Assembly: GCA_951406725.2 (NCBI GenBank)
Contig: OX597816.1
Location: 100,998,001-101,062,000, forward strand
Length of the DNA stretch: 64,000 nt
Direction: 5' to 3'
Source: Octopus vulgaris
Taxonomy: Eukaryota
Both the position numbers and the translations under genes were made by a program. Below are positions 1-64,000 of the stretch, one piece after another. The notes below the pieces were generated by a model. The model searched no databases. It was not told where the DNA came from and saw nothing but the letters and a program-made list of their open reading frames with translations. Positions within the stretch are counted from its first letter, which is position 1. The number at the start of each line of letters is the position of its first letter.

Positions 1-780
1 TAGCACATGACAGGACATACAACAAATCGTGACAACAAAATAACTCAATGCATTATGATAACACAGCAACAAATCGTGGTAACACAATCACAGTTGAGAG
101 CGCAGCAAAATAACACGATCTGCATATGACAACGTAGCAACACAACACAAACACAACGTGGCAACATAAAGTAGCGGCAAAACTTGATAACACAACATCA
201 CCGGTAGTCACTCGAATGACAACCAAATCTCTCTCAAATCCGCTTTACTGTTTTGACAGACTGGATTATGTAGCCAGGTAACAGTATAGGAAAATGGTTG
301 TGTTGGTCATGGCTGGAATGTATTTTGTTATATATCTACATCTGCTTAGTTGATAAAACAAAGCAACTGTCAACATCGCGACTTGTCAACACAGCAACAT
401 AACACGGTAAAACAACACACTTCAACACAACACATGTCTATACTGCATGCCCATGGCAATATAGCATCACAACACACAGCAACACAGCACATAACGTAGC
501 AGCATAACAACAAACTAATACAACATATCACATCACAATACAACACACAGCAACACAACACGCAGCAACACAAATAACTACATTGCAGAACAAAACATAT
601 CAATACAGCAAGAAAACATGTCAACACCACAGTAAATGACAACCTAGGAACACAATGCATAACCGGACAATACAACCCATGACTACACAGTACATTGAAA
701 GTATTAAAAACAGTGACGCGACACACTTCATTACAGTAGCACAAGAGACATATGATTCAGTAATACAACCAAGATAACTC
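1..780. repeat. Degenerate CA/CAA-rich low-complexity tract
   Basis: Recurrent caacacaa/acacagcaac words; similar texture at 38300-39350. Confidence 0.7.
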
Positions 781-1415
781 AGCCAAGTTCTCTCTGATAA
801 CAACCTGTGTTTATTTTGTTTACATAAAATTGAGCTAAGGGAAACAACTCAATCACTTTAATTAAACATGGCGATTACTGTTATCAACGAACCTCATTTT
901 TCAATCTAGTATTTACTACGTCAGTCAGTTTTTACTGCAACTGTTATATAATGACCATGGCAATGAAAGGCAGAATCCAGCAGTATTTATCTTTATAAGA
1001 ATTAGTGAATCAACGATAGAAACTTCTATGGTGCGACTCAAATGCTAGAAATATCAGCCAGATTTTCTTCGAAGCAAGCATTACCATCTCAAAGACGGAA
1101 GTACATATACTCTCTGGAAAATAAGATGAGTGAAATGTTTGCTCGAGCAGGGCTGACATGTGTAGGACGAGGGGAAGGTAAACGACGACAATAAATACTA
1201 TAGAATATAAGCAATTATGTTTACCACATCAAAAACTAGTGTTTGCTATTTTAAGCACAAGTGTTTACTACATCGAAACCAGATTAGTGTTTCTTACAGC
1301 AAATAATATTTATTCACACAGCAACCAGTGCTAATACAGAAAGATAACAGTTGTGCGCGCGCGCGTGTGTGTGTGTGTGTTCGTGAGAGAGAGAGAGAGA
1401 GAGTGTGTGTGTGTA

Positions 1416-1465
<50 letters not shown>

Positions 1466-1797
1466 GGTGTTCATTGTGATTGACTCAGTAAAGAACCAGT
1501 GTTGGCTCTGGTAATGATCGTTGTTCCTTACCTGGATCGAGCAACTAAAAACCAAAGCACCGTAGACGAGTAAATTTCGTCCTAACCATGTTCTTTCTTT
1601 AAATCTCGTTCAAAACAGAGTTTTCCTTCCACAGGATGAGAAAAATCGATAAAGTCTACATACTGATCATAGTTCATTAAATTAAATATGTTCTCTCTGA
1701 CAAAAGGAATCTTTTATTAATAATAATGTAATCGACCAGCGTGAAAAAGAAAACCTGTAACTATCAAGAGGGCTGAAGATCGACAACAACTGATTGG

Positions 1798-1925
1798 AAG
1801 TGCCCATGACCATTCACAGACCCTCTGGTACCAGTGGGCGGAAGGAAGGTATCCTCAAAAGAGAAACTTGGCCCGAATGCTTTGCAAGAGAGTTAACTCC
1901 GCTAAAGGCATCCAACGTAGCAGGT
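1798..1925 (+). repeat. Old interspersed repeat, homologous to 54197-54291
   Basis: Collinear shared blocks agtgcccatg..cc.t..acag / aggaaggtatcctcaaa / taaaggca between the two loci. Confidence 0.65.
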
Positions 1926-2961
1926 GATGGTGTTAAATTTGGCAACGGATTAAGTCTATCACCCAAATAGGCCACAATGAGATTTGAACTCAGAATGCAA
2001 AGAGCCGGAACAAACACCTCAAGGCACCCAGTCCGACATTCTTACAGTCGCCCTGGATTAGTATGTTTTGGTTGATTTCAAAAAAGTGAAAAACAAAGTT
2101 GGCTTTGACAGGGTTTGAACTCAAAGTGCCAAGTGTCAGAACATTCTATCTAACGCTCTAACAACTCTGCCAAATCACCGCCATAATTAAAATCGCTTAC
2201 GGTCAGAGTTCAAATACCATCAAAGTTATTAAAATTAGTATCACAAACTGCGGATGGTTGGGTGGACTGAATGGACTGATAAATTTGCATTATTTTTGTA
2301 TAAATAACGAAGGAGCATCTATAGGATAACTTTGACCTGCTATCACTAACCAACAAATTTCCCTAAGATCACATCCTACCGTCTTCAAGATGGAAGGCCA
2401 CAGCAGACAATGCAATACTAAAAAAGTCGGAGAGGGGCGACGGAATGTGTTTTGAAGACAACTTTGATCATAAAATCTGTTCAGTCAAAGATTAAACATG
2501 TTCAATATGAGGAATCATTATCCCACTCCTTAAAGACAGTGAGCTGACAGAATCGTTGGAATCGGAAAAAAAAAAAACACCTTGCGACAATCGTTCCGCT
2601 TATTCAAATCCTGCCGGTGGACGATCTGATCGACTAATTCTCTTCCCTATAAAACCACTGTGCTAGTGCTTAAATCAAAAACTATTGTAATGTTATATAA
2701 TTTGAAAGATAGTGTTCAAACCAAAACCATGTGTCTACATCAAATAATAATACTTTTACAACCACCACCACTACACCATGCTTATTAATATGTTGCAATC
2801 CTACCCCTTCCTATATACCTCCAGCGTATACTCTGATTAATTCCTCAGTTTCGAATGCGATATGTCAGAGGCCGAGAGAGGAAGGATGTTCTGCTTAATT
2901 GGGCGAGCACTTGATCTCCCACATTCACGGCTTTACACTTACAATACTCCCACACTCTCTC

Positions 2962-3008
<47 letters not shown>

Positions 3009-3246
3009 TGGGCGCGCGATTACATAACCGCACTCTCCAATTTCACTCTCGTACACGCAAGTACACACACACACACACTCGCGCGCGCGCACACACACAT
3101 ACACACACATGGTGAAAGATGTGAAAGTTAGGGTCAAATGCCAAATGTTCACACAAGGTTTGTTTACATAGGAATGCAATGTAGGTTGCTCTGTGTTGGC
3201 GCATACACACAGATACAGACAAAGACGCACATATACACAAACATTG

Positions 3247-3291
<45 letters not shown>

Positions 3292-3562
3292 TTTACATGC
3301 GAACACACACACGGACACACTCACATTCATCATTCATAGATGCAAGTATTTACACGCAGAAGTGTTTACATCTAGCGTAAATCCATGCACAAGATAGAAA
3401 AGATGTAAGCTCGCACGCAGATATAGATTAGAAGGAAGGAGGCAGACAGACGTAACCAAAGAGGTTTACCTAAGTTTGAGTGAAGCAGACAACACATGTC
3501 TGTTGATGCCAAACTGTATAAACAAAATACTTCTTATTTCAATATATATATATATATATATA

Positions 3563-3930
3563 GGCGGAGATGTGTATGTGGGGCAAGAAGCTTGTTTCCC
3601 AACCACATGGTTCCGAGCTCTGTCTCACTGGGTGGCACATTGGGCAAGTGTCCTCTACTATAGTCTCGAGTCGACCAAAGCCTTGTCAGTGGATTTGGTA
3701 GACGGAAACTGAAAGAAGCCCGTCGAATAAATATATTTGTGTGTGTGTTTGTCTCCCTCGCCATCGCTTGACAATCAATGCTGGTGTGTTTACGTTCCTG
3801 TAACCTAGCAATTCAGCAAAATGGACCAATAAAAATAAGTCCTAGGATCGATTTGTTTGACTAAAGGCGGTGCTCCAGTATGACCGCAGTCAAATGACTA
3901 AAACAAGTAAAGGAATAAAAGAAAAGAATA
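3563..3930 (+). mobile_element. tRNA-derived CORE-type SINE (family A), near full length
   Basis: tRNA-like head, ggcacattgggcaagtgtc CORE-like block, internal (TG)n, tail ggcggtgctccag...aaacaagtaaaggaataaaa. Homologous copies at 21869-22250 and 46462-46975. Confidence 0.85.
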
Positions 3931-3980
3931 GTGGAGAATAGACACACAAAAACATATATTCATACATACACATACATATA

Positions 3981-4188
3981 AGGCGACCTGTCAGAATGGT
4001 TAGCCCTCCGGACAAAATGCTCAGCGGCATTTCGTCTGCCTTTAGGGTCTGAGTTCGAAATCCGCCGATGTCGGCTTTCCCTTTCAATATTTTCGGGGTC
4101 GATAAAATAAGCACCAGTTAAACAATGGAGTTAGTGTAATCAACTTAACCTCTCTCTCAAATACCCGGCCTTGTGTCAAAATTTTGAA
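3981..4188 (+). mobile_element. SINE family B
   Basis: Head ggcga.ctg.cagaat.gttagc, B-box-like gagttcgaaatcc, central ttcggggtcgataaaataagcaccag shared with many copies in the window. Confidence 0.8.
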
Positions 4189-4195
4189 CACACAC

Positions 4196-4270
<75 letters not shown>

Positions 4271-4273
<3 letters not shown>

Positions 4274-4480
4274 CTTTTACTTGTTTCAATTATAAGACTT
4301 CGGCCATACTGGGGTACCATCTTGAAGAATTTTTAGTCAAATGAATTGACCCCAATATTTTTTTCATATTAAAGCCTGGTACTTATTCTATATCGAATTC
4401 TTATACCGAACTGCTATGTTATGAGGACGTAAACAAACCAATACCTGTTGTCAAGTAGTGTGGGTGGGGACAGATACAAA
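4271..4480 (-). mobile_element. SINE family A, 3' half
   Basis: Reverse complement of the family A tail (cttttacttgtttca...ggccatactgggg) and of the body (aaagcctggtacttattctat). Confidence 0.75.
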
Positions 4481-4736
4481 ACACCCCCTACACACACACA
4501 CACACAAATGGTCACCCTTCGCTTGCAAAGACGACCAGTTTGACCCTTTCTTTAGCACCCCTTCCCTACGATAAAACTGCCGAAGTGATGCTATTTCATT
4601 GTCACAGAGACATGATTACCCGACAGTGGGTGGGGCATCGAAAGGTTTGCCGCCTGCTTATGGTTTGAACAGTCCTAACTTGCGTCGAACATCGATTATA
4701 AATAATGAGAAGGGGGGTGCACTGTATATTTAGCTT

Positions 4737-4948
4737 CGATTGGGTTGCTGAAATGTTCCTGGCTTTAAGGGTCTCACGAAAGTTTTAATCGGATGCCCAA
4801 CCTTCTGAGTTCTCTTATAAGGCTTAGAAAACTGAAAGACCCCTGCAATAAGTGTGTGAATCTGAGAGGGGAATATGTTGAATAAAATTATAATTAACTA
4901 ATCCTCCTTTACTTTATCCAGAGCCAAGAACTTTTCAGTACCCCCTCG
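4737..4948 (+). mobile_element. Mariner-derived non-autonomous element (MITE-like)
   Basis: Imperfect TIRs: cga.tgggttgctgaaatgttcctggct versus agccaagaacttttcagtaccccctcg. Internal aagtgtgtgaatctgagaggggaatatgttgaataa = KCVNLRGEYVE*, the typical mariner transposase C-terminus. Confidence 0.75.
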
Positions 4949-4961
4949 TGTGTGTGTGTAT

Positions 4962-5031
<70 letters not shown>

Positions 5032-5926
5032 TCCACAAATCACCTTTGAGACAAAAGAAAACACCCCGACCCCGGATGCGATCCTAGGTTTCGTAGGCAT
5101 CCTCGATAAGGGTTAAGCAGACCACTGGGACTAAACAATCAATAATTATACATATATACACTAAATTATTTCAATCAGTGAAATAATTTACACAAACATG
5201 TACAGCGTTGTCTGGAAATGCATTCACCTTTTCTCTGTCTCTTCCCTATCCTTGTTTTGTAGGTGCGTGTACCAGTATGTCGGCGTATGAAACATAAACA
5301 CACAAATGCACACACACTTTCACTCTCTCTCCAGCTCTCTCATACGATATATCTGTGAGAGAGTGAAGGGGGACTGTGGGTAGATGGAAAAACTCGAAAA
5401 GGAATGAGAGAGACTATAAAGAAAGAGAAAGACTCAAGTAAAAGGAAACAGGTAAAATATTGATATGTAAACACAAACAGAAATAGAGGTAAAAAGATAG
5501 GTTGGTTGATAAAAAAAAAAAAAGGCAGATAAATAAATACCCCCACCACACACAGAGAATTTGTTGGCGGCGAGAGAGCTGAGAAGTGAGCCTAAGAAAC
5601 GAAGCAAGCGTGCGCGCACGAGCATTGACACACGCGTGGGAGCGTTTAAATGCTTTCACGCACGAATGTGTCACTTTATCAGCCAATAACTTCGCGTTCC
5701 TGCGCGCGAGCGCGTGCATTTATGTGTGTGTGTGTGTGTGTGTATGAAAGTGGGACGAAGATGACGAGTCAGTGAGCAAATCAGTGATGTGTGAATGTTT
5801 AAGCATATATCAGTGGTAGCAGGTGTGTGCATGTATTTATGTCTGTGTGTGTGTATGCATGCGTATTATGTATTTACCTATATATGTGTGTGTGTGTGTT
5901 TGTGTGTATATGTATGAATAAATATG

Positions 5927-5982
<56 letters not shown>

Positions 5983-6391
5983 GCTACATGTGTGCGTGTG
6001 CATAATACATTTTACATGCAGACTACATAATTATTTTATATATGTATTTACGTATACTTATTGATGGGGTGCGAAAACTGAATGGGGTGCAGTATCTATT
6101 TATTTGTCTCTATACATGTATTTGTTTAGGTAAGCAGGTACACAAGTGTGTGTGTGTGTGTAAGTGTGTGTAAGTGTGTGAGTGCGAGTGTGTGTACATA
6201 TGTTCGAGTATGTTTGTGTAGTGAACAGGTAGTGGCTTAAGCAGACACTATCTGCTCCTTTATCACCCAAAATTGTTGTTTAGGACCTATTTGTCTTGAT
6301 TGTGTATGCCAGACAAACTATTTTTGTACGTATTGAGGAAGGGTAAAAAAAAAGAAAAGAAAAGAAAATAGTGTGGGTGTGAAATAGAGAA

Positions 6392-6456
<65 letters not shown>

Positions 6457-7174
6457 CTCGGGAGAGAGATAATTGGTGTGATAAAAAGAAACTGAATGTC
6501 AAGCGATAATAGTGACTGTATGAAATAGAATACGACAGCAAAGATAAACCGAAAGAAAGAGAAAGGAACAATATTAAGAAGAAAAAGAAAAAGAAAAAGA
6601 GTGAAAGAGACAGTAGTGTTATAGGAAGAGGTCTACGTCGCTTGGACTATTCTACCCACAAGGTACCTAAATTCAAGGCTATTATCAACCACCAGTTTTA
6701 TCATCCAGCTAAGCTCTCTGTCTCTGTTTCTGTCTGTCTTTCTCTTTGCCTCTGTCTTTCTCTTTCTCGCTTTCCCAGACACACACACACACACACACTG
6801 CATTTGTTACCCCACATTTAAACAATTCCTCCTCTCCTCCACCCTATCATTATTCGACCACTGACTCATTAGTTACTCAACCACTATCACCATCCCCACC
6901 TCCACCACTTCAGCTAAGTATATCCCGAAATTTTATCTGCCCCATATCGTTCCAATCTACCAATTACTTGGACCTTTGCCAGATATATGCAGATTATCCC
7001 TGGCAACAAACCTGCCTTGCTCGAACACTCCCTCTCCCAATGAAACGGACATAATCCTTTTCAGTTTGTTCCCCTTCTCCCTATCTTTTTGACAAGTGCC
7101 AGGAGGACAATGAGAAACCACAACAGATTTCACTAGAGGCCTTAACGGCGCATGTTAAAAACCAACAATAATAA

Positions 7175-7365
7175 TAGTTTCTGATTTAGGGGCAAGAACA
7201 TCAATTTTTGAAAGAGAGGGGTTCGTCGATACTATCGACCTCAGTACCTGACAGGTACTTTATTTTATTGACTCCAGAAGGATGAAAGACAAGCTGGCTT
7301 CAGTGGTGTTTGAACTCACTGCGTAAAGAGCTGGAACAAATGCCGATCCTGCCAATCCGTCACAT
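7175..7365 (-). mobile_element. SINE family B (diverged)
   Basis: ggtacttta ttttattgactccagaaggatgaaagacaag...tttgaactc is the reverse complement of the family B core. Confidence 0.7.
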
Positions 7366-7453
7366 TAATAATAACTTCTTTATTTAGTCAAAGGATTTTC
7401 TCCACCTGCAGCCAATCGTCTTACCTTTCTAAGCAACTTAGTCTCTGTCTCTG

Positions 7454-7572
<119 letters not shown>

Positions 7573-8499
7573 TCTACTGCTGAGGTCACTATCTTCATTA
7601 CTTGTCGTACCTATGATTTCACTAACGCCATTAACAAATCCCTTCCACCCCATCCTATTTAAATTCCACTCAATTACTGCATAATTACGTATCGAATATG
7701 AGTCGATATTGAATCGTCTGGACCGGAACTATCAGCCGTAGAAGTCGGCAGTTCGTAGCCTAGGACTGATGCTGCACTTGTCCTTTGTCATTTTCCTTGA
7801 TTATCAACTTTCCAGTGGCTAATCACTCAAAATTAAGTATCGACTTAGCCGAACCCGCAAATCTCCGAACTATCCGTCAAGGGAGTCAATAGTTCGAATC
7901 CTACGACCAATGCTGCACTAAGTCCAAACTCAATACCTTTAATTAGCTCGTTAGGTACTAAAGAAGGAAGTGGTGTACCGATGTAAGTCGTGGGAATACT
8001 GTAAAGCTGCCAAGTGTTTCACTATCTTCTACTTCTGAATTCGAGAACTATTACCACCAATCTAGAGTGAATTCGAAACTGAATAATATCCTTCAAACCA
8101 GAAACTTCATGAAATCTTAGCGTCTTCAATTACCTTTATGGAGGGGACTTGATCTACTAAGAATGGCAGTCAAACCGCATTCAAATTGCACTTTGCCGTC
8201 TTAAAAGCGGAAGAAGATATTAGATAGTGTAGCTTAGTCTAGTATTGAATACACAATATTTCCCGCCAAAGAAGAGATAGTTATGGCTAGACTGACCGGG
8301 CGCTAAGCAACAACACTTTGTATGAGTTCCAAACATTGAATTAAAAAATGTTTTTTTAATTCTATTTCTATTTAAAGAAAACCGTGAAGAAGTGCTATTA
8401 GCTATTATTGCTAGAAATAAGGCCCAATACTAACGAATCCAGAAGCAAGACAGTGTTGTGAAAAATTATCAGTATTATCATTATCATCAACGTAGACAT

Positions 8500-8980
8500 A
8501 AGCGGCGCGTTGGCGGAATTGTTAGCGCATCGCGCAAAATGTTAATGGCATTTCTCCCTGCTTTATACATTCTGAGTTCAAATTTTGCCAAAGTCGACTT
8601 TGCTTACTATAAAATACTAATCAAATACTGGGGATCGATGCAATTGTCTATCCCACTTCTGTTTAAAATGCTGACCTTCTGCAAAAATTTGACAGTTATT
8701 ATTAATAAAGATAAAGGCAGCGCGCTGGCAGAATAGTTATTACACCAGACAAAATACTTCGCAGCATTTCTCTCATTTCTTTTCGTTTTGAGTTCAAAAT
8801 TCGCTGAGGTCGTCTTTGCCTTTCATCCCTTCGGGGTTGATAAAATAAGTACTAACCGAGTACTGGTCTTGTGCCAAAATCTGAAACATTTATAGGGCGG
8901 CGAGGTGACATAACCGCTAGAGCGTCGGACACAATGCTTAGCGACATTTGTTCCGGCTCTTGTGCCAAAATTTTAAACAT
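8500..8980 (+). mobile_element. Three head-to-tail family B SINE copies or fragments (about 8500-8700, 8713-8890, 8895-8980)
   Basis: Repeated ggcgg..(c/t)tggc(a/g)gaat.gttag heads, tgagttcaaa B-box-like motif, ttgcctttcatcc..tcggggt.gataaa core, tgtgccaaaat.t.aaac tails. Confidence 0.75.
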
Positions 8981-11900
8981 TTATAAACACAGACACAAGA
9001 CTGCTAGATTTAATCGAATCCAGTACTTGATCTCAACTTTCAACTGGTATGGACACCCAAATTGGACCTCTTCGTAATATACATAACATTGCTACAATAT
9101 TATCAATGAATGCTGCTTTCATTGATATATATATTTTACAACCGACTTTCACACGCACGCACACACACACACACGACTATACTACCTCTTTTAGTATAGA
9201 ATTATGGTTTCTGTATTAACAGGCCTCAGTAAAGAAATATATATATGTGAGAGCCTCTTCAGACTGCGGTGCTTATTTCACTGGCCTAGGAAGGAGGAAA
9301 GGCAAAATTGACAAAAACATTTAGACAGTTATTTCTAAACGTTTGTACAGTATAAGACTAAATAAATTTAATGCATTTAACAATACTTAAGCTTTTAAAT
9401 AGATTTAGGATACTGAAATATTATAGTTGTGTACACTTAATTAAGCAAATACATATGAACAAAGGCGCTCTAGTTATGACCATCATGTCTTTTATGTCAT
9501 TCATTGTTTCAGTTTGTCTTTCAGTTATAAGATTCGTGGGAGATTTAGCTGTTATCTCTACCAGGCCTAGAAACCACGTAGACATCTCCCCCTCCCTGTT
9601 ACCTGTAACTCCTTATAAAAGTTTTTTTAAACCTGCATCTTTCCCCATGTGCTGCAACATCTACAATTGACTCTATATTTTGGGAGTGCTGCTTTCATAT
9701 ATAGAATGTCACTCATGCCTTGGTCACAGCTATAGAATCAAATACAACAGGGAAGGGAAAAAATCTTTTGCAATTATCGAAATCTTTATTCTCAACATCA
9801 ATGTACTGTCTACTTCTCAACCACTTCTACTGGAGTATACTGAACGCTGTAAACTAAGTCTTAAGCATATCTGTTACACCTATCCTTCTCATCAATCACA
9901 TCCAATTTTTTCCTCAAACCAACAGTAAGAGAAACTTGGTGAGTTTTTGTTTGTTTGTGTGTAAAAAACATTCACCAGAAAGTCTCACAAAAATTGAAAA
10001 CATGCCTTTTTTAATAAAGCCATGCAGATTGTGAGGATCTAAGCTGTAGCTTGATTAGTTTAGACCTAAATCAGGCATTAACCCTAAACCTTACATAAAG
10101 GATCATTTCCCAATTGAACTATTTCTACTTCCTACATGCTTCAACAATGCCCTAATCTTCACATCGATTCCACTTGGTACACCACCGTTCTAGAAAAGAT
10201 TTTCTCTCGACTACCACCCTCGACAGCGTCCTTCCAGAGTCAGTAAGAAGGCCTCTTACTGGCAGCTAAATGTTCCTCAATTCACATCTTACTATCTTTA
10301 AAAAGCACAAGTTAAATAATACGACCTTAGATTCCCAGCACACAGTAAAAGAAAACACGATGTTAATGGTTGGCCTGCCTTTAATTATAAGTTTGCGCAA
10401 TCGGGATTGACCTGGGGTTAAACAAAGTCGACTACAGCAACAGTGTATTCTTGCTCCCATACAGTAAGAATGGACCGAGTGAGAAGAGGAATTGGGAAGT
10501 GTTGGTTAGGGTGAGTGGAAATACACATAAGGTGGAGGTCGCTGTTCTTTAGCCTTAATTTAACCTTTATTGAAAAATCTATAATCGTATGCATTTCTAT
10601 CATGGTCATCCCGTCTTTTCAAAAGTATTTATATCTATTTTACTGAAAATATCTTTTAGTCTCTTATTTATTACTGTAGTGTAATTTTAGGGTGATTTGA
10701 CTGCTATATCTAGCAGACTAAACTACCACATAGATTTTCTTGTTGGTTTTGTTGCCCTTGAAAATATACATATTTGGGATGTTGCTATATCAAATGATGC
10801 ACAGTTAATTACAATAGCAGCAGTGGCAACAGAAACAGTAACAACAACAACAACAACAACAACAGCAGCATAGCCGCTATAACCATAACAACAACAAAAA
10901 CAATTACTGTAACAAAAAAAACTAACAGCAACAAACAAACTGGCCACGCTCAACGATTGACACCTCAGTGTAGTTACCTTACATGCTTGAAATAAGAACT
11001 AGACTCCCTCAAAATTACACCTTAGTGCTTTAAAAAAAAAAGGACACAGTAAATGTTGTCACATTGAAAAAATAAAAGACTGGATAGTCACAAATAGAAT
11101 GTCCTTGATCATAGGTATGTTCGATTAGGGATGATTTGGGACTAAACACTAAGCACAAGGCCGGCAATTTTTGATGGAAGGGTGTAATGCGATGCCAACG
11201 GCCCCAGTACCGATTTTACTTTTTATTAATTTCTACTTATTTATTCACCCCAAAAGGATGAAAGACAAAGTTTGATCTCAGCAGGAATTGAACTCTGAAT
11301 CTGAAAAGCGGAAATAAATACCAGAAAGTAATGTTTTGTGATGCCTTAAAGATTCTGACAATGCATCGCCCTTACCGCAAGAAAAACAATTTCTACAAAA
11401 TAAAAACATCTGTAATAGAAATATCCGTAACTCCAACAACACCAGACTACAATGCAACACCCACGAGCAACACTGGCAACAACATTTATGACGATAGCAA
11501 CAACAATAGTACTAGTCATAACAACGGCAGCAGTCACAACAGTAAGTTTCAACAATAGCTGTCACAATTAGAAGTTGTTTAGCCCCCAAGTCAGCCTTCA
11601 TCAAATAGACTTGTGATCAAAGGCATTCTAATCACGACCATCTCGTCGTTTTGTGTATATAAGATTAATTGTTCAACGTGTCCTTTTTTTTATTAAGACT
11701 GTAGGGTTTGGCTTAGGTGAGATTTTGTTGTTGTTTCTAGCTGATCGTGCAGCCATATAAAGACTCCCGCTTTGTCTCAACATCAGTCACAACAAAAGAT
11801 GTTTCAAGTCATAATAATAACAACAGTCGCCTTCACAGCAATAGCCATCACAATAACAATAGCACTCACACATATACACAATGACAGAGTAGCTATATGA

Positions 11901-13045
11901 ACGTTAGCAACAATAACAACTACACCAGCTACTACAGGGGAAACACGAACAGCAACAGCAGCAATATAAGCGGTAACAACAACAACAACAGCATTGATAA
12001 CAGTAACAACTATAGTAGCAACAAAAATAGCAGCCACAATAGCAACAACAAAAACGATAATAACAAAAAACTACTACAATAGCAACCATAACAGCGGACA
12101 TGAATTTTGTAACAATTACTGTAGCAACAACAATAGCTGTCATAGTAGCAACAACAGCAGTAGTAGTAACATGGACGATTGTAACAGCTAAAATAGTAAA
12201 ATAAACAGCAGCAAAGACGGTAATTACAAAAACCTATTACAGTCTCAACAATAACAACAATAACAGCAATAGTTGTGACAATTACAGCAGCTAGATAAAC
12301 AACAGTGAAAAATAAGAAAAGCTACTGCGGTTGCAACATGAACGGTTGCAACAACAACAGTAGCAATGCGAGCGGTAGTAACAACAGTAAAACAAGTAAC
12401 AACAGCTATAATAGCAACAATAATATGTAACAAGAACAACTCCTACTACAACTAAAGCAAAGTAAACGGTAGCAACAAAAACATTGGCTGCTACAGTAGC
12501 GACAAGCATCATAGCTACTACTGTCGCAACGTGAGCGGTAACAACAAGAACAACTACTACAACAAAGGTAACAACAACTACAAAAACAAAAACAACAGCA
12601 GTTGTTGCGTTACAGTAGTAACATACAACAGTAACAAAAGCAACAATGACAGTGATACGAACAGTTACTATATAACAACATACGCGGTAGTAACAATGAC
12701 AACAACACAGTTACTACTGTAGCAACAACGGCAACGTAAACAATATCAACAACAACGGTTCCTACATCAGCTACAATTGCTGCTACAGTTGTAGAAACAA
12801 TAACAACACTTACAATAATAGTGAGCGTAGCAACAACATCATCATAACCCACAAGAACAATGAAAACCAACAATTTCAGCAGCAATAATGAATTGTAGCA
12901 TAGGCACTAAGTCAAAGATTAAGGAGGGATGCAGGGGTGGTTTTTACTGTCAAAGGCCCTTGAAGCATAAACAGCATTTCGAAGAAGATTCGTTCGAGTG
13001 TCTTAGCCGTAGACTCTTGTTGGAAGAAACCTTGACAGATACCTA

Positions 13046-13220
13046 TTTCTTTATTACCCACAAGGGGCTAAACACAGAGGGGACAAACAAGGACAGACAT
13101 AGGTATTAAGTCGATTACATCGACCCCAGTGCGTAACTGGTACTTAATTTATCGACCCCGAAAGGATGAAAGGCAAAGTCGACCTCGGCGGAATTTGAAC
13201 TCACAACGTAGCGACAGACG
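13046..13220 (-). mobile_element. Apparently young family B SINE variant with a Tx1/L1-LINE-like 3' tail
   Basis: Very clean core atcgaccccgaaaggatgaaaggcaaagtcgacctcggcggaatttgaactc. The tail tttctttattacccacaaggggctaaacacagagggg resembles the LINE 3' end at 26313-26354. Confidence 0.8.
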
Positions 13221-13224
13221 TTTG

Positions 13225-13610
13225 AATTAATTATATCGAACCGTGTACTTATTTTATCGACGTCCCCGGAAGGCTAAATGCAAAGTCAACCTCCGTGGAA
13301 TTTGAACTCAGAATGTGTTTCAAATACGACAAGGCATTTTAATAAAGTTAAATTACCAGAAGGCAATTTATCCGATGCTCTACCGATTCAGATACTTCGC
13401 ACCGATCTGATCAATGACAACTACGATTGTTTTTAATCTAGACACAGGTAACAAATATGGGTGAAGGGAACAGTCGATTACATCGACCCCGGAAGCATGG
13501 AAGATAAAGTTGACCTTGGCGGCTTTTGAATTCAGAACCTTAGGAGCCGGAACAAATAGCTCAAGACAATTTTGTTCGACATTCCAACGATCCTGCCAAT
13601 TCACCATAGC
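13225..13610 (-). mobile_element. Two further diverged family B SINE copies
   Basis: caaagtcaacctccgtggaatttgaactcagaa and aaagttgaccttggcggcttttgaattcagaac motifs. Confidence 0.7.
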
Positions 13611-15632
13611 AATAATAAAATCATAATAGCAATTCTAAGGTGTTTAGAAAGAGTGGGGGTAAGGAGAGGGAATAAGTTTCCTAAATGCTATTAAGTACTT
13701 ATAACTGTTTCAGCTGGGAATCGAAACCCAGCGCACTTCTCGCCGTGCGTTTATCCCGTTACTACTGCATTATGGCAGTCACCGTAACAACAACAACAAT
13801 ATTACTACCGCTACCACCGCCGTCAACAACAAAAAGTCACATCATCATCAGCATCATCATCATCATCATCATCATACTCCACTACCATCTACTATAACTA
13901 CTAGCATAGTTATCGTCGTCATCAATATCAACCCGCCAACTTCATTGTCATCTCCCTCTGTCATTATCACCACCTCTACCTGCATCATAACCATCACTAC
14001 CACTACCACTATAACCACCATCATCGTCATCATCACCAGCGTCACCACCATCACCATCGAAAACAACAATAACAACACCAACACCATCCTTGCCACTCCT
14101 TCCGTCAACAATCGTAACAATTATACTAGAACCACAACCGTTACTACCGCCGCCACTACCACCACCACCACCACCACCATCCCCACACCTATCACCATCA
14201 ATACCGGTATTCCTACAACCATCAACTTTAACGTCATCATCACAATCACCACCACCACGATAAGGAAAACTGTAAGTGGCTTCTCGATGCGCTAGAAATA
14301 GCAGTCATGTCTATTTCAAATCGCACTCTACCGTCTTAAATTAATAGAAAGGACGCATTAATTAATGCCTTGACACCGCCGCTAACATGACGGGATGGTC
14401 AGAGGTGGACTGTTCAGGACAATAGCCTTACTCGATGAGGTCTGACCTGGTATTAAACAAAAACAACTAATAATAAATGATTTCTTTTATTTACTACAAG
14501 GGCATCAGATGAGGTTCAAGGCTAGGAATTCGGAGAATAGTCGATTATATCGACTTCAGCACTAGACTGGTACTTATTTTTATCGACTCGGGAGAGATGA
14601 GTTGCCCCCAGCGTGATTTGAATTCAGGACGTCAAGAACAAGAAAAAGAAAACACAGACTTTATCTTTGCCCAATGCTCTAACATTTCTGCTTATGCACC
14701 ACCCTAAATAGCAGCTAATTATATGTTATACAGAGGAAAATTAATGAGATTGTGTGATGCTTATTTATGCAGGGTTTTTTTGTTTTTTTTTCGATAAGTG
14801 TTGGGATTAGAAATATAAGGTATTACTTCGACAAGGGGCTGAAAGTGGCACAAAAGCACGGTGACGGTAATAAACAAGGAATAATATCAAATGACCGCAC
14901 AACAGTGATAACAATAACAACAGCGGTAATGATCGAACTCTTTACAACTGTAACGAGTGACAAGAAACCACGCATATAACTATGATAAACAACAACACCA
15001 ATAACCATAACAACAGTAGTAACGAAAACAACAACAGTGTTAACTACGAATAATACAGTCATAACTAAGCATAACAAATATTATTTCTAAGAGAGCGGAG
15101 AATTCCAAACGTGGTCAATAGACGTGCTAGATATACCAGGCAAATCTCTTTCGTCTTTACTTGAATAGGTAAAAAAAGAAACTATAGATAATTTTGTATT
15201 AGATGCTCACTAAAAGGCTGGATGATCAAGGCTGGCATGTCTTTGATCCTACGTTTACTCTATCATTGTTGACCTAGTGATGAACTGCAGCAACAACTAT
15301 TTCTACAACTATTACAACAACAACAAAATACACGAGCCAACGGGGGATTTCCTATGCGTTCGCTCGAGCTGCTAGAAACAGCAACCAAAAACCTCCATAA
15401 AATCACAATAGAAATGCAAAAAGGTAAAAGGGAAGAACATAGTGTATAGTGAACTTTATTATCCTGTGTCTGAATAAAGACGGGAAGGTCACGACTGGAA
15501 GGTTTTGATTATATGTCTGCTATATATCAAGGCTATCCTGAAAACAAATACTACATTCATAAGAGCGATAACAATAATAGCAACATTATCAACATCAATA
15601 GCAACGATTGCAACTAAACAACAACAACAACA

Positions 15633-15710
<78 letters not shown>

Positions 15711-16282
15711 AATATATTCATAAGCACAATAACGATATAATACAACAATATTTACAACAAAATAACTATTACAACAGGAGCAACAACAACGAAAACTATT
15801 TAACAATAGACAACAGAGAAACACAGCAATCATAACAACGACGACAGTGATAGATACGACAGCATCTATAGTAGCTAGGGGTGATTATGGCTGGCGTGTC
15901 TTTTACTACAGACCGGTTTCGGTCAGGACTAACCTCAGGCCAACCAACAACAGCCACGACAACAAACTCAACATCATTCACAACAATAACAACGGCAACT
16001 ACAACTACATCGGTAATTACGCGCCAAAGAAGGGGGGAGTTGCTATGCGATGGCTCGACCTGCTGGAAATAGCAGCAATTTCTCTTTCGCGTCGCACCTG
16101 CCCGTGTAGACGTCGATATCTCTTAAAAGCCAAGATGGTCAATAGCTAAACTGCCTCTGTTAAAATGTTGACCTTGGACTAAACTACATCAATAATGACC
16201 AGAACAACAACTGCAATTTAAAGAATGTGAGGTTGCGACAAGGAAAGCGAAAATTGAGAACTCAGGGAAAGTTTGAAAACCT

Positions 16283-16347
16283 TTATTTAAATAATAGATT
16301 GACATGTTTAAATAATAGATTGACATATTTAATTAATGGAATGACAT
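16283..16347. repeat. 21-bp minisatellite, 3 units
   Basis: tttaaataatagattgacatg / tttaaataatagattgacata / tttaattaatggaatgacata. Confidence 0.85.
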
Positions 16348-17061
16348 AATAATAAATGTTTAGCATTCAATGTAATAGATGTATTATTTTCCTGTGATAT
16401 CGAAATGTAATGACTGTGTATGTTTATGGCAATATCATCCCTAACTGTAATGCATTTCTTAGTATCCCTATGAGTAAGACTAGTATTGTTATACCTAAAG
16501 GTACTTTCTAAGTTATCTTTTCAATGTTTCCAATGAAGGTTGCATCAACGGGGATGCTTGATGTGAAAAGTCTCAACTAACAACAGGCTCGTTATCTCCG
16601 AAAACAAACTTTTCAAGTTAACACATTATGTTATACATGCATATATAACCATTTTCAAGCGCGCGCACACACACACACACGCACGCATATGCACACACAC
16701 GGACATACACACTCATACATGCGTACGCAATCTTGTATTGGCTGAGACTACTACAAGGCAAGCCTTATGAAACGGTGGAGCAGAGGTTGGCATCGTACTG
16801 GGGCCCAGGAATTTTTTAAGATGTCAGAAAATGCTTGCATATATATATGATATTAGCATTCCCAGAAGGGAAGACCCAACGAACATCACAGCCACCACCA
16901 CCGGCATAACTACCCGAAAGAAACATTGTACTCTCTGATAAGATTCTCTCAGATACCCTGGCTATAAACAGTAACTCAAGGACGTAGAATTTGGTGGCAA
17001 AGCACTTCCCAAAAGTTTGGCTTGTGCCCTGGTACGAAACTCCACATTTCTGAGCTCTGAG

Positions 17062-17125
<64 letters not shown>

Positions 17126-17314
17126 GTTTAAATATTTGTTGTGCAAGATTTATTGGCTACTGGCAATATGACCATTCCGAAATATAACAATATATATATA
17201 TATATATATATATATGCATATTTATGTGTATATAATATAATATATATATATATACTTATATACATACATATATGTACATACCCACACACATATGTATATA
17301 TATACATGCATACA

Positions 17315-17503
17315 TGGGTAGAGGACGTCAAAAGAAAAAAAACGTGAACAAAACGAGAAAAGAGAACAAGAAAAACAAAAACATGGAAAACGAACCCCCT
17401 TTCGAATAACGAAAGAAACAAATAGAGAAACGAGACAGGCAACATAAAAAAACATTCCCTTCATCAGTTGTCCCCTGGTTTATCTACTCCGCGTTTCGAA
17501 CGT
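17315..17503 (-). mobile_element. Short TA-embedded element, probably a Penelope-like terminus, related to 44115-44260
   Basis: Minus strand cgaaacgcggagtagataaaccaggggacaactgatgaaggg matches plus-strand cgaaataggagtaatgaacagtcggacaactgatgaggag at 44128-44168. Flanked by (TA)n. Confidence 0.55.
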
Positions 17504-17631
17504 GTATATATATATATACGTGTGCGTGGTGTGCGTGCTTGTGTACTAGGGTTAATTTGTTCGACTAAATATTTCAAGGCAGTGCCCCAGCATGGCCACA
17601 GTCTAATGTCTAAAAAAAATATATATGTATG

Positions 17632-17677
<46 letters not shown>

Positions 17678-17746
17678 TGTACATATATCTATATATGTAT
17701 ATATATATATATGTATGTGTGCATATATATATGTATATATATATGT

Positions 17747-17789
<43 letters not shown>

Positions 17790-17857
17790 TACATGTGTAT
17801 ATGGAAGTATATTTATTTATACATATATATATGTATATGTGTATATATATATATGAA

Positions 17858-17900
<43 letters not shown>

Positions 17901-17934
17901 GTATGCATGTATATATATATATATATGTATTATA

Positions 17935-17988
<54 letters not shown>

Positions 17989-18046
17989 GTATATGTATGC
18001 GTATAATAGAAGACGATACAATAAACACGGACAGGACATGCCTAGT

Positions 18047-18089
<43 letters not shown>

Positions 18090-18215
18090 TGAGTTAGATT
18101 TAACATTTATTTTAATAGAGGATTCCTATTTCCCTTTCCTTTTTCTTCTCTTTTCGGAAATCCCTGAAAATTGTCACAGAAAAAAAGAGCATCGAATATA
18201 GAAGTAAAGACTTAC

Positions 18216-18444
18216 CATAATTTCTTCTTTGCCTTGGTCCATCGGAATATCCGCCAGGACTACAAATAAGTCGCAAAAAGTTCGGTATTTTGTCGCCACA
18301 GTAACCACCTGACGCGGCACCCTGACGGATTGTTTCTTCATTACAGGTGTGCTCTAAACCGGCTATGACCAGCTGCCAGTTGAGTAGGCTGATAAGGAGA
18401 GCCAAAAGCATTGTCCATGTCGTACACATGTTGCAGGATTTCAT
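18216..18444 (-). CDS. Insulin-like peptide precursor (molluscan MIP/Aplysia-insulin type), first coding exon: signal peptide + B chain + start of C peptide
   Basis: Translates as MKSCNMCTTWTMLLALLISLLNWQLVIA|GLEHTCNEETIRQGAASGGYCGDKIPNFLRLICSPGGYSDGP-RQRR-NY-(G). It has a hydrophobic signal core, B-chain spacing C-X14-C(G)-X11-C with the extra N-terminal Cys and EH[ST]C motif of molluscan insulins, and a furin/PC-type RQRR site. The exon ends at TAT G|GTAAG (plus-strand cttac 18211-18215), the phase-1 C-peptide intron typical of insulin genes. 229 nt = 76 codons + 1. Confidence 0.93.
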
Positions 18445-18452
18445 TGAACCGG

Positions 18453-18480
18453 CTGAAAAACGAGCACAAAAAGGAAAGAT
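18453..18480 (-). promoter_or_regulatory. Candidate splice acceptor (polypyrimidine tract + CAG) 8 nt upstream of the insulin ATG
   Basis: Minus strand reads ctttcctttttgtgctcgtttttcAG|ccggttcaATGAAA. This implies a 5'UTR intron and makes ATG 18444, not the ORF-track ATG 18492, the likely start. Confidence 0.7.
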
Positions 18481-18496
18481 TTTCGTAGCCATAGAT

Positions 18497-18584
18497 CTTT
18501 ATAAAACGCGCCGGCGGCGAGTGCAAAGCGAGGTTCGTTGGCCTCAGCCAACCACACACGCGCGCGCATGCATCTCGCCCATTC

Positions 18585-18585
<1 letters not shown>
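18497..18585 (-). promoter_or_regulatory. CpG-rich segment with TATAAA just upstream of the insulin exon (possible proximal promoter or intronic element)
   Basis: Minus strand ...gcactcgccgccggcgcgtttTATAAAgatct (TATAAA at 18503-18498). Unusually GC/CpG-rich for this window and bounded by a (GA)n tract. Confidence 0.35.
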
Positions 18586-18649
<64 letters not shown>

Positions 18650-18693
18650 TCTCACTAACTCTTTCTTTCCCTCTGTGTATGTGTGTGTGTATG

Positions 18694-18779
<86 letters not shown>

Positions 18780-18786
18780 TATATAT

Positions 18787-18825
<39 letters not shown>

Positions 18826-19127
18826 TATCACTCCACCCTCAATGTCGATCTCTGTCTAACTGTCAGGAACCCTCCTTGTCCCTCTTCATTTTCTGCAGTT
18901 CTACCTATCATCCTCTCTAACACTCCCACTCTGGGCTCGTCTTCTAATTTTTATTTCTCTCTCTTGCTTTCTCTCATTCTCTCAATCCTTGTGTCTCGTT
19001 CCTTTCCTACCCCCAATCTCTTGCTCACCACCTCTCTCTCTCTCTCTCACACACTTTCACACATACTCTCCCTCTCTCTAATTCTTTCGCTAGATCTTTC
19101 CCTCAATGTCTATCTCTATCTCTCTTT

Positions 19128-19197
<70 letters not shown>

Positions 19198-19564
19198 TAT
19201 GCTCCATGAATCTCCTCCCCTGTCCTTCAACATATTCAGTTCCCCTCTTTCACTGTTTTTACTTCCCTTACTGCATCATCATTTCCGTTAGCTCTCATCA
19301 TCCTCTCACTCTCCCCACCCACTTCTCTTTGTCCGTCATCACTTTTACTTTCTCTACCACGTACGCAAACACACACAAACATTTATACATAACATTATAC
19401 GAGCATACATATACATATATATTATGATTGATAGATACCTATATATACATATAAACATATATACGTAAAAGCATACGTTCATATCTAGCTATATGTGTGT
19501 GTTTATGTAAATATATAACTAAATATTTATATGTACATATACGTGTGTATATATACGCGCGCCT

Positions 19565-19599
<35 letters not shown>

Positions 19600-19801
19600 C
19601 ACACACACTCACATACACACATACACACATATGTATAGACATGCATGCATGTATGTATGTATGTATGTATGTATGTATGTATGTATGTATGTATGTATGT
19701 ATGTATGTATGTATACACGCACACATGTCGATACAGATAAATGCATGTATATATATGCATTTAATACACATAAATATATATATATATATATATAATATAT
19801 G

Positions 19802-19861
<60 letters not shown>

Positions 19862-19934
19862 GCATATATATATATGTCCCCTTTTTTGTATCATCTGTCT
19901 AGATGTTTTGCGTTCTTGTCCCATTTTTTGTATT

Positions 19935-19987
<53 letters not shown>

Positions 19988-20128
19988 TGCGTAAGTAGAC
20001 ATGCACAGATCGATCGATAGATAGATATATCAGTATACATACGTAATTATATGCGCATATGTACAAACATATATACATAAATATGTGTGTATATGTGTGT
20101 GTGGGAGTATGTAAGCATGTGGTTATAT

Positions 20129-20179
<51 letters not shown>

Positions 20180-20349
20180 TAAACAAAAAAGTTATATCAT
20201 TCTATATATATATATATATAAACAAATATATGAACATAAACAAAAAAGTTGCACATATCTACGTGTGTGTATCTAAACACTGATATAAATAAGTGCGTGC
20301 TAGCACAATTACGCGCGCGCGCAGGAAAACGCATTTACGCGCGCGAAGA

Positions 20350-20960
20350 AATGGACCAAGTTTGAAACAAGTTGATACTTTTAAATATTTAAAGATCATC
20401 TATGCCAGATAGGAAAAGCATCAAATAAATTAAGTTATAGACTGACCAAGTCAAAAGCTCCTTATAGCAAGAGACTAAACAAATATTGTCAAATAAATGT
20501 TTATCAATAAGAGTTAGAAAGCAGTCCTAATGTGGTACATATGGCCTATCTTTGCGTTAGGTATGACCCAGAACATAAACAACCAAGTGCAAAACTTATC
20601 AATGCTGCAGGGGTATTGTTTCAAAGAAGAATACCGAAGGTATCTTATGCAAACACTGAGGTCCATAAAGAAGCAAAGACCACTAGAAAGTTTCTGAAAA
20701 ACGTAAGGAGATGCTAGGTTCTGTTTATTGGCTCCTTATACGAAAAGAAAAAAAAAATATGAGTTGGAGACAACTCGAAAATTAGAAGGGAAAACCCAAA
20801 GAAGTCACAGAGAGAGCGGGGAATGAGGGGGAGGAGAAGATATTCGATGGCCTTAACAGCTGGCTTCAGAAAAAGCAGCCCAACAGTGTACTAAGTTGTG
20901 TGCGAGAGGGAAGGACATGGAACTCCACGATTGCCGACGCCAGTAGGCATCGTGTATAAA
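20350..20960 (+). mobile_element. Decayed RTE-clade LINE, 3' part of ORF
   Basis: Frameshifted remnants in expected order: LKQVDTFKYL, RVRKAVLMWYIWPI, KLINAAGVLFQRRIPKVSY..N.EV, KLEGK..R, DGLT.W, R.WNSTIADA..H. Confidence 0.72.
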
Positions 20961-21489
20961 GAGGAAGATGAAGTTACCGATATACATAAATACACACACA
21001 GACATATAAACATGTGTATATATAAAACTATGCCCAGATTACGTGTGTGTCAGTGAATCCGTGTGACTGTTCACACACATACACATATGCATTATATATA
21101 TATTCATCACACACGTACACAACACACGCACACACACACATATACACACATACACAGACATATACAGACACATATACATACATGTGTAAGGGCATACACA
21201 CACGTACATAAATACATGCATACATGTATAAACGTGTGTGTGTGTGTGTGTGTGTGTGTAGGGCAGCTATGGAAGCAGTAATAAAAATGAGCATTTGAGT
21301 GTGCGTTTGTGTGTGTACACACACACACACATACATACAGAACACGCACAGACCGGCAACCAGCAGACACACATATAAAGAATTTATTGATATATTTATA
21401 CATATGGATCGGTATACATATATTTACACATAAATACATACATATAGATGTTTATACATATATACATACACGCACGTATAAATACACAC

Positions 21490-21526
<37 letters not shown>

Positions 21527-21589
21527 CTCTCTCTCTCTTTATAAATATACATATATTCATGTGCAAATATATATACATATATATTCATA

Positions 21590-21633
<44 letters not shown>

Positions 21634-21868
21634 TACATTCATATATATATATACAAACACGCAGATATTAAACATATACTGTATGTGTATGTATGCATGT
21701 ATTTATATACATATATATATATATATGTGTATATATGTGTAGGTGTGTGTGTGTGCGTTTATATATTATATAGTTGATATATTTATGACGTATATTCATC
21801 ATATATATATATATATACACACAATATGCATGTTACAAATAGATTTCATCTATATATGTGTGTGTTCA

Positions 21869-22250
21869 TTTATTCTTTTACTTGTTTCAGTCATTTGACT
21901 GCGTCCATGCTGGAGCACCGCCTTTAGTCGAACAAATCGACCCCAGGACTTATTCTTTGTTAGCCTGGTACTTATTCTATCGGTCTCTTTTGCCAAACCG
22001 CTAGCTTACGGGGACGAAAACACACCAACACCGGTTGTCAAGCGATATTGGGTGGTAGAGGGGACAAACACACACACACACGCACACAAAGACACACACA
22101 TACATATACACATACATACACACACATACGCATATATACGACGGGCTTCTTTCAGTTCCCGTCTTCTAAATCCACTCACAAGGCTTTGGTCGGTCCGAGG
22201 GTATAGTAGAAGACACTTACCTAAGGTGCCACGTAGTGGGACTGAACCCA
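21869..22250 (-). mobile_element. SINE family A, well preserved
   Basis: Reverse complement of ggttcagtcccactacgtggcaccttaggtaagtgtcttctac...gaccaaagccttgtgagtggattt...ggcggtgctccagcatggacgcagtcaaatgactgaaacaagtaaaagaataaa. Confidence 0.88.
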
Positions 22251-23047
22251 TGTGTATATTTCTCCTATGTATTTCATATACAAATTTTGTATATACACTA
22301 AATATATGTTACATATATTTTTACAAATTATATATAAATCCTATACTTATATCGCACACTATGCAAATATAGAGAAGCACCCACATACACGTGTATTATA
22401 CACACACACACACGCACGCTAACAAACACACACACTCTAACACACACAGATACTCGCATAAAACGTACACCCGCGCAAACCTACACACACACGCACACAT
22501 ACATATTAAATGTTAAATGAAAGTGTTTATCTTAATGCAAATTAAAGTATAACAACATAAAATTCAGAGTAGGGACATACAGTACAGAGAATAAAACCAG
22601 CTTCAGTGAGTGGCTGATTATGCCGTCAGGCGAAATTTAAACCAATCTTATATGCAATATATATTGCCACTATATTCATATGTACATATATATATGTGGG
22701 GTGGGTGCTTGTGTGTGTGTGTATGTGTGTAAACAGACACACACTTATTGCTTTACATATTCAGAATATACCAATTTTATTCTTTTTCTTAAGTTTTTCA
22801 GTAGGTACAGGTTGTGTGGCACCAGCCTTGTCGCAATCAACCCCGAAAATGAATTTCGTAACTGTTATTATCAAGCTGATGTCTGGAACACATCATGAAA
22901 CCCCCATGGAAAAAAATTGCTACACACACACACACGCACACACACATACAAACATACATATGTATATAAGTATAAGTACATATAATGCATAATTAAATAT
23001 ATGTATATACCTATATAAGCATACAATACATAATTATATATATGTAT

Positions 23048-23145
<98 letters not shown>

Positions 23146-23150
23146 ATATA

Positions 23151-23375
23151 CGAGTGTCGATGAAGTTATAAAGTGTTACTCAGGATCTCAACTATGCACC
23201 TATTACATCCTATAGCAGAAACAGCTGTAAGGTGTTAGAGTTCATAAGATAATCTTTTATTCCAATGCTATTTCATTTTCTGATAGATATATGTATAATC
23301 ACATATATAGATGTATGTGGGTGGTGTATATATATATATATATATAATGACACCTTATAACTTCATCGACACCTC

Positions 23376-23376
<1 letters not shown>
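23151..23376. mobile_element. MITE-like element with about 28-bp terminal inverted repeats, embedded in (TA)n
   Basis: Left cgagtgtcgatgaagttataaagtgtta; reverse complement of right end cgaggtgtcgatgaagttataaggtgtca. Confidence 0.8.
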
Positions 23377-23429
<53 letters not shown>

Positions 23430-23432
<3 letters not shown>

Positions 23433-23630
23433 ATTGAAGAAATTGGAGTCATCAAGAAGGAGTACGGTTGGACAGTTATTTTTTCAATCACTTCAATTGT
23501 TTGTACACAATGTAGTTCTCCAAAAATACCTGAACTTTTGCAGAATTAGGTTGTGTGGAAACAATTGTAGTGATTAAATAATAACTGTCCAACCGTATTA
23601 TTTCTTGTTAACTCCTATTTCTTCAATTTT
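23430..23630. repeat. Long palindrome, about 72-bp arms with about 55-bp spacer
   Basis: aaaattgaagaaattggagtcatcaagaaggagtacggttggacagttatt...aatcacttcaattgttt pairs with aaacaattgtagtgatt...aataactgtccaaccgtattatttcttgttaactcctatttcttcaatttt. Confidence 0.88.
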
Positions 23631-23761
23631 ACATTCACACACGACGAATGCCCGAACAGAAACTTGGAAGTATATAATGATAGTACCGGATAGTATTGGG
23701 TAATTCTGAGAGTGGACGAGCTTTATACTGTACTCTGCCACATACCTTACAGAATGTATCA

Positions 23762-23829
<68 letters not shown>

Positions 23830-24004
23830 TGTGTGTGTGTGTATGTGTATCTATAATATCTTCAATTTTATAGATAGATAGATAGATATTTAGATAAAGA
23901 AAAATGAATTCACGAGATATTTTGATCAAATCCACTACAAATGTTTCGAGTCATCCAGCATCTTTATCTCAGAGGTGTGATACTGTAAAATCAGTTGTCT
24001 TGCA

Positions 24005-24066
<62 letters not shown>

Positions 24067-24792
24067 GACATACGTGTGTGTGTGCAGAATTTTCCCCTAC
24101 TTTTCTTCTCAAATAAGTCCAATATGCTAAAAGTGACCAAAGCTTGAATTGAACCGAAACTCTAAGTTTCAGTACAAACAAATTCAATGATCTCCCATTT
24201 CATTCGCACGCTCATACACATTCATATAATCTCATAAGCACATACATGGACACAAAAATGTTTCTGAAGTAGATTATATATTTAGTTTTAGTTCATCTGC
24301 AATTGGTACAACATACTAGAAACAGGTTGACTTTCTGCATAAATTGGCCTTTCTGCTTTTAAAATATTAGGAAACACAAACTTTGAAATGCTGATTATCT
24401 GGTATTATTAGTTTGTTTGAGCGCACAATGCATTTTCCGTCCTCATTGCAATCTATGCCCCAGAAACTTACTAATATCCGACAATACACTTCGACTTCGA
24501 ATTATTGACGAAGGCAGAAGTACCTCCATAAGATGCTCCGCATGAGATGCACCGTTTTGAAGGAACTAAGACGAAAAGTGACTGAAGCGGTTCAAACAAT
24601 GAGTAAAAATACCCTTCGTTTATCCACTTAGAATATAGTTTAGGTGTCTTGGTATAATGCTTTAGAAATAGACTGGCTAAGAGGCCTATTCTCTCAACAA
24701 CATCAAGTATATCCTACCGAAGAGAATGACAAGGCCCAAAATATATAAGTAATATATATTATTTAACTGAACGCCACGCATCCATTTCCAAG

Positions 24793-24916
<124 letters not shown>

Positions 24917-25530
24917 TGTGTGTGTGTGTGTTTCTACTGCTTGAAGCTTACAAACTTCTTACACTTCGGATCTTATGATCGTATTCACACACACACATAC
25001 ACACATACACACACAGATGTATGTATATATAGCGGGAGAGAAAGAGAGCGAGAGAGGAACAGAGAGAGAGAGAGAGGGAAGTAAAGACATAGGTAGATAA
25101 ATATGTATATATGGACACCTGTATACATGTTATATATTTTCTTATGATTGTAAAATCTGTCAAGAAATGAACCAATATTCAATGAATAATCCAAATGCTA
25201 CAATGAAACCTTTTATCGAAGCGGTTTTAAGAAAAATATCTATAATATCTATAATATTGATCCTACAAGTATAACTAAGAAGCTCAATAGTAGAAGAAAT
25301 ATCTCATAGTACAGTACACGGTGTAACATAGAAGTACATAATGTCTTAACTAAATTTTTCTTTACTTTGTTTACAACATTCTGATAAAGTATATTCATAA
25401 GCCTTGCAGCTAAGCAATTTCAGTTCCACACATTTCTCTAGAAAGATCGCAAAATGACCTGTTGCGGTTAAACTTATTTAAACGACAAAATTGACATGGA
25501 GATGTATTAATATATTCGCAGATAGACAAA

Positions 25531-25565
<35 letters not shown>

Positions 25566-25612
25566 TACATATCACTTTATCAAAACTTAAATGCGTGTGT
25601 GCGAGTGAATAT

Positions 25613-25657
<45 letters not shown>

Positions 25658-25882
25658 AATAATGAAGGGTGAAATTAATTAATTTGGAATAATTATCAAT
25701 TACACCAAGTAGTCTTCGGTATGTAAAAGCCTCATTCGAGGAAAATTTAAGTAATACTAAGCAATAAATTGCTGTATTTTTACTGAGATCTCCTTTTAGT
25801 AGAAGAAATAGGTATAACTCTTTGACTGCTATTTCTAAATTCGGTCTGTGGTAAGGCAATTCGTTGCTAAACCCTTTACTTA

Positions 25883-25924
<42 letters not shown>

Positions 25925-26158
25925 CGTTATGTTGTTCACTATTGTCACTCACGGAGCATGCTTCACTAACAGTCATTGGTTGTCCATGTAGCTTTGAACT
26001 GGTCAACCTTTGTAAGCTTTTAATCCAATTACAACTGCTATAAAGCATGTAGAATAGGATAATATAAGGAGGAAGCAATGAAGGAATTATTAATGAATTT
26101 ATAAAGTAAATTGCTATTTGGAAAGGGAGACCAGTTTCAGGAGGAAAAACTATTCGTA

Positions 26159-26311
<153 letters not shown>

Positions 26312-26312
26312 G

Positions 26313-26595
26313 TTTCTTTATTAGCCACACAGGGCCGAATACAGAGGGAAGAAAATACAATGTAGAGCTTTTCTTTTTCGAAGATAGAAAAAAAAGGAGA
26401 AAAATAATATTCTGATCGAAAGGGATCGTGAGAAAAAGAAAAAAAAAACGATCAAAAGGGATCGTGTATCACAGAAATATTTAAAAAGTGTTAAGAGCAA
26501 GATTAGGTTTATCATTGGAAAGAAAAGCCTACGGAAAAGACCATGGTAACTTCAGGCAAGGAGGGAGCAAACACATGAGAGCAAAGAGCTCTCTC

Positions 26596-26626
<31 letters not shown>

Positions 26627-27190
26627 TCGATTCACAGGATCATGCTTAAAGTAGTTTCGTCACTCGTACGTACCATCTTTGCTACATTCACCCACCTTTT
26701 ATTGAAAATTTCACGAAACAAAACTTGCCTCTCTATTCTCACCTTCCTTTTCAAGTGGTACTTGAAAAAGCTGAGCGATTTGCCAAAGGGATAAGTGTTT
26801 GCCTCTAAACCTTTCGCTCGAGTCCACCACACACATTCTTTCACCATGGCCTCCAGTACGATGAAGACTGCCTTGCCTTCCCGGTTAAGAGAAGGTGGCG
26901 GAGCAATTTTCACATTTTCACGATAGACTCGGCCAACAGACAGACTCGTCCCACACTTGACAGCAGTCGTTCGGCGTAAGCCCACTGGTCCGAAATGGTT
27001 GGACACTGCACGAGTGCGCGCAGAACGGTTTCGTCGCTCTGACCGCATCTCAGGCAAGTCGGTCCGGTGTGTCTCGAACTGTGCCTGTAGAGCTTATTCC
27101 GAAAGAGTAATAATGCCTCTCGATAGCACTGCCAGGGATCCTGGCGATTGTCCATAGGTCCCGGCCAACAGGTCCTGTTGACTTCAAGCA
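26313..27190 (-). mobile_element. 5'-truncated Tx1/L1-type LINE: ORF2 C-terminus (zinc knuckle) + 3'UTR
   Basis: Overlapping frameshifted ORFs give WQCYREAL...GPTCLRCGQSDETVLRALVQCP..DQW (degenerate CX2C-X7-H-X4-C, with H to R) followed by ..MVKECVWWTR..HLKRKVRIER..FNKRWV..*. The pyrimidine-rich 3'UTR ends gtggctAATAAAgaaa. Confidence 0.85.
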
Positions 27191-27293
27191 CCGCCACCAA
27201 ACAACCTCCAAACCATCTATCTCTATTTCGGAGTGTAAGTCCAATTAATTTGAGCGTTTTCTATATTGAGCATCTCTGGATCTCATGTTGACA

Positions 27294-27324
<31 letters not shown>

Positions 27325-28449
27325 ATGAGAGAGAGAGAGAAAATTATACAAAAACTGGTCCCCTTTTCTGAATAACAATTGCGAATTTCTCTGCCTGTGT
27401 CTGCTTGGTTTCCTGGCCTTTAGACTCAGTTCTTTGGGATCAATCCTCAGAAATGGCATATATATAGAATCAGGATAAACCCCAGGAGTTTTGTAACACC
27501 TTTACTTCTTACATCCAATAATGTGCGAATTAAGAAGTATAGAAAGCAAACAAGCTGAATATTGGTTGGAGAATTATAGTTAACCTATTTAGGACATAAA
27601 TGATAGACAATAAGAATATTAAAAGTTTTGGCGGGCGGGGTGAATTTTGGAATTTATTAACTTTTTCATATGCGTCAACATGTTGGTTTTAGATATTATG
27701 CTTTTGAGTAGTAATTTTGTTATTAGCCAAATCATTTCTCTTCAGACGAAATCCATGGAACTTTAAGTGATAGCCAGTCTCGTCATATTGAGTAAATTCT
27801 CCAAGAGGAAAAAGTTCTTTTATATTATGAGCCAACTTAATCTTCAAATTATTTTTAAAGGTCAAATTCGCGAGCAGTAAAAAAATATATTTAATATTTT
27901 GCAAAGACGTTTAGTAAAAAGTTGTACAAGTCATGTCAAGATAGAAAGGAAGCCAGACAAGAGCGAAATTGACAAGATGTGATATATTGGGGAGAAAAAG
28001 TTAAAAGCTAGAATTAAACCTAGGGCTTACAGGAAAAAATGGAGTGGGGGGGGGAAGGTTGAAAGAAGTTTGGCTCGAAATAGTCGGGTGAAGTTTTAGA
28101 CAATTACTAAAATTCGGCAGGACCAACGTTCACGATTGGGCAAAGTTTTAACTTGAAAATTTACGCATGTTAAATTTTATGCAAATATAAAATTATTGAT
28201 GCTCTCTTATATTCTCCTTTTTCTGCGATCTTACTTTAGAGTGAAGTCCCAACAACTCTCCACAGTTGCTAGGCTAAAATCTGCCCGGAGGGCGTTCTTT
28301 TTTGTTAGTACATTACATACATAATATATGCATATCACACGCACTTGCGCATAAACCTTAGTACACATAGTCGGAAGTGAACATATCTGTGATTACACAA
28401 AGGAAAGAAGGGAAAAGAGAAACAGGGAGAGGGATATATATATAGTGAG

Positions 28450-28520
<71 letters not shown>

Positions 28521-29491
28521 CGCGCTGACAGACACAGACGCACGTGCATAGAACAATTACACACATACGTGCGCGCGCGCGTAAATATGGATTTAAGCGA
28601 ACACAGAGAAATACCAGAAGCGAATATAATTGAAAAGTGTTATCTAAACACGAAGGAATTCACCTCGTATATCTCGTTCTTCGGAATCTGGTAAACATTG
28701 TTAGCAGAAGAATTTCCAACTCTACCTACCTTGCGAAACAAAAAAAAAAAAAAAAAAAAATTGCGCCTTTGAGGTCAGTAGGTTCAAAGACAAAATAATT
28801 ATAATCCCAGACGGTCACCATCGAGAAGAAAAAAGTAAACGATGAAATATTTGGCTCGCTTCTGATCATTGCTATACGTTAAGTCCATCATAAGATGTTT
28901 CTCAGATAAACAGATAACCATTTCTCGATGACCTATAGGTGTAGTCATACTATAAAGATTGTATCTCATAATCCAACCCTTCCCTCTGATGATGGATGCT
29001 CAGGAAGAAACATTACAACGGTCTCAATGAATACGCCACGCAACACTGATGATGCAGAAGCGATATCTATAGGTGCAAAGCACAGTGCCGACCTAGAATG
29101 CTACATCAGTTTAATGGACGGTCATTCAAGGAAAGGTTTTTAAATCAGACCTATTGTTTCATATAATCGAGGCGACAGATCTAGCTAACGATGTCTAGCA
29201 ACAGAAAAGCACAACATAGCTGTAAAATCGTTGGCAAAACAAACTATTTCCGTTCATTAATCTGTCTCATTTTTTAATATTTTCTTTCTTTCCCTTGAAT
29301 AGACACATAAACATACCGAACGATCGAAAAACCGAATTTTGATAGAGTTCAGCGAAAGAGCAAAGAGAAATAAGCAAGAGTATATATGAGACGAAATCAT
29401 GATCTCGCAAATTCCATATTTTTTCTTATAAAAGTCGGCTTTCTCACGTTCTATATTATGACCCAAAACCACACACACTCACACACACAAC

Positions 29492-29533
<42 letters not shown>

Positions 29534-29740
29534 TGCACAAATCCTGTTTTTAATATTTTTATTAACAAAGTAAAATTACAATGATTGACAATTATACTAC
29601 CTAGTATAAACAGACGCTTTAAACAATTTTTGTTGATTCCTCCCTCTTTTTGGTATACACTAATTATTAAAGTGATATATGATTTATTTATTGCAATTTG
29701 AACGTCATTATACATACATATATACATGCATGCATACATA

Positions 29741-29790
<50 letters not shown>

Positions 29791-31004
29791 CAGCTCAATT
29801 TAGGTATGAACCTTGTAGTTTGTTTTATAAACTTCGTCAACGGATAATTGGCTATCAGACACAGTTTCACAATGAAAGTAGATCGTATTAATGAAGTGAC
29901 GTTCGGAAACTCATGGATATCTCTAGAGTATATATAAAACAATGTGAAAACAGGAGAAGAGCAAATACACTTCGTGACATAGTACTAAAATCATTTCATC
30001 TTTATTTTACCAGTAGATAATTGACGAAATATTATGATATAATAAATACATTATATTCATTATATAGCATCTGCATTATTTCAGCAAGATTGGTAAATAA
30101 AAACTCCTGAGGTATGAGCACAGAGTGTTCACTAAATTAAAGCATGTTCCACAGAATATATGCTTCACCACATTCGAAAAATATAAACAAACTCCTCTAG
30201 ATTCGGCAAGTATCTGCTAGTAAAGGAAAGATGAAACAATAAAACCTTTCCTCAATCCAGTCTCTCCTGTTTACGCATGGCTTTACACACACACATGTGC
30301 GCGCACTCAGGATTCGTTATAATTTGGGTATTTCAACGTGTGGGACTGCAAGAATGGTCGGGTACTAGGCTTGCAATGTTCAGTTGTTGTTAGCAGGCAG
30401 AATTCTGAAAGTATGCGCGTGCATGTCTGCATTTCGAGCCAAGTATTAGTACCTGCCTAACTTTGATTAAAATCATGTGAAGATAGCGCATTTTAGTCAT
30501 GATATAAAGTAAGTATTCATCAATAAAATGTTACTGAAACAGCTGTTGTGAACTTTAAACTCCAGGTTTGTGTGTGTGTGTGTGTGTGTGTGTAGGTCGA
30601 AGAATAACCGAGAAATTGAACATCTATTATTCAAGGAACTAATTATACTCACATTATGTCCAAACATTCTTCAATTTATATTGACCCATTATCTGAACAA
30701 CTTTCAAAATACCGTTTGAGCTTCAAACAAACACATAGATGAACATATGCGACGTAAATACTTTAATATGATTGAATTAGTTTATGCAGCCATATTGCAA
30801 ATTGTTATCATTTGAACCCAATACACTTATTAACACTTATAACACGTATTACCCTACCATTTTTGTTCATAATTATTTTTGCCGCTGTTATTTCTGGCTA
30901 ACAATTGAAGAGTATTTTGTTTACATAATACCCGATTGTAGTAATTTTAATTATTTCCTCCTAATTCTTTTTCTGTGAACCTAATGGCTCATACATACAT
31001 ACAT

Positions 31005-31049
<45 letters not shown>

Positions 31050-31139
31050 TAGAGAGTGATTATCTTGTTAGCCTATAAACGTCGGAGTTATAATTTTGAT
31101 GACACTTGATATACATTTATATATAGATACATAAGCTGT

Positions 31140-32362
31140 TCATGGAGCAAGTGATACCCAGGCCAACCAGGGGCAACAACATATTGGACCTGTGCTTCAC
31201 AAATAATGTGGACCTTATCCATAATGTGAAGGTGACATCAACGTCACTCTCGGATCACAACATTGTTGAACTATGTGTGGTTTTGCGTCAACTATTGGTA
31301 TCTACCCTATCATGAGGACTCAAGCCTTATCCAACCTGAATTCCCATAAGGCAAAATGGGAATCGATCTGCAAAAAGATCCATCAACGAAACTGGTCCAA
31401 CATTCTTTGTATGCAAGACATTGATTTGAAACTCAGCCAGTTTATGTTAACTGTGCAAGCTATTTGCACAAAACATATCCCAGAAAGAAAGGCCAGCACA
31501 CTGTTAAACACGATTCCCACGGACAGAAAATGCTAATGAGACGCAGATCAAAGATCTCAAACGGCTGAATAGGCAACTGAAGGGTAGAGTGAAGTCTATC
31601 TTAACACCGACGCTCCTACAACGGGAAAGAGCAGGGCTGTGGAAAGCATAAAAACAAATCCCAATGCTTTCTATAAATTCGCAAAGGAAACTACAATATA
31701 AAATAGGACTATTGTTCCAAGGGAATAGCTCACTGACGGCGGACCCAGGAAGGATAAGTGGAATATTCAGTGAACAATTTAAAAGTGTCTTTACTTTCCA
31801 CCTTGGACACATGCAGATTAAAAATCCGGCTGAATTCCTTGATATTGCAGCTCTAAAAAAGGAGGAAACAGATGTAACAGCGGCCATAGATGAAATGAGC
31901 TCATGCTCCGCCACTGGTTCTGATGACTTCTCAGCTATTCTCCTAAAGCCATGTAAGTAGGCTTTAGCGAAACCACTTCAGATACTTTGTATTGTACCAA
32001 AGGTACCATCCAATCCATCAAAATTCAGGACCAGGTACTGCAATAGTCTACGGTTAAAAGCCCACAGCTCTTCAATGCCCTGCCACAAAAATTGATTTGC
32101 ATAAGGTGGAAGTAGATGTCTTCAAAAAGGAACTAGATATCGTTCTCTCCCCAATACCGGATGAACCAACAGCCCGACATGAGGTACAACGAGGGCAGCG
32201 GAATCAAACTCCCTTACACACCAAATTTACCAACAACTAGGACAAAGGCTGATACAGGAGTGGTGATGTGAAACACCCAGACTGAGGAAGTCAGAAAGAC
32301 CATGGTGGTGCTCCAGCATGACTGTGTCCGTATAGCTGAAACGAGTAAAGGAGTAAAAGAGT
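31140..32362 (+). mobile_element. Decayed APE-type LINE (CR1/L2/I group) with the RT domain internally deleted
   Basis: PTRGNNILDLCFTN...SLSDHNIVE (APE endonuclease C-terminus), NSHKAKW, IKTNPNAFYKFA, FSEQFKSVFT, AIDEMSSCSATGSDDFSAILLK.C..ALAKPL. It then jumps at about 31988 to C-terminal QLFNALP...VDVFKKELD..L..IPDEPT. Short-repeat tail gagtaaa. Confidence 0.85.
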
Positions 32363-32643
32363 ATATATAATATATATATATATACAGGTATGTATGTATG
32401 TATCTCTGTAAGTATACATGAAGATAACTAGCTGATAGTGACTCTTTCTTTGACTTCTGTAGTCAACATATTCATTGCCTTTTAGCTATAATCTTTGTTA
32501 CGGCGTCTATTTTTCAAGTCTAACACTAAGCAAAAAAGCCATGTAACTAGAAACCATTACACAAGATGTGTTCACATAATGTTTTTCTAATTTCTGAAAA
32601 TTATGAAAGCCAACTATTCCGTCTTCACAAAGGAAGGCTTAAG

Positions 32644-32752
32644 GAATATCCTTCATAAAGGATATTAGTAGTCATCAGTTCCATCGTCAAAGAGTCATTC
32701 TCTCCTCGACGATGAAACTGGTAATTACAAATACCTTGTACTAAGAATATTC
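32644..32752. repeat. Imperfect palindrome, about 48-bp arms
   Basis: gaatatcctt..aaggatattagtagtcatcagttccatcgtcaa versus reverse complement gaatattctt..aaggtatttgtaattaccagtttcatcgtcga. Confidence 0.75.
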
Positions 32753-33230
32753 GTGATTCTACATATGTACAAATAGTGTGTATGTAGTGTGTACAATCAG
32801 TGTATATATATATATAAGGTTGTCCTAAAAGTTCATAGAAAGTCTTGGAAAATAATGGTCTTTATTTTGAGGAATAATTTTTGTTGTTTTTGTTAGTACT
32901 TGGCAAGTAAAAATTCAATTTTCGCAAGTGCTTACAACCTAATATATCGTTAACTAATCGAAACAAGTTGTATAGACATATATAGTATATATGCATAATA
33001 TGAAATATGAAGTATAACTTTTTGCATGTGCCACGCTTTCGTTAGCTATTTTGCTGCTCATGTAGTCCATCACAAACATACCAACCAGCACCGTCCTTAC
33101 AGTCGTCGCCCAGCGGAACAACATTGTACATGCACAGTTTCGATTACTTGTAGCTATCCGTACATTTACTGGCGGTTGGTGTAACAGTATTTATAAAACA
33201 GGAGATGGAATATGTAATAGACTTTATTGG

Positions 33231-33273
33231 GTACAACACATTGTTTCGACCCGTTCTTGGTCTCTTCATGTAC
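33231..33273 (-). ncRNA. Minimal type I hammerhead ribozyme motif with one core substitution (probably a Penelope-like element remnant)
   Basis: Minus strand gtac-aTGAAGA-gacc(aagaacg)ggtc-GAAA-ca(atg)tg-T-T-gtac. Stems I, II and III all pair, C3 is replaced by A, and AATAAA follows immediately. Confidence 0.55.
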
Positions 33274-33809
33274 ATGAATAGAAAGTCTCACTTGAGATTT
33301 TTTGAGTTGGCTTACGTACCGCTATATGTCCATCAAATTCGAGAATGAGTAAAATAAGAGAAAAATAATTGAAACTCAAAAATTCAAATATGAACGTGGA
33401 GAGTATACCTTCTGGATTAGAGAAAATGACGTAATCAGTTTTCGCTGTTGTAACTTTTAGGAGAAAGAAAAGGAAGTAGAAGTTGAAAGGAAGATAATAG
33501 TTAGACGAAACATTTTTTTTGTTCATGCTTAGACGCATATATACAAACATAAAGGTGTACATATACGCACATATACATACGCGCTCACATGCGCACATCC
33601 AAGTATATGGGCATATATACATACAACTAGATACACGCGCATACGCACACGTATGGACGAATATATACTTATATATGTATAGTAACTCGTATACGCAGGG
33701 ACACACGTGTATATGTACATAAATATACGTACATAGCGTATATATTTGTATCTTTATATGCTTCTTGCGTATAAATATACATAACTATGTACGTACTTGG
33801 CGCGAGAGA

Positions 33810-34450
33810 CCTAAGCTTTGGAAAGAATAAATCATATCAAAAACCTGGCATGGAGTTTGGCATGGTATTCACCAAGTACCTGCAGCATTAAAGGCAGAAA
33901 ACATAGGCAACAATTGAGGTCATCAACCACATTACGGTCAAGTGGTAAAGAAATTTTTCTAAATATTATCTTCTTATAATGCATGATACGGTGGCCAGAA
34001 CAGTTTGAAGCAAGGTAAGGCAAAAGTAAGTACCAACAAACGAAGTGAGCCCGAAAGCTCAAAAGAATATATAGGTGGAACTTAAAAATTAAAACAGCCA
34101 CAAAGTTAAACAAGCGACCATATATTGTTGTATGGGATTACAAAGAAAAAAATATGCCCTGTTGTGGAATCAACAGCTCTCTGGGTACCAATGTGGTCAG
34201 TGCAAGTGAAATAAAACGTTTATAGTAACTTGATAAGGACTATGCAAATCCAGTACTAAAGGTACGCCTTCATTTTTATGCTTATTATTATTTGAGGAAC
34301 AGGGTATGTACCAACCTGCCTGCGGCAAAGTATGGCGGAACTGGGGCTCTTGAGGAAAGAAAGCAGCTCCTTCATTTATATGCTACAAATGACCACGATA
34401 TTTGACGCCATAAAAATCTTCAAGACCTTTTTAAAGTTTTAAGTATGGTG
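33810..34450 (+). mobile_element. Decayed REL-endonuclease non-LTR retrotransposon (R2 group: R4/Dong/NeSL-like), 3' end
   Basis: Frameshifted remnants EVINHIT...SKYYLLIMHDTVARTV (zinc knuckle/RHD region), then WNLKIKTATKLNKRPYIVVWDYKEK/ICPVVE...TNVV (PD..E nuclease motif, with D to Y). Confidence 0.68.
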
Positions 34451-34541
34451 AAGAAAACAAACAAGACGCTTTCCATCATAACTTTGCTACCAGGAAAGAT
34501 GGCCGATCAAAATCAACTCTAAATTAAAAAGCGGAAAGGAA

Positions 34542-34623
<82 letters not shown>

Positions 34624-34937
34624 TGTACATATATACATACATGTGTATAAATATACTCATACACCTCACTAAATGTATATACATCTGCATATATCAACAA
34701 AAATGCACATATATAGATACACATATTTGAAAATAATTATAGTAATTAATGATGTAGATGTGTATTTATGCATGTATATTTATACAGACGTTTATAATTA
34801 TACTCCTAGATAACTGATACAAATATGCAAAGTATATCTACATAATTATAAACATGTATGCCTATAGATATATATATACACACACGCATACACGCATACA
34901 TGCATACATACATACATACATACATACATACATACAT

Positions 34938-34968
<31 letters not shown>

Positions 34969-34969
34969 T

Positions 34970-35039
<70 letters not shown>

Positions 35040-35488
35040 TATACACTCCCACGAACGTTATATTTATATTTAGAGATCTTGGTATAGATACAAATATGGC
35101 TACAAATAGATAGCTTTGAATGTATAGGACAGATAATTAATTTTTGGAATATGCGCATATTAATTAGACACATTTTTGAGTGGAACTCACATCCCAATAT
35201 AGACTTCTCTATATAGACCCGTAAACAAAAGTACGCTCAGATTAACATATAAATACAGTACCACCCACAAGAACGCATACCAGCACATCCTCCATCCATG
35301 CATCGATCATCCATTATTACACATGTTCATATAATAAATTCATCAGTATACATATCCATCCATCTATCCATGTTCCCTCTTTGCAACAATGCTCATTTAT
35401 ATGTAGGTGTCTATGTGTGATGTAAATCCGTTTGTTTCATTTATATACGACTGTGTACTTATGTCTATGTTACACACACATATGGCCG

Positions 35489-35588
<100 letters not shown>

Positions 35589-37759
35589 GTATTCATATTT
35601 GAATGGATGGCAGCATAGATTGTAACGTAATGAACCAAGTTCGTGTGTTACGCTTTGAACAACCTTCACTAAAACGAAATTGAAGACATAATTGCATCCT
35701 TTAGCATAATGAAATAACATTATAGAAATCTATAAATTTATGCAACAAACCAGAAATAAGAAGATTCCTCCTAGTTTGTATAACCTTTCGGTAATTGTTA
35801 TTTTTTGAGGTAAGAATAAGCTAACATTTCAGAAAAAAAGTAATTTTGTCATTGTATGATAATTTTATTTCTACAGTTTAAATATATCTACAAGGTAATA
35901 AATGTCTATAACTATAGAGTGGTCTTGTTTAGTTCGAGATGAACTCTAATCAAGCCAACCTATGATCAAAGGTATTCTAACCGTGATCGCCCCATCTACC
36001 ACTCCAAAGAAAATGAAATAAAACCATATTTGATAACGTGGCTTCATCATTTTTGATCATTTTTGATCATATTTTTGCTCGATTAAACTAATCCGGAGTT
36101 AAACAATAGCAACAACATCATAACAAGCAAAGTGCTTGTTTGGGGGAGATTAAGTTGCTATTTTCAATGTGTCATTCGATCACATATAGGCTTTGTCCAT
36201 TGGCTGCAGTTTGGTAACAATTTTTTTTTTCTATTAGGTGATTTTTGGCAAAGTTAATGAAAATGACGTTTCACGCCTGTCTTTGATCTATACTGGATGT
36301 TGACCAGTTGATGAGTATTTTTGCTATTGTTTTGTCTCTATGAACATTGATGAAATATATTGGTTTTAACGCCTGACACTTGCAATGTCTTCATATGTTT
36401 GCAGAGGTGATAGGAAACATTTTTTTTTGAGTTTAATCTACGACACCTAACAACGCATAAAGACTTGAAAGCAAATTTACAGAGGTAATTTTATTTAATG
36501 GCAATATAAAGAGGAAGGATAGCTCTCATATCCTTTTTCTCGGGCCCTTAAGAGGAAGGGAAGATGTTTTCTTCAAAGAGAAGACACGTGCGACATTCTT
36601 GCAACAGTGCTTGCAAGAGAGTGTTAACCGCTAAAAGCACTGAAGGTTTAGTTGCTGGTTGTCAGTATAGATGTAAGGGACAATTCCGTGGCCCTTGTTA
36701 CCAGAACATTATATTGAAAATAATTGTCAATGATGCACAGATGAAATGGATTGAATCATATATATATCTTAAAAGATTCAGATTTTTATATATCGATTTG
36801 TAGGTGATTAGTTATATTGATTCCTGTGGGAAAATGAATGGGTCTTCTGACGTTCATATATTTGATAAGGGCTATTGTACATTGGAAGTATAGTGAAAAT
36901 CGACGCAACGGAAGTACACTTTTTCACACATTCTCATTAATATATGTAATTATTCTTATTCTTTCTTTTCCAGTTTATTTCCATATGAAACTTAAACTGT
37001 ATACATCACTAGTAAGAGTTGCTTTTATACATGGAAGAATCATGGCATATAAATCAAAACTAAAGCTAATTATTTTGGATACTTTGAAAATAAAGTATTA
37101 CAAAGGAGCTTGGAAATAAAATGACGGATTTTTGTGAGAAATGTAAGTGATCCGAGATATAACGTAGCACTATATATAGACTAGGAAATACTGAAGAGTA
37201 GATGGTTATGGGTAAGTCACATACTTCGTCCCTTGAAAACCAGCAAATAAATCAAACAGTATATGGACAGGCCAAGTTATCACCTTAGTCACTTTGGGTG
37301 AGAGCAATGCTGAGAGAAGAAGGGAAACAGAAGATAAGAAGCACTTTAGTACTGGGGTATATTTCTACTAAATTACTGTTATATTACTGTTTAAACAATA
37401 TTGATGATATAATTGTGCTTATACTTGTAATAATAATGGTGTGCCAGTGTTAGAAACCATTATTATTATTTAAAATAATCTAAATCAATGTTTCAAATAC
37501 GTATTTTTATCTTCAGTAAGATGTCTAACTCATGACAACATTTTTGCACTTTTTTGCTATTAAAAATTTGATGAATGAATGTGCACACAGCTGTTGTTCT
37601 TTTTCTAATCTTGCACTTATGATTAAAACGGGATGGGGGACGAAAAAGTGTTACTTTTAATTCATTCATTCATTTATTCAATAACTTTCTAATTTTTTAA
37701 TTTGAAAGAAAATTGCATCTAATAATTTTTCGATTATATTATTATTCATAAGGATTTAC

Positions 37760-38105
37760 AACAAAAGCAAAAGGCCATAAATTTAGTAAGCAGGAGCAGT
37801 TGATCATTTTGGCACTAGCACTTCAATGGTACTTTATTTTATCGATCTAGGAAGAATAGAATTCGAACATGACGGAGTTTGAGTGCAGAGTATACACAGT
37901 GGGAACAAATACCACAAGACATTTTATCCGACTCTCTGTCGATTCTGCCAATCTAGCTTCGATTTCGGATAAAGGAACATGGGTGATTGGAAATGTCAGT
38001 TAAATCGGCCACACACGACTTCCTTGATATTTATTTCATTGATCCTGGAAGGGTGAGTGATAAGATCGAGCAAGACGGGGTTTGAACTCAGAACGTAAAA
38101 TGAAC
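37760..38105 (-). mobile_element. Two old family B SINE copies
   Basis: ggtactttattttatcgatct.ggaagaat and tttcattgatcctggaagggtga...tttgaactcagaacgtaaa motifs. Confidence 0.6.
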
Positions 38106-38516
38106 TAAATATATTTTGTTGCATCTTGGGAGGATCATTGCGCCAGTAATAGAAGAACATCTGCTTCAACACAAGTGTTCAGATCAAAATTATTGCAAAC
38201 CAAATATAAAAACGAGATATTCTAAGCTAAATATATACTGTTGAGCATTATTTATGCCCAGCGCAAAACCGATTCTGCCAGCCAACTCCACAAGCTCATT
38301 CCACTCCACTTTGTGACATGTGGCAACAAATACATTAAAATGCACCTCCGTAACACTTCATAGTCTCACAGCAGGACACAAACATGTGCAGTAACACGGC
38401 TCTTCATAGCAACAGACAACACATATAACAGCACAGTTATGCATAGCAACGAACATTTCTGTACAGACAGGCTTCGAAACCTCACACACACACACACATA
38501 CACACACACGCGCGCG

Positions 38517-38599
<83 letters not shown>

Positions 38600-38879
38600 G
38601 TATAATACGTATCTCTATTCAGTCACGTACTAACTAAAATTGTCATGTTCATATACACTCCGACACTGAACTACAAGTCTATAGTGACTCCTATAAATAT
38701 AGCGACATTGTCGCAACACTTTCCTATTCATTATGTACATACAACATCATTGTTAACAAAGACAAAAATATCAACATAGCCACATGCATAGCAACACAAC
38801 CACACACTTAGAAACAAAGCCGTGCATGCATAACAATATAGGAGCCATACATACATACATACATACATACATACATACA

Positions 38880-38962
<83 letters not shown>

Positions 38963-40002
38963 CAACATATCAGCGAACATAGTAACACTGCTATAAACAA
39001 CATACAGCCACATGCACAGCAACTCTGACATGCAAATCAGCCCACCACCTTCATAGCACATAGTTATACGGATGGTTACAAATTTACACGCATGTGGACA
39101 CTGTCATACTAACAGTTACGCCGTCTCACATAGCAACTCGGTGACATACATGACAATGTATTCTCCTTCATAGCAACACCATCATACACTTAGTAGCACA
39201 GTGACATGCATAACAATACTGCTTCTCTCACAGCAACACTGTCACACTCATATAAATTCGCTAACATGCATAACAACACAACCACTCTAGTAGCAACATC
39301 GGCATATATAATAGCAACCATACCACAGACGTTGCAATAACACTACTGCTTACAGGTCGAGTCAACGAGAAAACCTCTACGTGATCGTTGGATTTGCTAG
39401 AAATAGTAATCACATTTCTCTAAAATCACAACGTTTATAAGTTAAGAAACGCTGATTAATGTTGTCAAAGGTACACTAAGCCTGGAGAAGGTGGAGATAG
39501 TCGAGGTTGAGCGCTTTTGATTAGAAAAGTCTGTTTGAGATAAGCGATAATAATTACACGTAAAAATCAGCGAATACTTTTCATAAGTTTCTCATTGCGC
39601 ACACAAACACGCAACACAAATAAATACATACGAACTCAAGCACAGGTCTATACATGCACACATAAATACACAGAGGTAGAAACGGATCCGTACACACTGC
39701 TAGATAAAGAAAAAACGTATACGTTTACAGACAAGAATGAGCTTTACACAATGCACAACCAATTCACTTCCAATTGCACGTTAACACACACACACACACA
39801 CACAAAGAGAAATACACACAAACAAACAGGTATACGTGTGTCAACGTGTTGGACAGTGCGTAAACACACCGTCACACAAACACACACACGTGTCCACCAC
39901 TGTTAGATCCAAAACAGCCAGACAGAAACAAATTCGTAGTATCACCACCTGTCTTTCGCACACACACACACCATCCCACCACACACAGACATAATCACAC
40001 AG

Positions 40003-40043
<41 letters not shown>

Positions 40044-40438
40044 GCAAGCATATACACAATCGAACATGTGTGTGTGTTCGCGTGCGTGCGTGTTTGTGTT
40101 TATATACATTTGTAATCATAGAAGTAATATATGCGTTTGTATGTATATGTGCATAAACATATGAAGACATACACAAACGCGCACGCACCCTCACGCACAC
40201 AAAGACACACCCACCCACCCATACATACATATATACATAATTAATCAGACAGTTACGCACTCACATACGTATACATGTATAGCCACGCTTAAGCATATCC
40301 CAAAACACTTAGCTAGATACACACGTGCACACATCAGACATAAACATTACTGATTGTCATAGACCACACGCCCACAATCAACATAAAGCAGCGGCGTTTC
40401 ACTCGTACATTAACAATAAACGCATACACTAAAAAACA

Positions 40439-40495
<57 letters not shown>

Positions 40496-40639
40496 AACCA
40501 GATACATGTACAAGTGTATATGTTCCTGCGTACGTAATGAGACTGACGCATACCTTCATATAAGCATAGACAATAAACGCGTACATACAACAATAGACAC
40601 GCGTACACAAACTTTAATTCATTCGTATATATATATATA

Positions 40640-41160
40640 TATACTGTGGATTGCAGATTCGTTGAAGCGTTGGATTAAAAATGCCTTGAAGCATTTTCCC
40701 GATTTAATACGTCTCTTTCTAAGTTCAAATCCCGGAGTGGTCAATTTTTGCCATTTTATTATTTCGGAGTCGATGAAATAAAGCAGAAGGTGTCGATGGT
40801 ACAGACTAAATCCTCCCCTCAAAACTATGCCTTTTTTTCTTCTTCTTCTTCTTCTTCTTCTTCTTCTTCTTCTTCTTCTTCTTCTTCTTCTTCTTCTTCT
40901 TCTTCTTTTCTTCTTCTTCTTCTTCTTCTTCTTCTTCTTCTTCTTCTTCTTCTTCTTCTTCTTCTCATTATCATTATTATTATTATAATGTCTAGCGGGT
41001 TTTCGTCTGTCTTCGTGTTCTGAGTTCAAATTCCGCCGAGGTCGACTTTGCCTTTCATCCATCCGGGGCCGATAAATTAAGTGCCAGTGAAACAATGGGG
41101 TCGATGTAATTGACTCATGCCCTCTCCCAAATGGCTACCCTTGTGGCAAATTTATTATTA

Positions 41161-41242
<82 letters not shown>

Positions 41243-41695
41243 GGCGGCGAGATGACAGAATCGTTAAAACCCCAGTCAAGACGCTTAGTGGCATTAGGTT
41301 CGTCTTAATGTTCTGAGTTCAATTTTCACCGTGGTCGACTTTGCCTTTCATCCTTTCGGAGTCGATACAATAAATACCAGTCAAGTACTAGGCCTATTTA
41401 ATCGACTACCCACTTCCCCAAAATTTCAGGTCTTGTGTTTTCAATAAAAGGGATCATTATTATTTTTAAGGTTGTGAACTGGCAGATTCGTTACTGCGCC
41501 GGACAAAATGCTTAGCGGGATTTCTTCCGTTTTTACGTTCTGATTTCAAATTCCGCCGAGGTCGACTTTCCTTATCATCCCGTCGGGGTCGATAAAGTAA
41601 GTACCAGTGGAGCACCGGCTCGATGTCGTCTGCTAGCCCCCCTCCTGCCAAAACTTTCAGCCTTTGCGCATCTAGTAAAATGAAGTTTTTAAAAA

Positions 41696-41725
<30 letters not shown>
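40640..41725 (+). mobile_element. Four tandem family B SINE copies separated mainly by (CTT)n and (ATT)n tracts
   Basis: Copies at about 40640-40825, 40985-41155, 41240-41455 and 41468-41690, each with (g/a)gttcaaat.cc..cga/gggtcgactttgcctttcatcc..tcgg(g/a)gtcgataaa. Confidence 0.85.
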
Positions 41726-41727
<2 letters not shown>

Positions 41728-42365
41728 TCCTACGATACAAAACTAAATACAAGTCAACAAGCGAACTTCTATGTAATTGTTCAAATTGCTAGAAACAGCA
41801 GCCAAATTCGCCATAAAAAAGCAACCCGGCGTCTGAGTAAAGGTTACTCTGAATAATGTGGTTTCGTGTTCCCTTCATACAGGAATAAGACGGTACTGTC
41901 ACAGCTACAAAATCAGGGCTGAGTTGGGGACTCAACGACCTCAACAAGATAAATGGACAGACACTCACGGGAGCACGCACATGGCGCTATGCATACATAC
42001 GCATTGTCTCAGCACAGAAGCAGCTTCTCTCTCCTCCACTCTCTCCCCTTCTCTCTCCCCCTCTCTCTCTCTCTGTCACTCCCTCTACATACACTTACAC
42101 AGATAATGTCACAAACGGAGACAGTTAACACGCCCCGTGACACTTCAACTTTGATTTCCTTCAGATGATAAGCGCGTCGATTCAATCTTAATCTCTCTAC
42201 CCACCCATGCTCTGAGTCAACCTTTGCCTTCTCTCCTCTCTTAGAGAAACTTCCTTCATATCGCCAGACATTCCCATCTCAATTCAGCCCCATCACTCTT
42301 TATATGTTTTCTCAGGAGCATACACAAGCAGACAAAACGAGCACACACATGGAGAGTGAGAGGGT

Positions 42366-42414
<49 letters not shown>

Positions 42415-42542
42415 AGGGAGGGGAGCTCTCAATACTCACACGCATACATAGACAAACTACGCGTATATAGAAATACGCAACTAGTACATACATGCATATA
42501 CATACATACATACATACAAACATACATATATACATACACACG

Positions 42543-42575
<33 letters not shown>

Positions 42576-42636
42576 GCGCACACATGTGTATACATATATG
42601 AATACATACATGCATACACACAGACAAACACACACA

Positions 42637-42697
<61 letters not shown>

Positions 42698-42769
42698 AAA
42701 GGATGTGTAATAATACTATTCCACAGCCATACCAACAATCCAACATACCTCCATCATCAGCTGCCCCAC

Positions 42770-42850
42770 GGATATCACTATGGTTTCGATACCTGGGCAG
42801 TACCATTCAATCTGGCGGTGTCAGCAGCACTAAAATAAGTGTTATTTGGG
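42770..42850 (+). mobile_element. Tiny LINE reverse transcriptase fragment
   Basis: Encodes FRYLGSTIQSGG, resembling the F.YLGS motif of RTE/CR1 RT domain 7. Short, so weak. Confidence 0.35.
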
Positions 42851-43384
42851 AACAAACAATCCAAAGGAACCACAACTTTCAAACATATCTACCCTATGTA
42901 CAACCGTATCGATAAATAAATTCAATAAGTATATTACAACCACTCCTAAATACGTAACTAAACAGCGACAACTCTATCAAGTCATACACAAATTATAATC
43001 CCTACCGTCATCCGTAGTGTAATATAAACGTAAAAGCTTAACAGCCACATTATTTCAATCAATCAATATATAAGCAGGATTAAATACTAACTTCAATAAA
43101 ACTACAACAAAGAGACATATAAACCAATGTACATTGTATTGGTATTAATAGTAAACAGCAATAACTAAATTATATGCGAAATTGCGATCAATTTTTAAGT
43201 CCATATAAATAATAGTCCCACCGGTCTTCCATAGATACTACTATAATGAAAGTTGAAGCCAAAAGAAAACACGATTAAAATTAATTTAACTAATATTTTT
43301 ATGAGTGAAATACATTATTTCATCATTAAAAAGTTAATAATAAAACACTGCATACTCATTGCCTACAGTTCATCTTCAGTTCAA

Positions 43385-43985
43385 CCCTTCATCGTTGCGC
43401 CCCACACATAATAAAGGGGTTGCAGTCTGGGGAGTTAGGTAGCCAAGTGTTAGGAGTGATGTGGTTGCAGAAATTGTCTGACAGCCATGACTGGGTTCCC
43501 CTGATTGTGCGGCATGGTGCAGAGTCCTGTTGCCAGAAATAAGGTCTTCTAGCAACTACCCTCTTGACCCAGGGCAGCGCTACCTCCTCCAAGCACTTGA
43601 TGTAGGTCTCAGTGTTGAATCTAAGGCTGTGTGGGAAGATGAATTGAGGCATAACGTCGCTGTCACTAGTGATCACTCCAAACACAATGATGTTGACAGG
43701 ATGTCTCGGTACATCCTGTCATACTCTCGGTATATACTCTCGGTACATGTCCACAGATTGCACTGTCTTCATATTGACACCCGAACACTCTGACATGTTC
43801 GTATTGGAGCTTCTGGCGCGAATGGCAAATAATACAGCATGTCGATTCCAACTTTCTGGCAGAGTAAATTGCGTCACGGTGCTGTTTTTCTTGCAGACGG
43901 TGCCCAACGGTCCCAAGTATACTGTGTAGTTGACAAAATGAATGCGCGAAATTAAAAATATAGAATGGCAAAAATTTACTCTTTG
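43385..43985 (-). mobile_element. Internally deleted DD37D (maT/Bmmar1-like) Tc1/mariner-superfamily transposon
   Basis: MFGVITSDSDVMPQFIFPHSL.FNTETYIKCLEEVALPW...YFWQQDSAPC.T...QSWL...TWLPNSPDCNP. There are 36 residues from the QQD aspartate through SPDCNP, placing the lost third D at D37 spacing. N-terminal HTH-like remnant RHAVLFAIRARSSNTNMSEC.GVN.KTV lies upstream. Confidence 0.85.
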
Positions 43986-44000
43986 CTCTCTCTCTCTCTT

Positions 44001-44073
<73 letters not shown>

Positions 44074-44338
44074 ATATATAAATATATATACACACACATA
44101 CATATATACATATATACAGATCTAGCACGAAATAGGAGTAATGAACAGTCGGACAACTGATGAGGAGTTATCTTCTTTCGGTATTTTGTCCTGTACTTTT
44201 CTCTCGTGTGTTTATGTATTATTCACTCGGTGGTGATGTCCTTTAGACAATGTATATTTTTTATTCTATTTAGTTATAACTGAACGCCACGCAGCCTTTA
44301 CCACAATAAGTTCTTACGTCTATATACATACATGCATT

Positions 44339-44404
<66 letters not shown>

Positions 44405-44408
<4 letters not shown>

Positions 44409-44615
44409 TGACCGCGTGTGTACCGTTGGCCATTTTTTTTCCTCTGTCTTCCCTTTTCTGGATCTTTCCTTTTCCTATGTTTCTGACGAAGAGCTCCGCT
44501 CGAAACGTAATCCCCTCCTTCTTCCCTTCCTTCCTGAGCGTCCAATAATACTATATTTGTTCCGCGTCCTCGCGTTGTTGTGTTTTCTCTTTGTGTTTTC
44601 ATGTTTGGATTAACT
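44405..44615 (+). mobile_element. Short element between (TG)n and (TA)n carrying a hammerhead core (probable Penelope-like terminal repeat)
   Basis: Contains gtttCTGACGA-a-GAGC(tcc)GCTC-GAAA-CG-TA at 44479-44509, followed by aataata. Confidence 0.6.
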
Positions 44616-45431
44616 TTATATATATATATATATATACATACATATATATGTATATATATATGTATATATATACACGCGCGCGCATATACATATGCAGCTA
44701 TATAACATATATACCTAGTTGTATGTATAGACATATATGTACGTATGTACGTATGTATGTATGAATGTATGTTTGTATGTATGTACGTATGTATGTATGT
44801 ATGTATGTATGTATGTATGTATGTATGTATGTATGTATATAAACATACATACACTCACATATTTCGGAATGTGTTTTACATGATAACATTAAACAAATGT
44901 AACAATAATTTGGCACCTACAACTGTTTGATAACATTATCCGAAACCATAGCAAGCAGCTTCACAACTTACATAATCTCTAGACACATACATACAAAGCA
45001 CACATGCATACACACATACACAAACACACTCATACTTACACACACGCACACGCACAGACATAAAAACACGCACAGACAATACACATATACACATGCACAA
45101 ATACACATACATGCACACACACTTACACACATACAAATACACACACAGCATACACATACATGCACACACACATACATACACATACTCGTATTAAAACTTT
45201 CGATTCGCCCACCGCCTCTTTTCCTCTCATTATGTCGCTTAAACATGCATACACACACACACACACACTCACATACGCAAGCACAAACACGCACACACGC
45301 ACACACACACACATGTGCGCGCACGCAACTCTCCCACACTTTCATTCTCAACCTGTTTCTGATTTCCCTCCCATCTACTAATTCTCTGTCTGCCCATTCA
45401 CTCTGTCATCTATCTACCTCTCTTTATTCAT

Positions 45432-45510
<79 letters not shown>

Positions 45511-45585
45511 CAAACACACACACACATACATACACACACGCACACATACACACACATACACACACACACACATACACACACACAC

Positions 45586-45617
<32 letters not shown>

Positions 45618-45727
45618 GCACAAACACAAACACACACACACACACACATCTGTCTAGCAGACGCTATTACAGTCTGTGTGTTGGATTTGTTTTGTCTACA
45701 CCTCTATCACGTTACTTTCTTTTTTAC

Positions 45728-45762
<35 letters not shown>

Positions 45763-46154
45763 CGCTTGTGCTCTGTATGTATATGTATATGTATGTATGG
45801 ATGGATGGATAGATGGAATTTGGAAAGATACTTCTATGTCTGTTTATCTTGTTCTATAGTCCACTGTCTGTCTTTCACCATCACCCACCCCCGCACCTCC
45901 TCTCCTCCCTTACCTTTCGTCACTAACAACCAAGTCTGTAAATGAAGCAGTTAATATTTCGTGCCCCGAAGTAACTCCTGGTTTGTTGTTATTTACACAA
46001 TTTACACAAATGTACTGAATTGTTTGTCAGTATCACACACATACACACACACACACAATCCCCGCCTCTTTCACTCTGTCTATCAGTCTATCTGTATCTG
46101 TCTCTGTCTCTCTTCTTCTCTCTCTCTATCCGTATGTCAGTGTGTGAGTGTGTA

Positions 46155-46407
46155 ATTATATAAAAGGGCAGTGGAATTACGTAATCAACTCCAATGGCTT
46201 ACAGCTGTTTCTGCCGTTAGATGCAGTGCACTTTAGAACCTCGGAGAAAGCCATAACGTGATGCACAGGCATTGAGCTCTATATGCACTGCCTCTGGAGA
46301 GTGAACTAATGTACAGCACATATATTTGATCACTATAAACAAATCATTTGTGTGTAGGTCGTTCGGCAAGAATCTCAACACTTCTTGCCGAAGGACCTGC
46401 ACAAATG

Positions 46408-46410
<3 letters not shown>
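46155..46410 (-). mobile_element. Probable Penelope-like terminus remnant with a terminal hairpin
   Basis: Minus strand GAAA-cagctg-TA-agcc (palindromic hammerhead stem III) with ggct upstream and a degenerate CTGANGA. The same gcagaaacagctgtaag string occurs at 23215-23231. Confidence 0.45.
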
Positions 46411-46457
<47 letters not shown>

Positions 46458-46461
46458 CGGA

Positions 46462-46975
46462 CACTTTAACTCTTTTATATACTCTTTAACTCTTTTATAT
46501 ACTCTTTAACTCTTTTAGTTGTTTTAATCATTTTACTGTAGTCATGCTGGAGCACGGCTTTGAAGATTTTTTTTAGTCGAACAAATCAAACCCAGGACTT
46601 ATTTTTTAAGCCTAGTACTTATTCTTTCGATCTCTTTTGCCGAACCTGTAAATTACAGAGACGTGAACACACCAACACCGTTTGACAAGCGGTGATGGGG
46701 CGGAGACAAATACAGACACAAAGACACACACGCAAGACTATATAGATATATATGGATATACATATATATTTATATATGTAACTGAAAGAAGCCCGTCGTG
46801 TGTATGTATGTATATATATATACATGACGGAATTCTTTCAGTTTCCGTCTACCAAATCTGCTCACAAGGTACTAGTCGGCCTGAGGCTATAGTAGAAGAC
46901 GCTTGCCCAAAGTACCGCGCAGTGGAACTGAGCCCTGGTTGAGAAGCAAGCTTCTTACAACACAGCCGAGCCTGC
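46462..46975 (-). mobile_element. SINE family A with 20-bp tandemly repeated tail
   Basis: catgctggagcac...ccaggacttatt...ttctttcagtttccgtctaccaaatc...cttgcccaaagtaccgcgcagtggaactgagcc; tail (ctttaactcttttatatact) x about 3. Confidence 0.82.
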
Positions 46976-47015
46976 GTCTCGAAAAATATGAAAAATATGA
47001 ACTAACTCACTGGGT

Positions 47016-47064
<49 letters not shown>

Positions 47065-47066
<2 letters not shown>

Positions 47067-47675
47067 GCCGGCTGGCACAACTGGATGATTAAGAAGTTCG
47101 CTTTGCGACCATAGGATTTCGGGATCGATCTTACCTAAAGTGTGGCAACTTTGGCAAGTGTAGTTATGATAAACTCCGTCAACCCACAATCCAAGCATCG
47201 TGTAGACCGTTTAGAAGACTGTCGAGTGGGTTGCACCAGCGATTGAAAAGTCGTGCCTACACACTCACCGTGTCACGTTGATTCTACATCAAAATTATAT
47301 TAAAAATATGCATGGCAAGAGAATATTCAACCATATTGCAACGAGTAGATTGTCCATTTGATTACAAAACCTAGGTACTCATGCCAACGTTGGAGAAGTG
47401 TATTCTATTATAGTCCCGGGCCAACTAAAGTCTTTGAGTGGATTTGTTAGACGGAAACTAGAAGAAACCCGTTGTGTATGTGTGCGTGTGTTTATTCCTC
47501 ACGACAGATTGTATACGTCTCTATAACTTAGTGGTTCGTTACAAGAGTTCGATAGAATGAGAACCAGGCTTTAGAAAAATAAATACTTGGATTGATTCGT
47601 TCGACTAAATCCTTTCAGCTAAGTGCCCCAGTATCACCGCAGTCAAATGGCTGAAACAACTAGGAGATAAATGTT
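47065..47675 (+). mobile_element. Composite SINE region: tRNA-like head + distinct central domain (47160-47390) followed by family A body and tail
   Basis: Head ttaagaagttcgctttgcgaccatagg...tttggcaagtg; caccgtgtcacgttgatt domain not seen in family A; then gggccaactaaagtctttgagtggatttg...gtgccccagtat...ctgaaacaa. Confidence 0.6.
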
Positions 47676-48170
47676 ATACATACATACATACATACATACA
47701 TACATACATACATACATACATACATGCGTTCGCAAATAAAGAGGAACAACAAATTTCAACCAAATACTTGATGTACAAAAAGGGCAGACGTGCAGGGAAA
47801 ACTCCAAAATGTCATAATCGATGCAGATTTTGTGGAGTTAACACCCACATCATAATCAGTTGTCCAAAAATATTGTCGTAGTATTGTCTACCGATCAGAC
47901 ATGATGTTGTAGCCAGGACACTATTTTAGTATACATGAGCATGTATAGATATGCAAGTACATACATGAGAATACATACATAAAGCAAAACATATAAAGCT
48001 GCAATTGTACTGGCTCCAAATATTTCACATATACACATGCAAAAAATACCCTGCTGATGTTGTTGAAATTCCAATGAAGGAACTAGGTTAGAAACCGACT
48101 CTTCCTCTATTGAAATAAAACTAAATAATGACATATCTACATACCCCCTCACACACACACACACACACAC

Positions 48171-48219
<49 letters not shown>

Positions 48220-50243
48220 CGAGAACTCCGAGAACAGCTTCTCTTTTCTATATGTATAGAAAATATAAATGTGTAGTTTTATAATTTTTATCAAGGTTTT
48301 ATACCCATATTTTCATTGGGATTTTTTGCATTGTATTGGGAATAGTAAAGTTCCTGAAAACTCTCATCAATGTTTCCAATCCTTCACGGTATTATTTTCT
48401 GGATAAAGTGATTTGGGAGTATGACACAAGATGACATCAAGAAATTAGAGGCAAACAACTCCATATAAAAAAAATTATCAATACAATGACTGAAGTTCTC
48501 AATTTAAATATAACTAAATAACAAAAAAAACATCATGTCCGTTTAGAGCAAAGATAGAAATAAATGTCTGTACTAACGTAGAAAAAGAGCAAATGCTTAC
48601 ACAGATATAAAATGTCAGTAATGACATCCCTACTTTTAATAGCATTTAGATACGCCTCCACAACCGAAGAACTCAATGATATAATCCCCAGAACAAAATA
48701 AACACTTATCAACAACATGTAATCTAACAAGCCATAGAACGACGCCAGCACAAATACAACGCAACAAATACACCAAACACCGCAGACATAAAAAATACCC
48801 AAAGTATATATCACTTGCTTTATATGAACTAAATGTTTATAACTACAATCTAGATTCAGTATTTGGAGTTGGAAACAGTCTAAATAAATTCTTTAATTTC
48901 CACCTCTTTTATAGTATCAACGTATTCTGAGATCTTCCGTCTTTTGCACACCCACTGAACGAGAGTCTCGTTTACTGTCACCAAGAGGAACATTTTCTAT
49001 AAGAATTCCATTGTTTATATGATTGATAGCGTAATGTGTATATGCAATGATCTCATCTCAAAACAACGTGGCCTGATATTTCCTTTGAAAAGTATGGTAG
49101 CCCTCACTTTTCCTATCTCTCAAAACTTCAATTTTGAACTAACAAAATTAATTGCATTCATACTGAGCAAAACATTATTTCTTTCGCATATTCAGAAAAA
49201 ATGGTACAATCAATATAAACTGATCGATATCATTAATGACTAAAACTTTCAAAAATTTCATTGATGGTCAACCAAAAGTTTTTAGTTTGAGATTATATTC
49301 CCTTCAGTATAGTTAATTCAAATTCATCCAGCATTCTATACGAATCCACCCAGAAGTTCTGAGATAATACACTTATATGACTACCAATATAAACATGCAT
49401 CTTAATATTAAAATTACTGAATTACTTATTGATCATTTTTGTATTGCTTTCGGAGACTTTCGTGAATTCTTGCAGTGACTCTATAACTTCGTTTACAATT
49501 ATTTCAGAGCCGTATTGAAAATTCACAATTCATATTTGGTCCAAAAACAACGACGTGAAAAGTAACCAAGAATCGAAATTATTGCTTTGTACTCACTCGG
49601 TTGGTTGAATAATTGTACATGTCACAAATTGAATTCAGTGCCGTGTCTTAACTTAAATAGTTAAACAGTATCTATTTCCACAAGATTTTTAATGCATTCT
49701 GCGTTTAATACATTTACAATAAATTAACAAGGGCTTTTCAAGTCGATAGTTTCTCTAATTTATTCTCTAAAAAGTTTTAGACTTCTACATCTACTAGTCT
49801 ACATTCCGATAATTTCCTTCGTGATTTTCTCATCGTTACTTCGGTGAGCACATTGAAGTCTATGCTTCGCAGATTAGATCATATGAAATAGCGAAAAATG
49901 TCCAGAAGTACGTCCTCCAATTTACAATATTATTTGTCAATGACTAATGTTGTTCGTTTTCTTTTCGTCGCACAATTACTTCATCTTATTTTTTCGATGA
50001 TCACTATATTAAATATATTTGACAAAACCCAATGCATTTATATAGTTGATCTCAATCGGAATCGATAACAGCCACATTTTACGATTTGAATGATTTCCTC
50101 CCTACCCAACAGGGATTATTAATGTTCATAATTTCATTCTTTCACCGAGAAGGTCAAAATATAATTAAATGATAGTTTAAAAAAGAGAAACTCCAGATGC
50201 AGTTTCGAATGCGGTATAACAAAGAAACTAGTAGCATTAAGAG

Positions 50244-50346
50244 TTAGGAGTGCGAGTAGTGATACTGACACAGTCAAATATACGAAACCTGCTCGCTGAC
50301 TTTACTCAGCAGGAGCTTACTATCTCTTCGCAGTACTCGCACCTAG
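50244..50346. repeat. Short inverted repeat (about 18-bp arms), possible tiny MITE
   Basis: taggagtgcgagtagtga versus tcgcagtactcgcaccta. Confidence 0.45.
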
Positions 50347-51307
50347 CTTCAAGAAACTAGATGAGATTAAAAGATGAATATTTTAACAAGTGTTAGAATA
50401 TTTGTAGCTGAGTGTAAACCGAACAACGATATTATTTTTGTACTAAGATGACATCAAACCAACACGTTCTTGTCTTTTACGGCGGGGGTGGGCTTTTTGT
50501 TGAAATTGCGAGTACATCAATTGTCAAGTTGTTGGGTGGTCTGAGACCTACCCCTGACACATCCTCACAATAACTGCCTATAGTAGTTACCCAACCGATC
50601 AAGCTGGCATCATTATGACCTAAAAGCTTAATCCAAATTGTTCATGGGTCAGTTTTGCTGCTGTGATTTCAATGTCAAGGAAGTAAGAGCTAGGGTAGGG
50701 GACTTGTTGCTGTTAACTAACTCTAAATGTCACACTGACAGGATTTGTTTCGGCAGAGTTGATAACTGTTAAAACAGAAAGCTCTCAGGCATCCTGAATG
50801 TAAAGGGATGAGACAGAGTGAATGCTTAAAAATATAGCATCTGACTAAATTGATAAAGTGAGACTGTACTTGTGAAAGATTATCAGTTACTGCTAGTTAA
50901 ATTAAGCTATGACAGAGTCAATAAATTTTATTAAGAATAGATCACAGTAGAATTGGGTTTAGACTTGGTGGACCCTAGACTATGTAAAATTTGAAAATTC
51001 TTTGCTAAAAATATATACTAGGTATTGCAAAAATGGAAAACATAAATGTCCTTTAAGTTATTCTGAGGTCTCTGCGGATTGTGGGATCATAAGATTCTGC
51101 TTCTTTAGCGCAAAACTAAATTAGGCATTGCATCACATCAACGGTACTAATTTGTGTACTTTTCGATTTATTACTGGACTATTTACCAATACAGTCAGTA
51201 GCAGCTCATAAAACTTATAGAACTGAAAGACTTTGACGAATCTTTTCCCAGCAACTATAGGAAATGTTTTATCGATACACGCATATACGTTTGTTAATGT
51301 GTATATA

Positions 51308-51339
<32 letters not shown>

Positions 51340-52669
51340 GTTATGTATGTATGTATGTATGTATGTATGTATGTATGTATGTATGTATGTATGTGTATGT
51401 GTGTATGCGCGCGTCCGCACCTGTGTGTATGTGTGTTCGTTTAATCCTTTAGGATTAAGTAAGTAAAGTATCATCCCGTGCTGGTGGGTTGCCTGTATTT
51501 ACAAAGCGTCAAACAGGACGCCTGGCTGTATTTGTTTCGTTTTAAGTGTAGATATCACTTGGATATAAAAACCGATTACATTTCTGGCAGTGACTGCAAC
51601 CGATAGATATTATCAAGAATTGCAAACCTTTGGGGAACATAACTCTTTTTGACATGATCAGAAACTTCCCTGCGATGCGTTGCAATGCTAATTTCTTTTG
51701 TTATGATTGCGAACTATTCTTACCTATAATTTATATAAGTATAACTATCATTTTCTGTACGTTGACTTCCGTTGCCATATTTGAGGTTAATTTCGGTTAT
51801 CAGTATTCTTATAAAATCTTTTACAAAACAAATCGATCGTATTTATGCCTTTGATGTTTCGACTGCTTCGTATGTCAAACGGTTTCTACTGCATGGAAAT
51901 TATATTTATTTTTTCTTTGAATATGACATTTTATGAAAGCATTGTCTCAATATTTATGATGAAAGCATTATATCTCTACAAATATCTGGAGGAGATATAG
52001 AATTTATATGCATGTATTTCAATGTAGCTTCGCTTCATTTTCAAGTGTCATCGTTCTATTTCTACCTATATATCATTATAATATTCTGCTAAACCTGATA
52101 TATTTTCTCTTTTACTGATCTGTATGCTAATTGCTTTTCATAAAAGAAGTATGTTTATCACGTCTGTAAAGTGTTTCTACCTATAATTTCTATGACAACT
52201 TAATTTTGAAAACGTTGATGTTGATCTGAGTACTCTTCTAAAGTTTTCCCCACAGCAAACCGAGGGTTTGTTTGTACGATGTATGTATGTATGTATGTAT
52301 GTATGTATGTATGTATGTATGTATGTATGTATGTATGTATGTATGTATGTATGTTTGTATGTATGTATGTAAGCATTAATTATGTATGTCATTATTCAGC
52401 TTGATTTCAAGATTTCTTGCCTATAGAGAAAGAGCAAGTTTCTAACTTAGACCTAAGGTTCATTTAATGGAATTGTGTATGTACGTATGCATATGTGCAG
52501 ATTTGTATGTTTTGCTTTATGTATTCTCATGCAAACAGTTGCATGTCTAGACATGCTCATATGTGTATGTATGTATGCATGTATGTACGTATATATGCAT
52601 GTATATATGTATGTTTGCGTGTGTGTGTGTTTGTGTGTTTGTGTGTGCGTGTGTGTGTGTGTTTATTTG

Positions 52670-52788
<119 letters not shown>

Positions 52789-53203
52789 ATAGATATGTGT
52801 GTGAATGCACACATATATAGTGCATGACCCTGTGGTTTGGGTACTGGACAAACAATTACAAATCCGATTTGTCCTTAAGTAAAGAACTGTTATTTCGCGA
52901 TTTCCCAGTCTACTTAGCTGCAAAGAGTACCAACTGAGTGCTGGTGTAACACTTTCTTCATACTGCTCTCACATTTTGGATGAAGGGAGGGGAGGCCTAG
53001 AGGGTAACTAAGTCTGCACATGACTATATGGGTACCGAAAGAAAAATAATAATTAGCAGTAGCCCAATTACATGTTATACCAAATCATACTGCCTTCTGT
53101 GGTTTATTGCAATAGTGTGTGTTGCGTCTATTGTATATGTGTGCATACATAGATGATTATATTTGTGTGTGCATTATATATATATATATATGTACATATA
53201 TAC

Positions 53204-53289
<86 letters not shown>

Positions 53290-53369
53290 CTTAGAATAAC
53301 TTAGAAAGGTTTTGGCCAGTATTGGCCCAGGCCATGTCTAACTTAATAGCACCACCTGGCGAAGTCTTT

Positions 53370-53412
<43 letters not shown>

Positions 53413-53425
53413 ATGTGTGTGTGTG

Positions 53426-53466
<41 letters not shown>

Positions 53467-53729
53467 ATATGTATATAAATGTATACATATATATGTATGT
53501 ATATATATAGTGCACACTTGCACACACACACATGTATATAGTATTACTAGGGTATTCAGTAGATATGAATATATCTATGTGTGTGTTTCTGTCTACACAC
53601 ATGCGTACACGTACACTTTAATACACATATATACGTGTGCACATACACATAGAAGTAGATACATGTGTGACTATCTATATTTGTATGTATATTTATACGT
53701 ATGTTTATATTTGCTTAAATATTCATGTC

Positions 53730-53762
<33 letters not shown>

Positions 53763-54196
53763 GCATAATTTCACATCCCTCACTTATATACAAACTCATA
53801 CACACATACACACACACTCCGCCAATCCTTGACATGTATCAAAAGATCTCGCTTCACCACTTTCTGTTTCTTTTACTTTTACAGTGAATGACATTGACTC
53901 ATGTTTCGATATTTACAATAGTGCATCTTCTGTCCCTCAACGACCTTCTTTTACTTTTATCTCTTGCTTTTCGTCTTCACCATTTCTTTCGCATTGTTTT
54001 CGTACGTTTTTTGTGTCCTCCTTGTTTTTTTTTCTATAGTTTAGTTTTTCTGTGTAACTTATCTCTGTCATGCCCTCTCCTCTATTCTCTTTATGGTAAT
54101 AAATGTAAAATATTAACGATGCTATTTCTATCTCTTCATTTTCTTCTCCTTTATCTTCTTTTTCTTTCTCCCTTTTTATCTTTTAGGAGGAAAGAC

Positions 54197-54291
54197 AGTG
54201 CCCATGTCCTTCTACAGGGCTTCGGTGACTGGTTGATGGAGGGAGGAAGGTATCCTCAAACTGGAGACTGTTAAAGGCACACAAGGTGCAG
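54197..54291 (+). repeat. Diverged copy of the repeat at 1798-1925, lacking about 35 internal bp
   Basis: Shared agtgcccatg, aggaaggtatcctcaaa and taaaggca blocks in the same order. Confidence 0.6.
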
Positions 54292-55127
54292 TACTTCCCA
54301 TTCTGTTATTTAAATCGACCGGCTTGCCTACATCCGTCTTTTTCATTCATTTTGACCAACCATAGTGGATTTTAACTCCCGATTATAATACAAATGTCTA
54401 AAACAGACAACCATAGCCTTGCAATCAGACGCTGTAGTTTTCAATGAATTTCCCTAAACTACATTTAGCATCCCGAGGTTACTTTCTGTTATTGCTTAAA
54501 ATTGATTGATTTTTATGTTAGCTTTCAGAGGTGATATCCAGTGTTCCCGTGAAACTTGCTTGATGAGAGAAGAGTGCTACTACACCGCTGACTTGCTCTT
54601 ACTAAACAGCATAGATACAAATTTGTCAGCAATCTCCTTTTAACGTAGAGAATAGCAATGTTACCATCTCAACTATTTTTTTTTTAGTGTCAGATAGAAT
54701 ATTATTGTTAATAAATGGTCTAATTGTTTAATAATAATGTATTACAGGATGATTACGAGCTGTCATGTAGTAAACTGAAGTTACTATATGCCCGTGTCAT
54801 TCGTGATATGTAGCTATCAATAAGAGTTCATTTAGATTTACCTGGTGTCATGGGCTTAAAGTGAGGTAGAGAGTCCGTCAGTTTATTTCTTTCAGGTGCA
54901 ATGAATCCAAGAAGAGAACATTAGTAGATGTGTATGTCAGAAGTACGATTGACCAGGTGCAAATTCATTATATAACTGATTTACGAAAGGAATGTTGCTA
55001 GTGAGCAGAAAAAGAGAGGGACTGACAACTGAGCACTCTTTGCTTCTCACTGTTGATATCTACGTTATTTATGGTGATGCACCAGAATATTTACCTGAGT
55101 TGACGATGTAAATACCTTAACGTGTCA

Positions 55128-55245
55128 AATGTTCAATGAAACATCAGCTGGTCAGTGGATCATAAAATGTTCAGTGAACAAAAAGGGCAAAATGGATCAT
55201 AAACTCGTCAGTGGATTATAAACTCTTCTAAGGACCATAAAGTCA
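55128..55245. repeat. Degenerate minisatellite, unit about 20 bp
   Basis: gtcagtggatcataaa / aatggatcataaactc / gtcagtggattataaactc / aggaccataaa. Confidence 0.6.
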
Positions 55246-57687
55246 CCACTGACTCAAGAAGTAAAAAATTTAATCTGAATAAAAGTTTGATTTGTTATTA
55301 TTTTTCCATGAAATGACCTTGGCTTCTTGTAATGTCAGGCTTCAACAGGCTGAGATTTTCTCTCCGAACTACCCGAGTTAAACTTCCGCCGATATTGGAA
55401 TGTCTCTCCAAATTAAGTTCTATCTTTAAAGCTGCTTTTAAATCATTCTGCAAGAATATTGACTGAGTTTTAATGAATCTTTACATTAAGTGGGAAATGG
55501 GTTTGCGTGTAACTTGATCTAAGTTGCACATGAATCTAGGTATTCCTTGAATCATCGTGCTAAATTCACTTACTGTACTGCACTAACTTTAACACTGTAT
55601 TGACTTGTTTGTTATCCAAAAATGAGATTTGATTGTTTACATGGTACATGTACTTTAGTCTTTGTTGATAATACATCTCATTTAATATGATATATCAAAT
55701 TATGAAATTATATAGTTAACATTGCTTTTAATTGTAATCAGTTAAATTTAAATTGGCATACGAATGACATTTATCAGACTATTAAATATGTTGTATAACT
55801 GATATTTAATATCATGTATTCAGTTCACTGTATTTATAATTCTATATTCGGATGATAATCTAATATTCATTTAACTTAATCTATTTTTGTTGCTATTTCA
55901 TTTACACGTTATACACATAGAATAAATTATATGGTGAAAGCTATCTTTCAATCATCCTGTAATCCATTAACATTAAATAACTAGATCATTTGATAGCCAT
56001 CCTATTGTTTCTAGCATTCCGATTAATACTATCGAAGGCATATTAGTTAGAAACGATCTTACATTTTGTCCCTTGGTGGTGTAAGTACAATTTCTACCGG
56101 TATCAGTTCCAGATTCAGTACATTACGCATTTATGCTATACTGAATTCAATTCAACTGGCTGTAAGAGATGGAGGGTCCCTGAGTCGATAGAACCACAGT
56201 AAAAAAATACTTTATGGTATTTTGTGGCATTTGTGCATCTTAACGTGGATATAGTATAGAAAGCCACAAAACTAACTACGGTATTCGTCTCGAGACAGCA
56301 TCTCGTACAGATGTATTGAACTAAAAAGCATAGTATCATATCATTAGCAGAGGAAAAGTGTTCAGCAGCGGCGGTGAAATTGCTAAGTCTAGATTTCTGG
56401 ATTTTTTTTTTTTTGCGTCATCAGTAGCAAATATCTTCTAGCAACTGCATTATCCACTTTAGGTAAAATATACACAATGCTTTTGTTAAAAAGGTGACTT
56501 GCTAAATTACTTATTTCGTTAAGGGCTAGAAGTACCATATCATGTGTACATAGGCTAAGCATATTAGTCTTAGAAGATTATTCTTGTTTTTATTTTTATA
56601 TGGTATTGTTTCTAATGTTTTTAAGTCACCGAAAAACAGAGTTTAGATTATATTTGCTATTCTGAAAAATATGGTCTGCTAACTTTCTCTGAGCCTTTGT
56701 ACTATACTATATTTGCGAGCGAGAACTGGCCATACATTCAATCTATCATTTTACTGGAAAAGATTCCGGATCTTTCTTTTTCTCACTTAGATACATGCCT
56801 TCTTAAATAAACTAATCAACCTTATCTATCTTATACACTGAAACAGCTATAATTAAACTCTGCTGTTTCTCGTTTGTTCTCCGGAGACAAGTTTAATATA
56901 GCTGTTTATCTTGAAACAATTTATGAACCAATTATGGATCTGACTGAAATAGATATTGAAAGCTTTATAGTTGAAGATATTCACAGAGATTATTAGCCAT
57001 TGACACTAATCGATTTTAACAAGATCCGGCTAACCTTCTTGACAGATTTAGCGATGCTACACTCACGCTTGCAACACGCAGACATCACGCACAGTTAAAG
57101 CGCAATCGTACACGCACTTGCACACGTATTCATTCTTATTCATACTTATATATATATATGTGTGTGTGTGTGTATGTGTGTGTGTGTGTGTGTAAATATA
57201 TGCATACATATATATATATACACACGTACATAGATAGATACATAGATACATATATGTATATATTTATATATATATACATGCATACATACATATATACACA
57301 TCATACACACAAACACACACACAGACGCATGTATGTGGTGAACAAAATGAGGAGTTTGTAAACATTTAAACATGAAATTTCATTTCAAGACATGGAAGTG
57401 GGGAAGATTTTCATGTGATGTGCATTTTGTAAGATTTACTTGCCGCTGGGGGATGGTAATAAATTAAATTTTAAATTTATGGAGTTCAAAAGAACTTAAT
57501 AAATGGCATGTGGGTAAAAAAAACCCCAACAATGCTCAATAATTTTATAAATTGATGATAATATATTGTTGTGAATTAGTATTGTAGAGAATCTATATTT
57601 ATATCTGAACCTTAATGCAGATGAAAGTTAATGGTACATAAATTAAAAATGACGTATATAGCTGTGTTGGGAGGTATGTAACAATGC

Positions 57688-57727
<40 letters not shown>

Positions 57728-58285
57728 CAATGGGGTGGATGCTTGTTTGTGTTGGTTCTTTTTGTATGTGCTAACGGAAGATTATGTATAAATAGCGTTG
57801 TAAAGTGATCGTCATAAGAAAAAAAAATTTCAAGCTTTTATCTATGGACATTAAGGCATTGCATATCCGTCTTAGTCACTTATAATTCACAAAGGGATTA
57901 GCGAAAAATTGTCTCAGCATAACCCCAGTCCAATGACTGAAAAAACTAAAAAATTAATTTTAAGAATCAATAATCTTTATTATTTTGAATTTGCGTCATA
58001 TGTCACTTGCTGTGAAAAATGCTTTGGGAAAAAATCGGACAAGCGATATGAAATTAAATATTAATAAAATACTTCATAAATATTTCCAGCGACGAATATT
58101 TGTTTCTCTGCTTTACCTTTCCTTCTTTAGATAAATCCCACTGCAAACCAGCTCATGCAAATCTTTCTTATTATAACTTCAGGTTTCCCAATACCTTTGC
58201 AAGTCGTACGTATGTACATACACTCATGAATGTGTGTGCGTGTGTTTGTTTGTGTGTGTGTGTGTGTGTGTGTTTGTGTGAGTGT

Positions 58286-58343
<58 letters not shown>

Positions 58344-58884
58344 AAATGTCGGTGTGAATATCGGCGAAAAAGACAAAGAAAAGAAAAGGAAAGATAGAGA
58401 GAGAAATAAAACCAAAACAGGGATTTTGTGAGACGAGTTACGTATGTAGTTTGTGAGAAAAGTATATAGAATTTATTGATGACTGAAGTCAAGTGCGAGA
58501 AGTAAATAAGTAAAGTAGCAAACAGTCAGAGAACAGAAATCTCATAGCACCCCGCCACCCAGTTCAGTCTGGCAAGAAAGATGTTTGGAAAGGTGGAGTT
58601 TAAGAAATTGCTGTCGCTAAAGATCTCATTCGTGGGAAATCACTCGTTATAACTAAAAATTGCCTAGCTAAGAAAAAACATTTAAAAATGCTCATGTGTG
58701 AGCTAACCCAAAAAGACAAGACATTTAGTAGGGGGAAAAAGAGAGGGAAAAGACAAGGATATATAAAACTACACCTTGGTATTTACCAAAGATGCAACAC
58801 AGTGGGATAGAACGCGGGGTCTAATGGTCACGAAGCAAACCATTTCAAAATATGTGTCAAGAATACAGTATATAGTGACAATCA

Positions 58885-59040
58885 TGGCTGTGCAGTTTAG
58901 AAGCTCGCTTTGCAACCACGTCGTTCCAGATTCAGTCACAACACAGCAATTTGAACAAGAAACTTGTACTATAACCGTGGGCCACCTAATGCCTTGTAAG
59001 TACATTTGGCAGAAGGAAACTGTGATGAAGTTCCTCGTTT
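58885..59040 (+). mobile_element. Old family A SINE 5' part
   Basis: tggctgtgcagtttagaagctcgctttgcaaccacg...ttcagtc...aatgccttgtaagtacatttggcagaaggaaactg. Confidence 0.6.
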
Positions 59041-59050
59041 ATATAATAGG

Positions 59051-59085
<35 letters not shown>

Positions 59086-59110
59086 CTAGCTAGCTAGCTA
59101 GCTAGCTAGC

Positions 59111-59218
<108 letters not shown>

Positions 59219-59729
59219 CAATATACACAGGTTCTAAGGTCTATGTAATAGACTTTACCTTTCCCTTAAATTTGATACTTATGTAAGAAATTAATATTCA
59301 TACCTATATTTTTGAGAGCTTTTATCTCCGTTCGTCGTAGATGTCTTATTTCGGGTTGATTACCGCAGTACTAGACTAGATTCGGACTAGGAAACAGAAC
59401 AAAATACCAGATGATGATAGGAGATCAATCAATCGAAAAGTGGTGTAAATGTAAATATTGTTTTAAATTTCATCGCTAAATATCACTAGCGTAGCTGGAG
59501 GTAGGGGCAATCCGCCCCAGGCGGCACATACCGAATGTCCAAATAATTATATTTCAAGAAAGGATGTTTGACATGTGTCGTATTTGCACAACAGTTAGGT
59601 GATATTAGGTTGGCGTACATACATACATACATACATACATACATACATGCATACATACATTCATACATACATACATACTTACATACATACTTACATATAC
59701 ATACATACATACATACATACATACATACA

Positions 59730-59765
<36 letters not shown>

Positions 59766-60156
59766 CCTATATACATACATACATACTTACATACATACTT
59801 ACCTACCTACCTACATACATACATACATGCATACATACATACATACATACACACATACATACATACATACATACATACATACATACATACATACATACAT
59901 ACATACAATATGAGTGCTATATTATAACTGCTGAGTAAGGTTTCTAATGGACAAATCGCTGATTCACCGAATTTCTGCGACTGACAAGAGAGTGTCAGTA
60001 ACTTGGTACAAGGCAAATATCGGAAATATTGCTTGAATTTCCTTTCTAAGAGAACCGTTTACTAGTCACGCTGAAGCACCCTTCAAAGCGGTGCCCCAGT
60101 ATGGCCGCAGTACTGAAATAAATGAAAGATAAAAGACTAACACACACACAAACACA

Positions 60157-60196
<40 letters not shown>

Positions 60197-60201
60197 ACAC
60201 A

Positions 60202-61502
60202 CAGGGGTAAGTCAAAAATTATATGCACCCTTTTGTAATTTATTAAGATAAAAGCAGTGGTTGAACATTTACAAAGTTTTTCTGACATAGTTCCTTTGAT
60301 TTTCGATGCATTTCTTCCAACGGTCCACAAGTTTGTTTATTCCATCGGAGAAGGTTTTCGGCTGGTCGCTCAGCCATATATGCACCACTACCTGCACTTC
60401 TCCATCCGTAGCAAAGCGACGACCTCGTAAAAGATGTTTGAGCGACCCAAAGAGTTGATAGTCAGAAGGGCTGAGAATTGGATTCTGTGCAGTAACTCAT
60501 TCTAGCCACTCGAACCCCAATCTTTCAATGGTTTCAACGGTGTAGGCGGCCGTATGTGGGCGTGCATTGTCGTGTAACACTGACACTTGATTTGACAATA
60601 GACCACGATGTTTGGTATGAATTACTGATTTCAGTTTGTTTGCCAGGATTTCACTATAGCCTACACTGGTAACTGTAGACCCCTTTTATCAATTAATGTT
60701 TCAGTATAGACATTCTTGCGTTCTAAAAACAAAAACAGCAGCACTTTTTCTGTGAAAAGTTGAGTCTTCAATTTCTTCTTTTTTTTTTTTTGGCTGACAA
60801 TTACGGATGTGTTCACTGTATACTCTGCCTTTTAGATTCAAAGTGTTAGACCCAGGTCTCATTCTCAGATCTCATTTCAGATCTCAAAGCATTGGAACCA
60901 GATCTCATTCCTCTTGACTATCCTCTCCAAAAAAGCTTTGCCTTCATCGTTGTAGCGGTCGAGTAAGTGTTGATAGACTTCCACATGACAGTGATTATGC
61001 TCTTCTATAAACTCTCTTGGCAACCATCTTGCACAGACTTTATGGAAGCGATTTCATATGCAGATCCACGACGAATTTTCAGAGGATATATTACTTCATT
61101 GATGGTCACTCGTCGGTTCGCCAGAACCATATCTAGAGCTTGTTGAATCTTCCCGTCAGTGGTGGAGGTTGATGAGCTTCCTGATCCCTCTTCGTGCATT
61201 ACGTTTGTCCAGCCAGTCTTAAATTTCCTGATCCACTCCCACACACTGCTAAGCAGTAGTACGCTGTCCTTGTATTGTCCAAAAAAAAAAAAAAAAAAGC
61301 CTACGATAAATTTCGGCTCCTGAAACACTTTCAGACCAGAGAACTCGGATCACTGACCTCTCTTCTTCCTTAGTGCACAATGCCAGTGGAGCAAGAGTGG
61401 TAAAAACTGGGTTACGTAAGCACGCGAGCGCTGAAGGCAGTGCCCACGACTCTAAGAAAGTTTTGGCGAAATTGCGGATAAATAATATTTGATTTCCCTT
61501 GG
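60202..61502 (-). mobile_element. Near full-length decayed mariner transposon (about 1.3 kb)
   Basis: Imperfect TIRs caggggtaagtcaaaaattat / ataatatttgatttcccttg. Frameshifted transposase: CTKEEERSVIRVLWSESVSGAEIYRRL, VWEWIRKFKTG.T...EEGSG..ST, NRRVTI.E, GDETWV-like region, LHDNARPHTAA, PSDYQLFGSLK..LRGRRF, GINKLVDRWKKCIE...NYV. Confidence 0.92.
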
Positions 61503-61596
61503 TGTGTGTGTGTATGTATGTATGCATATATGTATGTATATATATATGTGTGTGTGTGTAATATATATATATATATATATGCCTGTGTATGCACAC

Positions 61597-61691
<95 letters not shown>

Positions 61692-61792
61692 TAGTGTATG
61701 TATGTAATATATATAGCTGGGTATGCGTACAGTATTGGCGAATATATCAATGTGCGCATATATTATTCACATATATATGTATGTGTGTGTGT

Positions 61793-61838
<46 letters not shown>

Positions 61839-62382
61839 AAAGCGAGGAGATAATATGCGTGTGCGTAGTGCGCGTATGTGTGTGCGTGTATTTCTCCGTC
61901 AGCAATAGCCTACTTCACACTGGCAATAAAACAAGAAAGGAAAAGAGGGAAGTGAAAAGATGAAGGATCTTCGATGGAGCAGTTAGAATGAAAGACTTTG
62001 AACTAGGCCCAATATGTCTTTTCTATTGCTCTTAAAACACCATGAACTTGGCATTTTTTCAGATAGACAGTAAAGGGATTCATACATACATACATACATA
62101 CATACATACATACATACATACATACATACATACATACATACATAGGCAATGTAGGTAAAATGGAGTGTATGTAGGTTAATAGCTAAATTGATAGACAGAT
62201 GAGGCACATATATATATATATACATATACACGTTGGGTAAGGAAAATGGTGTGTGTGAGTGTGTGTGTGCGCGTGTGCAGACAAAATCTAAGGCACACAA
62301 GATAATCTCTAACGTAACGAGGTAGGTTGGAAAGTAAATAAATAGCTAAATAGAGAAGGTAGATAGATAGATAGATAGATAT

Positions 62383-62439
<57 letters not shown>

Positions 62440-62488
62440 TAGACAGGCAGACATACAGACAAACAGAGAGACTGACAGACAGACAGAC

Positions 62489-62613
<125 letters not shown>

Positions 62614-62628
62614 TAGATAGATAGATAA

Positions 62629-62680
<52 letters not shown>

Positions 62681-62949
62681 CAAGTAATTAGCAAAAACAT
62701 TAAAGACACTGAGACAAAACAGAAGTTAAGATAGAGATAGGTAGGTAGATATATAAGATAAACATATAGCCTTGGTAGATCAATGAAGATTATAACGATG
62801 ATGCAGATTAGGTTATTTTTTCTCCCGATTCCACTTCATATCCTTCCTGATAATAGTTATTTATACACACTTATGCACAGATTTGTTCGTTCATATAGTT
62901 CAGCAATGTCTTTTAATAAAGAAGGTCGTCGTGTGTCAGTGAAGGTAGA

Positions 62950-63152
62950 AAGAGCAAGAATAAGGCCGGACAAAAAGCTTTACAGCATTTCGTCTATCTT
63001 TAAGCTCTGTGGTAATCATCTTAGCCTTTCACCCTCTTGAAATCGATAAAGTAAGCACCAGTTGAATATTGAGATCGATGTAATCGATTACTCCCCTTTC
63101 CCAAAATTTCAGGTGGTGTGCTTATAGTAGAGAAGGTTATATTATTATTATT
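62950..63152 (+). mobile_element. SINE family B (diverged)
   Basis: ggccggacaaaaagctttacagcatttcgtct...gcctttcaccc...tcgataaagtaagcaccagttg with an (ATT)n tail. Confidence 0.7.
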
Positions 63153-64000
63153 CTCCTCTGAAGATCACTACGAATTTGGCATCTTCCATTAGTATGGTTG
63201 CATTTGGCGGTGCCAATTAGTGTTGAAAGTACTTGGGAAAATCTCGATTGTTTCTGGGCATTCTGTGCCATGCTTCCTTCACACGCACACACATATTATC
63301 ATTTCAGCCACCTCATTAAACCCGGGGAAGTTGTTATGATTCCAATCACGTAGCAACTCTATTATTTTACCAAAAAGCAAACATTTGTTATTTGTTCTCA
63401 ACATTAGTCTTTTTCTTACATCTCTGGTGAAAAGTTCATTGCTTCCATCAGTACTTCGTGAATCTTCTCTCTGTTGTCTTTCCTAAGGTCAGTCCCACCC
63501 AAGTGAATCCGTTACACAGTCACAAGGTCAACATTGCCTTTCATTCTTTGGTAGTCGATAACAGAAAGTACTAGTCAACAACTAAACTCCTCTAGTCAAT
63601 TTTTCTAGTCTTGTATGCTGTTCGATGAATAAAAGTAACCTAACAGAGAAAAGTACTCAGTGTCATAAATATGCGATCAACTAAAATGCTTCTTAGCGAA
63701 GAAGGAGAAAGAACACATATATTTTCATCATAGAATGAACAAACAAGAGCTTTCCTTATGCCCTCAAAGCAGCAACTGGGGTTAGCCCTGGTAGAATTGT
63801 AGATAGGTGAAATGCGAATTGCAGAGGGAAGTAGCAAGCGCTTTATCATGGATATATGGCTAGGAGCATGTGAGAGAAACATCATATCTGAAATGACAAA
63901 TCCTTATGTGCTCCATATTAAGTGCAGAAAAAAGTCAGTGATCAGGTAGAAAGTATTTCGTCCCAGAAAAAAAAAAAAAGAAAAATGGCGAAGACAACAC

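What the first reader, a model, noticed from the sequence alone, without database searches (positions are those of the whole stretch)
18216..18452. Isolated exon of a four-disulfide-type molluscan insulin-like peptide hidden among microsatellites
Seen: signal peptide, B chain GLEHTCNEETIRQGAASGGYCGDKIPNFLRLICSPGGYSDGP with three Cys, RQRR site, flanking AG and GTAAG. Known: molluscan insulins (Lymnaea MIPs, Aplysia insulin, Conus signalling insulins) carry an extra B-chain/A-chain Cys pair and an N-terminally extended B chain. Inference: this is a cephalopod neuroendocrine insulin with a predicted B chain of about 42 residues and a 14-residue spacer between the first two Cys. The 126-aa ORF-track version is wrong at both ends (16 extra N-terminal residues and intron read-through after NY). 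It is the only clear host gene in 64 kb, and small hormone exons like this are easily mis-annotated.
Basis: partly seen in the sequence, partly recalled or inferred. Interest (0 to 1): 0.75.

Follow-up and report, generated by a model that had tools for sequence, protein, structure and literature searches.

The report
Known octopus insulin-like hormone gene
This is the main coding exon of an already annotated and published octopus insulin-like hormone gene, spliced across a 65-kb intron to its second half and likely acting as a feeding, growth and reproduction signal as in other molluscs, so it is real but ordinary.

Summary
Real, and already known. The exon lies on the minus strand (18452 to 18216) and encodes a signal peptide, a three-cysteine B chain, RQRR and the start of the C peptide. 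Contigs from 4 of 4 runs laid leave the genome at 18216 and continue in an exon 65,199 bp away, outside the window, which encodes a C-X-CC-X3-C-X8-C A chain. The spliced 147-aa product is identical to RefSeq XP_029634273.1 (Octopus sinensis 'con-Ins Im1 isoform X2'). Both published qPCR primers of Ov-Mirp, found in octopus gastric ganglion in 2017, match the last exon exactly. The cuttlefish orthologue SjILP (62% identical) has been knocked down. The 14-residue cysteine spacer is the commonest value among eight-cysteine relatives, not a peculiarity. Other gene models splice at that AG from distant exons. The start codon is open; the predicted mature hormone is unaffected. Processing and receptor activation are inferred. 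The scan holds no look-alike finding.

The parts
18216..18452 (-). Coding exon as delimited by the AG acceptor and the GT donor: 8 nt leader, then signal peptide, B chain, RQRR and start of C peptide
18361..18444 (-). Predicted signal peptide M1-A28 (hydrophobic core about M12-L21)
   Evidence: Kyte-Doolittle peak 3.14 and alignment; helix 5-30 in the model; SignalP not run
18235..18360 (-). Predicted B chain G29-P70 (42 aa; 44 aa if Arg-Gln stays after trimming) with C34, C49, C61
18223..18234 (-). RQRR, predicted convertase site between B chain and C peptide
   Evidence: cleavage inferred
1..18215 (-). Phase-1 intron inside the C-peptide coding region, 65,199 bp in all; runs past the window start to the last exon at G000:C3:100951016..100950802 (rest of C peptide, KR, A chain, stop)
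18453..18575 (-). Region that is exon in the contigs laid (read-through) and intron end in spliced gene models. Holds the pyrimidine tract and AG (18454-18453), the in-frame ATG 18492 (adds 16 aa, 163-aa product), a TATAAA at 18503-18498 containing an in-frame stop, and upstream ATGs at 18573 and 18569
18453..54841 (-). Intron of 36,389 bp in the gene model that yields the 153-aa isoform X1
   Evidence: joining 54851-54842 to the exon reproduces XP_036357072.1 exactly; this junction was not seen in the contigs laid
54842..54851 (-). Last 10 nt of an upstream leader exon (Met-Thr-Pro plus G) followed by a GT donor; its 5' end is not determined
   Evidence: single match in the window, 0.04 expected by chance

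Best explanation
This exon encodes the signal peptide, B chain and start of the C peptide of the octopus eight-cysteine molluscan insulin-related peptide (Ov-Mirp), and is spliced across a 65-kb intron to the A-chain exon; the precursor is predicted to be cut into a two-chain hormone with four disulfide bonds that likely signals through the insulin receptor tyrosine kinase to link feeding with growth and reproduction. Shown: exon, splice, 147-aa product, eight cysteines, identity with annotated and published sequences. Inferred: signal cleavage after A28, cuts at RQRR and KR giving a B chain of 42-44 aa and an A chain of 38 aa (about 9.2 kDa together), disulfide pairing, receptor and physiological role. 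Identity about 0.98; endogenous hormone or neuromodulator role about 0.9; the specific feeding and reproduction role about 0.65.
For: Splice in 4 of 4 contig sets to an AG-bounded exon. Product identical to XP_029634273.1. Pfam Insulin 37.8 bits, cut-off 23. All eight Cys invariant in 77 aligned rows (rows chosen for the extra A-chain Cys). The model (mean pLDDT 78.4) has a B helix at 52-60 and A helices at 116-122 and 127-131. Ov-Mirp primers match the last exon exactly, spanning 191 bp against 190 published; that paper reports 100-1,000 CPM in gastric ganglion and lower levels in heavily parasitised animals. The orthologue SjILP groups with it (SH-aLRT 96, quick tree), is highest in ovary, and its knockdown lowers vitellogenin transcripts.
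Against: No peptide-level evidence for the octopus hormone was found. The paper that found Ov-Mirp says its function is unknown and that an endocrine role is not demonstrated. The fold search gave no hit at E <= 0.001 and the PDB sequence search a best E of 0.0092, though nearly all rows were insulin or IGF chains. The runs laid are only guessed to be RNA and their tissues are coded. Only 30 letters of the spliced continuation were shown. In cuttlefish the highest expression is in ovary rather than brain.
Confidence: 0.9

Rival explanations
1. It is a venom insulin of the posterior salivary gland, as the database name con-Ins Im1 suggests.
For: Only the automatic name and the precedent of cone snails recruiting insulin into venom (PMC5062327). 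Salivary-gland expression of this gene could not be read here.
Against: The same name is given to insulins of abalone, limpet, clam and oyster. The gene is expressed in gastric ganglion and its orthologue in ovary, pancreas, liver and brain. One locus was found in G000 (lower bounds). It is 82-86% identical to Argonauta and 62% to cuttlefish, unlike the fast-diverging venom class. Passages of three papers on cephalopod venom or venom mimics name no octopus venom insulin.
Confidence: 0.03
2. It is a local neuromodulator of the gastric ganglion and gut, not a circulating hormone.
For: High transcript counts in gastric ganglion, and the authors favour a transmitter-like role.
Against: The cuttlefish orthologue is broadly expressed and affects ovarian genes. 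Aplysia insulin lowers haemolymph glucose, as cited in PMC5736919 (the original paper was not held). The two modes are not exclusive.
Confidence: 0.25
3. On the 5' end only: the main mRNA starts just upstream of this exon and reads through the AG, so translation may begin at ATG 18492 (163-aa precursor) as the ORF track had it; splicing from distant leader exons is the minor form.
For: 4 of 4 contigs cover 18216-18575 unbroken. Met1 of the Sepia protein aligns to 18492. The Sepiella RACE cDNA has 310 nt of UTR ahead of its corresponding start.
Against: Contigs drop minor branches and cannot show start sites. A TATAAA at 18503-18498 would put a start site downstream of 18492 (inference), leaving 18444 as the first ATG. 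Three octopod models splice at the AG, and RefSeq lists a 147-aa isoform but no 163-aa one among the 3 cluster members. The extension reads like a translated pyrimidine tract, and upstream ATGs at 18573 and 18569 precede it.
Confidence: 0.3
4. It acts as an IGF-like single chain that keeps its C domain.
For: IGF chains rank high in the PDB searches, and the A chain has a 13-residue tail.
Against: The C peptide is 33 aa and flanked by RQRR and KR. The eight-cysteine frame is that of MIPs, there is no long C-terminal domain, and the PDB scores are too weak to rank subfamilies.
Confidence: 0.04

Closest known systems
Ov-Mirp, 'molluscan insulin-related peptide 3' of Octopus vulgaris (PMC5736919)
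   Same: Same gene: both qPCR primers match its last exon with no mismatch, 191 bp span against 190 published.
   Different: The passages read give no gene structure or processing; the exon map here adds that.
RefSeq XP_029634273.1 / XP_036357072.1 (O. sinensis con-Ins Im1 X2 / X1) and GenBank CAI9719717.1 (O. vulgaris con-Ins Im2-like)
   Same: X2 (147 aa) and X1 (153 aa) are reproduced letter for letter from G000 exons; the 203-aa model ends in the same 147 residues (by inspection).
   Different: The models disagree upstream of the AG (leader exons 36, 95 and 116 kb away), and none has the read-through start seen in the contigs.
SjILP of Sepiella japonica (PMC9221753; QHI00145.1) and Sepia latimanus ILP
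   Same: Orthologues: same cysteine spacing, 29 of 44 B-chain and 26 of 38 A-chain residues identical, same 13-residue A-chain tail.
   Different: Annotated with a 15-residue longer N-terminus; highest in ovary; knockdown tested in cuttlefish only.
Eight-cysteine MIP family of molluscs and relatives in annelid and nemertean worms (Biomphalaria MIP-3, Haliotis IRP1, Charonia insulin-like 2B, Conus Con-Ins Im1/Im2, Mulinia mlILP)
   Same: Signal-B-C-A layout, three B-chain and five A-chain cysteines, 11 residues between the second and third B cysteines in 77 of 77 rows.
   Different: Only 23-39% identical over the alignment. Introns of 36-65 kb against a 5.8-kb gene in Mulinia. A-chain tail lengths vary widely in the family.

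Membership tests
Molluscan insulin-related peptides (eight-cysteine MIP type) | Prepropeptide order signal - B - C - A | tested here: met
   SignalP itself not run
Molluscan insulin-related peptides (eight-cysteine MIP type) | A chain C-X-CC-X3-C-X8-C (motif as given in PMC9221753) | tested here: met
   C118, C120, C121, C125, C134
Molluscan insulin-related peptides (eight-cysteine MIP type) | N-terminally extended B chain with a third cysteine | tested here: met
   C34, C49, C61; spacer of 14 is the commonest among relatives, 24 of 73 non-cephalopod rows
Molluscan insulin-related peptides (eight-cysteine MIP type) | Basic cleavage sites flanking the C peptide | tested here: met
   RQRR 71-74 and KR 108-109 present; actual cleavage untested
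Molluscan insulin-related peptides (eight-cysteine MIP type) | Four disulfide bonds in a two-chain product | not testable with these tools
   The model reports no bond list; pairing is taken by analogy from the SjILP prediction
Molluscan insulin-related peptides (eight-cysteine MIP type) | Expression in nervous tissue | tested here: inconclusive
   Tissues of the runs laid are coded; published gastric-ganglion expression is tied to this gene by primer match
Molluscan insulin-related peptides (eight-cysteine MIP type) | Activation of the insulin receptor tyrosine kinase | not testable with these tools
   Inferred from the family
Insulin/IGF/relaxin superfamily (PF00049) | Score above the Pfam cut-off | tested here: met
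   37.8 bits against 23 for the spliced protein; the exon alone gives no Insulin match
Insulin/IGF/relaxin superfamily (PF00049) | Intron within the C-peptide coding region (feature recalled, not from a call) | tested here: met
   Phase-1 intron after NY, 65,199 bp
Conus-type venom insulins | Rapid divergence, often with several paralogues (PMC5062327) | tested here: not met
   One locus found in G000 (lower bounds); orthologues 62-86% identical and grouped octopods with octopods, cuttlefish with cuttlefish
Conus-type venom insulins | Expression restricted to the venom gland | tested here: not met
   Published expression in gastric ganglion; salivary-gland level itself not measured
IGF-type single-chain peptides | C domain retained, six cysteines, long C-terminal domains (features recalled) | tested here: not met
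   Eight cysteines, cleavage sites on both sides of the C peptide, 13-residue tail

The most novel reading that the evidence does not exclude
This is the only eight-cysteine insulin of octopus and the ligand that optic-gland ImpL2 sequesters to drive the fasting and wasting of brooding females. Its output is tuned by a cephalopod-wide read-through first exon with upstream ATGs plus distant alternative promoters, and its conserved helical A-chain tail is matched to the modified cephalopod insulin receptor.
Probability: 0.12. Interest if true: 0.6.

Novelty: already known. Interest (0 to 1): 0.12.

Why it matters
As a discovery it matters little: the gene is annotated, published and has a functionally tested orthologue. 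Three modest practical points remain. The database name 'con-Ins' wrongly suggests a venom peptide. Gene models disagree on the 5' end, and none shows the read-through form seen in four transcript assemblies. The exact predicted chains make the octopus hormone synthesisable, so one can test whether it is the ligand behind the insulin-pathway changes in brooding and senescent females (10.1101/340984).

Tried and rejected
A six-frame scan of the window for CC-X3-C-X8-C found only microsatellite translations; the A-chain exon lies 47 kb beyond the window start. Pfam PF00049 over G000 found nothing, not even this gene, and rang in no control genome: uninformative. Pfam on the exon alone gave only a chance holin match, E 0.15. 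The run search listed no holder on record as RNA; contigs were judged spliced from their boundaries. The 5' end could be examined in only 4 of the 19 runs that hold the exon. Paralogue searches with the A chain and with the second Argonauta eight-cysteine peptide P0022 returned only this locus at meaningful E-values; L009 and L010 lack the A-chain cysteine frame. Eleven other window ORFs had no Pfam match at E <= 0.01. The careful tree did not finish; only the quick tree is used, and 51 of its 86 inner branches are open. Floyd 1999 on Aplysia insulin was not held. The octopus brain atlas text has no insulin-peptide passage. No complex prediction was run, as the report claims no tested binding. 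Rejected: the 14-residue spacer as a novelty, and a venom or IGF-type reading.

Full report
Observation. The feature is on the minus strand; the plus-strand frame tried has stops. Read 18452 to 18216, the exon follows a pyrimidine tract ending in AG and is followed by GTAAGT. The first ATG, at 18444, opens 76 codons and one further base. The peptide has a hydrophobic stretch at about residues 12-21, and alignment with relatives puts the B-chain start at G29. G29-P70 is 42 residues, with cysteines at 34, 49 and 61, followed by RQRR.

The rest of the gene. No A-chain motif lies in the window. A protein search returned an Octopus sinensis protein identical over all 76 residues, plus Argonauta and Sepia relatives. 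Searching G000 with it placed the remainder at C3:100950805-100951017, 47 kb beyond the window start. I laid 4 of the 19 runs that hold the exon, from four studies; they are guessed, not recorded, to be RNA. In all four a single contig stops matching at 18216 and continues with the same 30 letters, which sit directly after a pyrimidine tract and AG at the distant exon. The intron is 65,199 bp, phase 1, inside the C-peptide region. The joined frame gives 147 residues identical to XP_029634273.1. The A chain reads C-X-CC-X3-C-X8-C, so the mature peptide has eight cysteines.

It is already known. The protein is in RefSeq and GenBank for O. sinensis and O. vulgaris under the names con-Ins Im1 and Im2-like. 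[quoted passage not shown] That paper (passages and section 17 read; figures and supplements not seen) reports 100-1,000 counts per million in gastric ganglion and lower expression in heavily parasitised animals, and says the function is unknown. The Sepia protein is 62% identical. Its Sepiella counterpart SjILP (PMC9221753, parts 1-3 of 5 read, supplement not opened) is highest in ovary, then pancreas, liver and brain, and its knockdown lowered vitellogenin, cathepsin L1-like and follistatin transcripts. A quick tree of 89 rows puts the four cephalopod proteins on one branch (SH-aLRT 96), octopods apart from cuttlefish; deeper forks are mostly open and the careful search did not finish.

Family features. 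The spliced protein passes the Pfam Insulin cut-off (37.8 against 23 bits). A search of 1.84 billion representatives gave 117 hits. I aligned the four cephalopod proteins with 73 of the 115 other hits. Left out were fragments, six-cysteine types and five rows with the extra A-chain cysteine (P0018, P0060, P0075, P0100, P0105). All eight cysteines are invariant in these 77 rows (the extra A-chain cysteine by selection). The spacer between the first two B cysteines ranges from 9 to 15, and 14 is the commonest, in 24 of 73 non-cephalopod rows. A pattern count before alignment gave 28 of 79. The spacer is therefore ordinary. The model (mean pLDDT 78.4, pTM 0.56) shows a B helix, two A helices, a poorly ordered C peptide and a helix over the A-chain tail. 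Comparisons with solved structures are weak: no fold hit at E <= 0.001, though every listed row down to rank 46 of 48 is an insulin-family chain, and 47 of 48 sequence hits are, with a best E of 0.0092.

But the four contigs run unbroken from 18216 to 18575 and on into the microsatellite, through the AG and through the in-frame ATG at 18492. That start gives 163 residues, and Met1 of the Sepia protein aligns to it. Against this, gene models use the AG. The 153-aa isoform X1 is reproduced exactly by a leader ending at 54842, 36,389 bp upstream; this was the only match to the motif, 0.04 expected by chance. The 203-aa O. vulgaris model uses two small exons with GT donors 95 and 116 kb upstream. 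A TATAAA at 18503-18498 could place the main start site between the two ATGs (inference), and ATGs at 18573 and 18569 precede both. Contigs cannot show start sites or minor branches, so the start codon is open. The likeliest picture is a proximal promoter plus rarer distant leaders, all giving the same mature hormone.

Mechanism. Shown: exon, splice, precursor, cysteine frame. Inferred from the family: removal of the signal after A28, cleavage at RQRR and KR to release a 33-residue C peptide, and a B chain of 42-44 and an A chain of 38 residues held by four disulfides, about 9.2 kDa. The pairing is by analogy with the SjILP prediction. The peptide would act on the single insulin-receptor-type kinase typical of molluscs (PMC13198591, passages), in ganglia as a neuromodulator and probably more widely as a nutritional and reproductive signal. 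None of these later steps was tested here.

Rivals. The name con-Ins suggests venom, but it is attached equally to abalone, limpet, clam and oyster proteins. Cone-snail venom insulins diverge fast while signalling insulins are conserved (PMC5062327, passages), and this gene is conserved and was found at one locus (lower bounds). Passages of three papers on cephalopod venom or venom mimicry name no octopus venom insulin (search 69). An IGF-like single chain is unlikely given sites on both sides of the C peptide. A purely local neuromodulator remains possible.

Literature seen. Searches. They showed no study of the octopus peptide's processing or receptor activity, but most subscription papers are not held. 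Passages only: 10.1101/340984 (ImpL2 rises in fasting and declining females), PMC12343078 (mentions an octopus insulin in a cluster analysis), PMC9712504 (nothing relevant). No supplements were opened; those of PMC5736919 and PMC9221753 may bear on tissue levels and the 5' sequence. The scan's notes hold no look-alike of this protein and one unchecked note on the octopus insulin receptor.

Verdict. A real, correctly recognised, already described gene. Novelty: already known. Interest 0.12.

Noticed in passing
window 18836-19000 (+ coordinates): One of the four runs laid (X1) has a second contig upstream of the microsatellite block at about a tenth of the depth of the exon contig (9 against 99): a possible longer 5' form or precursor RNA.
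   Followed up: no
window 18499-18582 (-): ATGs at 18582 and 18573 are in frame with the gene but end at the stop inside the TATAAA, giving upstream ORFs of 27 and 24 codons on read-through transcripts.
   Followed up: partly
L004 (G000:C3:101111128-101111223) and L005 (G000:C3:101132857-101132925): Two small exons with GT donors, 95 and 116 kb upstream, account for the 203-aa O. vulgaris model; transcript support was not checked.
   Followed up: partly
protein P0009 (O. bimaculoides UniRef entry, 90 aa): This entry joins a different N-terminus to the last exon and lacks the signal and B-chain exon: a likely mis-annotation of the orthologue.
   Followed up: no
protein P0022 (Argonauta hians GAB1606112.1): A second, divergent eight-cysteine peptide in Argonauta falls next to the cephalopod clade (SH-aLRT 86, long branch); no separate counterpart was found in G000.
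   Followed up: partly
window 26632-27260 (-), 31270-31977, 43389-43718 (-), 61005-61349 (-): Short ORF fragments that from recall resemble decayed retrotransposon and mariner-type transposase pieces; no Pfam match at E <= 0.01.
   Followed up: partly
window about 3600-3800 (-) and 22100-22300 (+): Similar translated stretches at both places point to a dispersed short repeat in opposite orientations.
   Followed up: no
L010 (G000:C14:77790895-77790981): A stretch resembling the start of the A chain but lacking the CC pair and the later cysteines, E 2.4; probably chance.
   Followed up: yes
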